NCBI RefSeq assembly: GCF_038025025.1 | Contig: NW_027117348.1 | Coordinates: 806,001 to 870,000 of the forward strand | Reading direction: 5' to 3' | DNA from: Phyllosticta citribraziliensis | Lineage: Eukaryota | Length of the DNA: 64,000 bases | Translations under genes and position numbers: made by a program | The notes under the pieces: generated by a model | What the model was told of the DNA's origin: nothing | The model's input: only the letters and a program-made list of their open reading frames with translations | Database searches by the model: none | Shown: positions 1 through 64,000 of the stretch, piece after piece | How positions within the stretch are numbered: the first letter of the stretch is position 1 | Layout: every line of letters begins with the position of its first letter

Positions 1-44
1 CGTAGGGGAGAACCCCGCACACTAACGTCACATCTTGAGCAGCC

Positions 45-1644
45 TCAAGCAGACACGCCAGCTTGCGCCCCACCAAGCGACCGGCCTCCGTGAGGCTGTT
101 GCTGTTGCGCAACCACTTCGCGCGCGTAGAATTCGACAAGCATGGTCCCGTACGCTTCCATTTCCTCGAGCGGTACTGCAAGGCGAAAGTCATTGAGAAG
201 GAGGAATTGCAGTTCGAGGTGGTTGAGCTCGACCAAGGGCAGTCCACCGACCTGGACATGTGTCAGCTAATTTGCAACGCATTGCGCTCACCACGGGAAT
301 TCTTACCTTTGCGTATCGAGAGTTGGTGTAGAAGATGTCTGAGAAGAATTTGCTTGCGCAAGTGACGCCTGCAATCACCAAACGATGAATGTTGAAGCTG
401 TCAACGACAAAGAACTGAGACAGGCTGTACGGATCACATTCCAGAGGAGGGTCCATGTGCTGTGGAGGCGAGGGGGGTTGGTCCTCCTTCAAAGCAGTGT
501 CGCCAGGCTTAGGCGGCTTGCCCAGAGATCCTGATGGAGGTGGTGTTGCGGCTTGGACCTGATCCGGCCGACTAGGCGACGAGGTGCCGAGATTCGCGCC
601 GGACATGGAAACAGAGCTTTTCCGACTGGCATCACTGGAGCCGCCAGAGCGCTCGAGTGATTGCTGGTTGGTCTGACGCATGCTCTGAATGAGGCCAGAG
701 TTGACGCGCTCGGTCATGCGGTCAAAGTAGACGAGCAAGCTAAGAAAGACTTCGTAGGTGGTGGGACAATACTTGTGGATGCGGGTGAGGTAGCTGAGGA
801 TGGAGATTGTGGGAACATTCTTTCCGTGGAAGGCGAGGACGCTAGTCGTCTGCTGGCTGAGGCCCGATGTGCCCTCGGGCGGGGGAATCTGGCGATGCAG
901 GTGCTCATGCTGCCTGTCGTTGGTGGTGGTGATTTTGGTCAACAAGCCTGCCACCATCTCTATTATGTCGGAGACGGGCATTTCGCTGATCTCGTATTGC
1001 GGGCCGATGTCATTGGGATTCTGACGGGCGCGCCTGGCCGCACGTGTTTGCGAAAACGGACTCGACTCATCATTGGCAAAACTCTGAATGTGGGAGAGGC
1101 TCTTGACTTTTATTCGGTGGGGAGGTGGCAGCGCGGGCCCGGCAATGGACTGGAGGGATTGAGGCGAGGCCTGGACAGAGGAGGAGCTGGAATTGGAGAC
1201 GGCGGACTTTGCGATGGAGGAGGAGCTGCTGGGACCAGGTTGGATGGGAGTCTTTTCAGAGGATTGAGGTTTGAAGCGCGGACTGGGCGGAGGTTGCGGA
1301 GGCGCCTGGGCAGCGCCCGAGCCTTGGGGCGTCAGTCCAGGGCGAGCGGCCGAGGCGCGGTGCTGGTGTTGCAAGAGATGGTCGGATGCAGTAGATGGTG
1401 CAGGAGCGTGTGGAACGACGTCGGCCATGGGCGTGTCGAAGGGCTGAGAGGCGCGGGGCAAGTCGGATGAGGTGTTTTGGTCGGCGTGGAGAGGGTGTTG
1501 TTGCTGGGTTGGTCTGGCAGAGGACGATCTCTGGTGGGCAGCGGATTGAGGAGAGTCGTGTTGCTGGTGCGGGTTTGCACCGAACATGTTATTGAAGGGC
1601 TGAGGGAAGTGGTTGACCACGTCGCTGATCACGATGGATCCCAT
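45..1644 (-). CDS. Pho85-type cyclin (Pcl6/Pcl7-like, PHO80 cyclin family)
   Basis: Cyclin box VLAFHGKNVPTISILSYLTRIHKYCPTTYEVFLSLLVYFDRM...FNIHRLVIAGVTCASKFFSDIFYTNSRYAK|VGGLPLVELNHLELQFLLLNDFRL. Intron 306..252 (GTAAGA, branch GCTGAC, CAG) joins the two ORF-track pieces. Stop TGA at 47..45. Start placed at the first in-frame ATG (1644), uncertain; a possible 5'UTR intron donor GTGAGC lies near 1917. Confidence 0.88.
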
Positions 1645-1840
1645 ACCAGCGCGCTCGGGTCGTTGTGGTCTGTGGCTGTGGCGCAAGAAAAGACGAGAGG
1701 GACTCGGCCTTGGGACCTGACGGCGAACAAAGTGTCAACAGCGACAATCGAGAACGCTCGGTGGGGATGATGGAGGGTGGTGTGGGAGGAGAGGAGCGGT
1801 CAGCGGTCTGGACGACGCAGGGGGGGTCGAGTGGATTGCG

Positions 1841-1868
1841 CGAGCGAGCGAGCGAGCGAGCGAGCGAG
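1841..1868. repeat. (CGAG)7 microsatellite
   Basis: Read directly from the sequence. Confidence 0.9.
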
Positions 1869-2303
1869 GCGAGTGGAGACAACGGAAAGGTCAAAGCGAC
1901 AGACGGGGCACGCTCACCTCTTGCAAAACCAAGAATGGCGACCGGACACCACTACAGGACGACCTGGAGGCGACGGGCGGCGGATGAGGTGGACGAGGCA
2001 GAGGAGAAGGCGGCGACGGACAAGACAGGAGAGCGAGAAAGCGAAGAGAGGGCGGCCGAAGGCTTGGGTGCGGTGCAGTGCAGTGCAGTGGGTTCAGCAG
2101 AGTGTGGGCGCCGGGGCGTGGGATGGATGGCACTTGGGAGGGGAGGGCCGGGGATCCAGGGAGGGAGGGAGCCGCGTCGCCCGGACGCCTGGCCTAACCG
2201 CTAACCTGTGTGCCTAGCTGTGTATGCGGTGCGATTGCAAGCAGACAGGCAGAGTCAGTCGTCTTGCTCTGAGGTACGTGTAGTTATCCTGTCGACGACG
2301 ACG

Positions 2304-2324
2304 ATGATGATGATGATGATGATG
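2304..2324. repeat. (ATG)7 microsatellite
   Basis: Read directly; explains the poly-Met and poly-His runs in spurious ORFs. Confidence 0.9.
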
Positions 2325-2912
2325 TGGGCGGCGCCTCTTTTGTTTGAGCCTTGTTGGTCGGTTCCCATCTTTCCCTCCAGTCTGTACCACGCACACAGCT
2401 ACAGCTACAGTACAGTACGCGGCAAGCCCAGCCTTGGCTCCGCTCACGCTGATGCTGATGGGGCCTACGTTGTTTCTGACACAACCCTTTTTGTTGTTGT
2501 GACCTCCCTCTGCTCTACCTACATGTACCTGTACCTTAGTCTCCATCTAGTCGGTCGGACACTTTTGTTTATCCCGCATCACCCTCCCCCTCTGCATCCC
2601 TCGCCGGTGCATCAAGAGTCAGTCAGCTGCGGCCTCGTCTCCAGCCTGCTCCGGTTTTTCGCGCAACGGCGGCCGCCTTCTCGCCACGCCCGTCTTCCAT
2701 CTCCCAGGCCCAGTGCGCCACAGCCCAGTCCCACCTCATGTCAGACCCTTGCCCATGACGCCAGCGCCCCGACCCCGACCCCCATGCCCTGTCAACCATC
2801 ATACCTATGCCGTCACTCGCTGTCAAACATGCGCTACCGTGGAATGCTCTGCTGCCATCCATTGCCCTACTTGCCTCGTCTACATGTCGACGCCTCCAAC
2901 CCCGCCGCCGCT

Positions 2913-3821
2913 CTATGCTTTGTTCGGTCCAGGGCCCTCGTAGTTTTGGTCCGGCAAGTACAAATGCCGCACCGCGCCCTTGCCCGTCAGCACCACCATG
3001 CGAATCACACCACCAGAGCTTCCATCCCACTTGATGGCTTCCCGCAGCGAGCCCTTGACAAAGGCCACGCCCTCTTCCTCCGTCATGCCCTCCTTCCAGT
3101 TCGCGTCGCAGTATCCGTAAATGTACGTCGAGCCTGAGCCTGCAATCGCGTACGCCTGCTTGTGCAGCGATCCTCCGAGCGGAATCGAGTACACCTGTCC
3201 GCCGTGGCGTTCGTCGTAGCCGGCGACAATGATGCCCGCGCTGCGATTTGGTCAGCATCCACTGCCTGCTTGCTGTGCCAAGGCCCAACCCACCTGAGCA
3301 TGTCCTTGTTGTCGTAGCAAATCTCCTGGAAAAGCGCCGCCGCCGTCTGCGTCATTGGGCGCTCGTTGTTCATGATCTCGTACATTCCGAGGTAGTATTG
3401 GACAATGTCGGCCACGGCCTGCGTGTCGGCCGCCGAGCCTGAGCGGCAGCACCATATTGTGTCGTGCACCTGCGTGAGCTTGTCCGTGACGCGGTTGGCA
3501 ATGTATGCGCCCGTCGTGGTCCGGCTGTCGGCACCGAGGATGACGCCGTCCTTGAAGTTGATTGCCATGCTGGGGTCTGTGAGCTCGTGGGACGGGGGAA
3601 CTGCGTGCATGTTACGTACATGGAGGTTCCGAGGCTGGCGGCGTGGTTAGTCGGGGGTTCTCAGTGGATGCAGTGGTGGCTACTCACTTGACCTCGCCTT
3701 TCTTGAGGTGGTTCATGTCCAGGTGGATGCCATCTGAGCAGATGTTAGCTTGGGACTGGAGCTTGGAGGGTAGGCGGAGAGACAAGCCTTCGGCCAGCGC
3801 GCCCGTCGAGGTGGGAAACAT
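2913..3821 (-). CDS. PRE3: 20S proteasome catalytic subunit beta1
   Basis: Spliced product [64 protein letters not shown]...SGSAADTQ...[13 protein letters not shown]...DGSSGGVIR. Exons 3821-3788, 3733-3688, 3634-3620, 3569-3294, 3240-2913. Confidence 0.96.
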
Positions 3822-4438
3822 GATTGAGGGGGAAGGGTCGTGGTGGTGGTGGTGGCGAGGAGCAGAGGTCGGGTCGAGGGTGGTGAGGGTTGAGCGGTGA
3901 TGGAGAGAGATGGATGCTGTTGTGAGGTAGCTACAGGTAGGGTAGGTGCTGTATTGAGGTAGAGGTAGAGGTAGAGGTGTGGCTCGGACCAGGCACCACG
4001 CTCGCACGCGTACGGACCTACCAGAGAACAACCCAAGTCTTGGCGCGGCCCCCGGGCAAACGACGACACCGTCGATTCGATTTCCTCTCCCGTTGATCTG
4101 CACGGCATTTCCTCAACTCAACCTCCTGAACCTGAAAGCCTCCCACTCATCAGGCTCAGCCCTCACCCTCCGCCCCGGGCTCCACCCAAAGACACTGTCC
4201 ACCCATGTCTCTGTCTTAACCTTCCTTCCCTGCCTTCCCGCCTCCGCTCCGCATTCCTCACGCCCTCTGCTCTGCAGCAAACCCGCATGTCCGCTCGTCC
4301 ACATTCATGAAGTTTCCCCGGTCCCTCTTCCACTCGTCGTCGTCGTCGTCCGCGTCTTCGCAGTTGTCCCCGACCTCTAGCTCGCACTCGACTGCCTGCT
4401 CCGATCACATCCAGTCTGACTCGCTATCCACCTCCGCC

Positions 4439-5610
4439 ATGGACTCGTTCATCTCCTACCTGCGCTACCCTGTCCTCGCCTCGACGGGCGTCGCAACGCT
4501 GCTCAGTGGCCTTCTGTACTTCAAGCAGAAGTGGGTCCTTTCCGTTCGATGCCCGCTTACGCCATTGTTTCCAATTCACGAGACTCACGTTTCGCCCTGT
4601 GCTCACTACCTACACCGAACAATTCCACTGACCACTCCGCCCTTAGCGAAATCATATATCCCCGCAACATCCCCCCAGGCGCCCGGACTGACGTGCCCCG
4701 GCCTACCCAGTTTGGCATCACCGACTTCGAAGAGCTCATGATACCGACCCCCGACGGAGAGTCGCTGAGTGCCTTTTTCATCCGTCCTTCGAACAAGCAG
4801 TATGCCCGGAACATCACTGTCCTCATGTTCCACGGAAACGCTGGCAACATTGGATACAGATTGCCCATTGCCAAAATCCTAGAGCATGAATTGGGTTGCA
4901 ACGTCTTGATGCTACAATACCGCGGATATGGGCTCTCCACCGGCACTCCAAATGAAAAGGGCTTGACAATCGACGCCCAGACGGGCCTGGACTACATTCG
5001 AGAGCGCGCCGAGCTGCGCGGAACCAAAATCATTCTCTATGGCCAAAGTCTTGGAGGTGCTGTGAGCATTGGATTGGCTGCCAAGAACCAAAAGGACGGT
5101 GACATTGCTGGCATGGTTCTGGAAAACACGTTCCTGAGCATCAGGAAGCTGATTCCAAGGTATAAATACATTGTCTCGAAGCCAACACTTGTGAAGCTAA
5201 CGGAACCAGCGCCTTCCCACCTGCCAAGTTTCTTGCCCCTTTGTGCCATCAAATATGGCCGAGCGAGGATTTGCTCCCGCAAATTCAGAACATTCCCATC
5301 CTGTTTCTGAGCGGGCTGAAGGATGAGATTGTTCCGTGAGTGACTTGCCTGTTTGAACCGTCTCCATTTACTGACGTGATCCCTCAGACCATCACACATG
5401 TCCAAGTTGTTTGACATTTGCGTGTCAAGAGGCAAGGTGTGGCGCGAGTTCTCCAATGGAAGCCACAATGACACAGTAGCCGAGCCCCTGTACTTTGAGT
5501 ACATTGAAGAATTCTTGCGCGGTCAAGTCATCAACCGTGATCCGGGCCCGCCAAAGAGCCCGAGTGCCACTGCAAAACAAGACGCTGGAAAGAAGGACAA
5601 GCAAAGCTAA
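4439..5610 (+). CDS. bem46: Bem46/ABHD13-family alpha/beta hydrolase
   Basis: N-terminal membrane anchor (LLSGLLYFKQ), FHGNAGN, YRGYGLS, nucleophile motif GQSLGG, LENTFLSI, GLKDEIVP, GSHNDT. Introns 4531-4646, 5160-5209 and 5336-5387 are GT-AG and restore the frame. Confidence 0.92.
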
Positions 5611-6474
5611 TTTCTAATGCCTCACCATCGACTTCTTTGTTCATATTCCATCACTGGGCGCTGTGCGCACTTTTCAGCAGCACAATCAGATACGCCAAAA
5701 AAAACCAAAGGATGCAGATCCGCCGACTGGGCCTCGCTGGCTCCAAGCTGCGCCACGGCACGAATCGGCCGTTCTCCTGATTCTGATCTTCAGCGAAGAT
5801 CTTCTCTTATCAACGTCGATTCCACATGGATCGACCGCACCCACCACGCCTTTTTGGCAGATACAACAAGGTGCGCGTGCCCTTGCGCGTGAGGGCCGTC
5901 GTATCTTATAAGATGGGGAAAAAACGAAATATCCTCAGAAGTAGAGCTGGACCCATATTGGGTCAACAAAGTCTGCATGCAGACCCGGGCGGGCGTCGCC
6001 GAGCGAGCCTTTCCTTCTCGGCCAAGTGCGGGCACGACGAGAAGACGCGGAGGGAGCGGTTTGCCGAATGCGAGGGATTCCTTTTATCCAAGTCTCGCAG
6101 GCCGCGAGCAGGGGAAATACAATGGAGCAGATACCCAAAGCGCGAAATTTATCGACCGGGAGGCGAAGGGGGCGTTCAATTCTGGGACTGGCGAAGACGG
6201 GCAATTTCCTACACATCTCTTTCTACGGTCACGGGTCTCTTTTCCTTAATCACCAGGCGCGTTGACGGATCAAAAGGCGGTAATTACTTGACTCGAATTT
6301 TGGGAGGTCGTTCAGGTCGGTCGGTTACTTACGGCCAGGCCAGACCAGCTCAGCTGGCTTGCTGGTCATTAATCTATTACCTCTCCTTGTCGTTTTGCGA
6401 ACTATGCAAACCCACTTACCTTTCTCTCCTTTGTCACCCATATCCACCATGAATCTGCCCTTATTTACCTTGCC

Positions 6475-7095
6475 TCACCGAACAAACACACCTCCCAGCC
6501 TATCCCCGGCGCCAACAGCGACGCCGCATCTCCCCGCCGCGCGCAGCACGCCCACCACCGCCTCGGATCCAACGCTGTACCCCGTCTTGGCCCAGCGCGC
6601 ATTCATCCACGCGGCCAGCGCGTCGGCGGAGCCGCAGAAGTCGCGCCCGTCGTATTCGCGCACCAGCAGTTGCTGGATCGGTGGCGGTACGGCTGCCGCG
6701 AGGCTCGCCGTGGGAGGGGCAGGAGGAGAGGCAGAGGTAGAGGTTGGGATAGGGAGAGGAGTGAACGAAGCGGAGGGCTTCTTTTGGGTCTTCTTTTGCT
6801 TTTGCTTCTTGGTTAGGCGGGTGCTTTCCCCCTTACCTTTGGCCTTACCTTTGGACGACTTGCTCTTGGACTTTGTCTTGGACGATTTGCCCTTCGTCTG
6901 GACCTCGCCTTTATCGCCAGCCTGTTGTCCCTGCTTCGATGAAGAGCAAGGCTTGCCGTCGGTCGTTGTCACGACGGCGCCTGGAGCCAGACCCTGTCGC
7001 GCCAGCGACGTGCTGACGTACATGAGTTCGGAGAGGGAGAGGCGACGCGCGGCTGAAGGTTGTGAGCTGGACTGCACTTGCTGTGGACTTACCAT
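6475..7095 (-). CDS. Hypothetical Lys-rich protein (206 aa)
   Basis: ATG-initiated ORF with a K/S-rich middle, a Pro/Ala linker and a small apparently folded C-terminus (REYDGRDFCGSADALAAWMNARW). No family recognised. Confidence 0.4.
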   Translation of the reverse strand: MVSPQQVQSSSQPSAARRLSLSELMYVSTSLARQGLAPGAVVTTTDGKPCSSSKQGQQAGDKGEVQTKGKSSKTKSKSKSSKGKAKGKGESTRLTKKQKQKKTQKKPSASFTPLPIPTSTSASPPAPPTASLAAAVPPPIQQLLVREYDGRDFCGSADALAAWMNARWAKTGYSVGSEAVVGVLRAAGRCGVAVGAGDRLGGVFVR

Positions 7096-7715
7096 GTTTG
7101 CTGCCTTGGTTTTCCAACGACTTCTCGACGTTTTCTGTGGGAGTCACGGGTTCGTTTTCTGAACGTGGGGGGGTTTGGGGTGGCGGGTGTTCGGGAGTGA
7201 TGGACGTACAACTCAGCAGATGAAGAGGCTCTCGCGCTGCGAGAACGAGTCCAAGTGTGCGTGGTGCGGTCGGGAAAGGGGCTGAGTTGGTTGGACTGCA
7301 GACTGGACTGGTGGTGTGGGGAAAGTCGGGGTAGATATAGTGACTGCAGAGGACGAGTGAGGATGGGAGAACGAGTAGACATTGTTTCCTTGGGTGAGGA
7401 GGGAAACAATGGGACAAAGAGACTTGCCCAGAGTTAGCAATGCCGAGTCTCATAGAGACAAAGAAGCGCGGAGAGAAGGAGTGAGGGGTTCGCGGCAGGA
7501 TGATAAGCAGACAAAGAGAACGGCAGGTGATGGATGCTTAAAGTTTGAACGTGCTTGATTGGATATTTTGGCACACAATGTGAGTAGCTGGTGAAAACAG
7601 TAAGAAGCTTTGCCATGATCGATGATGCAACGGTAACAAGTATCGTGAAATTTCAAAGAAAAAAGATGATTTGACCACCAACGCCTCGCTGTGCAAAATG
7701 CGACCCCTCGACCGG

Positions 7716-8875
7716 CTATGCCTGGCTTTTGACCATGAAAATCTGCCCCATGTCAGCATACCAGACTCGAAAGTGCTGGAGTGGTGGCAACTCACCTCTT
7801 TGAGTGCCTGCGTATCCATAGATGCCATCTTCTTTTGCCGAATGTACCGCTGGCGGACCGCCAGGCGGTTGCCAGCAAACGCGACTCCCCCAGTCTTTGC
7901 AGCTGCAGTAGAGTCCTTCGCCGGCACATCGGCTTCCGACTCTGAAGACGAGCTGCTGTCCGACTCTGCATCCTTCTTGGCCTTGTCCTGCTTGCGCTTC
8001 TCCTTTTCCAATCTTCTTGCTTTCTTCTTTGCTCGCTTCTCGGCCTTGAGCGCCTTCTTGGCCTCTTTTCTTGCCTTTTTGTCTTCGCTCTCCTTGTTCT
8101 TGTCCTTTCTCTCAGTCGCCGACGTGTTTTCGCTCTCTGATGACAGCGCCTTGTCTTTTGATTTTGACCTTTTCGACTTCTTGGACTTGGCCTTCTTCTT
8201 TGATTCCTCCTCGCTATCGTCTGGGCTGGAAGTAGCGGAATATTCAGCCTTGAGATCAGACTTTCTGTTCTTCTTCTTCAGCTTGGGGGCCTCTTCGTCG
8301 TCGCCAGAGCGCTTGCGCTTCTTTTCCGGCTTTCCATCTTCGCTCGGGCTGATGCCGGCTTGCGATTTGGAAGTCTTGTCGGCGACGACATTCTTCTTCA
8401 GGTCCTCAATCTTGTCGCCAACCAGGTAGCCGCCAAAGACAAATTGCGTGCCACTGCCCCCGTAAAGCCTGGATTCCAACCTCTTGCGCGCGGCCGACTC
8501 GGTCTTGAGCTCTGCGTCGCTCTTCCCGTTCAAGCGCCCGAGGACTCCCTGAAACAAGCTCAGGCCAAAGTTGTCATTTTCTGCGCTGCCCTTCTTCCTG
8601 CCGAGCCCCAGAGTGTCGTCCTTGATCTGGACTCGAATATGCGAAGCGTTGGCAGCGGTGTAGTGCCCCGAGTGGTTGGCGTCTTTAGCGCCGAGGAATT
8701 CTCCCGGAGTCCATCCTTGCTTGGTGAGAATCTTGTGGCCGAAGCGGTCGGTGTTCTTGCTCCAGGTGGTGTTGTTCGGGTCGGCCGAAATCTTGAAGCG
8801 GCTTAAATGGGATTAGTCAGGGTCTCATCTGACCAACGATATGGCCACTCACTTCTTTGGTGCTGCCAGACCCAT
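7716..8875 (-). CDS. PXR1: G-patch protein Pxr1/Gno1/PinX1 (rRNA processing, Prp43 cofactor)
   Basis: MGLAAPKN RFKISADPNNTTWSKNTDRFGHKILTKQGWTPGEFLG...IKDDTLGLG (G-patch), KKE/D-rich tail, C-terminal DTQALKE|IFMVKSQA. Introns 8852..8802 and 7795..7743. Confidence 0.93.
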
Positions 8876-9050
8876 GGCGAACAAGAAGACGGCGCTGCTG
8901 CGAGGATGTGGAGTTGGGGTATCAAGAGATGCGGAGAACCAAAATTTTGGCAGCAGCAATGCGCCCGCCCAGAACGGAACGGGATCGGCCTTGCGCTGGC
9001 GACGGACTAACTGTAACCCCGTTCCGACAGACCTTCGCCCGGGCCGGCGG

Positions 9051-9056
9051 ACGCGT
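9051..9056. promoter_or_regulatory. MCB-like box (ACGCGT) in the short divergent promoter between PXR1 and the coiled-coil gene
   Basis: Exact ACGCGT plus nearby CGCG cores (about 9069-9078). A hexamer in GC-rich DNA can be chance. Confidence 0.3.
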
Positions 9057-9141
9057 CTTACCGACTTGCGCGTCGCGTCATCTCACAGGTGCATCGCACC
9101 TCCAGTGTCACGGCTCATCGAGCCTCTGTCCATCCATCGTC

Positions 9142-9796
9142 ATGTCTCAACGCCGGTCTGTTACCAAGTACGCGCAACAGTGCGGCGTCTCGCCATCCAG
9201 CTCGCGACCCGAAACTGGAACTCGCGCAGATTCGCAGGCCTCAGAGTCGCCAGACATCAGACTCCTCATGGACAAGATGCTCGATGATGTAAGTCCAATG
9301 TTGGACTTGCAATTTCGCTCCTGGCGACGTGTGATTCTGAAACAATGACGAGCCGGCCTGACCTACTAGCATCCGCTACATTGGCGACATCGACTGCTCC
9401 TGATGAGCTTGCAAAGATGCCTCTTGGTCCGTACTTACCAGTGTGAACATAGTCCAAGAAGCGCAAGCAAGCCAAACGCCAGGCGCTGCAAAACGACTAT
9501 GCCAAGCGTGCTCAGAAAGTCAGCAACGACATCAAGGCCGCCATTGACGAGCACGAAAAGCAAAGGTAAATGAGGCAACGATGGTGGCTTTGCGCATGCG
9601 GCTAAATCATCTAATCAGCTTGACCAGGCAGGCAGAGCAAAAGCAACAGGTCGCCAGGCTCATTGAGCTTCTCAAGAAGCGGGACGATATTGAGCGGCGC
9701 ATCCAGAAAAGCGTCAAAAAGCTGGATGCCGAATACTCTGCATGCCTCGATGAACTCCTGACGGTGTTGGATGACAAGGCCGCGGAGCTCGATTGA
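9142..9796 (+). CDS. Small multi-exon coiled-coil protein of unknown function
   Basis: ATG at 9142, donor GTAAGT near 9289, then SKKRKQAKRQALQNDYAKRAQKVSNDIKAAIDEHEKQ, an intron (GTAAAT...CTAATCAG), then SLTRQAEQKQQVARLIELLKKRDDIERRIQKSVKKLDAEYSACLDELLTVLDDKAAELD*. The first acceptor (9452) is tentative. Confidence 0.6.
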
Positions 9797-12155
9797 TCAG
9801 AAGCAAGCGACGATGACAAATGGAGGGGTCGGGCGCACATGGGCAACGATCCCCACCGGTTGAGGTTATGCAGATTTGCGGTGGGCAACACGAATCCTCT
9901 GCCCATCAGGCGTTCAAGGAAGCATCCAACCGACGTTTGGGGCAAGGAACTGCAGGGGAGGGACACATGCAGGCGCCTTGGTTTGCCTTTGGCGGATCGA
10001 CGCCCCACGGCATCCCATCATTTTGCTGGTGGATGTTCCCAGGTCCCTGGTCGAGGAGCGACGGGCGGTTACATGTATGCAGGATGGCAAATGTCAAAAA
10101 CCAAAGACAGGTCGTTGCAGCGGTGCCGTGAGAAGCGTCTGTGCTTGTAGGATGAGGGTGCCACAGTGGCGCATCTCCAGGCTTTTACGAGGCGGCATTT
10201 GCAAGAGGCATTGATCGACCGACTCGGCAGGTTGATCTCAACGGCATTTCGTTTGGGCAGCCTTGCATCCATCTGCGAGTCCTAACTGGACGTGGAAGGC
10301 GGCGGCGGAGCAACCGCCGCCGGGCCACCCGTGCTCCAGACCAGAGCATTGAGTCGATTCAAGAGGAAGAAGCGCAGTGTGTCGGTTTCGGTGGTGCAGA
10401 ATGCTTCCTTGTATCCGGACGCACGGAAGCGCGGGTTTGGGAGGTCTGAGAGGGTGTGTGAGGGTTGTGTAGCGGCGGCCCCGGGGAGGGATGGGTGGAT
10501 GGAGCAACAGAGGCGGCCCCTGCCCATGCGCTTTCACATGGGATTGTTGACTTTGGCCATGTCCGCAGTGGTCGGTGAGCTGTCCAGTGTCCATGTCGCT
10601 GACAACCGAACCTAAGCAGCAAAAGGTTTTTTCCATGCGTTGCGCGCCGGCGCCGGGCCCCGCAACGAGGCCGTCCGTCGGCCCTGCCTCGGGATCCACA
10701 TCCACACTCACTGACCCTGACCGACCCGCGGCGGAGTGGACGCCACACCGGACCACACCTCACCTCTTCCTTCACCTCGACCACTCTCTCCAATCTTTGC
10801 CCCGGTCGTCGTCGTCGTCGTCGTCGTCCTCGTCGCCGAGCCAAAATCCCAACCAAGCACCGCCAAGTCCCAAAATTTTATCAATGCCAAAGCTACCTAC
10901 TGCCTACAGTACGTGCGCCACTCGCAGGCAGCAGATCAATCGAATCAACAAACAAGGGCCCGGCGCTGTCAGCCATCCAATGTTCTTTTGCCCCCCTCGC
11001 CGTTGACTGCAGGTCGTGCAGCCTGCAACCTCGTGCCCGCCCCGCTGGGATACTGCTGCTGCTGTCGTCGTCTAGAACCGCCGCGTTACACGCCTGCCGC
11101 CCCGTCATGCCACACGCATGCTGCTAGGTACATCGCTTGCTTGAGTGGTCGGCTGATGTGGCGCTCGAGGGAGCAACCGCTGTTCAACTGTCTCGTCCTG
11201 GAAATCTTTGTTGCAAATTCCAAAGAGAAAGTCAGACTGCGTCAGGGTCTGCCTTGTGCCTCGAAGGGAAACATGTCGTCCGATTGCATACTGTCCATGG
11301 ACAGCCAGGCATATGCTTCCACCGAGGCTCCAGTCGCTCTTCACTTCATCAGGACATCATTCGAGACAAAACACGCCCATCACAATCGTCTTGCGCAATC
11401 CAACCAGGTCCTCGTCGACCCTAGCTCTTGACAATCGTACAGTGCACAGCCAGTGCCGTGCCGACCATGCCTCGCCTCGGTCAGACCCGACATTCAGCGC
11501 ATCCACTCGGCGGGGTCCGTTCTCTCGTCCGGGCAGGCAAGCGAGCGAGCTGTGTTCGAGCAAGCAAGCCAGCCCACGCCCACCTCCCAGGAAGACAAGA
11601 GAAGGCGGCGCGAGGACGCACTGAGCGCATTCAAGCCGGAGAGGCATCAGACCGAGAGCCTAACGAGTAGACCAGTGGATCGTTTGGGCCACCGTTCGCC
11701 TATGCGCTGGCTGGCATTCTCTTTTGCGAGAGCGAGAAAGTGAGGCGCCACGCCCGCCACTTCGTCATGCTCTGACCCCAGGCAGTGCCACTCAAAGCTC
11801 GCCCCTCCCGCGGAGTCCACAAAATCAAATTTCCAACAAGTGGTTCTGCTTCGCTTTTCCCTGCTGCCGCCGCTGCTGTGCGTCTTCATACGTGTACACT
11901 TTGGATAGTGGCGGTGCCTGTCGAGACCCTTGCCCCGAGTAGGCACACTGACCGACTGTTCAAGCCGGTCTCTCCGGTTGCGGCTCTTGTCCGGCCATCT
12001 GGCTTGTTCGTCGCCCGGGTGGGGGCCCTGGATTTTTGTTGGCCGCCCGCTGACTTCCGTGTCCCATCACTGATTGCGGCCAGCCAATGGTGGGTTGCTG
12101 ATCTGTCGGGGGGATGGGAAGGGGGGCTTGCTCGCCCGGCATGCCGGAGGTGGCT

Positions 12156-12191
12156 CAGCAGCAGCAGCAGCAGCAGAAGCAGCAGCAGCAG
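12156..12191. repeat. Interrupted (CAG)n microsatellite
   Basis: Read directly; intergenic or 3'UTR location. Confidence 0.85.
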
Positions 12192-12792
12192 AATCTAGAG
12201 CGTGGATAACACGCCCGAATGAACGGAAAGTATTGGATGGAGCAAAAATAAACTGAAAACGTTTTTGCGTTTGTTGGACCGCCTAGACGCACGTCCGGCT
12301 GCGTCTAGACCTTTGAGGAACGACGGACAGGCAGGCAGGCACGGGAGGGCCCGTCCTGAGTCACTGGAGAACAGGAACATTGTGCTTCCCCAAGCACGCG
12401 GCACTCTCTCACGGGGAACCGACGGAATCAGACGACGACAGCGATAAAGGAAAATGAAAACAATCGAGATAGAGAACAGACTAGTTGCGTACTGACATAC
12501 GTTACATGGACTAAGGTAGGCGCCAGCCCAAGGCGACTGCCGGCTCACTCGCTCGCTCGCTCGTGACCTTTTTGCTTTATGCCCGGTCATCAACAGTAAC
12601 AACAACCAGGCAGCGTCTGGGACCTGAAGCAAACAAGAGAGACTTACCTCATTCGAGGTATACTGATCGAATTGGGACAAAAATGCCAGTAGGACGAGAC
12701 TGCGCCAAACACAATGCAGGAAACCGCAAGATTTGAAAGAAAAAAAAACAAGGGCTTGCTTCGTCTCAGATGTGAGGGGAGGAGGCGAGCGC

Positions 12793-14930
12793 TCAAAACG
12801 GTCGCACCTGGAGCCCGCCTGTCTGACTGGGCATCTGCATCAGAGGCATTGCGGACGGAGGCCCGACAGTCGCAGGCCCCAATCTATGAAACATTTGCAC
12901 CAGCCGTTTGCCGACGCTCGTCTCCAGCTCGGTGCCGTCTCGCGCAATCTTGACCTCTCTGTTGGCGTTCCACGGGTTTCGCAGCCCGCGCGTGCGGTAG
13001 AAGGGCAGCCGGTTTGTCGAAATCCACTCGACCTTGAAAGGCTTGCCCCAGCTCTGCGCCATCTTGGCCGCGTCGGCGGCAGCAGCAGCCGCGTCCGGGC
13101 TGTCGGTCGTGCGTCGTTCCGGCTTCTCAGACTCTTCCTCGTCGTCAGAAATGTCGGCCTCCCAGAATATCGTCCCGCGCGCCGAGTCGTCTATTATGCG
13201 TCCCTTGGGCGCCCACTCCGTTGCCGGTGTCATGATGGATTTTGGCGTGTCGACTGCCTCGGGTGCCTGTGCTTCATTCGCCGAGCTGACAAGCTCAACG
13301 CCTTCGTCCGTAATCGGTGATGCCATGCGCGCATATCCAAAATATTCCCCCGACTTGTTCGCCGAGAAGATCAAGTAGACATTTTCCGCAGACTGCCAAA
13401 CGTTAGCGCAACGGAGCAGGGAGATCCGCATGGAAAGAGAGAGAATTCACCTCGTACGCCTTGTTTAGAGCCTCTTCGTTGTGCGTTTGGGTCGCCCAAA
13501 TCCCGTTCCGAACACTTAGCTCCAGGTCCTGCAACGTCAAACTCTTGACAATGAAGAACTTTTCATGCACCTTGGCTGGCTTCTCTTCCGTCGGCGGAGT
13601 CTCTTCAGGGACCGAGACGCTTGGCGCTTCTCCTTCCGTCCCTTCTGAGATGGAAGACGGCGGTTGGGGCACCGCTAGCTGAGGCGGCGAGGAGCTCGGA
13701 GGACGAGGCTGTGCCATTGCCGAAGGGCCTGTGGGTACCCCTGACGCGGGCGTTGCACTCCTGCGCAGACGGCAGACCAGCCGCACTCCATGAAACCGGG
13801 AGTCGTGGAATCTGTGCATGGCCGCGGTACACGACGCCTCGGTGCGGTAGTTGACGAACGCGCAGTTGCTCTTCGAAATGAGAAACAGGCTCTCAATATC
13901 CTTGGTGGCTTCGCGAGAAAAGTGGTCTTTGAGGTCGGTCACGGTGGTGCCCGGCGGCAGATTTCCCACCCACAGCGCGTGGCCCGATTGTCTCGGTTTT
14001 CGAGGTGGTCCGCGAGGGAGAGAGCCAAGTCCGGCATCAGAGCCGCTTCTGGGAGGACCTGTTCGCTGGTTCAGTTTCTCAAAGGCCCAATGCTCAGCCG
14101 CCATTCTCACCTGGCATGCCGCCAACTGGCATGGGCGCATTTGGCCCATAGTCGCCGCCCATGGCCTGAGCCATCGGATTACCGCCCATGTTGACAAAAT
14201 TACCCGCCATCATGCTGGGGTCTCTTCCCGCACCACCTGGCCCTGACGCAGTGTGGAAGCTGTCTCTCCTCGAATCGCCATCCATGCGCTGAGAGCCATA
14301 AGCTATGGGTGACTGAGTCATGGGAGCTTGGGCTGGGTACGGGGTGGAATAATACATGTACTGCTGGGACTGGAGATAGGGGTTGTACGGCTGCATCTGG
14401 CCTGGTCCAATGTTGCGCTGGGGATTGGGGGCGTAAGAAGGATACGGGCCATATTGAGTGGGTGCATATCCAGTGCCATAGGAAGCTTGAGAAGGATAGG
14501 CCATGGCCGCATGGCCGGAATAATGAGGCATCTGAGGATACTGGTACACGATTGGGGATCCAGAAGGCCCAGCAAATCCGCGCTGAGCTTGATGCTGGGG
14601 TTGTATAGGACCTTGGCCAGGCATACTGGAGTTATAGTCCGGAAGAGCTCCACTTACGGCCCCCATGTTGAAGGCCGAGGGGTTCTGCCCATGCATTGGA
14701 GGCGCGTGGTAGGCATAAGGAACTGGATGCTGCGAAGTGCGTTGCGACTCCACGGGGCGGTTTGGAGGCGGCGACGATTCGTACTGGGCCTGCAAAGACG
14801 GATTATTTGTTGGTGGGAGGGGATCGGATGGCGTGTCGTTGGCTGGATTTTCCGGTCTGAGTTCGTCTTTGGTGGTGTCCTCGGGGGAAGCTGAGGGCGG
14901 GATGCCGCTCTCGTTGGATGCATCGCCCAT
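12793..14930 (-). CDS. RRM + YTH domain RNA-binding protein (YTHDC1-like subfamily)
   Basis: P/Q/Y-rich N-terminus; RRM (ALWVGNLP...SNCAFVNY); YTH (KFFIVKSLT..DLELSVRNGIWATQTHNE..LNKAYE|SAENVYLIFSANKSGEYFGYARM...PFKVEWI...LRNPWNANREVKIARDGTELE). Introns 14110..14059 and 13450..13393. Confidence 0.92.
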
Positions 14931-17900
14931 TTGTTTCTCCAGAGTGACCGGCAACAGGGGCCAGCGCTGAACAAATGCGGAAATGGTGTCAGTGAAGGAA
15001 AGAAAATACGGCACTGTCTGCGAACCACGTACCTTTTTTAATTAAGTTGCCGTCTAAAAGAGCCAGTCAAAGAGCGACTTTTAGATTTGGAGGCAAAAAG
15101 ATGGTGTTCTTAGAGTCTATGCCAATCGGATTGTTGATCAAATGAGTGGATGGGTAAAGATAGAACAGGGAGAAAAAAAAATTAAAAAAATTCGGACGGG
15201 GCGGCAGGGGAAAGGCGAAGTGGGCAAGATCAACAAAAAAAAGGCGCAGGCTCAGCGTCACCAGGAAGCAGGGAGCACGAGGGTCGAGAGCTGGGCGGCG
15301 GGTCGAAGAAGATCAATGGAGAGAGGAAGGGGACAGGAGGGTCTAGTAGGCAAAGAAAGGGCAAGTTGCGGTCAAGGAGTGGTGGAAGCGAGCGAGGTGA
15401 TGGTTCGTCAGTCGTGACCTTTTTTGGGGGGGTTCCCTGACGGTCCCTGAGGCTGGCAAGGCGGATCGAATGCCTTGGCGAGAGGGCAATCCTGTGGGTA
15501 AGGTAGGGGAGTAGGGTCGAAGGTACCGGAGGAGAGAGGGGTGGGAAGAGGAAGAGGAGGAGGAGGAGGAGGAGGCGGCGGCGGACGGACGGACTTGTGG
15601 ACTCGGACTGGGGAACTGGTGGAGCGGCCGCTTATGAGAATAGCTAGACATTCAAAACGTGGGTTTTTGCTTGTGGTGGCAACATGAATGTACGAAGCGG
15701 GTGTGGCACGACGACCTACGACGACCCTTGCTCTTGGGGCTGCCCAGGTTCTTGTTGAAGCCGAGGAATGGATGGACACAGGGTAACTGTATCTCATGCC
15801 GGCTGCGCCCGTCGTGCCGTGCATATCGATGGATGGATGTTTCCATGCATCGTCACGGTCAGTCATGAGGTAATGGTCCAAGCCGGCGGGAAGGATGCGA
15901 GATGCGGCTACTACGGTTGATGCTAGTCGGCGCCGGTCCCAGAAGCCAGCCCAGACCACTGCAGACCGACCGGCCGCCTCGAAAGTCCTCTCGGCCGGGG
16001 GTTGGATGGAGAAGACGAAGAAAAGAAGAAATTGGCAAAGGGGAAAGGAAAAAAAAAAAAAAGAAAGAAAGAAAGAAAAAGATTTGGATGGGGAGCGAAG
16101 AGACGATCTTGGCTCTATCGCCACAGGCGCCCTGCGCGCCGTTGGGCAGGCCCTGATCATCAGCTCGTCCAGGTTCAGCTTCAGCAGCAGACTGACTTGT
16201 GAGAGACGTCGAGCACCGGCAGTGCGTCCAGTGTGGCGACGGGGCGGCGCAAGCCAACGCCTAACGACCGACCGTTTCGCTTTGGCCGGGCGTGAGTCCG
16301 GCTCTCGCTTCATGTGGCGCGTCGAAAACCAAGGGCTGGCTGGTAATTTTTGGAATTTTTTTTCGAAGCTTCTCTTACGACTCTTCTCCGCTCTCCGCTC
16401 GCTGCTAAGGGCCAGGTCTGGTCTGGTGTTTGGCGTGGCGCGTGCACCGCCACTCGCTTCGGTTCCTGCCCTGCTTCCTTTACCCTTCCTTACGTACCTA
16501 TACGAACGCCTTACGTCACCCTCGTCTCGTCTCGTCTCCTGCCACACTGGACATCCCACCGCATCTCCCCCTCCCCCATGCAGCCCTGAGGTGGCTTCCG
16601 CGTCTGTTGTCTTCGTCGCCTTGTGTCCATTTTCTCGTCCTCCACCGCATCCATGCCTCGTCCCGCCCGGCGCCGACGTTGCATTAGTCCAGTGAATGGT
16701 CCATCTGCCCAACCGAACCTATCGACATGCACCCGCACACGTGCCCGCCCAGCGACAACGTCTACTTCTAGAACAGCCTAGACCATCTCGGCTTCTGCGC
16801 CTGCGCTACCCATTAGACCAAGGTCTAGTCCATGTCTTGTCTCACTCCTTCCCAGCTTTCCGACTCGCAGTCTGGGGAATCTTTCTGAAAAAGCCCAATT
16901 TCCACTCCGGAGCTATCCCCTCCCCGCTCAACTGCCGACTCGAGCCACGAGCTCCCTCTCCCTCAGCCTCAGCCTCAGCCTCAGCGGCATTGTGTGTCCC
17001 AGCACCGCGGAAACCATCCGTGTTCCTCATGCTTTCTTTCAGTCTTTTGCTAGTTTAGCTTTGCGCCGGCTTTGACCTAAAAGCTCCCCTTCAAGGCAAT
17101 GTCCCGAGCTGTGTTTGCGCAAATTGTCAACCAAGCCGCACAAAACGCCGTCACGCGCCTGCCTAGTCACAGCCTTGCCGGCAAGCTTTTGGCATTTCCT
17201 TAGACACGGAACCGTTTGAGCCCATCAATCTGACGGGTACCAGTCATCCCACTGACTGGCCCTAAGCGACCCAACTTCGTACAAGTGCCTGATAGAAGAC
17301 CTAACAATCTGCTACGAAGCCACGGCAACTGTCTTCCCTCGACTTGACACAGGGAAAGCGCCCCAGGCGCCCCAAAGTACTAATCACGTGTTGACTACGC
17401 TGAAAACCCAGAGATGAGACTCCGTTTGCACGGGAAAGTAGCTGGATGAGGTGATTTCTCCCTTTCTTATTCCTCGCACTTTCACGTCTATTCTGTGAAT
17501 CTATCCTGAAGACCTGTCACCCGATGTCAAATGAATGGTAGACTCTGCTCATGGTTTCGTCAACATCAACATTAGCTGCCGTGAGTGCCCACGTAGAAGT
17601 TTAGCCAAAAATGACTACTCCCAAGGCGGAGCACAGCAATTCAAAAAGCACTGGTGCCCGAGTCTGTCAAAGCCCATAGTTACAAATCAGTTGTGCTCCC
17701 GTCCCCTCGAGCCGGAGGTCGGGTGCTCGTCACGTCACGTGATAGCGCGATGAGTCGTTTCGGCGAATCTTCGTATCGGCTTATCGATTGCGTGGGTCTA
17801 GCCCAAATCGGCATGGCCATCCATCGACAGAGGACCTGCTGGGAGCTCAACTCAACTGCTCAAGTCATGTCCGTGTCTTCCTTCATCCAACACACCTTCT

Positions 17901-17952
17901 TTACCACCTCAGCTTCATCCTCGCTGTCTGCAAGACTCTCCGGAACCCCACC

Positions 17953-20900
17953 ATGACCATACGCACGGCTGTTCGCCTACAATCCGCGAGCAGATCTCAC
18001 AACAATCAGCTCGATGCGGTCCCCGCCCAAAATGCCCTCGCGGCTCTCTCCAACTTGTTGTCGCCGCCCCAACCTGACGATCGCGCTTCTTCTGCACCTC
18101 CTCCCGCCAAACGACGTCGGGTGCATTCTGGTCTGTCTGTTGATGTGCCAGATGCCCAAAATCCAGCCGAAATCGACAATCGCGAGAACCTGTCTCTGGT
18201 CAAAGTAGTACTTGATCTTGTAAGTGTTGCACGTCTAACACTGGCCCAAAATAATCAGAAACATACCTTCTCTCGTGTATTCGTCTCGTTCCCCGTACGC
18301 CGATTTCCTTCTAATCTGACTTTCAAATCGTAGCCATCGCTCAAGAGCGCCTGTCTGGTCGAAAGTAACAACAGTTTGCCTGCTCGATTGATGAATGCCG
18401 ACCTTTCCGGCGATCAGCTGAAGTTGACCCTTCAAAACGAAAATCACTCTCTCAAAGATCAATTCCTGCTCTCCCTGGATCGCGACTCGACCACGGAAAC
18501 GTTTCTGTCCCACTTGCAGCACATCGCAAAAGCCTCAGGGTGGCAACACTCCCAGAAAAGCAACGCGCCCAACGTCTTGATTCCAAAGGTGGTATTTCAC
18601 CACAAAATCCCGAACGGAGAATTTCCCGCTCTTGAGCTAGAGCTCCTCTGGATCACTGGGCCGACGGATGATGAATGGTTCGGTGAGAGGCGCATGTGGC
18701 AACGTCTGGAAAACGACATGTTCTACTTCTACTTCTCAGGCTTTCTGAGCCCCGAAGCGGAAAATCCGGATCCGAGAAGTCCACGAGAACGTCGTCAGCG
18801 GCGGCCACTACGTCGCCCATGGACTGTCCAAGATTTCTACAACTGTGTGCATGTTCCTCCAAGACATGAACCGGTCTCGCTAGATACTCCGAAGGAGATG
18901 ACGTGCGACTTGTTCCCGTTCCAGAAACGAGCTGTCCAGTGGATGCTTGCAAGGGAATCCGCCACATCCTCTTCCACGTCTCCAGAAGGGGAACCTGAAG
19001 ACGTACTGCCACCCACCTTTCACCACACCGCGAATCATGAAGGACGGCCTTGCTTCGTTAGTCTCGCACGCCGTATGGTTTTCACCGATCGAAAAATGTT
19101 GGAGAAGGAGAAGTTGGAGTACGGCGGAATACTTTGTGAAGAAATGGGGCTCGGCAAGACCGTGGAGCTTATCACGCTGATATGCCTGCATCGACGAACG
19201 ATTGGCAAGGAAATGGTATTCGATCCCTACACTGATTCTGAGGTCGTAGCGAGCGGCGCGACTCTGATAGTGACTCCTGCCGGGATCCTCGAGCAGTGGA
19301 TGCAAGAACTGGCCAGGCATGCACCCCATCTTAAAATCAACCATTACAAAGGAATGCCACCCCCGTCCCGGAAGGAGCCAGAGCCTGATTTGGTCCAGGA
19401 CCTACTTCAGTATGACGTGGTTTTGACAACGTACTCGGTCCTTTCGCGCGAGATCCATTACACTCACGACGGGACAGTTCGTCCTCTGCGAAGAGCAAAG
19501 CAGTACGAGCCGCGCCGCAGTCCATTGGTCCAGATTTCGTGGTGGCGATGTTGCATCGACGAGGCACAAATGATTGAAAGCGGTGTCAGTCAAGCTGCCC
19601 AGGTCGCAAGCCGCATCCCCAAAATCATGCCTTGGGCAATCACCGGAACTCCAGTCAAGAAGAGAATGGAGGACTTGCAGGGTCTCCTCTTGTTCTTGCG
19701 GTTTTGGCCTTTCTACAAATCAAACATCTGGCCCTCTCTCCTCTCAGAGACGCTGAACGAAATCTTCTCGAGAATCTCAATGCGGCACACCAAGGATCAG
19801 GTCCGGGAAGAGCTTCGCTTGCCTCCACAGAAACGGATCGTCATGCTGGTACCGTTCACGCCTGTTGAGGAACAAAATTACAACCAGTTGGTTCAGGACA
19901 TGTGCGAGGACTGTGCGCTCAATGCGGAAGGGATGCCACTCGATGACGATGAATTTGACAACGCCACAAGGATAGAGAAGATGCGAACATGGCTGACCAG
20001 ACTTCGCCAAACCTGCCTCCATCCCCAGGTTGGAGGGCGCAACCGCCGAGCTCTGGGAAGACGCGCAGGGCCACTGCGGACTGTCGAGGAGGTCTTGAAT
20101 GTCATGATCGAGCAGAATGACGTCCAGGTGCGATCCGAGGAGCGAGACCACATTCTTGCTCAACTTGTCCGGGGGCACATTTACGGCTTCGCCAAAAACG
20201 ACTCCCGTCGCAGTGAAAAAGCACTAACGATCTACCGGTCTGCACTGCATCAGGCGGAGACGTTTGTCGATGAAAGTCGCCGGGAAGTCACAGAAGAACA
20301 GAAGAGATTGGAAAGAGAGAAAGGCAGCGCTGCATTGGAAATCGCAGATGCTGATGCGGAGGATGAAGGAAACGAAGGCCGGGAGGCAAGTCATTTCAAC
20401 TATCTCCGAAAGGCTCTCCGGGCAGCCATCGAAGTGCAACACGTCTGTACCTTTTTCGTGGCTACGGCTTATTTCAACATCAAGTCCAACGAGGACATCA
20501 CCAAGCCCGACAGCGATGACTTCAAGCGGCTGGAAGAGCTCGAAACGCAGTGGTACAACAAAGCCCAATCAATCCGAAAGGAATTGCTCCAGGAGAGCTA
20601 CGCGAGCGCCCGCCGGGAAATGGCCAAGCTCGGAAATACGGCTGATTCTTACACGTCTCCAATACCGCCCGCAGAAGATCTCGGAGGCATCGAAAATGGC
20701 AGAATCTTGGATATACTGGACATGGTCATTGAATGTCTGAATGAGCAGGGCAAGAAATTGAACGAATGGCGTAAAAAGGTGGTCGACATTCTCTCGTCGC
20801 CCTTGGTCGATGCCGAAGACGAAGACACCACGGGAGAGGAGTACGAGGCAAGCGCCAAGGCACAGGACGAGCTGCAGGTACGTCTTGCGCAGCCAACACC

Positions 20901-22551
20901 CAAAGACACGTGCTGACTAGATGAACAGGTGTACATAACATTCCTGCGCTCCGTGATTGCGGATAGACGGCGCTTTCTGACAGGCCGCGACGGTGCATTG
21001 GCAGCAGTGGAACAAAAGCACGCCGAGGAACACGCTAGAGACGGCAAAGGAGCTGCGCCAGAGTTGGTTCTGCAGCTTGCATTTGAGCGCGAGCAGTCCA
21101 AATCGGCGACGCAAGACGTCTCTCTGCAGCAAGTCATTGTGGAGGTCAGAGGTCTGATTACGAATTTCCTTGGCGGACAAGGCCAACGAGCAGCTGGAGA
21201 ATTGGCAATTGCCCAAAAGCAGTTGCAAAAAGTGGTTCAGATCCAATCGCAAGAGCAGAAGAAGGTGGTGGAGCTGGAGAACGAGTTCACGACGTACACG
21301 AACTGTACAAACTTGCGGGTCGAATTCTACCGCCAACTTCAGCATCTGTCGGACCAACTGAAGCCATACAAAGAGGAGCTGGATGATGAGCTCGACACGC
21401 CGGCACTCCGGGCACAGGAGGCCAGGGAGAAAAAGATGGCCGAGCGACTGGTTGATTTGAAGAAGAAGAGAAGGTTTCTGCAGCATCTGAAAAGCGAGTC
21501 GCAAGAGGAAGACAGCCCACGGCTCTGCGTCATCTGCCAGGAGCAGTTTGAGCTCGGAGTGCTGACGGTGTGCGGACACCAGTATTGCAAGCCCTGTTTC
21601 CGGACATGGTTCCGGCAGCACCACAACTGTCCTCTGTGCAAGCGGAGACTGCACAATCGCGATTATCAGGACATTACGTACAAGCCGCAGGAGCTGAGGG
21701 CGCACGAGGAAGAGCAGTCTCCAGAGTCTGCGGGGTCGAGTGACGAGGCTGATTCCCGACAGTCGATTTACGCCGAAATGAGCGAGGAAACGATGAGAGC
21801 CATCAAGTCGATTGACATCAATGGGTCGTTTGGCACCAAGATTGACACGGTGGCAAGGCACTTGTTGTGGCTACGAGAGAATGACGCTGGATCCAAGAGT
21901 GTCATCTTCTCGCAGTACGGCGACTTTCTCGAGGTGCTTGGAGACGCGCTGAGGCAGTTCCGGATCGGCTTCTCCAAAATCAGCGACAAGGGTGGCGTCG
22001 AAAAGTTTAAGAAGGATGCAGGCATTGAATGCTTCTTGCTGGATGCCAAGTCGGACGCGTCGGGGCTCAACCTTGTCAACGCGAGCCACGTATTCCTCAT
22101 GGAGCCACTGATCCACGGGGCCATTGAACTGCAGGCCATTGCGCGGGTGCACCGGATCGGACAGAGACGGGCCACTACAGTGTATCTGTATCTTGTGGGA
22201 GACACGGTGGAGCAGAACATTTACGAAATCAGCGTGCAAAGGCGGCTCGAGCACGTGGCAGGAAGGGAGAATCAGGAGATGAAAGGCGCGTCTTCTGAGG
22301 AGACGTTGCAAGACTCGATGCTGGAGGCGGCCAACTCGCTGGAGATGGAGCAGGCGCCAATTTCCAAAATGCTGGTGGCAAAGAAGGGGGGTGGAGAGGT
22401 GGTCGGTAAGGGGGACCTGTGGAGTTGTTTGTTCGGCGTGCCTGGGCGGGGGCGGCGGTCAACGGCGGGCACGGGGCAGGCGGAGAGAGAGAGGGAACGG
22501 CAGGTGCACCGGTATGCCAGGGCCGAGGCGGCAGAGCGGAGAGCAGAATGA
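17953..22551 (+). CDS. IRC20: SNF2-family helicase / RING E3 ligase (SHPRH/Irc20-like)
   Basis: LFPFQKRAVQWM, GGILCEEMGLGKT, CCIDEAQMIESG, WAITGTP, RLRQTCLHPQ, helical insert, C3HC4 RING (CVICQ...CGHQYCKPC...CPLCK), helicase C (SVIFSQY, GLNLVNASHVFLMEP, QAIARVHRIGQ). Introns 18220-18333 and 20878-20928. Confidence 0.9.
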
Positions 22552-22799
22552 GGGATGGCATATAGGGGGTACATTATTATTAGGGTAGATGGGTGAATGA
22601 ATTCCTTGGGGGGGCGTGAAGAAAGAAAAGACGGCAGGGACGTTGAAGAATGGCTTAGGTAAGGAGCGCTGGGCTGGGTGATGTGTGGAGGAGCTTGCAG
22701 TGTACGGTGTCGGTACCGTACCGTATCGGGACTTGTGGAACGGGAATGCGCGACCCGCGCGATCGGCCATCTTGGCAAAGCTTGTGTCAGCGTCTCGGT

Positions 22800-22834
<35 letters not shown>

Positions 22835-22986
22835 CTCTCTGCACCGCACCGCACCGACTGGACCCGCCCTGTCCAAGCCCCAACCCAAGTCCATCAACGC
22901 CCATCCATCCGTCGCAACTCTCTCGCACACACTCTCTCTCTCTCCATCTCTCTTCTCTCTCTCGTCCATCTTCTTCCATCGTCTTC

Positions 22987-22992
<6 letters not shown>

Positions 22993-23024
<32 letters not shown>
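22993..23024. repeat. (CT)16 microsatellite in the pyrimidine-rich leader upstream of palF
   Basis: Read directly; a (GTCGTCGCT)n array lies just upstream at about 22798-22836. Confidence 0.9.
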
Positions 23025-23027
<3 letters not shown>

Positions 23028-23531
23028 GCCTCTCCCCTCCCTCCCTCGGTCCCTCTCCGCCTCGCCCTCCGTCGCCCGGCCCGACGCGCCCCACGACGAC
23101 CCTCGACCAGCCCCTGCGCTGCTCCACCATCCCATCTTGGCTGCCAAGTCCAACCTTTCTCTCCACAGTGCTGTGCGTGCGCTTCTCCCCCCCTCTGCGC
23201 TGCCCGCATTCCCCTCGTTCTTCGTACTCTGCCTCTCATTCGCATGCGGGCTGACCTGTCGACGCGAGACAGCCTGACTGCTGCTCCTGCGACCCGCTCC
23301 CCGCCCGCCGTCTCTCACGCTCTCGAGACCGTCTCAAACGTCTGCGCAACGCTTACGCCACGTCCTCGCTGCGCCGCCCGTCCCGCATAAGACGCCCGAA
23401 CAGCCTGCGCACCACCTGGCCGCGCGACCGACCATCCGTCCGTCCGTCGCATCCGGCTTGGTCCTGGCGCCTCCACGCCGTTCTCTCCTCCGTCTCCTCC
23501 TGCCGCATGATGAGAGTGCTTGGACTTGAGC

Positions 23532-25951
23532 ATGCCTACCAGTACGGCTCAATCTCCTCCAAGCTCATCGCAGACTCCTGCCCCGGGCAAGTCGCTGCTG
23601 TCCCGAATAAAGTCCCCCTTTGCCTCCAAGGCTCGTTACATTGCCGAGTACTACATCAAGCCCGAAGACCCTCACCGCCAGTACTCGCCCGGAGACGTTG
23701 TCAAGGGCAGCGTCTTCCTCAAGGTCCTCAAGGCCATCCGCGTCACCCACATCGTCGTCTCTCTCCATGGATACGTTCAGGTCTACAAGAACCCAAACGC
23801 CGCCGGAGAAGGTTATCGCGCCCACTACTCGTCAGTCGCGTCGGGCAAAGGCAGCCGCCTCGGCGGCTACTTTGGCAATGGCTTCGCGACGCTTTTTGAG
23901 GACGAGGTCGTCCTCTGCGGTGAGGGTCGACTCGGGGAAGGCACATATCAATTCAATTTTGAATTGGAGTTCCCCAGCAAAGGGCTGCCGAGCAGCATCG
24001 ATGTGAGTCATGGAGCTATCTGGCCGAGGCTTGGTTGTACTGATCATTTGGCCAGTTCGAGAGAGGTACTGTTTCGTACATGCTGACCTCGACCATGACG
24101 CGACCAACTACAATTATGCCCACCGCATCGTGTGACCGAAAAGTTTACCTCATAGAAGCCATTGACATTGCGCCACTTTTGCAACCAAAGCCTCGGGTCG
24201 TTACCTTGGAAAGAGTTTCGCGCCGTTCAAAAACAAAAACAAAGTCCAAAAAGGGACAATCGTCCAGCGGAGATCAATCCACGCCACAGACCACCGAACA
24301 ATCGAGAAGTAGCCGGGTCTCAGAACTCAGCAGCCCCGCCGATGAAATCGAGGCACCAGGTAGCCCTGCGCCGAGCGACACTAGTTTTGACAGTCACTTT
24401 AGCAGCAGCAATGGGGGATCTTCGAATGCCTCCGGTCCACTTTCAACTAGAGCCGACACCGCAAAAACGGCTTCGTCGAGCAAAGCCGCCTTGCATGAGC
24501 CAAGCCCCATCACCGCGACGATTGAGCTTTTAAAGGCCGGCTTCCTCCGAGGAGACAGCATCCCGTTGAAAATATCGGTCAACCACACTAGGCATGTCTC
24601 GAGCCTTCGGGGCATCATAGTAACGCTCTACCGCCAGGCGAGGGTGGACATGCATCCCGCAATTCCAGTCGTGATGAATGCCAAGGGAGAGAATGTGTCG
24701 AGCGAGGATTACTATCCCAAATCCAAGACGGGACTCGGAGGTCTCTCCTTGTCCTCTGCCGGATCCAGCCATGTGTTTCGAAAAGATCTTTCCCAGTCCT
24801 TTGCGCCTCTCATTGTCGACCCTCGCACAAGGACTGCCGAAGTCAAGGCTTCTGTGCGCGTTCCGGATGAGGCTTTTCCCACCATCTCCTGCGTTCCTGG
24901 GGCCATGATTAGTTTCCGGTATTATGTCGAAGTCGTTGTTGATCTCCAGGGAAAACTCTCAGGTCTCGACAAATACTTTTCGAATTCGGGCATGATGATT
25001 ACGCTGCCCACTGCCTACGGTCCCACTCCAGGGCCCAATGGTGGTCCAGACGGGACAGGTGTTTTCTCTGCCTGGGGTGGTCATTTCCTCGACACGGAGC
25101 CTTTGCGCCGCGACAAGGGCGTTGTATCTTGCATCTTTGAGGTCATCGTTGGCACCAAGGATAGCGACAGGAGGAAAGGGAAGGGAAGGGCCGTCTTCGA
25201 AACGGATGTCGAGCCCAATTCGCAAACATGTGGGAGCCCACACGGCCAAGTTGGGCTTGAGCGAGAACAACAATTTCTCGCAGAATCTGGTTCCTCCGGG
25301 CACGACCTGCGCGACTATGCATACCAATCCATGGATGCACCGGAGTATCTAGAAGCCCCACATCCTTATGCTCATCCATTGTTCCCCGTACCGGACATGG
25401 TCGATGAGGACAATCTTCCGGAGAAGGAGCGACTTCGTCGCGCAGAGGAACGTTTGATGCCCAGCGCGCCGCCGCCGCCACCACCACCCGCGGATGCCGG
25501 TACCTCGACACCGTTCGGTCCTTCGGCACCAATTCTGCCAGAGGAAGTGCGACCTGGTCTCGCAATTCGCCTTGGCACTCGTGCAGGTTCTTTTACTTCC
25601 GGTGTCTCCCCTAGTATGCCTTCGGCTCCTCCGGTCGACGACCTGGGACCTCCTTCCGCTCCTCCCGAAACATTTGAGCCTGACGTTCCCAACTACGAGG
25701 TCGCCTCTGGCTCATCTGCAAATGGCCACCAACCTTCGCCAACTGACGATAAGCATGAACTACGGCGCCGACGCCTCGAGCAAGAGCGCAGTGCACCTGA
25801 AGCTTCTGATGAGGGAGCATCGCCAACAGGATCTCTGCCTACCGACGTCCGTACCACAGCTATCTTTGCGCCGTCGGCGCCGGTACTGTCGGAAGAGGAG
25901 TATGTTTTTGACACAGCACATTCAGCGGATTTGCCACGCTATGAAAGATGA
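23532..25951 (+). CDS. palF: pH-response arrestin PalF/Rim8
   Basis: Arrestin N domain (YYIKPEDPHRQYSPGDVVKG, ATLFEDEVVLCGEGRL, LPSSID|FERGTVSYMLTSTMTRP), arrestin C domain (YYPKSKTGLGGLSLS, FPTISCVPGAMISFRYYVEV), EKERLRRAEERLMPSAP, several PSAP motifs and terminal LPRYER. Intron 24003-24055. Confidence 0.93.
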
Positions 25952-27014
25952 ACAAAGTTTCAGGGCGTTCGGGTGTTTTTCTCATCGCACGCCATTCATC
26001 ACAGGACACGACACAGCGTTGACGCAGGAGTTTTTGGATCGGATTGAACGGATTCGGATACGCCGCATTGGGCATGAATTTTGTTGTGGGCATATCTTGA
26101 GTCACGTCGCTGCCACTGCATGTCATTATGGTGGATGCTGTTTCATCTTGTCTGCCCACACTGGCTGCGATCTTTCTTCATTTTATTTTCCTCTCTGGTA
26201 GGAGTTGGCGTGTTATACCCTGGTGCGCACGAAGAGTGACGGGTTGGATACTGCTCGGACTTGTATTAGCAAGCGATTGAACAAGCGAATAAGCGGGCGA
26301 GCATTTATTTACCTACTCGGTAAATTTACAAACAAGCAAAATTCTCAAATGAGTCTCTAACGTCTCGATTTTTCCGGTGTAGTTGTGAAGTGCTCGTCCA
26401 TCTTCGAATACCCGCCTCTTGCATGCCCCCCACGGCCAACAACCTACGGACGGGTACATGCTCGCCAACGACCTCACAGGTACCCCTCAATCCATGTCCC
26501 TACTCGAGGTGGGTACTGAAGCGCTTGCCCCACTCCCAGTCAGCCGGCGTCCGTCGTTTCAATGCGCAAGCGCTTGGAAGGGGCATGCAGTCCGAAACTT
26601 CCCTACGGAGCGGCGACAAACGCTCGTGGATGTGTGGAGGAATGCAATCAAGTCCTCTCTCCCTGTCTCCGTACCTAACTACAGTACGCGCCGGCTTAAA
26701 TAGACACGCATGCAACCAGTGTACCACAGCGCAGTGACACCCACCGCAGCATGCTGAGATGCGGCGGCAACGGAGGTTGTGCGTCTTTCAGTCGGCCTTT
26801 TGCACGTCTTGCCCCATTTAGCCGCGATTGTGTTGTTGCGTCTTTTTATTCTTTAGCCCGCAGCCTGTCTTTTGGGATGGGGCCGCGTAGAGAACTGTCT
26901 AGGAAGAGGGTGAAGAGGATTGGGAAGGTCCAAGGCTATGAAGATGGAGGCTATTCCCAGAGCATTGGCTGGCGGAGAACCTACCTCACACGAAACGCAA
27001 CCGCGAACGCTTTG

Positions 27015-27035
27015 AAAAAAAAAAAAAAAAAAAAA
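27015..27035. repeat. A21 homopolymer
   Basis: Read directly; no upstream retro-copy body or TSD recognised. Confidence 0.85.
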
Positions 27036-28385
27036 CACATATAAAAAAAATGGACTGGCTGAATGATGTTTTGGACACTTCCTGCTGCCGGTTAACTTGG
27101 GTTTCGAGCTTCGGCTCCACAGAAGCGCCAACCCCTGGCTATGAGGCATCCAAGACGGCGCCGCTTTGAAGCGCTTCTGCCGTGGTCTCGTCGAGGGTCT
27201 TGTTGACGATGCTGGCGGACGAGGGAGTCAACCGCCGGCGGCTTCCTTCTCCAGACCAGGCAGCCGCCGCATACGAGCGCCTTTTTTTCCAATTCAGCCT
27301 TGCGTGCACCCACCCGTCCATGCCAGGGCCCATGGCCTGCGCGGAGCGACCATCCAGTCGCGGCGATTGCTGCAGCACTTCTGGCAGCGCGTTCTAAAGT
27401 TGTGGTTGGACCGCTGACTTACCCACCTCTAGCACTTTGAGCACCACCTCTAAGCGCCTGTTGGCCCGTGCGTCATGGTTGCGGGCCTGCCCTTTGCCAA
27501 TGTCACCGTCTGATTCGCGGCCAACGGGGTTCCTGGACGACGTGACGAGATGTGGTTGCAGCGCCTAAATGCTTGATCTTCACAGGCGCAACGGGGCTTT
27601 GAGCTTGGTAGTTTTTGCCATTGGTTGGCGCCGATGCCGTCGTACGGGAAGGTTGCAGATCTCTGGCACAGGGGTACCCCCGTTGTTAGAGAAGCATTGC
27701 TGGGAAGCGGTCCCGTTTAGGCAAGGAATGCTGGGTTCCACGTGCTTGCTCCAAGCTGATGAACAGATGGCCGAACAAGAGACAAAAACAAAGCGGTTGA
27801 AGGTCCAGCGCCGCCATGAAGACAGTCATTCGCAATTAAAAGTGTATTGACCCAAAGTACCTCGCAACCAAACACGCTTGATATGCAAATCAACAGACGC
27901 CTTCAATTGCCCTTTCTTATGCCATAGGCATGACCTGATGCTTATACCAAACCCGAGATGAGAAAACCAGACACCGCTTCTTGCACATCGTGAACTGAGA
28001 CCTCGTGACTATTACTCATCCTTGCTGAAACATAGCATAGGGAGGGGTTAGAAATGATAGGCTGGCAAAACCCCGACTGCGTAGGCACATGAATTCGTCG
28101 CAAAAGTCCAGGACATGGAAGAGAGCCGCTGCCGATTGCAACAGCGGTCAAGTCGTAGGTGTCACCGGGACACTGATCCGTCTAGATTTCCCAGCGCGTA
28201 GTCCACCCATCCGTCACGGTTGCGTCCCTCAGCACAGGCAAGAGGCAGCGACGAGTAACGTGGTCGTAGATCGTCGGGTGGGGACGAATGTACGGATTCC
28301 TGACTTCAGCCGGCCGGCCGGGGTGTTGGCGCTTGTCTTCTGCAATCCGAGACAGCTCGATATTTCGAAAGACTCAAGCTTGGCT

Positions 28386-29132
28386 CTATTTGATCCGCCT
28401 CTTTTTGCCTTTGGGTGCTGGGTCCAGGGTCGCAACGTTTCGTTCTTCAGTCGGTGTGCGCGAATACGTCACTGTCCTTGTGACGACCTGCCTGACGCTC
28501 ACAGCACGGTTCGTCGAGCCATCGTTCTCTCTACTCGTCATGGTCAAGCCACTTGGGCTCAGCGCGACGGCGTACGGAGAACGGAGTGATCTTGCGCTTA
28601 TAGGCGATCGCACGCTTGCTGAAAGCGGGCTTGGAGGAATCCGAAGACGTGGAGCGCGCGCGGACATTGGCCGTACAAATGGAGATGGCGGGGGGATCGT
28701 GACTCGCATCTCTCCCTTGGCCTTTGTCGTTGCAGATGACAGGGCCGTTTCCTTGGGGGAGTTGGTCTTGTCTGCAGTGCAGGCAGAATCTGAGGTGGAG
28801 GTCGACTTTTGCGGATTTTCGCTTGTTTCTGAGGGCGCTGAGGTAGGTTGTGTCGAAGTGGAAGAGGCCGAAGTTGTCCTCGACGTTGTCGGCCTGTCGT
28901 CGAAATTGAACCTGGAGCTGGTGGTCGAAGAGACGGGGCTCATAAGGACGGGAGAGAAGGTCTTGAGGAAGTCGACATAGGCGGCAGGCGGTGTGATGGG
29001 AGTCTTTTCTCCTTCTTCGTGTTTGAGGAGGGTGGGAGTGAGAACGGCAGGACTGCTGATCTCCGAGGGGTAGGTGGCGGAGACGGGCGTCTTCAAGGCC
29101 AGGGTGGGCTTGGTGGTGGTCGTGGCGGCCAT
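28386..29132 (-). CDS. Hypothetical Ser/Thr/Pro-rich protein with C-terminal NLS-like motif (248 aa)
   Basis: Intronless ORF with good start context (GTC ATG GCC). Motif-like islands KTPITPPAAYVDFLK, PRLRIPPSP, VSVRQVVTRTVTY and LDPAPKGKKRRIK resemble a conserved Pezizomycotina hypothetical protein (from memory, unverified). Confidence 0.8.
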   Translation of the reverse strand: MAATTTTKPTLALKTPVSATYPSEISSPAVLTPTLLKHEEGEKTPITPPAAYVDFLKTFSPVLMSPVSSTTSSRFNFDDRPTTSRTTSASSTSTQPTSAPSETSENPQKSTSTSDSACTADKTNSPKETALSSATTKAKGEMRVTIPPPSPFVRPMSARAPRLRIPPSPLSASVRSPISARSLRSPYAVALSPSGLTMTSRENDGSTNRAVSVRQVVTRTVTYSRTPTEERNVATLDPAPKGKKRRIK

Positions 29133-29384
29133 GACGGAGGGTGGGCTGGGGGTTGGGGAGGAGGACGAGGCCCGGACAGGCTGAGAGATATGTATTGTTG
29201 GTTGTTGATGGTACAGGTAGCAGAGCGGGGTTGGTCCGTGCGAGCTGACACCGGCCAGCGCTTATGCAGTTGCTGATGAGGGTGAAGGTCCCTGGGCTCT
29301 GCGTACCCTCGAGGCCAATGACCGTGTCCATGACCGCCGTGGCTGACGCGCCCACTACGCGCGCGCCCCCTCTGCGACCAATTG

Positions 29385-31838
29385 TCACTCGTCCGCTCCA
29401 CGACACACTGGGCGCACCGCATCGCCGACCTTGACCGTGGCATACTGGGCCTGCCTTGATCGCGAGTCGCCCAAACGCACATGGCATGCGTGCTGCCCAA
29501 AAAAGACCTTGCCATTGAAGCGCCGTGTCTTTGCCAGCGTCACAAACGGCTCCTCGTCCTTGACTGCCGTCTGCTGATCGATGCAAACCATCTGACACCG
29601 GCGGCACCGGCCCAGGAGCTCAAAGAGCTGCTCTCCAATCTTGACGTACTGCCACTCGTCTTCAGCGTATGGTTTTTCGCGCCCAGGCACACTCTGCAGG
29701 CTCTCGGCTATCACCACATTCGCCCTAAACACTTCTGCCTCTGCCGCCTTGCCGCCGCTGGACTTGATTTGCTCGTTCAATCGGTTCAGACTGGACCTCG
29801 AAATGACGAGGATGGGGCTCTCATTTGATAGGAGTATCGGTCTCGAAACTCCCTTTTGCGAGAATCCTTGAAGATGCGCTTTCGAGTGCCTCATGGACGC
29901 GCCTGTCCTACTGGCGACCGGAAAGCGTGCTAGTTGGCATTCGACGCCAAGAACGCTGCTGAAGAAGTCGGCTATCTTTTTCGATGAATACCGTTGGGCT
30001 GGAATCGTATCTCCGCACACCTTCGTTGTGCTTGACTTTGGAAACTCGCTCACAAAGTATGAGGGGTCTGCAGATAAAGGGACACTGATCTCGGGAGGCT
30101 TGAATGGCCGTGGCATTTCGCCACAGTATCGCACTCGCAGGCAACCTCGTTCGACGTCGATAGTGGGAAGAATCAGAGCCATCTTCGGGTATCGCTTTTG
30201 GCTGAGGGCGACTCCAGTACCTTGGTGAACCAAGCACCATTCGCGATCCCAAACTAGTCCCTCCTTTCGGATTTCCCACTCCTGTCCAGGCGGTACCTTC
30301 CAGCCAGCACAACTCTTGATGGGATAGATGGTTAAACTCTCCACCGCGAACGTCCCGTGCTCCGAAGTTTGCGAGTGGGGAGGACCGGGTAGCCCAAGGG
30401 ATTGCGGCTTTTCGTCCACGAAGAATTCTTTCACAAAGTTGACGAAGCGTTGCACGTCCGACTTCGTGCTCGAAGCTCCAAGACTGACGCGTATCATCCC
30501 CGTAGGTTTTCCGCCAAATATGTCATCTTCGCCCCCGCATCTTTGACCTGCCGAGAAGTTGTCCTTCATCTCCCAGGGCGAGAGGTCCAGGTGTGACGCG
30601 ATTCCGCCGGGATTGCAAAGACCCCCCGTTCGCAATTGAATATTCTTGATAGAAGCCAATCTCTCGACTTCAAAGTTGCTGATCCAGGCGTCTTGGCTGT
30701 TGCGGATATTGAAAGCAACAATTGGACCTTGGGCCTGGGAGCTTTCGTAGCTGTGTGGCGAGGAATACATCTGACAGACTCGCATCTGGTTTGCGTGCCT
30801 AAGAGCAGACAATCCATCATGCAAGGCCTTGGCCAAAAACATCGTGTGGCTAGATACCATGTCCAAGCCACCAAAAAGATCATGGTGGATGTCCAAGGCA
30901 GCGTGAAGGGCCATGATGTTGTGCAAGGGCAACGTGCCGTCTTCGAGCTGGTCGTGCAATGAATCAGTTTTCCGGGCATGCCATTGCTCTTTCAAGCTGA
31001 GGACCATGTCAACCGTTCCGCCTCCAAAATACCGTCGATTTTGAAAAACATGGCCTGCGGCCTTGCGGATAATGAGGGCTCCCAGGTCAGGGAATCCAAA
31101 GATTTTGTACAAGCTTAAAACCGTGAAATCCGGGGCGGTTTCAACGTCACTGAAGTCCAGTGGAGTTGTCGAAACGAATGCAGCTGCGTCAAGCAGAGTA
31201 TATGTTGCTTCATGGGGGCTCCGCCCGGTGGAGCGGGCCCGTGAGCACCATTCAAGCGGCAAACGACGACCGTTCATATTGGATTGCGCAGGGTACGCAA
31301 AGAGCTCAGGTACTTGGGCAGCTTGAACTTTCTTCATCTGTCTGTCCACCAGCCATTCTTCGACCTCGCTGTCAGACGCGAAGCAGTGGTGTTGGTTGGC
31401 GCACTCTCGAACGCCAACCAAACTCGTATGGGAATCTGCATGGTACAAGTATGAAAAGCCTTGAGGGAGATCTCGGAATGCCTCCAGAACAAGTTTGATG
31501 CCTGATGTCGCGTTGGCAACAAAGACGACGTCGAAGTCGTCGGGGTTGGCATGGAACAACTGCAACAGGTGCAAACGAGCGTCATCAATCCGATTTGTTG
31601 ATCTTTGAGACGAACTGGACGCTGAGTGAGGGTTCCCATACAAATTGGACACCATGTCGGCAGCAAAGCGCTCTATTAGTGATTTTGGGTACAGCGCAGT
31701 ACCGGCATGGTCGAGGTAGATTGTGTCTGGACATCGGACGAATTAGTGTTTCTGAGGAAGCCTGTCAACATTTGATGGCTTACCACGCAGCATGGGGAAT
31801 TCTCTCTCGCGGAGATCTTCCACTCGCGGGTTGTACAT
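29385..31838 (-). CDS. hxB: Molybdenum cofactor sulfurase (NifS-like PLP domain + MOSC)
   Basis: MYNPRVEDLREREFPMLR|DTIYLDHAGT, LYGNPHSAS, YPAQSNMNG, LLDAAAF, SLYKIFGFPDLGAL, LRTGGLCNPGG, MOSC IYPIKSC..WDREW, FRANVV, CRRCQMVCIDQ. Intron 31783..31727. The start could lie at 31967. Confidence 0.95.
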
Positions 31839-32824
31839 GTCGGTGATATCAGCTACGCTGGAGCACCGTCCCGATGTTGGAGAGCCAGAAATGTATGGAA
31901 AGTCCGAATCACCCGTTCACCCACAATCGTCAAGGAAATTCGGAGGCCTGCGGATGAAGACGTCCATTTGTGTAAAGCGATAAAGGAGGAATGCACGCGT
32001 TGAGACGTAGAGATGTGGCGAGCATCGGTCGGGACCGAGCACCAGGAGTGGCAGTCAAAGGAAGAGGACCGCCGCCGGAACGGGCACAGACGTTCGGAGG
32101 GCCGCGCGACTCATCTGGGACAGGACCGAGTTCAGAAGTGGTGGATGGGTGGAAAATACGATGGAGGCCTGTCAAGAGTGGGGTGGTTAATCGTTCAATC
32201 AGGGCGCTGAGCGATGCGCAACAGGTACGAGGCACAAGACCGCCCCGGCTAGTGAAGCTCTTAGTAAGCGCCTTGATTCCGATGAGGTAAGTGGTCGTGC
32301 ACGCTTCCGTCGGATGTGGGCCGCGCCTCGACGCGCACTAGCACGATAAGCCCTTTGAAGACCAGATTCCCATTTCCATTTGATTCATGTCTACAAGCTA
32401 CCTGCTTCCGAGCTTTGAGAGCAGAGTAAGGCTGCTCGAGCCATTCCCTTGAAGCACTCCCCATGAGCTCAACGGGCTGCAGCTCGCTCGAGTGCCCTTG
32501 TTCTCGCCATCGGCGACCTCCGCTTTTGATGCACTCGTGTGCCGCATCCCATCCCTTTCAGCTTAAGCCATTGATATGCAATGAGCAAAAGGCCTGAGAT
32601 GTTTGTCTGGGCTGTGAAGGGGGGTTTTTTTTTTTTTTTGTCGTCTTTTCTTTTCGGTTTTGTTTTTTAGGGATTTTCCATTTTCGGGTATCTTTTTTCT
32701 TTTTCCTGGTCTTGAAATGTGGGTGAGGGTGGTGGGTGGTGGTTGTGTATTTGAAAGGAAGAGGATGGTGGAAGGAGTCATTGAATGTCCATTTTGCACT
32801 CCACAGTTCCAGTCTCTGATGCGA

Positions 32825-34719
32825 TCAAATCCATGTCTCTTCAGCGGTCGTCCCTGAACCTCCCCCTGTAGATTCTGGTTCCAAGCAGATCTTCTTCATC
32901 GGGGTAACAGTCGAGGTTGATGCTGGTTTGCAAGCCCTCAGTGTGCTGATGGTGGTTGAACCTCGCGGGCATGCGGGACGGGCCACGGTGAGAGAAGGTG
33001 CAGCTGGGTCCATTGCGGCAGTAGCCCTGTTCCCAGTAGCGGCATGGGATGGTGGTACTTTGTTGGTATGGTCAGCATCGCGTACCCTACATTCTCAAGG
33101 TAATGATTCACTCACAGCTGAGGAGTGGTCGTGGCCCAGCTAGGAGCATGGCCCTCGGTAAGCGATTCCACAGTGCCAGAGTTGTCGACGGCCTCGCCTC
33201 GGAGCACGGTACTGACTTGGTCTGCAATGGTCGTTATTGTAAGTCTGTTGAGGCAGTGAGGTCTCCAAGTTGTCTTCATACACAATTCCGCCTACAGAAT
33301 ACAGCTCGGTCTTCACCATCCGATGTTCCGCCTCTTACGAGGCATCAGGCAGGAGGTCTCCTACCTTTGGTCATGGTGCGGACGACACGAGCTGAGATTG
33401 GCCATCCGAAAAGACACTCGCGATCAATCCAGATGGCAATGCGGCCGGCCTCTTGCTCGTTCTCTGCTTCCACAAGCGCGTAGCTGGGGCGAGAGCCTTG
33501 GAAGCTGTAGACGGTGATGTCCTCACTGCGAGTCATTAAATCAGCAATTGATACACTAGCCTGGGCGGGTCACACACAGAGAAACCTTCGCGCTGGCCTG
33601 GGTGACGAGCATATCGCGAACATCGGTTTTGCTGGTGCCAGGAGGAACGTTGGCAAGGCAGACTCGACGGCCAGAGTCGTCGGAGAAGCGTGCAAGGCCT
33701 TCTTCCCCGTTGCTCACCACCGCCTTCGACGACGCAGGAGGGGTAAGATCGTCGGTCTTCGGAGAGACAATCGATTTGTTTTCCTTTTCCTTGTCCTTCA
33801 GCTTCACACCAGACGGCTCAGGCCTACCATGAAAGTCCGAATTCTGCTTCTGAGGCTCGGAGCGAACCATCTTGACCGCTGGGACCGTGGCAAGCCTTTC
33901 CTTGGAAGGAGCCTGGTAAGACTGACCAAGAAGGGATTTGCCAGCGTGGTTGTCTTGGGTGGGCTTCGTAACGGAGAAGGGATGGGCAGCAGGGTCGCTC
34001 TGGGTCTTGGGGCCGTTCGTGACTTCACCTCCTTGGTTGCCCATTCCCGGGCTGGCGCGGACCATAGTCACGGCTGGCAGCTTGGCGAACTTCTCGTTGG
34101 AGGGCGGCTTGTAGGACTGGCCGAGGAGAGAGTGGCTAGCCGGGGGCTTGCCGCTGCCGGTCGGCGCATAGAACGAAGCGACTGGAGGAGCCATGGGTTT
34201 GGATGTGTGCTTGGATCCTCGGCGACGAGTGTCCTCTTCACTGACGTGGTTGGAGGAAAAGTGCTACGCAGTCCAAAAATTAGCTTGATCGTGCGCCGTG
34301 CGCCAGAGATGATTGAGCTTACCTGTGAGAAGCCGGGCGATGCAGCAGGGCAGCGCTTGGGAGGTGGATTGGTGGTCTGCTGGGTTGAGAGGTGCGGGCT
34401 GTGGGAAAGTGCGCCCACGTTGTGTTCTGGGGAAGCGCACAATGTGTCTTTAGCGAAGCGACTACTCGATGAGGATCGATGTTGTAGCAACGCACCTGAG
34501 GTTTGGTTGCGAGAGGTTCCAAAACCTGCAGGAACCCGGGGCCTGTTTCCGTGGGGAATTCGAGGTCTCGGCATTGTGCCCTCCTCGCGGATCTGACCTG
34601 ACGGCGGCGATGTCAGATCGTGGGTCTGGGGTTGCCGAGACGATGGAGATGGAGGCTCGGCAGGTCAGGCAGTGAATGGCTGGCGGTGTGGTGGTGCTTG
34701 TAGCCAAATGGGGGAGCAT
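32825..34719 (-). CDS. Putative multi-exon protein with a divergent RRM and a duplicated 25-aa motif
   Basis: RRVCLANVPPGTSKTDVRDML..AKVS|LEDITVYSFQGSRPSYALVEAENEQEAGRIAIWIDRECLFGWPISARV fits RNP2/RNP1 spacing after removing an intron at about 33577..33527. Further donor-like sites (GTAAGC, GTGCGT, GTGAGT) are present. Gene ends and exon joins are uncertain. Confidence 0.5.
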
Positions 34720-35457
34720 TTAAGGCAGGAACGATTGAGTTCCTGATGCCTGTCTCAGCACTCATCTTCTGCCAGCTTGGAAGAACCGCAGCGTGAGCTA
34801 GGCTTCTCTTTTCAGCTTCCAGGAGTCTCACAGCTCAGTTATGAGCATTCTCGAAACTGTGGATCTCACTATCGATCTTGTGATTAGCAAATGAACTATT
34901 ACTTGGAGTCACTCCAGCTCTGACCTGATCTTGAGCAGAAGCCAGGGTAGACATTATAGATCTCAGCTCCCTTTTGATCAAGTGGCCATATTGCTAGGGA
35001 TGGATAAGACTGCTTACAGGGCGTCTCGTGCTCTCCTGCTCCTGTGATTTTTCCAGAGGGTACATACTCACGAGCCGCGAGCTCTGTCCATGTCCCATCC
35101 AGATTTACTGCGATTTGACTAGGCAGTGGGGTTGCTCACTTTCGTCTCATTACGACCGAGCTTGGGAAGAGCGTTGATTAATTGTCGAGTTGAATAAGAG
35201 CAGGGCCAAGGGTCGCCCGTCAGATGAATCTCAAGAGGGCTTTCAGTTCGACGTCAGTGCGCAAACGATAAGTTGGAAAGTCCACATCTCTCTGCCACAA
35301 CATATGCAAAGCAAGACCGGTTCATCAAATAACCTAGAACGTGCCTTAATCGCGGCGGGATATCTCTACCGAAGGAAAGCATCTGGCTTACTGCACGATT
35401 CGCCGTGCTCTCGACCCACACCAGGTGTTGGTCGGTGAAAGACTTGGCAATGCATAC

Positions 35458-36135
35458 TCATTGCCTTTTCTTGGACTCCTTGCCCTTCTTTTTCTCTTCG
35501 GCTACTCTGTCCATCTCGGCAATTTCGGCGTCCTCTTTCCGTTGCGCATACCATTGTCCAGCTTGCAGGACAAGCACGCCCACAAGTACCAGCGCCAGGA
35601 TCGTGTTACTGGCGGCAAGGACTCGCAAACTGTCCTCCCGCCCAACGTATTCCGCATCATCCGATCCAGCCCCATCGCTTTCGGTGGAACCACCTGGGCC
35701 GTACGTCCCCGCAGTAACAATTCTTAGTCCCTTGACAATGTTGGTGATGTACACAATGACACCACACATGTACAGGACAAGACTTGCGCCGTCGAAGAGC
35801 ATGTTGGCCTCGGACGGTTTGTACAGTTTGGTGATAAACCCGAGCAATCCGGTGCCAATGACAATGTGGAGAATGCGACTGATTATGGGCGGCGATGCGT
35901 GCAGGAACTTGAGGTGGTCTTCGAGCAGGCTGAAGTAGACCTCGCGCGAGTCCGGGGGCTGGGGTACATGCCAAAGGACATTGTAGTCGTAGGGGAAAGA
36001 AGAGAACAGGATGCCGAGGAAGAAGCAAGTGGCTACGCAGAATGGACCTGTCAGTATGTGGACACAAGACTTGGGCGACCAATACTTACGGCAGACGATG
36101 AGGAACGTCGCGAACGAATTTGATTTTGCGCCCAT
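35458..36135 (-). CDS. SHR3: ER membrane chaperone for amino-acid permeases (Shr3/Psh3)
   Basis: SFATFLIVC|PTCFFLGILFSSFPYDYNVLW, KLYKPSEANMLFDGASLVLY, REDSLRVLAASNTILALVLVGVLVLQAGQWYA, charged tail. A 57-nt in-frame intron lies at 36089..36033 (GTAAGT, ACTGAC, TAG). Confidence 0.93.
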   Translation of the reverse strand: MGAKSNSFATFLIVCRKYWSPKSCVHILTGPFCVATCFFLGILFSSFPYDYNVLWHVPQPPDSREVYFSLLEDHLKFLHASPPIISRILHIVIGTGLLGFITKLYKPSEANMLFDGASLVLYMCGVIVYITNIVKGLRIVTAGTYGPGGSTESDGAGSDDAEYVGREDSLRVLAASNTILALVLVGVLVLQAGQWYAQRKEDAEIAEMDRVAEEKKKGKESKKRQ

Positions 36136-37474
36136 GATAAGCGCGATGGGTGTGAGATTGAAGCACTACTGGAGCACTAATGGAGCGGGATTGGCCGTAT
36201 GGTGGACAGGTTTGATGCAGTATCCTGCGAACACGTGCAGTAGGCAAGCTCAAAAGCGATAGACTCTGCCTTAGATTGCGCTGAGCACTGTGTGATGGTA
36301 AGGCTGCATAAGGACGAAGATATGAATGAGGTCGGAATAAGCTGCGGGGACGTGCGTCGCGTGCGCACTAGCCGCGAAATGCCCGCCCGCCACTTTTGCT
36401 AGAGAAGTCTAACAACATCTACCTAACTAAATAGTCTAAGTTAGTAAAATTTATAAATTTATTCTCTTCTTATATAGTACTCTCTAGCTATATCTTTTTT
36501 AAGTACTTTTCTTATAAGAGGGCTAGCTAACTTTCTTCTTACTTCTTTAGCTACTTTATCTCTCTCTTCTACCTTCTCTCTCTATCCTCCCTATTATATA
36601 TGCGTAAAGTACCCTAACCCTAACTATAATTACTAGCTATAACTATAAGCTATATATACTAAAGTTACCTAACTTCTTAAGAGCTATAGCTACTTAGATA
36701 ATTTAACCCTAGTACCTATAGGTATAATACTAATATAATAATAGAAATAAGAATAGAGCCTCCTATACCTATAGTAGAGACTTAACTAAGTAATTAGTTT
36801 TAAGAAGTATATTACTACTAATAAGCTAGTAAACTACTATATAATATAGGATTAAGATAAGGTCTTATTCTCTTATAATACCTACCTTCCTTCTACTATA
36901 ATTCCTAAGGTAAGTTAGGTAATAGAATATAAAAGGACCTTATTATATAGATACTATAGATAACTATCTTTATTTTCTTATAATTAATACTCCTAAGTAG
37001 ACTTACTACTAATTTAACTTTTATCTTATTTATATACCCTTCTTACTTAGCTTTATCTCCTATACTTATATACTATAGTATTAGATAAATAGTTACTTAG
37101 AACTAGCCTACTAATTAGGTAACCTATTAGCTTATAATAGAAAAATAAAAATTATTAAGTTACTATATCTTTCCTTATATTAACTCTCCTATTATCTAGG
37201 AAGGTCTAAAATATCCCCTACTAAGAATACTAGGTATATATTCTAGAAATAATACCTATACTAATTAGCTAAGCCCTACTTTAAGTCTTATAGTATAAGT
37301 ATTAGTAGATACCCCTATAAGCCTAGAGGACCCCTAGATATATAGCTAGAGCTACTTTATATAAGAAGTAGAGATTAGTATATAAAGAGAATATAGGTAG
37401 TCTCCTACTCTAAAACCTCTATAGGTAATAAGGTTATATTATATAGATTAGACTAAGTTAAGAACTAGTTAACT

Positions 37475-40090
37475 ATAGCTAATCTAGAATCTAGCTATAA
37501 GAGTAGAGTAATAAGATTAACTTCTATAACTCCTCTAATTCCTTCTATATAGATAAAAGAAAACTCTAATAATCCTCTTTTAGAACTAGAGGAGAACCTT
37601 ATCTTTCTATCCTAGATATATAAAGTTAGTTTATCTAATCTAAAGCTACTTAAAGTAGTAATAGAATAGGAGCTATATAAAGAGATTATTCCTAAGCTAT
37701 TTAATAAACTCTTAAAACCTAATAAGGCTAATAAGAGTTAGTATAATAAAACTTATAAGACTAAGATTATTAAATTACTCCTTAATAAGAAATACTAAGT
37801 AGCTACTATAGAAGGAGTAATCTCCTATTATAGATAGTTTATAGACTATTATAGAAATAAGATTTTAGCTACTCTACTAGTTTATATAATAGATAAGATT
37901 ACTAAAGAATAAACTACCTAGGAGTACTTATCCTATAAGGAAACTATATTATTCTATAATTTAGCTTATATAACTATAAGCTAGCCTATTTAGAGGTACT
38001 ATATTAAGATCCTAGATCTATCTCTCCTTATAAATAGAAAAGTACCTAAGTACTAGGTCTAGCTCTACTAAGTTAAGAATAAAATCTAGACTAACTATAA
38101 CTAATTTATCTTAGATAACCTAGTAGATACTAAGATAGTAATTATAATATATATTATATCTAGGACTAATAGTAAAGTAGCTAATTACCTTCTCCCCTTT
38201 TTTAATACTAAAGAAAAAGAAGAATTACTTATTACTAATACTAATTTATATACCTTTCTTAGGAATAAATTTAATAATCTCTTTAAAGGAAAGGAAGCTA
38301 AGGATAGCCTCTAATACCTCTATTTCTATATTAGTAATAACTTCTAATTATATATTACTAAATTTATAGCTCTAGCCCTTAATATAGACCTATCCTAGTT
38401 CTAATAGAAAGAAGAGTTTTATACCTCTTTAAACTCTTAATTAAAAATATATATAATACTCTATAAGGATAATAATTATATTAAGTTCTAGAACTATATT
38501 AATAAGGTATCTACTATTATATATAACCTAAAGGACTATTAAGCTTTATATATATAAGTAAGTAAATCTAAAGCTAAATAATACTAGGAAGAATATTCTA
38601 AGAAAAAAGCTAATATTAACTTAACTACTTCTAAGAAACCTAGATATATTAGGACTTTTTTATATATTACTAAGTCTAAGGAACCTAAGAAGCCTATTAA
38701 TAATAGTAAAAAAGATATCTACTATAATTATAGAAAAGAAGGATACTAGGTATAAGATTATATAGTTTCTATTAAGGAAATAGATATATAGCCTAAAGAA
38801 GAGGAGCTTATACTTAAACTAGAAGAATCTTCTAAGAGTAGTAACTTAGAAAACTTCCTTCTCTAAACTCTAGACCTACTCTAGAGATAATAATTAGGAC
38901 CCTCTAGTTTAAAGGTATAGATATTAGAATTAATAATTTTATAGAAGGATAAGCCTTTACTATACCTATTAAGATTTATAAAAATAGAAAAGCTCTCTAT
39001 ATTAAAGTACTAATTAATACTAGTACCCTTAAGACCTACTTTATCTACCTATAACTTATATAATATCTTAATATACTTAGTATACTTAGTATATATAAAT
39101 ATAAAATTACTAGGAGTATACTTAAAGCCTTAGGATTTAATAGATAAGTAGCTACTAAATTAAAATATACCTATTTCCTTACTATTACCCTTAACTAAAA
39201 AATATATAAAATATAGGCCTTTATTATAATAATTAGTTATAATAATCTTATATTTAGGAAATATTTCTTTTCTTAGAATAACCTCTTACTAAATTATAAA
39301 AAATATAAGCTTCTTAGCTAAGATAATAAGACTCTACCTATATATAAAAAAATACTTCCCCTAGTTTACTTAGTAGTATACTAATAAGGAAAAATCTTAG
39401 AAATATACTAAAAAGACCTAGAAAGAAGAGAAAAAGCCTAAAATAATATAAAAGAGAAAGTAGTTAACTTAGGAACTAACTCCTTATTTATTCCTTTAAA
39501 CTCTCTCTTTATATAAGATAAAATCTTAGAAGTCTAAGTTATTACTCTTTAAGAAGTTAATATAAGAATTTAAGAACTTACTTTACTCTAAGAAGATAAA
39601 GAAACTATATAACTCCTTAATAAATACCTTCTACCTTAGTATAAGGAATATTAAGATATCTTTTTTAAATAATAATCTAATACCTTATCCCTATACTAGC
39701 TAGGTATTAACTATAAAATTATTATTAATAGAAATAAACCCTTTTCCCTCCCTCTAAGCCTTTTATATAGAATAATAATAGAATAACTATAAGCTATAAA
39801 AAAGTATATCCTTAAAAACCTTAAAAAGGGCTTTATAGTTAAAAGTACTATACTATATATATTACTAATTCTTATAGTCTAGAAGGGAAGTAATAATTAG
39901 ATATTCTATATAGACTACTAGTATCTAAATATATATACTAAGAAAGACCTATACCCTCTACCTCTTATCTAAGAAATTCTATAAAGAATTACTAAGGGTA
40001 AAGTATATACTAAGCTAGATATTTAATAAGTATTTTACTAAATCCTTATAGACCTAGAATCCTAGGACCTTATAATCTTCTATATATAAT
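37475..40090 (+). mobile_element. Element A: RIP-degenerate Ty3/Gypsy gag, protease and RT N-terminus, interrupted by element B
   Basis: Zinc knuckle TAC TAT AAT TAT AGA AAA GAA GGA TAC TAG GTA TAA GAT TAT (CX2CX4HX4C, about 38719-38760); gag end TTAGAAAAC near 38846; protease ALIDTGA at about 39007; RT RFCIDYR..LN..TKKDLYPLPLI, YTKLDIRQAF..DLTTF, ending at 40090. The 5' LTR is probably within 36700-37300 but could not be delimited. Confidence 0.85.
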
Positions 40091-40287
40091 TATTATAGCG
40101 CCTAGCAGAGCGAATCAATATAGACTACTAATAATTAATAGGTAAGGAGTAAGAGTAGTTACTATAAAGCCTATATAGGAAGACTATCTACTCCTTATAG
40201 CTAATACTAACTATATATAGCTAGTATATAGGGAGAAAGATATTACTAAAACCTAGAAATACTAGAGATATACTAGTACGTATAATA
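40091..40287 (-). repeat. 3' LTR of element B (about 197 bp)
   Basis: Termini TATTATA...TATAATA (compatible with RIPed TGTTACA...TGTAACA), abutting the polypurine tract. No second copy in the window. Confidence 0.7.
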
Positions 40288-43200
40288 CTACCCCCCCCCC
40301 TCCTAATAAGTAATAACCTTATTATATAGTTAGGAGTCTAGCTAATAGGTAGCTATAGTCCTAGGTACCTTTTATAATACTATAGGATAATATTATATAT
40401 GGTATTAAACTCTCTATTATCTATAGTATAAAATATATAGTCTAATAGGTAATTTACCTATTAGACCCTAAATTAAAGATTACTATTAGCTAAGATCTAG
40501 TAGCTAATAATCTCTTTAACTTCCTATTTAGTATCTTTATTATTATCTTAGAGAGCTAGCCTAATAGCTAGTTATTAGCTATATAATAAATTATTACTAG
40601 TAATAATAAGATAAGAGATATTAAACTTATTATAGGTTTAAGACCTAATAGGGAGCTATAATATAGCCTAATTACTATATCTATCTAGTATATAGTATAG
40701 GCTATTATTATAGTAATCTAGGGTAGCTAGCTAGCTATAAAGTATATAAGTATACTTAGTATAGATAAAAATATACTTACCTAGCTCTACTATATAATCC
40801 TAATAATATTAGTTTACTTATATAGCTATTTACTATTATATAACTAATAGGCTTTATCTTATCTCCTCCTAAACCTATTAGATAGTTTAGGTAAGGGCCT
40901 ATATAGTTTATAACTAGAGGGAATAAGTATCTATAATTAGCCTATAGATACTATAGATAGCTACTTTAGTATTAAAATTAAATTATAGCTTATAGCTATA
41001 GTAGATATAGAAGGGAGAGTAGCTATTAAGGCTCTCTTATAGTATACTATTAGTAGTAAACTATATAATAGATAATAGTAGTTTCTAATTATCCTAATAG
41101 AACCTAATAAATTATCTTAAGTAATTCTTAAGGTCCTAGTTAGCTTATTTAGTTTATCTATTAGTTTAGGGATAATAGCTAGTAGATAGCTTTATACTAA
41201 TACTAATAATATAAGTAAGGCCCTCCTATAAGTAAGAGATAAACTAGTTACTATAGTCTAAGATAATAGAGAGAGGGAAACTATAAATAGTAAAGATATA
41301 GTCTATAAGTATATAAGCTATAGCTTTAGCTATAGTCCTATTACCTAAGGTATTTATAGTAATAAAGTAATATACTTTACTAAAATAATTATATACTACT
41401 AGGATTATATCTATATTATTACTATAGAGTAGTAGACCTATAAAATCTATAGTAATATATTACTAGGGATATAATAGGATAGGTAGAGGCTATAGCTAGC
41501 TAGAGATTATAGGGTAAGCTTTATAGATCTAGATATATAAGGGATAGTTATTAATAACTTAAGTAATTAACTAGGTAAGGTATAGAAACTAAAAATAAGG
41601 TATAAGTAGGTTATATAGCTAATTATAGCTAGGGTAGCTAGTAAGTAGCTACTTATAGATATAATAAATAAGGAGAGGTCTTAATTTAGTTAGGATAATA
41701 AGATAGCTATCTATAAAGATATTCCTATACCTATTAACTAAGAAGGGTAAGTCTAGCTTACCTACTTATCTCCTCTACCTATTTATTTTATTATTATTAG
41801 TAGTATTAGCTATAAGTAAATAATATATAAGGAATAGCTTATTATTAGGAGTAATATCTATAGGAGTAAGCTCCTAAACCTTATATATATAAATTAAAAG
41901 CTTACTATCTAGTAGTAGGATTTAGTATTATTATTAGTACTAGGGGTTATTAGTACTAGGAGTATCCTATAGATAGTAAGTAAGAATATTAGCCTTAATA
42001 TTAGTATAGCTAGGATAGTATATAATCTTAAAGTTATATTTAGAAAGGAGTTTAGCCTAGTAGACTTATTAGTATATTAGCTACTTAGTTATAGTAAAGT
42101 AGTATAGTATCTAGTAGTTAGTAAATACTATAAATAGTATTTAATAAGCCTTAAGATCTAGCTTCTATAGTTCTAAGGTATAGATAATAGCTAGGAGCTC
42201 TTTATTATAGATAGTATAATTAAGCTCTACTAGGGCTATAGTCTTAAAGTAGTAGGTAATAGGGTATAGTTAGTTATTATTACTATACTATAAGAGTAAG
42301 CTACTATTTATCTAGTTAGATAAGTCTATTTTAACTACTATCTTATAAGTAGGGTTAAAATAAGTAAGGACTAGTATAATTATAAGAGCCTTCTTAAGAC
42401 TATTAAATAACTATTATTTAGTATTAGTCTAATACTATAGAATATCCTTATAAGTAAGCTAGATAAGTAGCCTTATAATCTTACTATAGTCCTTTATAAA
42501 TTACTAGTAGAAATTAGTAGTACTAAGGAAGGACTAAACCTATTTTACTATTATAGGATACTTCTATAATATAATTATATTAACTTTAGTAGGGTCTATA
42601 TAGATACTATTAGTTAAGATAATAACTTCTAAAAACTTAGTCTCCTAGATATAGAACTTATATTTATTTATATTAACTTATAACCTATACTCCTAAAGAT
42701 AAGAAAGGACCTCTTAGATATAGTAATAGTACTCCTTAAGTATTTAGCTATAAATAAGGATATTATTAAGGTATATAGTAGTATACTTACTAAGATAGTA
42801 AAATAAATACTTATTAATTAAGTATTACTAGGTGCTAGGCCTATTAGCCCCCCTAAAGGGTATTACTAAGTACTTATAGGTACTATATTAGGTATAGAAT
42901 ATAAGTAGATCCTTAGTTTATAAGTCTATAATATAGATATAGTAGAAAGCTTACTTAATATTAAGCTTAGTAATATACTTAGCGCCTTATATCTAACTAA
43001 TTATCTTATTAAGTAATAGTAAGGGATAGTAGTCCTTTTTTATAAGTTTATTAAGCTTCTAGTAATTAATATAGAAATAAATACTACTATTAGGCTTAGC
43101 TACTAGTAAAACTAGTAAGGCTATACCTATCTTACTATACTCTAAGATACTAAGGTTAAGACCCTTCTAGATATAATACTTAATCTCTACTAACTAGATA

Positions 43201-44702
43201 TTATTAGTATAGTAGAGGGGTATATAGCTAAGGTCTTTAGGTTTAGTACTATCCTTTAATTTAATCTTAAAGTTAGTCTAAGGATAAGTATAGGGGAGTA
43301 GGTTATTATTATAGAATATACCTAATAGGTTATAATACTTATAGGGGATAGTATAATATAGGTAAAGCTTATTACTACTAGCTAGGATATAAGTAATTAG
43401 CTCTACTAAATAAAGTTTAGTATACTCTAGTTTATTAATAGGGGTAAAGATATAGACTAAGTAGGCTTTATAGCTATACTATTAATAAAGGATAGTAGTA
43501 TTAAAGGTACTAATTAGTATAATATTAGCTAAAGAGCTAGCCTAGCCCTAACTCTATTTATTAAGGTAACTTAAAGTCTCCTTAATAGAAGTAGAAACTA
43601 GTTTAGACTACTCTTAGTACTAATAATAGTATCTTAGTTAATAGAGGTACTCTAAGGGATAAGGTTTAAGATAGTAGAGGTATTATAGATTACTAACTTA
43701 TTTAGAGCTAGCTAAGAGGGATAGTAAGGTAGGTACTATAATAGAGTTAAGAGGTTTACTATAATATAAGATTTTAACTAGAGTTATAGTAGTAGGTATA
43801 GATAGTAATAATAGTAAGGTAGGAGCTAAGGATAACTAGCTATTATTCTAGAGGAAGGTTATACTTATAGTTAGTATTAGTAGTACTAAGGTTAATATAG
43901 AGGAGTCTAAGGATAAAGATAAAGTCTAAGATACTATAGTAGTAGGTAGTAAAGACTTAATTAGCCTATAGACTACCTAAGGTTTAACTAGTAGGATACC
44001 TCCTAACCTTAAATAGTCCTAGTAAGTCTTTATAGACTTTACCCCTCTAATACTTATTACTATATATTCTAAGTCTAGGATAAATCTAAACTGGCTTATA
44101 TACTCTAAGCTAATAAATAAATTATATATAGGACTAATCTAGGTAATTATTAGGAAAGTAAGTAGATTAAATAATATAGTAGTATTATAATCTACTAAAC
44201 TAAATAATAGGCTAGTAATAAGCTTATAAGTAAGATATTAGGGCTAGCTATAAGTATAGTTACTAATTATCTAGGGCTTATATAGCTGCTGCTTCTAAGT
44301 ACTAGTAGTAATAAGTTTATACTTAAGGGACTAACTTATATATAGGCTACTAGTATAACCTAAATTAATAAGGATATAGACTAGCTATAGGGGTATATTA
44401 GGATATATATAAATATATATAGTATAAGAATAGTAAGAAGAACCTATAACTCTATTCCCTAATTATATTAAATAACTAATAGCTGTCTTATAGGTACTAC
44501 CTCCTATTATAGTTTTATAGGAGGCTACTTATTTCCTAATATCTTATCTAAGGCTACTATATTACCTTTACTAATAATAGTAAATTCTAGCTCTTTAACT
44601 ATATCTATAAACTCCTTAGTAACCTCCTCTATAACTACTATACTATAAGTAAAGGCGCGTAGTTAGCTAATAGGGTCTAGGTATAGATAATCCTTAATCT
44701 AG
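40091..44702 (-). mobile_element. Element B: RIP-degenerate chromovirus, 5'-truncated (3' LTR, PPT, pol, gag C-terminus)
   Basis: Minus strand, de-RIPed: gag end TTAGGAAAT AAG TAG (about 44525-44539), protease LVDSGC (about 44360), RT YGTYEYLVMPFG (about 42860) and AYLDDILIYS (about 42765), RNase H VETDSSD and NYAIYDKELLAI, integrase STGYHPQTDGQTE (about 41170), chromodomain EWEVEEI..FRVRW (about 40440-40530). The PPT complement C10TCCT at 40291 is adjacent to the LTR. Confidence 0.9.
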
Positions 44703-45298
44703 TATAGGTAGGACTAGCTACTTACTAATATACTTACTTAGCTAGCTGAAATACTAGTACTAGAAGAGGTATAAGAGATAGTAACTAGTAGTAAATAAGT
44801 AGGCTCTATAGGATAGGAATAAAATAACTACTAAACTAACTAAAATAAGCTACTATCTAGCTGTCGCTTTATTATCTAAGTAGTATAAGATTTAGGTATA
44901 AATAATAAGTATAAATAAATAAATAACTAAGTATTTAGTAGATAATAGTTTAACTAAGTACCTAAGACTTTATTTATATAAGTAGTACCTCTTAATCAGC
45001 AGCTATAAAAGGGGGTATATAACTAGCTAATCTACTACTAAAAATACTAATAATATAAAACCTCCTATTACTACTAAAGATACTAAGTTTACTTATACTT
45101 TTATTAGCTATTATTATTACTACTAAACTATATAGAACTATATCTTCCTAGTATTCTAGAGCTACCTATAGTCTTATTTTCTTACTAGCCTAATCTTCTA
45201 CTTATATCTAAGCTAAAACCGCGGCTAAGAATAAGAATAATAACTGCTAAAAGTAACCCTTAAAAGCTATAAAAACTATACTAGCTAGTAGTACTATA
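44703..45298 (-). repeat. LTR of element C (left copy)
   Basis: Near-identical to 60460-61055 apart from mostly transition differences. Confidence 0.93.
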
Positions 45299-45523
45299 TA
45301 TAGGGGGGTACTCCTTATTTTACTATCCCCTAGTAAGTAAGAAGAAATAAGGATAAAAGGTAAGAGAGAGAGTATAAGCTATAGTCTATAGGAGGCTAGA
45401 TTAGAGTAGCTAATTAGTATACTACTTACCTAGGTTATATATACTCCTATAAATAGGGCTAGTAGGTAAGATATTATCCTAGTCCTTATTCTTACTATAC
45501 TTATTATAGTGCTAGATACCTAT

Positions 45524-46940
45524 TATAATAACCTTTATTTAAGAAGGTTTACTAGATCAGGAGCTTTCTAGGTAACTTTTAGATAAGCTTAATATATAAG
45601 CTTATAGAATAGAACTAGATAATTTAAATGGTATATTTCCTATCCTAATCTAGTAACTTATTAGTAAGATATTTAAAAGAGAAGGAAATACTTAAATAAT
45701 ATATCCCTATAGAAAATTACCTAGTAGATAGATAAACTTTAGAACTTCTAGATAAATACTATAGCCTCTAAGGTATTATATAATAATACTCCTTAGGCTT
45801 AGTTACCTTCTAATCTATCTTAATATATAGGTCCTTCCTATATAAAGACCTAGCTAGGACCTCCCTACCTACCTAATAGGGACTAGGATACTAAAAACCT
45901 TATACTTAGGTTCTATACTTCTATATAGTAGAAGTCTAGAATATCTTTTAGAATTACTATATCTTAACTAGTTATTAAGTTATTATAGTTAGAAGTTATT
46001 AGGAAGAATAATCTACCTAATAACTTTACTTTAATTAGGGAATCCTTACTTCCCTTAATATCTAATTAAAACTAGGTTTTATTAGAGAGTTAGTTTTACT
46101 TTAGATATAGTCTCTATATAATTATATAGGTAGTAGATAACTACTATATAATTATATAGGAAGAAAGATCCTTTCTATAATTTTTATTAGGTACTAGGCT
46201 AGTATATTTTATTAGTAGTTAAGGAAACTACTAATTAGTAAAGTACCTTCTTTCTAGTTATTCTAGTTATTAATTAGGTATTAGCTAACTCTCTAGTATT
46301 TTACTTTACTAGAAAGTACTTAGTTAGAGACTTCTATCTATTATTATATAATAGATACTAGTTCTCTTAGTACTAGAGAAAGGTATATAAGAAGGCCTTA
46401 AGTCCCTCTAGATAGCTTTTCTAGTAATAACTCTCTCTCTCTCTCTCTCTCTTTCTTTAACTCTTTAATTACTCTTTACTAAATTTACTCTTTTTACTTA
46501 AAAGACTTTTCTCTATCTATTTAAGATTACTAGTCTATTAAGATATATATCCTATAACCTACTAATAAATAGACTAGAAGGGTATAGAGATATCTCTCTT
46601 AGTATAGGCTTATATAGTAGTCTTCCTCTATATTAATATTAAAATAAGGCTATACCTCCTTACTTAAGTATTCTATTTTAGGGAACCTAGAGGTTATATA
46701 ACCTCTACTAGCTATAATCCTACCTTAGATACTTATATAATAATATATATTTATTATATTAAGGGGGCTAGGCCCTAGTATATAGTAATATCTACCTAGA
46801 GGCTAATTTCTCTCTAAGTAATTACTTAACTATTTAAGAATTATATAAGAAAATTAGGTACTTAGAGAAATTATCTATATATCTAAGCAGTCTTAGCTAT
46901 TAAGCCTATTTATAGGGATAGCCTAGGTAATACTATTATA
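45524..46940 (+). repeat. 5' LTR of element D (1417 bp)
   Basis: Starts TATAATAACC, ends TACTATTATA; aligns to 53374-54706 with indels. Confidence 0.92.
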
Positions 46941-49900
46941 GCTTTATTACTCCTAGAGAAGGTTCTCTAGGTTTTCTTAGACTTTTATCTATCTAAGTTT
47001 ATTAGAATATTAGATATACCTACTATATATCTATATTCTTTTTTACTTATTTAGACTATAGATCCTACTTAACCTATACTAGATTAGGCTACTATCTAGG
47101 CTAATATAGAGGCTTCTAATAATACTTATTTCTCTACTATAGAAAGAGTAGTAGAAGGTATTTAATCTAGCCTTAATAAGCTAAGGGTTTAATAAGAAAA
47201 TAATTAGGTACCTATACTATTAGTACCTCCTTAGGAAACCTTTAGTAATCTAAGAGATAAATACTATATTAAAGTATCTAAGCTAGATACTTATAATAGC
47301 TCTAGAAATAAATTAGAACCTTACTTAGCTTAGGTTTCTAATTATTTCCTATTCTTTAGCTATCTCTTTAGTAGTAAAGTAGAAAAAATTATATTTACTA
47401 CTTTCTTTCTAAGAGGATCTACCTTTAAATAGTTTAACCCTTTTAGATAGGATTTTAATAAGAAAGACTATTTCTATAGGAGAGATTCTATTAAGGACCT
47501 ATTTAATAGCTTTAATAGTTATATTAAAGCTATTTAGGAGATCTTTAGTATCTATAATAAAAAGAAAGATATAGAAAGATACCTTACTTAATTAAAATAA
47601 TAAAAAGCTACTATAGATTATACTACTTTATTCTAGTAATTAGCTACTAAAGTAGACTAGAATAAGGCTACCTTAATATACTAATATAAACTAGGATTAA
47701 AAGAAAGAATTAAAGATAAGCTTACTAGGTAAGATCCTCTCTCTTCTCTATCTAGTCTTATAGATTCTACTATTAGAATTAATAGTAGAAGCTACTAAAG
47801 ATATAAGGAGACTAGAGGAGTAAATTATTATAGTAAAGATACTTCTATAGGTTAAGGAGACTCTATAGATATAGGGGTAATATATAAAGAATATAACCTA
47901 TACTATCCTTCTAATCCTAAGGGGAAAAAGTCTTATAACTATAATAATAAGCCTAGCTATAAGAAAAGGAATAATAAGGGCTATTATTCTATAGCTTATA
48001 CTACTTATAAGGATCCCCTAGATACTATAAATAATAATAAAGAGTAAGGAAATAATTCTAAGGTAAAAAACTAGGAAAGGCTTTAATAAATAGGGTTACT
48101 AAAGCTACTACTTTACTTTTTAATAAAGGAAGTAAATCCCTAGTATCTATAAAGGAAGCTATACCTTATAGTAATACTAGTAAGAGAGGGAATAATTATA
48201 ATAGATACCTAGTTATTATAGTTTATCTAAATAGAATTAAAGCTAGAGCTTTAATAGATACTAGAGCCTAAGGAATATATATAGACTCTAAATTCTAGAG
48301 ATAGTATAATATAGCTATAAGGGATAAATTAATACCCTATAAGCTTTATACTATAGATAGAAGTCTAGTTAAAGAAGATAAAGGGTAGGTTTTACTAGAA
48401 ATTAAACCTATAGCCCTAGAATATAGAAAGACCTACTAGGAAAAAATTATACTAGATATTATTAAGATCCTAGGCTATAATTTAATACTTAGAATACCTT
48501 AGTTAAGGAAATAGGAGCCTATTTTAGACTTTAGAAAGTTTAATCCTATTACCTTTTACTCTAAAAATCTAGCTAATATCTATAACTATAGGTATAAAAA
48601 ATACCTATAATTATAAGATATTAAGCTAGAGATTATAGAGCCTAAAATATAGATATCTACTATATCCTATAAGTCTCTTAAGAAGAAAAGAAAAAATAAA
48701 GATATCTTTATTTACTAGTATAAACTAGATAAATTACCTACTCTTATAAAACTAAGGCCTATAAACTATAATTTAAAGAATATAGATATTTAAGACCCTA
48801 CTAGGCTAAATATCTAATCTAGGAAGCTACTTAAAACTATTTATAATACTAAGGAAAAAATACTCCTTAGTAAAAGAAGTAGTAAAGATAGCTCCTTAGA
48901 AAAAAGTTATATAGAAAAGGTCCCTAAGGAATATTATTAATACCTAGATTTATTTCTTAATAAAGAGGATTCTAGTACTTTACCTAAATACTAGCCTTAG
49001 GACTATAAAATTCCTATAAAAGAAGAAGAAAATCCTATATTTAGTCTTATATATTCTCTATTTAATATAGAATTAGAGGCTCTTAAGACCTATTTAGATA
49101 AGAATATAAGAAAAGGTTATATTAAACCTTCTTCTTCTCCTTATAGATCTCCTATATTATTTATACCTAAATCTAATAGTAAATTATACCTCTATATAGA
49201 CTACTATAAGCTTAATAGTATAACTATTAAGAATAGGTAGCCCCTACCTTATATAGATAAACTATAAGATAGGTTTAATAGTACTAAATATTTTACTAAG
49301 TTAGATTTAAGAGATAGGTATTATTTAATAAGGATAAAAGAAGGAGAAGAGTAGAAAACTACCTTTAAGACCTACTTTAGATTATTTAAATATTTAATAA
49401 TACCCTTTAGCCTTACTAATACTCTAGCTACTTTCTAGGTACTTATAAATAATACTCTAAAAGAATATTTAGATATCTTTATAACTACCTATCTAGATAA
49501 TATTTTAATCTACTCTAATAGTCTAGAGGAGTATAAAGAATATATATTAAAGGTTTTAGCTAAACTAGAAGAAAGAAGACTTCTAATTAAGCCTAAAAAA
49601 TATATATTCTCCTCCTAAGAAGTTAAATTCCTAGGATTTATAATAAGGCCTAATAAAGTCCTTATAGATTCTAATAAAGTAAAGTCTTTATTAGAATAGC
49701 CTACTCCTAAGACTATTAAAGAGATATAGTCCTTTCTAGGGTTCTATAACTTTTATAGAAGATTTATAAGAGACTATAATAAAATAGCTAAACCTCTTAT
49801 ATACCTTACTAAAAAAGATATACCCTTTAACTAGATTAAGGAGTAAGAAGATTCTTTAAATAAATTAAAAGAGGCTTTTATTACTACCCTAATTTTAAAG

Positions 49901-52149
49901 ATCTTTAATTATAAATCTCCTATTACTTTAGAAACTAATACTTTAGATTATACTATAGGGGCTTATATAAATTAACCTAATATAGAAGGAAACCTTTATC
50001 CTATAGCTTATTACTCTAGAAAGCTATCTCTAGTAGAATTAAATTATAATATCTATAATAAAGAATTACTAGCTATAGTAATAGCTTTTAAAGAATAGAG
50101 ATATTATTTAGAAGGCTCTAAATATTCTATATCTATTATAATAGACTATTCTAATTTAAGGTACTTTACTAGTACTAAATAATTAACTTACTATTAAACT
50201 AGATAGTTAGAAATACTATCTAACTATAATTTTACTATTTCCTACTATAAAGGAAAGGATAATAATAGGGCTAATACCTTATCTAGATACTTAGACTATA
50301 TATTAAATAAGGAGTCTACTCTTAAGACTATATTTAATAAAATAGAAAATAGAGATTTAATTATTAATAAACCTTAAGTAAATATACTATATAAGCCTAA
50401 ATTAAAGCCTAATAAGAACTCCTCTTATTAGCCTATAATTAGGTCTATAGCTACTCTTACTAGAAGTCCTAGTAAAGAAGAGGAAGAATAAGAATTAGAA
50501 GAAATACTAATAGATTTACCTATAAAAAATAGGCCTATATTAACTACTCCTAAAGAATTCTATAATTCTATACCTAGTATAGAAGATATAGTAATTTCTA
50601 AAGATATCCCTATAGGTATAGAAGATAATATATCTAATTCTTCTACTCCTTCTTCTACTTCTTCTACCTCTATCCTATTTAATACTAGCTAGGAAGAACT
50701 CTTTAAGAATAGTTATTCTAAAGATACTATAGCTTAGGAACTATTATTAGCTACTAATAATAAGGATCTAGATATTAAAATAATAGATAATAGATCTATT
50801 ATATTTAAGGGGCTACTTTATATACCTAAAAAATAGTATAATACCCTTATAAAGGCTATATATAAATCTCCTATCTATAGATACTAAGGAATAACTAAAA
50901 TAGTAGAAAGAATTAGCTAGAACTTTTATATACCTAGTTTATATAAAAGATTAAGAGATATCCTTAAAAGTTACCTAGAATATATTAAATCTAAGTATTT
51001 TAGATATATACCTTATAGAGCTCTTAAACCTATTAAACTACCTAATTAGCTATAAAATTCTATAGCTTTAGATTTTATAATTAAGCTACCTAGCTCTAAA
51101 GTCCCTAGATCTAAAGATATATTTAATAGTATTTTAGTTATTATTAAAAGGATAACTAAATTCTCTTACTTTATACCTTATAAAGAAGATTTTAATATTA
51201 AGATACTAGTATATACCTTCTTTAGGTATATAATTAGTTAATATAGAATACCTAGGACTATAATCTTAGATAGAGATTCTAAATTTATATCTAAATTCTA
51301 GTAAACCCTTATAAATTAACTAGGATCTAAAACTAAATTATCTATAGCTTATTATCTATAAATAGATAGTTAAATAGAAAGAATAAATTAAGTAATAGAG
51401 TAATATCTTAAGATATACTCTAATTATTAATAAAATAATTAGGTATCTCTATTACTATTAGCTTAATTTACTTATAATTCCTCTATAATAGAAACTACTA
51501 GAATAAGTCTATTTTATACTAATTATAGCTTTAAGCCTAATTACTTTAATAAACCTAAACTCTATAATAAGTTAGCTTAGGACGCTATTATAAAATCTAA
51601 TAATTTAAAGGAGTTATATAAATCTTTAGTTAAGGATATATATTTTATCTCTTATAAAATAGCTAAATATTATAACTAATAGTATAAGAATGTACTAAAC
51701 CTTAAAGAGGGGGATAAAGTATTTTTATTAAAAAGAAACCTCTCTATAAGATAACCCTCTAAAAAATTAGACTATATAAAGGTAGGACCTTTTAAAATTA
51801 TTAAAAAGGTCTTAAGTCTAAACTATAAATTATAACTACCTAAGGACTTACCTATATATCTAGTATTCTATATATTACTATTAGAAAAGTACCTAGATAA
51901 TATACCTCTTATAACTAATAGAGAAGCTAAAGACTCTCTATTAATAGATAAAGATTATAAGGTAGAAAAAATACTAGACTATAAGTACTATAAGGGAGCT
52001 TATAAGTACTTAATTAAATAGCTAGACTATCTATCTAATAAGAACTCCTAGGAACTAGAGGAAAACCTTATAGGAGCCTAGGATTTACTTAAAGAATTTA
52101 AGGAGAAGTATCTTAATAAATTTATTAAGAAAAAGAAATATAAGTACCT

Positions 52150-53290
52150 ATACTTTTCTTCTACTTAGTTATTTATATAACTACTTATATAAAGTCTTAT
52201 TAAGCTTATTTTAAGCTTAATACTAGGCTAATATACCTAAAACTAATATCTATCTTAAGACTTACTTCTACTATAACTTCTAGCCTTAATAGTAGAAGAA
52301 CTAGTAGTATAATTTAAGAAATCTTTATATATTTATAATCTATAAATCTTTCTAGATCTTTTAATATATAATATTATATAATCTACTATAGGAAAAACTA
52401 TACTACTTAAAGAGGAGAAAACCCTTTCCTTAATAATTACTTAACTAAATATAGATAGATTTTTAAAATTTTTATATTCCTAGAATAGTAAAATTCTACT
52501 CTTTAGGACTATATATTTACTTAGGTCTATATACCCCTAGTACTACTCTAATAAAAGGAAAGAAAAAAAGAGAAAATTTACCTTCTCTTATAAAAAATAT
52601 TTAAAAGAGAGACTATAGTTATATTTCTTTTAGGCTACCTTTACTAAGGCCTATATATAAAGGTTCTAAATAGTTCTAGAACTAGAACTAGTTAGAACTA
52701 AAGAAATTAGTACTAGTAGAGACTTCTTCTTCTCCTAGATAAGTAGGTAAGGTATAGCTATTATATACCTTATCCTCTAGCTCTAGAATAGGACTAGAAT
52801 TCTAAATATATTCTATACTTAAATTAGAAAAGTCCTAGATCCTTTAAAGGGTATCTCTAATCTTAGCTAGCTCTCTTTCTAGAGAAGAAACTTATTTCTC
52901 TAGAACCCCTATCTTAGCTCTTTTATTTAGAATAGACTACTCTATCTTATAGATCTTATTCTTAAGGCTATTTAGGGGAGTCCTTTTAGCCTTATAGGGT
53001 TACTTAGCTATATATATATTAGTATTATACTTATATATATAGTTAAGAGTAAAGGACTTACTAAAAGAGTAAGTTATCTTATTCTTTATATAATTTATAT
53101 AAGAATAAATAGTAAATAGTTCTCCCTTAGGATTATCCTTATCTTAATTAGACTAAGTATAGCTTAAATAGTAATAATATTTATAGTTTTTAAGGTAGGA
53201 TTAGTAGGGTTTCTTATCTTTATCTAAAAGGCTAGATCCCTTACCCCTATTAAATAAAGGGATATAAGGGTATTAGGTAGAAAGAGATAT
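52150..53290 (-). pseudogene. RIP-inactivated antisense cargo gene of element D: Zn2Cys6-like cluster, basic linker and coiled coil, with 1-2 introns
   Basis: TAC/TAT codons at 53206, 53197, 53176, 53101, 53092 and 53071 give C-x2-C-x6-C-x24-C-x2-C-x6-C. Intron 53061..53008 (GTAAGTCC, TACTAAT, TAG). The spliced frame continues into a heptad repeat. The 3' end and second intron (about 52581..52509) are less certain. Confidence 0.7.
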
Positions 53291-53373
53291 AATTACTCTA
53301 TCTAGGACTAGACCTCTATAGTCTCTATATACTTATAGAATATAGGATATATTCTAGGAAGGAGAGAGATAGC

Positions 53374-54706
53374 TATAATAACCTTTATCTAAGAAGGTTT
53401 ACTAGATTAGGAGCTTTCTAGGTAACTTTTAGATAAGCTTAATATATAAGCTTATAGAATAGAATTAGGTAATTTAAATAGTATAATTCCTATCCTAATC
53501 TAGTAACTTATTAGTAAGATATTTAAAAGAGAAGGAAATACTTAAATAATATATCCCTATAGAAAATTACCTAGTAGATAGATAAACTTTAGAACTTCTA
53601 GATAAATACTATAGCCCCTAAGGTATTATATAATAATACTCCTTAGGCTTAGTTACCCTCTAATCTATCTTAATATATAGGTCCTTCCTATATAAAGACC
53701 TAGCTAGGACCTCCCTACCTACCTAATAGGGACTAGGTTATTATAGTTAGAAGTTATTAGGAAGAATAATCTACTTAATAACTTTACTTTAATTAGGGAA
53801 TCCTTACTTCCTTAATATCTAATTAAAACTAGGTTTTATTAGAGAGTTAGTTTTACTTTAGATATAGTCTCTATATAATTATATAGGTAGTAGATAACTA
53901 CTATATAATTATATAGGAAGAAGGATTCTTTCTATAATTTTTATTAGGTACTAGGCTCTAGATTAATTAGGCTAGTATATTTTATTAGTAGTTAAAGAAA
54001 CTACTAATTAGTAAAGTACCTTCTTTCTAGTTATTCTAGTTATTAGTTAGGTATTAGCTAACTCTCTAGTATTTTACTTTACTAGAAAGAATATACTTAG
54101 TTAGAGACTTCTATCTATTATTATATAATAGATACTAGTTCTCTTAGTACTAGAGAAAGGTATATAAGAAGGCCTTAAGTCCCTTTAAATAGCTTCTCTA
54201 GTAATAACTCTCTTAACTCTCTTCTTTAACTCTTTAATTACTCTTTAAATTTACTCTTTTTACTTAAAAGACTTTTCTCTATCTATTTAAGACTACTAGT
54301 CTACTAAGATATATATCCTATAACCTACTAGTAAATAGACTAGAGGGGTATAGAGATATCTCTTTTAGTATAGGCTTATATAGTAGTCTTCCTCTATATT
54401 AATACTAAAATAAGGCTATACCTCCTTACTTTAGTATTCTATCTTAGGGAACCTAGGGGTTATATAACCTCTACTAGCTATAATCCTACCTTAGATACTC
54501 ATATAATAATATATATTTATTATATTAAGGGGACTAGGCCCTAGTATATAGTAATATCTACCTAGAGGCTAATTTCTCTCTAAGTAATTACTTAACTATT
54601 TAAGGATTATATAAGAGAATTAGGCACTTAGGGAAATTATCTATATATCTAAGCAGTCTTAGCTATTAAGCCTATTTATAGGGATAGCCTAGGTGATACT
54701 ATTATA
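53374..54706 (+). repeat. 3' LTR of element D (1333 bp)
   Basis: Same termini as 45524-46940; preceded by the PPT. Confidence 0.92.
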
Positions 54707-57700
54707 CTACTACCTTATATAAGTACTCCTTAACCTAGTAGTAAAAATAGGTAGTTACTCCTAGGAAGCCCCTTAATAATTTAAGGTCTTAGGAAGTATC
54801 CTAATTATTAATCTTATCTACTTTAGACTTAGTAGGTAGGTATCTAAACTCTCTATATCTAAACCTAATAACTTCTACTTCTAGTATACTAAAGAAGGAC
54901 TTCTCTTTTAAGATTATAAGTCTAACTAGTTCTAGGTTCTATAGTATATTATTAATATCCTAGATATACTTAAGTATAAATTACCTAACTCCTATAACTA
55001 TACTTTCTATATTATTATATTAGCTCCTTTATTAGCCTCCTATAATATTATCTATAAAAAGGTTAGCCTTATCCTATTAGTTATCTAGTATATATCTTAG
55101 GCTATAAACTACCTATCATAGAGAATTAATTATACCTTAGGAAAGTATATAATTATACTAGTATCTCTAGAGATTAATAAATCTAGTAAGATCCTAATAC
55201 TTTTTAGTAACTATAAACTAATTAAAACTAGAGTATAGGTCTATAAGGGTATATATTATAAGCCCTTCCTAGTATTCTATATAGTTATCTATTAGTCCTA
55301 GTATACTAGTATCTTAAATAGTAATATTATTTAGTATTTATAGATTATTAATCTACCTATATATACTATTCTTCTTAGGTAAGACTATCTAGGGATTATA
55401 ATATTAACTAGAGTAGTACTTAATAATTCCTATATCCTACTAGGTAGTAAGTAAGTTAAATATATACTATATTTTAGCTTATAAGATATATAATACTCTA
55501 ACTCTCTAGGCCTTATATAGTATTATCTTAATAGGGAACCTATATATTACTATTAGTTTAACTTATCCTATTTCTAAAAGGTTAAATAAGATAGTACCCT
55601 CTCTACTATATAGTATTTCTAATATTAGTTCCTACTCTCTTAGCTAGAGGTTATCTCTAGTAATAAGGCTAACTAGCCTTTCCTATATAAGGTATATACC
55701 TAGTTAAAAAATAATAATCCTTAGATAAAATAAGTAGGTAAATTATCCCTAGCCCTAGAGGTCCCTTACTAGTATAGTAGTCTACTTAGTAATTATAATT
55801 TCTTTAGTTTTCTACCTCTTAATTATATTTAATAACTCCTCCTATAGTATTAAGTTATCTATAGGCTCTATCTTTATACCTTTTTATTTATATACTATAT
55901 ACTAGTGCGGGTTTTATTATCTAGTAGTATTAAGATAATTAGGAAATATACTATACTAAGATACCCTATAATAAAAAATACTCTATTCTCCTATTATATA
56001 TATAGTTAAAAACATATCATCTAATACTAAATTAGTAATTTTAGTATTTTATTTATTTTAATTATATAGGCCTCCTACTAGTTAGTATAGTAATTATATA
56101 CTAATTAGCCCCTAAATTATTATACTAGCTAGTTTTCTAGCCCTACTACTTATATACTATTACCACTTTAAATTCTAATAGGACTAATATAGTATATAGT
56201 ATCTTTAATACCTTTAATAAATAGGAATGCCTAGTAGGTAATAATTTCTATATAGTAATAAGGGTTAATAGGGTAGGTAAACCTTAGCTTAACTACCCTA
56301 GTAGGTATAGTTTTAAATTTACTACCTATTAAGATAATCTAGGGTATTCCTAATATAATAGGGATAGTAGTTTAGTTATATACTAGGAAATAAGTACTCT
56401 AGGACTAATCTCCTATTTAAATAGCTAAACTTAGGATCTATTATTTAATTTTATACTTTAAACTATTTATAAACCCTATAGTTATATTAAAACTATTAGG
56501 TAGTATATCCTATACTAGGATACTAAGTTTAGCTATAAGGGCCTTAGAAATACTATTTATATTTACTCTAGTATCTACTAGTACTCATACTATATAGCTA
56601 CTAAAGGATACTAGGATAAAGGGTAATAGGATATAGTAAATAATAAGGCCCTATTACTTAGCTAGTATTATAACCTCTTTATAGGTTATTAGCTTTAGCT
56701 TACTATCTCCTCTAGTAGTTATAGAATCTTCCTAACCCTCTAGTAATTTAATACTAAAGTATATCTTATATATTAATAGGTCTATAGGCTTACTATCCTA
56801 AAGGGGCTTACTATTAGGCCTATATAAAATAAAGCTCTAAGTAGGTATATACTTTATAGTATATACTAGGCTTATATATATATAGTTAAAAATTCTAGAG
56901 ATAGTTTTACCCTTAGTAACTAATATATTAGTTAGTATATTTAAATATATAAAGATCCTATCTAGGAAATAATCTTCTTATTTAAATAGGTAATACTAGG
57001 AGAAGTTAAATTCTATAGGCTTATTAGAGGAGTTAAACTAGTACCCTTTAATATTATTAACTAGTTCTATATATATAGTACGTATTAGCTTCTATAGGTC
57101 CTCTATTATATATAGGTATTTATTTAGTACCTATAGGTTATTATAAAGTATTTCTTAGACCTCTTCTATAATCTTAGTACTAATAGGAGTATAAAATAAC
57201 TTCTATATATTATTATATAGGCTAAGGATTCCTTTTATATACCTAATAGTCTCCTTATTAAAGATATCTCTATATCTCTAGCTATTTAGTCCTAGTTTAT
57301 ACTATTTATAATAGAATAGGTCTCTAAATATAATAGTTTTAACCTAGTACTACTTAGGGGGGGCCCCTTTACTAAGTAGCTCTAGCTTATTATTCTCTAA
57401 TCCCTTAAGTATAATACTTAGCTTATTTTATAGGATTTCTTTAATATTAGATATATCTTTATTAGTATCCTCTATAGTTACTCTTTAAGGTTTATCTATA
57501 TTAGGCTCCTAAGTAGGCTCTTTACTAGAGATAATAGGTTCTTTAATATTACTACCTAGTAGACTAGTAATAGCTAGTTATCTTAGCTATTAAGGTATAT
57601 TTATTAGTAGGGTTATACCTAGGATATCCTTATTAGATATATTCCTAGTCTTATTAGTTATTACCTACTTAGCTATATTCCTAACTTATTTATTAATAGC

Positions 57701-60459
57701 TATTTTATTAACTATAACTTATAAGATTTTAGCTCCTCTTCTCCTAGCTAGCTTCTTTAGCTTCCTTATATATTTTATAATCTTTATTAGGTTTATAAAG
57801 ATTATATTTCTAGGGGGTACTTTAGCCTTAAAATAGTATATACTATATATTATCCCTTTATTATAATAGTAAATCTAATAGAAATAAGGCTAGCTATCCT
57901 CTATATTAGTCTAAGTATAGTTAATCTAAATATACTAGCCCTAGTCCTAGTTATATTAGTCTTAGTTATATTAGCTATAGTCTAAAGGTATATTATATCT
58001 AGTATTAATTTATAGTAGGGGCTAATATCCTTATAGTTCTTTATTTAATATAGATTAAGATAATAACTCTCCCCTAGTCTAGTAGGGAGTTACTTATTAT
58101 TCTAGTACTAGTAGTATTTTTAGTAAATTATTATTATTTATCTATCCCTAATACTATAAGTACTTCTTAATATCTAGCTATTTATTCCTCTTATAAGTTA
58201 ATATTAGCTAGCTATTAAAGTCTTAGATATATCTATTTTAACTAATAGATATAAGGCTAGTATATATAAATAGTAATAGAATAGGATAACTCCTAACTAT
58301 ATAGCTAGTCTTATTATAACTCTAGTATTCTCCTATTCCTATACTTTAATTTATATTTAAACTAGTAGGTCTAGCCTAGTTATAAGAGTTAAGGTTATAT
58401 TATAGTTAGCCTATAGGAGCTATCCTAGGTAGTAGTAGCCTTATTAGTAGAAGACTAGGACCTACTTATAGAGTATATTATCCTAGTAGTAGTATATACT
58501 ACCTAGCTAGCTAGTCTATTCTAATAGAGCTATTATAGGGAAATAATAACTAGATAACCCTTATATATAGGTCCCTACTACTTATAATATATCTATACTT
58601 CTTACTATCTATAAGCTATTTATAGATATAGCTAGTAGCCTCCTAGATTAATTTAATATATATCTTAGCTAGCTTATCTACTAGGTCTTTAACTATAGTA
58701 TTATTACTCTTTACTAAAGGGGTCCTAGTCTTAGAGGTTAACTATCTACTTAAAGCTATAGTTATAGAGGAAGAGCTATTTAAGGATAATATTATAAGTA
58801 GTAGAGGGGACCTAGGAAGATATCCCCTTCCTATTAGTATAGGGTCTATAATATAGTCTAATCCCTTAATATAGTATATAACTATATTTATAACCTCTAG
58901 TAAGTCTATAGAGTATAAGGCTATATACTATTTATATTCTAGTTAGGCCTTAATATATAATTAGAGGTACTAAATATTCCTAGCCCTATAAGATAAGTAC
59001 CCCTTATATAAGAATCTAGTTTATATATCTATATATAGGGTATTAAGGAACTATATCTCTTATAGGCTTTTATTAATATATCCTTCCTCTACTACCTTAT
59101 TACTAAGTATCCTATAAAGCCTAAAGAACTTATCTACTTTAGAGGGGTAATAGAGGTCCTTATATCTCTTAGCTAAGTTCTTAATATAGCTCTAGTTCCT
59201 ACTAATTATACTAGTATCTTAGTTCTTATATTATACTAGTATCTAGACTTTTAGACCTTCCTAATCTCTAGTCTAGAACTTAATAGTATAGTAGATCTCT
59301 AGGCTAATTAGGGTTTTATAATACTAAACTAGCTTTAGTATAAACTCTTCTAGGAGACTCCTAGCTATAGTTATAGTATAGAAGTATTTATATATCTTAA
59401 GGAATAATAATATATTATCTCCCCTAAACTATAGCCTTTACTTTAGTACTAGTATCTAGCTTATTAGGATTATCTATATTAGGGAAGCTATTCTTATATA
59501 GTATTAGTTAGCTTCTATTAATAATAATAACTCCCTACTATTCTAGGGGAGAGTTATTTCTATAGTATCTAGTATTAGCTAATTAGCTTAGCTTAGCTAT
59601 ATTATTTTATTACTATCTATCCCTAGTAGTAGTATAATTATAGGAGGTGTACCTAGTCTAGTAAAAGGTCTAAATAAACCCTTAGCTAGCCCTACACCTT
59701 ATAAGGGAGCTTAGGTACTAATTACTAGTAATAGGGGTACTATAGATAGTCCTCCTTAAGTAATTATAGGCCCCTACTACTAGCCTCTAGAAGAGTACCT
59801 ACTACTATAAGAACTAGATTATTATCCTTTCCCTCTATCTCCTCCTAATATACCTCTTCCTCCTTATCTATTTCTTCCTAATCTACTAGAAGAACTTATA
59901 GTTCTTATAGGTAGGCTATTAAATTTATTATATAATTATATCTAAATCTACCTTTATAACTCATTATATAAACTACTAACCTTATAATATAATAGAATAG
60001 TCTAAGAAACTTAATAGGCCTTAGTAATCTAATATATATAATATAACTATATAAAAACTAGAGAATTAACTATCTAGGCTTATCCCCTATACTTTATAGG
60101 TAGAAATACCTAGAATAATATTATACTTAATAAAAATAGAACTAATTATAATTAGATAGTATAGTAATATTATTCTATAAAGTATATACTAACCTACTAT
60201 AAAATTATAAGCATTAATCTTATAGCTTATATAGTATTTATAAAATAGTACCTAAAATAAATAAGTAAATAATTACTAGTATAATAGTAATAACCAGTAT
60301 AGTAAATATATAATAATAGGCTAGGTAGGAGAGGGTAAAATTAATAGTACTTATTAGTAATATCCTAAAGCCTTTTACTTACCTAATTTCTGCCACTATT
60401 ATATATTTATATAATTAGGTAATAGTAAGCTCCTAATCTATAGAAGCTATACTATAAAA

Positions 60460-61055
60460 TATAGGTAGGACTAGCTACTTACTAATATACTTACTTAGCT
60501 AGCTAAAATACTAGTACTAGAAGAGGTATAAGAGATAGTAACTAGTAGTAAATAAGTAGGCTCTATAGGATAGGAATAAAATAACTACTAAACTAACTAA
60601 AATAAGCTACTATCTAGCTATTACTTCATTATCTAAGTAGTATAAGATTTAGGTATAAATAATAAGTATAAATAAATAAATAACTAAGTATTTAGTAGAT
60701 AATAGTTTAACTAAGTATAAAAGACTTTATTTATATAAGTAGTACCTCTTAATAAGTAGCTATAAAAGGGGGTATATAACTAGCTAATCTACTACTAAAA
60801 ATACTAATAATATAAAACCTCCTATCACTACTAAAGACGCTAAGTTCACTTATACTTTTATTAGCCATTATTATTACTACTAAACTATATAGAACTATAT
60901 CTTCCTAGTATTCTAGAGCTACCTATAGTCTTATTTTCTTACCAGCCTAATCTTCTACTTATATCTAAGCTAAAACTATAGCCAAGAATGAGAACAACAA
61001 CCGCTAAAAGTAACCCTTAAAAGCCGCGAAAACCGTGCCGGCTAGCAGTGCCATA
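60460..61055 (-). repeat. LTR of element C (right copy, 5' LTR)
   Basis: Repeat of 44703-45298; the last ~80 bp retain CG, CA and TG dinucleotides. Confidence 0.93.
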
Positions 61056-64000
61056 CTAGGTGCTAGAATACTTCTCTACTAAATACTAACTTAATATTTA
61101 ATAAGCCTAATAGTTAGAAAAACTTACTAAATACTATATATAATTTATATATAGGCTAGGAAAAGATAATATTATTACTAATACCCTTATATAAAAATAA
61201 GAAGAGCTATAAACCTAGAAGAATAAGAGTATTACTAGGTATATAATATAATTTATAGCTAAAGACTAGATTCTTAATCTAAATACCCTTAATATTACTT
61301 TTAGTAGCTTATTCCTAATCCTAGATAGAGTACTAGAAGTAAATAAAATATCTAGTATATTAGAAGAATAGTATATATAAGCTTATAAACCTAATAAGAA
61401 GGATTAGACCCTTTATAATAACTATCTCTTCTTTAAGAAGTACCTTATAGTTCCTAAATAAGAAACCTTATATATAGAGCTAGTAAATAAAATTTACTTA
61501 TTATTACTACTTATATATACTAGATAAAATAAAACTTAGGAAATAGTAAGGAGGTACTACTACTAGCTAGGTATTACCTAGTAAATTAATAATATTATAA
61601 AGGCCTACTATATATACTAAAGAAATATAAACTTCTATAATAAGAAACTAGGACTATACTAACCTCTCCTAATTCTAGACTAGGTATAGTAATATATTAC
61701 TATAGATTTTAAAGAGATATCTAAGGATAAATCTAGGTATAATACTATTCTAGTATTTATAAACTAGCTAAGTAAGTAAATCTTTAGCCTCCCCTACTAT
61801 AAGACTATTAATATTAAGGGTATTACCTAACTATACTATTAGTATATTTAGAGAATATATAGTATACCTAAATTAATAGTTTCTAACTAAGGACCCTAGT
61901 TTATTTTAGATTTCTAGAATAAGCTATATATAATTACTAGTATTAAATAGAAACTTACCTTAGCCTACTACTCCTAGACTAATAGTACTATTAAAATTAT
62001 AAACTAGGTTATTAATCTATATCTATAACTATATATTAGCTATTTCTAGGATAATTAGGTAGAAAGACTCCTAGTATTAGACTTTATATAAGTAATACTC
62101 CTATATAAATCTATAGATATATCCCCCTATAAGTTAATCTTTAGCTACTAGCCTAGCTTCCTATTTAATTAGGAGAAATATACTATATATCTAGAGCCTA
62201 TAAAGAAACTATCTTATATTACTATATAGAAGTTTACTAGATATATATAGGAAACTATATAGTAGGCTAAATAATAACTAGGTCTTACCTAGGAATAAAT
62301 AGTATAAGCTATAAACTAATTCTAATAGGAACTAGACTTTAAGGAAGGTAATAAGGTATATATCTCTATATAGGGTATAAGTACTAATAGGCCTAGTACT
62401 AAACTTAATATTTAGAATTAAGGACCCTACTATATCTATAAGAAAAAGGGATACTCTTATAAGCTAGAACTCCTAGTATATACTAGAGTTATAAACCTCT
62501 TCTATATACACTACTTATAGAAGGCTTATTCCCCTTTACTAGGCTAGGTTTCTATTCTTAAACCTTTAATTATCTACTAGAACTAAGAAGAGTATAAAGT
62601 TAACTTTATATATAATAGTAAGGTAGAATAAGGTACCCTAAAGTACTAAGTATAATAAAAAGAATATAATTAAGATAATATATAGTATAAGGCCTTAGAT
62701 ATAGTTAGTATCTCTAATTAAATTAAGAAGTACTATACTAAATTTCCTAAGATACTAGGACTACTAAAGTACTTATAAGACTAGAAAGATATAATAGTAT
62801 ATAAGCTAGATTATAAAGGTACTATAAAGAATAATAAGCCTACTCTCTAAGTAGCTAACTAAAACTAAACCCTCTAATACTACTAGAAAATATAGGATAC
62901 CCTCTAGAAAAACCTATTATATACTAAGAAAACAGATTATTAAGGCTCCCCCTCCTATAAACCCTCTACCTTAGACTAATAGATAAGGGCCTTAGCCTAA
63001 AGCTAATTACCTAGACTATATAGTAGTAGAGATATACCTTAATAATCTATAAAAGTATTATTACTAAAACTATCTACTAGGGAACTATAAGGGGTAATAG
63101 GACTATATATAATCTAGGTATAGATATAGGTATAGGGGGGTACTATAGGAATAGGTAATAGTAATAATAATAAGGATAAAGAGGATATCTTAAGACTAGA
63201 AACCTATAGTAGTATAGTAGTAAAAGAACTAGAAATAGATAAAGAAGCTATATATACTAGATTAAATAGACTAGTATTACTACTATTAGATTTATTAGAT
63301 AAAGAGGATATATTAGATAAAAAAGAAGGGCTAGACTTTCTAGATAAGAAAGAAGGACTTAGTTTATTAGAAGGGATATATTTACTAGGTATAGGTAAGG
63401 ATAAAGAAGAATAGGCTATTAAGAGAATTATAGAAACTATATAACTAAAAACTCTTATAGGTATATATAGAATTATTACCTTCTATTCTAGAAGGGTAGT
63501 ATTACTAGATAAAGAGGTAATAAAAGTAGGACTAGTAGAGATAGTAGAAATAGTAGAAGTAGAATTAATAAATAGAATATCTAGTATATAGATAGATAAA
63601 GGTATATTATTAAAAGGATTAATAGGGCTAGTCTTAGTCTCCTTAGAAGAAGAAGTATTAGTATCTAGTATAGGCTTATCCTTTAAAAATAGACTACTAA
63701 GACTAGTTATAAAGTTATCTAGATAATTAGGGACCTTATCTAAGGGATTATACTAGCTATTATAAATATAGTTATCTATATTATATATACTATAAGAGAA
63801 AGTACTATTATCCTACTTATAATTACTATAGTTACTACTAAAGAAACTAGGAATCTAGTAATAACTAATAAATAGATAATAGATACTATTAGATAGCTTA
63901 GTATATATATAGTACTTATAATTAGTACTCTATAGAATACTAATAAATTAGATAGCTATAATAGAGACCTAAGAATAATAATAATATAGGTTATCTATTA
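61056..64000 (+). mobile_element. Element A': RIP-degenerate chromovirus from the RNase H end through integrase and chromodomain, plus an antisense extra ORF; runs off the window
   Basis: ALEYFSTKRQLN.RQARW, YRPGKDN..ADAL, GLHQPLPIPDRVWQHITMDF (about 61650), VSDRGPQF, SAYHSQTDG, GPY, chromodomain EEYEVDFI..KYQV.W (about 62590); pol stop near 62850. It may be the 3' half of element A. Confidence 0.88.
62880..64000 (-). pseudogene. RIP-inactivated antisense ORF with a DUF3716-like Cys cluster and long Ser/Thr/Pro-rich tail (5' end beyond the window)
   Basis: De-RIPed AIQ..G......C..C...........PF..C.RIPGFFGGNCGNCKW......SCS at about 63955-63790. The same frame continues about 300 codons with only sparse RIP-type TAG/TAA stops. 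Confidence 0.7.

Follow-up and report, generated by a model that had tools for sequence, protein, structure and literature searches.

The window analyzed in this study, a stretch of 64,000 nucleotides from contig NW_027117348.1 of Phyllosticta citribraziliensis, includes a nest of fungal Ty3/gypsy chromoviruses that is RIP-saturated and has a GC content of about 25%. Two of its elements, D and A', are considered here, and the term slot is used for the stretch that follows pol and extends to the 3' LTR. The features are as follows, with frames numbered as in the classifier described below.

45524-54706: element D, complete, with LTRs, polypurine tract and target-site duplication
45524..46940, + strand: 5' LTR of D, 1417 bp, direct repeat with 53374-54706
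46941..48200, + strand: gag relic of D, frame +f0, assigned from stop depletion and the frame classifier
48200..52108, + strand: pol of D, frame +f2, with RT, RNase H, integrase, SH3 and chromodomain
52109..52624, no strand assigned: spacer in the D slot, where no frame stands out in the classifier
52625..53354, - strand: antisense coding relic of D, frame -f1, about 243 codons
53355..53373, + strand: polypurine tract of D, read from the sequence, directly 5' of the 3' LTR
53374..54706, + strand: 3' LTR of D, 1333 bp
60460..61055, no strand assigned: repeat of 596 bp, equal to 44703-45298 at 94% identity
61056..62950, + strand: pol fragment of A', frame +f1, from the end of RNase H through integrase and SH3 to the chromodomain
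62951..63203, no strand assigned: spacer in the A' slot, with no clear coding signal
63204..64000, - strand: antisense coding relic of A', frame -f2, cut by the window end

Element D has the domain order of a chromovirus, with a C-terminal chromodomain, together with LTRs, a polypurine tract and a target-site duplication. Its two LTRs (1417 and 1333 bp) are 94-97% identical, the 5' LTR ends in TA..TA, that is, TG..CA after RIP, and the left (CTAT) and right (CTAC) 4-bp flanks form a RIP-compatible target-site duplication. When raw translations were run against Pfam with stops written as X, the pol frame, which carries 4-9 stops per 150 codons, matched RT_RNaseH (E = 6.6e-14), SH3_Tf2-1 (E = 3.6e-10), Chromo (E = 8.2e-6) and Integrase_H2C2 (E = 8.8e-4), and the chromodomain at 51956-52108 forms the C-terminal end of pol. 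The coding signal of pol has faded by about 52250, and 1.25 kb separate the chromodomain from the polypurine tract and 3' LTR. As D is a complete element, this 1.25-kb slot transposed as part of it.

A' is truncated on its 5' side at 61056, and its 3' LTR would lie past the window end. Pfam returned only a weak SH3_Tf2-1 match (E = 0.005) for it. From the end of RNase H to the chromodomain, A' is collinear with the pol of D at 31% identity (BLASTP E = 2e-14; tblastn E = 3e-21), with SH3 at 62347-62523 and the chromodomain at about 62572-62751, and the classifier favours +f1 until about 62950. The Pfam domains of D and the similarity of A' to it thus bear out the first-pass annotation of this DNA in its statement that two distinct chromoviruses lie here with pol on the + strand.

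The 596-bp repeat at 60460..61055 interrupts the pol of A' inside RNase H, and no pol similarity was found within it. CTAG stands at both outer flanks of the repeat pair, and the two copies are probably the LTRs of a degenerate element, X (44703-61055), which contains D; a lax-scoring blastn comparison of 43300-45600 with 59000-61400 gave only noise outside the repeat. The first-pass annotation had also given a further element, B, LTRs of 197 bp, and no such pair was found around the minus-strand element.

Coding signal in the slots

Reading frames were compared using a position-specific base model, which replaced a classifier based on 64-codon usage for which there was too little training data. 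In leave-one-element-out validation, the true frame was chosen in 11 of 16 windows and a wrong one in 5. The gap between the best frame and the next was at most 8.7 nats in null windows (n = 42) and 0-3.0 nats in six named LTR windows.

Between the end of the chromodomain at 52108 and position 53355, the slot of D holds a minus-strand relic that adjoins the polypurine tract. Frame -f1 leads here by 15.8-16.2 nats, 3-base periodicity is significant (chi2 27-29; p about 1e-4, 6.5e-5), and there are 7 stops per 150 codons, compared with 11-29 in the frames neighbouring the two relics. Neither a start codon nor a stop codon could be located. In -f1, A exceeds T and C exceeds G at codon position 2, G peaks at position 1 and T at position 3; the same two inequalities at position 2 were found in all four verified sense segments (gag, pol), and the in-register plus frame at the D relic shows the reverse. 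As read from its translation, the relic appears to comprise a Tyr-rich part, a basic stretch and then hydrophobic residues at heptad spacing.

The relic of A' ends at a stop codon at 63204-63206, and its start codon could not be located. It consists of a Ser/Thr/Pro-rich tail (63207-63743) and a Tyr-rich part (63744 to the window end), with 2-4 stops per 150 codons. Frame -f2 leads by 16.7 nats and the periodicity has p = 1e-12, part of which is supplied by period-9 and period-27 tandem repeats; in the final 206 bases of the window, the classifier ties between +f0 and -f2.

Composition and low-complexity repeats in RIP-saturated DNA might generate such signals where no gene had ever existed, a reading in which the annotated homologue described below would be a spurious model, and which we consider quite improbable. 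The Ser-rich, repeat-bearing character of the A' relic speaks for it, as do the non-coding windows on the two X LTR copies, where gaps of 8.4 and 9.9 nats are reached. However, the signals outlast the removal of tandem repeats, both in the D relic (p = 1.8e-4, gap 14.2 nats), which is not low-complexity, and in the A' relic (p = 1.2e-5, gap 9.4 nats), and periodicity is absent from the LTRs of D (p = 0.83 for the 5' LTR, p = 0.095 for the 3' LTR) and from the spacers (p = 0.71 for 52131-52649 in D; p = 0.17 for 62751-63135 in A'). Moreover, a gap of at least 10 nats together with at most 10 stops was confined to the two slots and to stretches with pol similarity or a gag-type CCHC relic.

We also considered a sense-strand C-terminal extension of pol, in which the antisense frames would stand in register with pol. 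It fits D only (-f1 with +f2) and was ruled out, as the frames of A' are out of register and the position-2 signature in D is that of a sense frame on the minus strand. A 71-nt DNA match between the slots at 69% failed in alignment.

In both elements, then, an antisense stretch with coding-type periodicity and stop depletion follows the chromodomain, tail-to-tail with pol, and that of A' has a homologue on the same strand. To this extent the antisense cargo of the first-pass annotation is upheld (classifier lead 15.8-16.7 nats), and its six-Cys identity is not. Its placement between pol and the polypurine tract holds for D, with the 1.25 kb given above; for A', the window ends before the 3' LTR.

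A homologue of the A' relic and the origin of the relics

The A' relic is homologous to an annotated orphan protein of P. citribraziliensis, designated P0001 here. It matches residues 170-333 of this little-RIPed homologue on the same (minus) strand and with the same stop (tblastn E = 8e-34), and residues 1-169 had no match in the window. The three indels between them (11, 11 and 7 aa) all preserve the frame, which argues against the absence of a gene. Conversely, P0001 is predicted to be disordered (pLDDT 0.31, pTM 0.17), is domainless in Pfam and is a singleton, and GC-rich DNA in this genome is well supplied with random ORFs of at least 150 codons, 62 of them in 36.5 kb, all of which would suit a chance origin; P0001 may itself be a gene model wrongly called on a repeat. 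As a query it retrieved only itself among 8000 candidates scored, the Atlas gave no usable feature match (TM at most 0.29), and metagenome scans with P0001 and then with the alignment A2 found no relative.

For the D relic in -f1, a word-indexed protein search gave no hit at E<=0.01 among 3839 word-sharing candidates, and a full HMMER search gave none at E<=0.001 among 1.84 billion representatives. Against PDB sequences, the D relic yielded a single non-significant row, CCDC39 (E = 0.34), without a qualifying stretch, and the A' relic yielded no rows. The two relics have no detectable similarity to each other (E = 5), in a comparison to which RIP leaves little detection power.

This isolation, from each other and from any known family, would be expected if the relics were passengers, that is, fragments of host genes or mobile elements captured once in antisense, retaining residual periodicity and never of use to the retrotransposon. 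The signal-less spacer of 400-500 bp that parts both relics from pol and the annotation of P0001 as a stand-alone gene point in the same direction. Nevertheless, we regard capture as unlikely, since position and orientation are identical in two element families, the D relic directly abuts the polypurine tract, no paralogue of either relic was found in the rest of the window, 36 kb of which hold ordinary genes, and P0001 has no relatives outside this repeat. Contigs from the sequencing runs of two other organisms also tell against it, as they cover both slots in the same way as the neighbouring pol. These contigs, which at 200-900 bp are too short to tie slot to pol within a single copy, mostly have G/C where the window has A/T, which indicates that less-RIPed copies exist.

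Cysteine motifs in RIP-saturated DNA

In the first-pass annotation, both antisense proteins were assigned a six-Cys motif (CxxC...C...CxxC...C), Zn2Cys6-like with a coiled coil in D and DUF3716-like with a Ser/Thr/Pro tail in A', and were taken for zinc-binding regulators of the LTR, of host genes or of silencing. No Cys motif was found in either slot. In the seven coding frames checked in RIPed DNA, Cys and His codons have a frequency of 0.000. Across all six frames of the RIPed block, Cys does not exceed 0.1%, and Cys, His and nearly all Met codons have been lost to mutation in both relics. The gag-type CCHC knuckle at about 38720 now reads Y-x2-Y-x4-Y-x4-Y, showing that RIP converts Cys and His codons to Tyr. 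This conversion would allow the Tyr-rich stretches of both relics, with their YxxY pairs, to be read as former Cys clusters, and the basic stretch followed by heptad-spaced hydrophobics in D would suit such a regulator.

A further point in its favour is the class II (IS3EU) transposon REP9 of Zymoseptoria tritici, which carries DUF3716 genes (PMC8232023). REP9 resembles D and A' as a mobile element of a fungus whose accessory genes have no known function, whereas it is a DNA transposon, and DUF3716 was undetected in the window and in P0001.

Against these points, Pfam gave no match to Zn_clus (PF00172) or DUF3716 (PF12511) at E<=10 in the three minus frames of each slot, a search whose power RIP limits, and none at E<=1 in P0001, whose A'-homologous part has no Cys cluster; the Tyr-rich part of A' at 63744-64000 lacks an unRIPed counterpart. 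The sole match in the slot minus frames at E<=10 was APAF1_C (E = 0.18), taken as chance, and the six frames of 50001-64000 contained nothing relevant to the slots at E<=0.01. The spacing used for Zn2Cys6 was CX2CX6CX5-12CX2CX6-8C; with Tyr allowed for Cys, this strict spacing occurs in neither slot and three times elsewhere in the RIPed block. The loose motif with Tyr for Cys is at chance frequency, occurring 170 times in the six-frame translation of 27.5 kb (about 55,000 codons), that is, about 0.8 expected per slot frame. The densest Tyr clusters in the slots, with 11 and 10 per 40 aa, lie inside the control range of 7-12. We therefore regard the six-Cys reading as highly implausible. As RIP-saturated DNA reads every Cys or His codon as Tyr, readings of Cys motifs from it are not evidence, and calls of this kind should carry no evidential weight.

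Antisense genes of other retroelements and a model for the slot

An antisense gene in this position is already known from fungi. In Botrytis cinerea and Sclerotinia sclerotiorum, the Boty-like chromovirus, a Ty3/gypsy element, has a gene, brtn, that runs antisense in the interval from pol to the 3' LTR (PMC7264820, PMC8365987, PMC4227169). The likeness of D to Boty is one of layout. The hosts of Boty are Leotiomycetes, whereas that of D and A' is a Dothideomycete; unlike Boty, the present copies are RIP-dead, and here two unrelated families occur in one genome. The description of brtn in Boty reportedly originates from Zhao et al. 2011, Virology 417:248.

In plants, Grande1 of maize, RIRE2 of rice, Retand of Silene and PvRetro13 of Phaseolus have antisense ORFs, termed aORF-3R, in the interval from pol to the 3' LTR; each family conserves its ORF, whose function is unknown (PMC7264820). 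D has the corresponding arrangement, an extra coding region that is antisense to gag-pol and lies downstream of pol, ahead of the 3' LTR, recognized statistically and not as an intact ORF, and in A' the antisense relic begins at 63204 after the end of pol at about 62950, with the 3' LTR beyond the window. The likeness to these plant Ty3/gypsy elements is again one of layout; the four belong to the Tat lineage rather than to the chromoviruses. HTLV-1 HBZ offers an analogy only: this gene, too, lies antisense at a retroelement's 3' end, where the 3' LTR drives its transcription, but it belongs to a vertebrate retrovirus and encodes a defined bZIP protein. No bZIP was found in the slot minus frames (Pfam, E<=10).

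Considering these results, the explanation that we favour, with a probability of roughly 60%, is that D and A' represent two chromovirus families, each of which once carried an accessory antisense ORF in the slot, and survive here as dead, RIP-saturated copies. Because brtn has been described in the same slot, they are probably new, dead members of an already known kind; of the accessory-gene slot proposed for fungal retroelements in the first-pass annotation, the position after the chromodomain in D and A' stands and the precedent is Boty. Nothing in the two relics is functional now: there are 15 RIP-type stops in 249 codons in D (read from 53371) and 7 stops in 264 codons in A', and the Cys, His and nearly all Met codons have been mutated. 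In the intact elements, the antisense gene would have been transcribed from a promoter in or beside the 3' LTR, since the D relic runs up to the polypurine tract. A scan for bacterial promoters and terminators stayed at shuffle level, with models that are bacterial and a host that is a fungus. The protein of D would have had a part that is now Tyr-rich, where Tyr stands for former Cys, His or Tyr, followed by a basic stretch and a coiled coil of 3-4 heptads. That of A' would have had an N-terminal part, truncated here at the window end, and a disordered tail rich in Ser, Thr and Pro. Such proteins may have acted on the life cycle or expression of their own element, and the convergent transcript could also have paired with the genomic RNA at its 3' end.

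A wider proposal, which we advance only tentatively and hold to be doubtful, is that a post-chromodomain slot is general in fungal chromoviruses and has been filled independently by unrelated antisense genes (brtn and the two described here), whose products or convergent transcripts control the element or its silencing. Were the antisense layout confirmed in intact copies, it would extend beyond Boty, the only fungal case found in the literature searched, to two chromovirus families that are unrelated to each other and belong to another class of fungi. This would suggest that such a slot recurs among fungal chromoviruses, and would provide comparative material on the role of antisense ORFs.

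Retroelements in the AT-rich block

The window has an abrupt border at 36300-36500 between GC-rich genic DNA and an AT-rich block. Bases 1 to ~36,300 have a GC content of 52-63% and hold ordinary fungal genes (a cyclin; an SNF2 helicase and then a RING finger; an Aminotran_5/MOSC protein; SHR3; a YTH/RRM protein). The SNF2/RING pair looks like an ordinary Rad5/Rad16-type gene that an intron or a frame change interrupts. From ~36,500 to 64,000, GC content is only 22-29%, and the six reading frames contain at most 0.1% Cys, 9-12% Tyr and 11-14% stops. The block has reached the final stage of repeat-induced point mutation (RIP). In all seven coding frames checked within it, the frequency of Cys was 0.000 and that of His at most 0.002. 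Here RIP turned both TGY (Cys) and CAY (His) into TAY (Tyr), and ATG into ATA; the gag zinc knuckle near 38,720 is now spelled Y-x2-Y-x4-Y-x4-Y. Any "Cys motif" in the block is therefore a back-inference from Tyr and is absent from the sequence itself.

Features of the window (coordinates, strand, description)
18334-22551, +, SNF2-related helicase ORF, RING finger in the next ORF
35458-36165, -, SHR3 chaperone gene, last gene of the GC-rich part
37400-39050, +, gag relic with RIPed CCHC zinc knuckle near 38720 (frame +f2)
39640-40050, +, RT relic (frame +f1)
43349-40950, -, pol relic
44703-45298 and 60460-61055, repeat pair, probable LTRs of element X, 596 bp, 94% identical, CTAG at both outer ends
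45299-45523 and 54707-60459, interior of X, flanking element D
45524-46940 and 53374-54706, LTR pair of D, direct repeats, 94-97% identical
51956-52108, +, chromodomain of D (Pfam)
52625-53354, -, coding remnant in D (frame -f1)
53355-53373, polypurine tract of D, immediately 5' of the 3' LTR
from 61056, +, pol fragment of element A' (frame +f1), adjoining the right-hand 596-bp repeat
63204-64000, -, coding remnant in A' (frame -f2)

Self-comparison of the window yielded only two good direct-repeat pairs. Element D is a complete chromovirus of 9,183 bp, with LTR ends that read as RIPed TG..CA and 4-bp flanks (CTAT / CTAC) one RIP-type change apart. Its gag lies in frame +f0 and its pol in +f2, where Pfam recognized RT_RNaseH (6.6e-14), Integrase_H2C2, SH3_Tf2-1 (3.6e-10) and Chromo (8.2e-6). 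The distance from the chromodomain to the polypurine tract is 1,246 bp. Element A' is truncated at its 5' end, and its 3' LTR lies outside the window. The pol sequences of A' and D are collinear across the RNase H end, integrase, SH3 and the chromodomain at 31% identity (E 2e-14; tblastn E 3e-21), and therefore D and A' are two different chromoviruses, as the first-pass annotation had proposed.

The 596-bp pair probably corresponds to the two LTRs of a highly decayed element, X; D would have inserted into X at a point 225 bp from its left LTR. The sole coding-like signal in the interior of X is on the minus strand at ~56750-58100, with no Pfam match. At the end of the right copy, ~35 bases (61020-61055) are GC-rich and look un-RIPed, and the corresponding bases of the left copy (45263-45298) are RIPed; this looks like a small patch spared in one copy only. 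The gag and RT relics at 37400-40050 and A' may once have formed a single element, with these relics as its 5' part, that later insertions split; such an element would now lack ~270 codons of RT and RNase H. An "element B" with a 197-bp LTR and no room for cargo had also been described. That LTR was not found in the window; a minus-strand element without room for a long slot, meaning the region between the chromodomain end of pol and the polypurine tract or 3' LTR, is indeed present, as its pol signal stops near 40400 and the RT fragment of the next element ends at 40050.

Probable antisense coding relics downstream of pol

An antisense gene relic is present in the slots of both D and A', according to four independent measures: stop content, three-base periodicity, strand signature and a frame classifier. 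They agree with the earlier claim of an antisense coding region tail-to-tail with pol. In the sliding scan of D, the pol signal reached ~52250, no signal was found at 52250-52625, and frame -f1 led from 52625 up to the polypurine tract. In A', pol extended to ~62950, little signal followed to ~63200, and -f2 led thereafter to the window end. From these positions, the two elements share one layout, with pol followed by a spacer of ~250-500 bp and then by the 3' end of a minus-strand frame.

Stops per 150 codons numbered 7-10 in -f1 of the D slot (52700-53450) and 11-29 in the remaining frames; -f2 of the A' slot (63200-63950) had 2-4, and D pol had 4-9. Periodicity was assessed with a chi-square test of base identity versus coordinate modulo 3, for the relics, the LTRs of D and the spacers.

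Three-base periodicity (segment, coordinates, p)
D relic, 52650-53353, 6.5e-5
D relic without tandem repeats, within 52692-53354, 1.8e-4
A' relic, 63136-63750, 1e-12
A' relic, last part, 63751-64000, 6e-6
A' relic without tandem repeats, within 63136-63765, 1.2e-5
D 5' LTR, 45524-46940, 0.83
D 3' LTR, 53374-54706, 0.095
D spacer, 52131-52649, 0.71
A' spacer, 62751-63135, 0.17

In all four verified sense segments (D pol, D gag, minus-strand pol and A' pol), A exceeded T and C exceeded G at codon position 2. Read as -f1, the D relic followed the same pattern (A2.451 vs T2.268, C2.174 vs G2.106), with its highest G at position 1 and its highest T at position 3. In the plus frame in register with -f1, the frame of pol, the position-2 pattern was the reverse of that in the sense segments, and a C-terminal extension of D pol on the sense strand was thereby ruled out.

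Trained on known segments, the position-specific classifier chose the correct frame for 11 of 16 leave-one-element-out windows (chance ~3) and was wrong in the other five. In the D relic -f1 led by 15.8-16.2 nats, and in the A' relic -f2 led by 16.7 nats; in 42 null windows, each 730 bp long and drawn from LTRs and elsewhere, the maximum was 8.7 nats and the 95th percentile 5.8. Composition or low complexity, coupled with a spurious gene model, might imitate such signals, and we regard this as quite unlikely. Period-9 and period-27 tandem repeats make up part of the A' relic, +f0 and -f2 were equal over the last 206 bases of the window, and the two X LTR copies reached 8.4 and 9.9 nats, yet 16-17 stops occur there. 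After tandem-repeat removal, the lead in A' was 9.4 nats on the remaining 490 bases, and periodicity persisted in both relics.

Relatives of the relics and the nature of the cargo

The A' minus frame matched one protein, P0001, a 333-aa "uncharacterized protein" of Phyllosticta citribraziliensis (E 6e-16). On this one match, the host genome probably belongs to a relative of Phyllosticta. Residues 170-333 aligned with window positions 63743-63207 on the minus strand at 46% identity (tblastn E 8e-34), with a shared stop. Most of the differences checked were RIP-type (H->Y, D->N, A->T, E->K, P->L, S->F), which suggests that the window copy is a RIPed version of a P0001-like sequence. All three indels (11, 11 and 7 residues) kept the frame, a result with a chance of ~1 in 27 that lends mild support to coding constraint. 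P0001 had no Pfam domain, no relative besides itself among 8000 candidates scored, a poor predicted structure (pLDDT 0.31, pTM 0.17) and no match anywhere in the window for residues 1-169; therefore, it may well be a gene prediction derived from a repeat.

The D relic yielded 0 of 3839 candidates in a word-indexed protein search, no match at E<=0.001 among 1.84 billion representatives in a full HMMER pass, and a single non-significant row (E 0.34) against PDB sequences. Metagenome scans found no relative. The two relics had no detectable likeness to each other (E=5), a comparison in which RIP leaves low detection power. The slots might hold captured passenger sequence, with which this lack of likeness is consistent; given the layout common to both elements, we consider this unlikely.

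Contigs of public runs from three other organisms (X4, X6 and X7) covered all 30 bins of 44500-64000, both slots included, although the listed pieces are short (234-894 bp) and slot coverage there says nothing on linkage to pol. Differences of X6 from the window were mainly A>G (323) and T>C (345) vs C>T (100) and G>A (76), and X7 likewise mostly carried G/C where the window has A/T, which indicates that copies of these sequences with less RIP exist elsewhere. The summed contig depth of X6 over 44500-64000 is in the thousands, and the element families therefore seem highly repeated there.

The first-pass annotation had assigned six-Cys DNA-binding cargo to both slots, Zn2Cys6-like in D and DUF3716-like in A'. 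Neither Pfam Zn_clus nor DUF3716 matched any of the minus frames of the two slots (E<=10) or P0001 (E<=1). With Tyr allowed as Cys, canonical Zn2Cys6 spacing occurred three times in the RIPed block and never in the slots. The loose CxxC..C..CxxC..C pattern, read with Tyr for Cys, was found in both slots, at chance level (170 in ~55,000 codons, ~0.8 expected per 250-codon frame); the densest slot Tyr clusters had 11 and 10 per 40 aa, and five control frames had 7-12. The translated D relic, read by eye, contains a basic stretch and then heptad-spaced hydrophobic residues over 3-4 heptads. DUF3716 is tied to mobile elements only via a class II transposon of Zymoseptoria (PMC8232023). The six-Cys claim is thus unsupported, yet not disproved, because RIP destroys evidence either way, and a zinc-finger regulator in the slots is highly improbable.

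Probable antisense accessory ORFs in two further fungal chromoviruses

Considering these results, the best explanation, to which we give a probability of about 0.58, is that the slots hold the remains, killed by RIP, of antisense accessory ORFs located between pol and the 3' LTR, as in the aORF-3R type. From its position, such a gene would be transcribed from the 3' LTR side, and its protein or the convergent RNA may modulate the element. The review PMC7264820 describes antisense aORFs of unknown function between pol and the 3' LTR in Boty (Botrytis, Sclerotinia), Grande1, RIRE2, Retand and PvRetro13, and cites Zhao et al. (2011) for brtn, the antisense gene of Boty. PMC4227169 describes a Boty-like gag-pol with a CHROMO domain that carries brtn, and according to PMC8365987 BcGypsy1 has brtn and other elements of Botrytis contain additional ORFs too. 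Thus, an accessory antisense slot in a fungal chromovirus has already been described. Like Boty, D and A' are chromoviruses with a probable antisense coding region after pol; unlike Boty, they belong to another fungal class and represent two unrelated families in one genome, and they are new here as two further candidate cases. This finding points to families whose natural intact copies could show whether fungal chromoviruses have acquired antisense genes in this slot more than once.

Follow-up and report, generated by a model that had tools for sequence, protein, structure and literature searches.

The window analyzed here is a 64,000-nucleotide stretch of the Phyllosticta citribraziliensis genome (assembly GCF_038025025.1, contig NW_027117348.1, positions 806,001 to 870,000 of the forward strand). 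It contains a block of nested, truncated elements, at the end of which a Ty3/Gypsy pol fragment on the plus strand lies tail to tail with the relic of a gene on the minus strand. The features are as follows.

38717-40090: gag-PR-RT piece, with the RT broken at about 40090
42773: inverted RT
44703-45298: first copy of a 596-bp direct repeat
45524-54706: LTR element, nested within the 596-bp-repeat unit 44703-61055
60460..61055, plus strand: second copy of the 596-bp direct repeat, LTR-like, ending where pol homology starts
61057..62778, plus strand: 5'-truncated Ty3/Gypsy pol fragment (phmmer; motifs by regular expression and by eye)
from 61150, plus strand: RNase H end of the pol fragment (YRxGKxN...ADALSR-like)
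about 61444, plus strand: integrase zinc-binding region
61759 and 61882, plus strand: integrase core
62347-62523, plus strand: SH3 (SH3_Tf2-1, E = 0.023, 15.2 bits, under the cut-off of 30)
62587-62751, plus strand: chromodomain-like stretch, by eye against the domain consensus, with no Pfam Chromo match at E up to 10
62779..63203, no strand: RIPed spacer from pol stop to gene stop, with a pyrimidine run at 62946-62956 and the 14-mer TATAGGGGGGTACT at 63131-63144
63204..63998, minus strand: RIP-inactivated gene relic (stop statistics and in-frame homology), open at the window end, with 264 sense codons, 6 internal RIP-type stops and its own stop TAG at 63206-63204
63207..63743, minus strand: S/T/P-rich low-complexity C-terminal tail, colinear with J3D65DRAFT_606018 residues 170-333 up to a common stop
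63744..63950, minus strand: candidate cysteine-cluster segment of 69 codons (first-pass motif at 63956-63789; Tyr, 22%)
63951..63998, minus strand: 16 codons upstream of the cluster, a same-frame match to J3D65DRAFT_606018 residues 153-169

The minus-strand codons from which the first-pass annotation had proposed an antisense gene match the DNA exactly at 63956-63789, where they form codons 15-70 of a frame starting at 63998. Over 63998-63207, this frame has 7 stops in 264 codons and the remaining five frames have 20-58. In 2000 first-order Markov shuffles, no frame of the six had 7 stops or fewer (minimum, 12). By comparison, repeat-induced point mutation (RIP) has left even the genuine pol frame with 8-15 stops per 100 codons. 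Only the minus frame stays open across all 264 codons. The plus-strand frame of pol is nearly open at 63135-63750, with 3 stops there, so that the openness of the tail alone gives no strand call. In the nonrepetitive cluster region, stops counted per bin show that the minus frame is open and that the plus frames close.

Alternatively, there may be no gene here, and the open minus frame would be a by-product of a strand-biased low-complexity stretch (LTR/U3, 3' UTR or the antisense of a plus-strand ORF). The plus strand is purine-rich (A, 0.44; C, 0.08), which lowers the number of stops on both strands, and the 3 stops of the plus-strand pol frame are in keeping with this. In addition, TATAGGGGGG at 63131, with TACT after it, may represent a G-run PPT and then a TG-type LTR start; the 14-mer at this site recurs at 45299, behind the repeat of another element; and LTRs of 1.3-1.4 kb are present in the block. 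Alignment of 62760-64000 with the element sharing the 14-mer scored 60 (null maximum, 57). Openness through the cluster, where the plus frames close, and its absence from all 2000 composition-matched shuffles argue against this alternative, as does the plus-frame product, which resembles no Gag region of the window's other elements and no Pfam family. When the cluster, the tail and the plus-frame product were each aligned as protein, allowing for RIP, with the block's six frames, all scores were within the null. We consider the absence of a gene quite improbable.

The relic has a single database relative among 7144 candidates (E = 4.2e-16), J3D65DRAFT_606018 (P0002), a hypothetical protein of P. 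citribraziliensis whose gene carries an ordinary annotation on a 1.66-Mb contig. The two are colinear over the tail and the 16 upstream codons and have the same stop. In the tail, the alignment has 186 columns, 85 of them identical (local E = 8e-34), and all three gaps preserve the frame. Among the 157 aligned pairs, 85 are identical and 72 differ; 54 of the differing pairs fit C>T or G>A from J3D65DRAFT_606018 to the window, 7 fit the reverse and 11 fit neither. The 16-codon match scored 31.5 in a RIP-aware local alignment, a score reached by 0 of 200 shuffles (largest, 30). The J3D65DRAFT_606018 model omits exactly the 69 cluster codons and is in the same frame on either side of them. Openness beyond chance, homology, differences in the RIP direction and a common stop establish that the minus-strand gene relic is real, and it extends beyond the window end: from the alignment, it needs at least about 500 further bases outside the window. 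The proposed antisense gene is thus borne out as a RIP-degraded coding relic, convergent with pol.

The relative differs from the relic in being far less RIPed and in having no 69-codon cluster, so that no natural un-RIPed version of the cluster was seen. It also has 152 extra N-terminal residues without a counterpart inside the window. J3D65DRAFT_606018 had no match in Pfam or among viral contigs; a protein word index (8000 scored candidates) returned the protein itself only, and HMMER on 1.84 billion representatives returned itself and one spurious repeat protein (P0003) only. Its ESM Atlas model has a pLDDT of 0.31 and gave no usable structural look-alike. Given this pLDDT and the near absence of relatives, J3D65DRAFT_606018 may be no more than a spurious prediction over a repeat relic. 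The no-gene alternative takes it as such, and its disordered look and lack of relatives favor that alternative, whereas the frame-preserving gaps and the same frame on both sides of the omitted codons weigh against it.

Downstream of codon 70, about 300 codons rich in TCT/ACT/CCT had been expected to end just beyond the pol stop. The richness was confirmed (52 of the last 179 tail codons), but the length was not, since 194 codons run from codon 70 to the homology-supported TAG at 63206-63204, and 426 bp separate the gene stop from the first in-frame stop of pol (62776-62778). The predicted serine/threonine/proline-rich C-terminal stretch is present, with S+T+P making up 39% of residues.

The RIP indices over 63204-64000 are 1.66 for TpA/ApT and 0.00 for (CpA+TpG)/(ApC+GpT). 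The translation of the relic is devoid of C, G, H, M, Q and W residues, and the Tyr share is 22% in the cluster, 4% in the tail and 11% in the pol frame. Since CpA and TpG are wholly absent, each Cys codon now necessarily reads Tyr. The absence of Gly indicates that RIP acted outside TpA contexts too, which widens the ambiguity. RIP has reached saturation in this stretch, rewriting Cys, His, Gln, Trp and Met codons, removing Gly and creating six premature stops. The present copy is functionally dead. The spacer at 62779-63203 is RIPed similarly to both of its neighbors.

To our knowledge, DUF3716 is a large fungal domain family without an established function. DUF3716 and PF12511 are rarely named in the full-text literature. 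The cluster had been read as carrying the DUF3716 signature; all of the named positions are allowed under RIP reversal, but the sequence as it stands has no Pfam match. RIP was reverted at TpA only (TAT/TAC to C/H/R/Y, AGT to G/S and TAG to W/Q/R). In this RIP-ambiguity space, the signature CxxC..PFxxC..GxCxNCxW..C[ST] occurred once in six frames of 27.5 kb, at the cluster, and in 0 of 200 Markov shuffles, in a post hoc test whose signature was built from the first-pass reading and a general family pattern and in which 15 Tyr among 69 codons leave a choice of Cys. The spacing used (PF..C and G.C.NC-type) is what we take to be that of DUF3716 cysteines. The no-gene alternative treats this pattern as chance among many Tyr codons, and the lack of the full signature in the shuffles argues otherwise.

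The minus-strand translation, with X at stops, matched no Pfam family at E up to 10, a nearly uninformative test because RIP rewrote every Cys, Gly and Trp codon. The PF12511 HMM has 59 positions and a curated cut-off of 22 bits. A Pfam search with six frames of 54001-64000 and three short pieces, again with X at stops, gave only the weak SH3_Tf2-1 match; the 100-codon cluster region found nothing among proteins of 55-175 amino acids, and neither a viral record nor 14 control genomes contained a PF12511 match. GNCGNCKW, written as a degenerate DNA pattern, hit 5 viral and 7 metagenome loci, which were rejected: 11 were out of frame among stops, and the other (L006) has an open cysteine-rich frame without the remaining signature. 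A Zn2Cys6 domain has the spacing C-x2-C-x6-C. This reading of the cluster was dropped, as there is no Tyr at those positions.

The candidate resembles DUF3716 proteins in its size of about 55-69 codons against the 59-position model, in a possible six-Cys reading, in its fungal nearest relative and in S/T/P-rich disordered flanks. It differs in that all of its candidate cysteines are inferred from Tyr codons and in that its only relative is without the segment. The range of DUF3716 in filamentous ascomycetes is consistent with the assignment; the sole relative is from Phyllosticta, and the flanking genes are ordinary fungal ones. A published report describes one such protein, REP9-1, as having 193 amino acids and six cysteines (PMC8232023). 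At the level of sequence, membership of the cluster in DUF3716 is permitted, not proven.

The neighboring pol fragment matched residues 1073-1442 of Ty3 Gag-Pol (7q5b_A) by phmmer (E = 2.4e-07), and its integrase is of the Ty3 type. The first-pass annotation had called it a second chromovirus, A', with the antisense gene as its cargo. Only a 5'-truncated fragment with integrase and a chromodomain-like end is present, with pol homology starting abruptly at 61057. A continuation of pol to the left of the 596-bp-repeat unit was rejected, since the joined frame showed no RNase H by eye and, in the one frame searched, no Ty3 match. The copies of the 596-bp repeat are 94% identical (99.5% in a purine/pyrimidine alphabet) and have sharp ends, TA...TA, with CTAG on either outer flank. 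These 596 bp, common to element "A" and A', look from their sequence like the LTR pair of another nested element. The set of LTR pair, PBS, PPT and TSD that bounds a chromovirus around gag-pol was not found in the window. After pol, the plus strand has no purine run of at least 9 (PPT) up to the window end, and 62779-63203 showed no terminal repeat, TSD or sign of a breakpoint. The cargo claim is not supported in the form given: the window shows no PPT, LTR or second copy of 62760-64000, and the gene runs off its end.

Transition-tolerant DNA alignment of 62760-64000 against the remaining block gave nothing beyond the null range (49-95 against 62-97). Pfam searches with the plus frames of 36001-44702 found nothing, and two frames of 55800-60458 found nothing usable in the PDB.

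Other copies were sought in read runs X1-X3, which represent one sample and are small, with contigs of at most 291 nt and no cover over 62340-62927. Contigs of run X3 contain other diverged copies over 63307-63983; none of the 10 reaches 90% similarity, and transitions account for 55 of the 71 changes. The pol and gene regions each have other copies in the same sample, and no contig of X1-X3 (at most 291 nt) joins pol to gene. One of the other copies loses similarity at 63307, within the tail.

One reading, which we hold only tentatively, places the relic inside the chromovirus as an antisense accessory ORF, with pol on one side and a 3' LTR past base 64000 on the other. Relic and pol converge, with 426 bp between the relic and what looks like a complete end of pol with integrase and a chromodomain-like stretch, and the 1.2 kb after pol, where a standard chromovirus should have them, include no purine run of at least 9 and no LTR-like repeat. 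The uniform RIP of spacer and neighbors and the multicopy state of both regions in the same sample are also in keeping with it. Element junctions number about 1 per 5 kb of the block, so that a chance break directly after pol would be infrequent. Antisense ORFs between pol and the 3' LTR are, moreover, established in plants (PMC11963269). On the other hand, no 3' LTR, TSD or second linked copy was seen, the gene extends at least about 500 bases past the window, and pol, too, is cut off at 61057. No similarity to 62760-64000 was found in the gag-PR-RT piece upstream (38717-40090), which leaves the A' element without a known LTR. The read contigs link nothing, one copy diverges inside the tail, and the literature searched contains no description of an ORF of this kind in a fungal LTR element.

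About equally likely, and just as tentative, is that the gene is part of a separate repeat, adjoining or cutting into the chromovirus at its 3' end, which could be a REP9/IS3EU-like DNA transposon or a host-gene duplicate. The block consists of truncated elements nested in one another, and J3D65DRAFT_606018 is annotated as an ordinary gene. There is also a precedent: REP9 of Zymoseptoria tritici is described as an IS3EU-like class II transposon with two DUF3716 genes (PMC8232023). A separate unit is disfavored by the lack of any terminal repeat, TSD or breakpoint signature in 62779-63203 and by the adjacent integrase, which is of the Ty3 type (ADALSR-like junction and chromodomain-like end) and not an IS3EU transposase.

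We somewhat favor the reading that a repeated fungal gene, probably with a six-Cys DUF3716-like domain, has left a dead minus-strand copy in the last 800 bases of the window, next to a broken Gypsy fragment. The protein before RIP would have had at least about 415 residues. Its N-terminal part would lie beyond the window, followed by a module of about 60-70 residues and then the S/T/P-rich tail, which would be disordered. The module is most likely a six-cysteine, zinc-type, DUF3716-like domain and may have bound nucleic acid or chromatin. One DUF3716 paper reports an orthologue of a Neurospora telomere-repeat-binding protein (PMC10776026). The relic lies tail to tail, 426 bp away, with the 5'-truncated integrase fragment and its chromodomain-like end, among nested RIPed elements.

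Two known systems resemble this arrangement. REP9 shares a multicopy DUF3716-type gene associated with a mobile element with an integrase-fold (RVE) enzyme in a Dothideomycete, and differs in having 43-bp TIRs, 6-bp TSDs and an IS3EU-type transposase (PMC8232023); in the window, a Ty3/Gypsy pol that ends in a chromodomain-like stretch is the neighbor and supplies the one RVE enzyme visible, which is of the Ty3 type. The broader proposal that many DUF3716 orphans might be retroelement cargo is not supported in the form given; a case of DUF3716 genes as transposon cargo is already published, in a DNA transposon (PMC8232023). Plant Ty3/Gypsy elements carry antisense ORFs between pol and the 3' LTR (Retand TRP28, maize Grande and rice RIRE2), which are described as convergent, possibly DNA binding and accompanied by low-complexity or repeat sequence in the interval (PMC11963269). 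The orientation and position of the relic fit an ORF of the Retand/Grande type, with a 3' LTR that would fall beyond the window. The plant cases differ in belonging to nonchromovirus lineages and in that their 3' LTR is defined and most copies contain the ORF (PMC11963269). The domain of the relic is unrelated to theirs, and a 3' LTR and linkage were not seen in the window or in contigs of at most 291 nt.

A chromovirus family of Phyllosticta-like Dothideomycetes with a convergent DUF3716-type six-Cys gene between pol and the 3' LTR is unlikely on present evidence. If true, it would give fungi their first equivalent of the antisense ORFs of plant Retand/Grande elements. Were copies regularly colinear with a chromodomain integrase, the mobile context of DUF3716 would extend to a second transposon class, and a fungal example would join the known antisense genes of LTR elements. 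The DUF3716 transposon REP9 changes sporulation of a wheat pathogen, according to its report (PMC8232023), and, taken with REP9, such a family would mean that mobile elements with an integrase have taken up DUF3716 more than once, perhaps as a means of targeting chromatin or DNA. For now, the main value of the locus is as a dead relic that points to intact copies in related genomes.

The minus strand at the window end carries the RIP-killed relic of a repeated gene (63998-63204, running off the end) with a probable DUF3716-like module, beside a truncated chromovirus. The first 36.4 kb of the window is ordinary fungal DNA (G+C, 53 to 61%) with a housekeeping set of genes encoding a cyclin, an alpha/beta hydrolase, a G-patch protein, a YTH1-type RRM protein, an SNF2/RING helicase, an arrestin, a MOSC/aminotransferase protein, and SHR3. 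The remainder of the window has a G+C content of 23 to 32%; the sharp switch, at about 36400, goes from 51 to 59% down to 22 to 34% in 100 bases and lies directly after the SHR3-chaperone gene (35461-36165, minus strand). The TpA/ApT ratio is 1.77 in 36501-64000 versus 0.51 in the gene-rich part, and the (CpA+TpG)/(ApC+GpT) ratio is 0.02 versus 1.28. The two repeat pairs of this sequence are 94 to 97% identical, and 96 to 99.5% identical in a purine/pyrimidine alphabet, demonstrating that nearly all differences between the copies are transitions. The RIPed repeat block has its edge at about 36400, and 36501-64000 is at or near RIP saturation.

The codons quoted in the first-pass annotation are exactly codons 15 to 70 (63956-63789) of the minus-strand frame starting at 63998, and each residue proposed there is permitted when RIP is reverted at TpA only. 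Under such reversal, tyrosine codons can stand for Cys, His, Arg, or Tyr, AGT for Gly or Ser, and TAG for Trp, Gln, or Arg. The CpA/TpG index is 0.00 in 63204-64000, and therefore a cysteine codon that was TGY in the ancestor has to be TAY today. The 264-codon translation contains no Cys, His, Gln, Trp, Met, or Gly. Tyrosine makes up 22% of a 69-codon cluster (63950-63744), and 4% of the S/T/P-rich tail that follows (63743-63207); the true pol frame has 11%. Stops occupy 7 of the 264 codons, with 20 to 58 in each of the other five frames; the six-frame minimum was at least 12 in every one of 2,000 first-order Markov shuffles of this stretch, and the genuine pol frame nearby has 8 to 15 per 100 codons after RIP. 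The plus strand is purine-rich over the gene relic.

Over 63135-63750, the plus-strand pol frame reopens, and its roughly 205 codons there include just 3 stops. Its product, K/E/D/L-rich with short internal repeats, mirrors the S/T/P-rich minus-strand tail and showed no Pfam match and no likeness to the Gag regions elsewhere in the window. Because this frame is nearly open there, the strand is not told by the openness of the tail alone. The minus frame is the only one open through the cluster as well as the tail, and we regard it as quite unlikely that the relic is not a gene.

A word-indexed protein search with the X-read translation yielded a sole match among 7,144 candidates (E = 4.2e-16), the uncharacterised 333-amino-acid Phyllosticta citribraziliensis protein J3D65DRAFT_606018 (here P0002). 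Residues 170 to 333 of P0002 are colinear with window codons 86 to 264 (85 of 186 alignment columns identical; local E = 8e-34), and the same stop, TAG at 63206-63204, ends both. The 157 aligned pairs comprise 85 identical and 72 different ones; among the latter, C>T/G>A changes acting on the P0002 codon can yield the window residue in 54, 7 are explained solely by the opposite direction, and 11 fit neither direction. This excess indicates that the window copy is the same sequence after heavier RIP. In a RIP-aware alignment, residues 153 to 169 fall on codons 1 to 16 (63998-63951) with a score of 31.5, exceeding 200 of 200 shuffles. Since both flanks align, P0002 keeps the frame of the relic on both sides yet omits exactly the 69 cluster codons. 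A further 152 N-terminal residues are without counterpart in the window. On the simplest reading, the gene would continue for 450 bases or more outside the window, and the annotator would have spliced the stop-ridden segment out of P0002; the gap may possibly be a true deletion in that species. P0002 matched no Pfam family, the word index gave it no further relative, and a comparison with 1.84 billion representatives returned one spurious repeat protein and nothing else. Its Atlas model is disordered (pLDDT, 0.31). With no family, no relatives, a disordered model, and the cluster omitted, the J3D65DRAFT_606018 gene model looks like an annotation over a partly RIPed repeat relic.

Contigs from two read runs of the same sample, each at most 291 nt long and joining nothing to pol, cover this region. 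Across 62949-63728, the run X1 contigs agree with the window at every base. All 10 of the run X3 contigs placed on the stretch are less than 90% alike, 5 of them covering 63307-63983, and 55 of the 71 changes listed are transitions. These diverged contigs show that the gene region is repeated in that genome. The other copies are likewise RIPed, and the rows shown restore no cysteine codon.

The candidate cluster is the size of PF12511.13 (59 positions; cut-off, 22 bits). As it stands, the relic translation matched no Pfam family, which says little because RIP rewrote every conserved Cys, Gly, and Trp. The 27.5-kb block, read in six frames, holds a single occurrence of a RIP-ambiguity signature (CxxC, PFxxC, GxCxNCxW, C[ST]), located here; none of 200 Markov shuffles contains it (1 of 200 without Pro and Trp). 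Since it was derived from the first-pass reading and the general family pattern, these counts measure rarity, not membership. An independent datum is REP9-1 of Zymoseptoria, a DUF3716 protein with 193 amino acids and six cysteines (PMC8232023). No un-RIPed relative of the cluster was found in the protein word index, the 1.84 billion representatives, or viral and metagenome DNA. The cluster has a slightly better than even chance of being DUF3716-type; the probability left over by the cargo, separate-unit, and not-a-gene readings goes to a real gene whose module is of another cysteine/histidine-rich kind. In the open-access full-text literature, DUF3716 is named in two papers and PF12511 in one more, and IPR022190 has no mention.

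The plus-strand frame at 61057-62778, the pol fragment termed A', matches the Ty3 Gag-Pol integrase (7q5b_A residues 1073 to 1442; E = 2.4e-07). Its features are as follows.

61150, plus strand: RNase H-end/ADALSR-like junction, 5' of the integrase match
62347-62523, plus strand: SH3_Tf2-1, weak match
62587-62751, plus strand: chromodomain-like stretch, by eye only, no Pfam match
62776-62778, plus strand: first in-frame pol stop

Upstream lie nested elements.

44703-45298 and 60460-61055: 596-bp direct repeat pair, 94% identity, 99.5% as purine/pyrimidine
45524-54706, plus strand: complete RIPed LTR retrotransposon
45524-46940 and 53374-54706: its LTRs, 1.33 to 1.42 kb, 94 to 97% identity
53356-53369: its PPT, 14 nt
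49490, plus strand: its RT YxDD motif
50261 and 51353, plus strand: its integrase motifs
38717, plus strand: Gypsy gag zinc knuckle
39004, plus strand: protease
Ending about 40090, plus strand: first half of RT
About 42773, minus strand: RT motif

The 596-bp repeats have termini of the form TA...TA, and CTAG borders the pair on each outer side. They enclose the LTR element, flanked by CCTAT/CTACT (equal as purine/pyrimidine), and a further 6 kb of RIPed, unclassified DNA, for which a PDB search with two frames gave no usable match. The minus-strand RT motif, together with the match of 42367-42665 to 49896-49598 in inverted orientation, suggests a putative reversed fragment of the 45524-54706 family. 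The pol homology of A' starts abruptly at 61057, immediately 3' of the second 596-bp copy, and no continuation in a matching frame was found left of the 596-bp-repeat unit; A' is a 5'-truncated fragment. The first-pass observation is confirmed, and its interpretation is partly supported: a RIP-degraded minus-strand gene convergent with pol is upheld, A' as a second chromovirus is not. Because pol homology starts only after the repeat copy, what A' and its upstream counterpart, A, have in common is the LTR-like repeats of another, nested unit, not pol.

The gene may, tentatively, have been cargo of the chromovirus, an antisense accessory gene. It is convergent with pol, whose 3' end seems complete, and no plus-strand purine run of 9 or more occurs within 480 bases after pol. 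Since nothing elsewhere in the window resembles 62760-64000, no LTR with a partner in view starts there. Junctions in the block are spaced about 5 kb apart, so one falling by chance in the short interval just after pol would be uncommon. The plant elements Retand, Grande, and RIRE2 (PMC11963269) show that such antisense genes exist. However, a 3' LTR, a TSD, and a linked second copy were not found in the window or contigs, the pol fragment has no LTR assigned to it, the block as a whole is an element graveyard, and a published transposon carrying DUF3716 genes is a class II element (PMC8232023). In the open-access full-text literature, no fungal LTR retrotransposon with an antisense ORF was found, and the matches listed there for extra ORFs in chromovirus/Gypsy elements are plant and animal cases, with no fungal one.

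That the gene belonged to a separate unit adjoining the pol fragment is about as likely as cargo, each at below even odds. The 14-mer TATAGGGGGGTACT has exactly two sites in the 64 kb, at 45299-45312, immediately 3' of the first 596-bp copy, and at 63131-63144, within the spacer that separates pol from the relic; their flanks are otherwise unrelated. It may represent a primer-binding site common to both places, or else a PPT formed by a G run and followed by a TG-type LTR start, and in the latter case the open minus frame would sit inside a long LTR. For the idea of transposon cargo, a precedent exists in the DUF3716 family: REP9, an IS3EU-like class II transposon of Zymoseptoria tritici with two DUF3716 genes.
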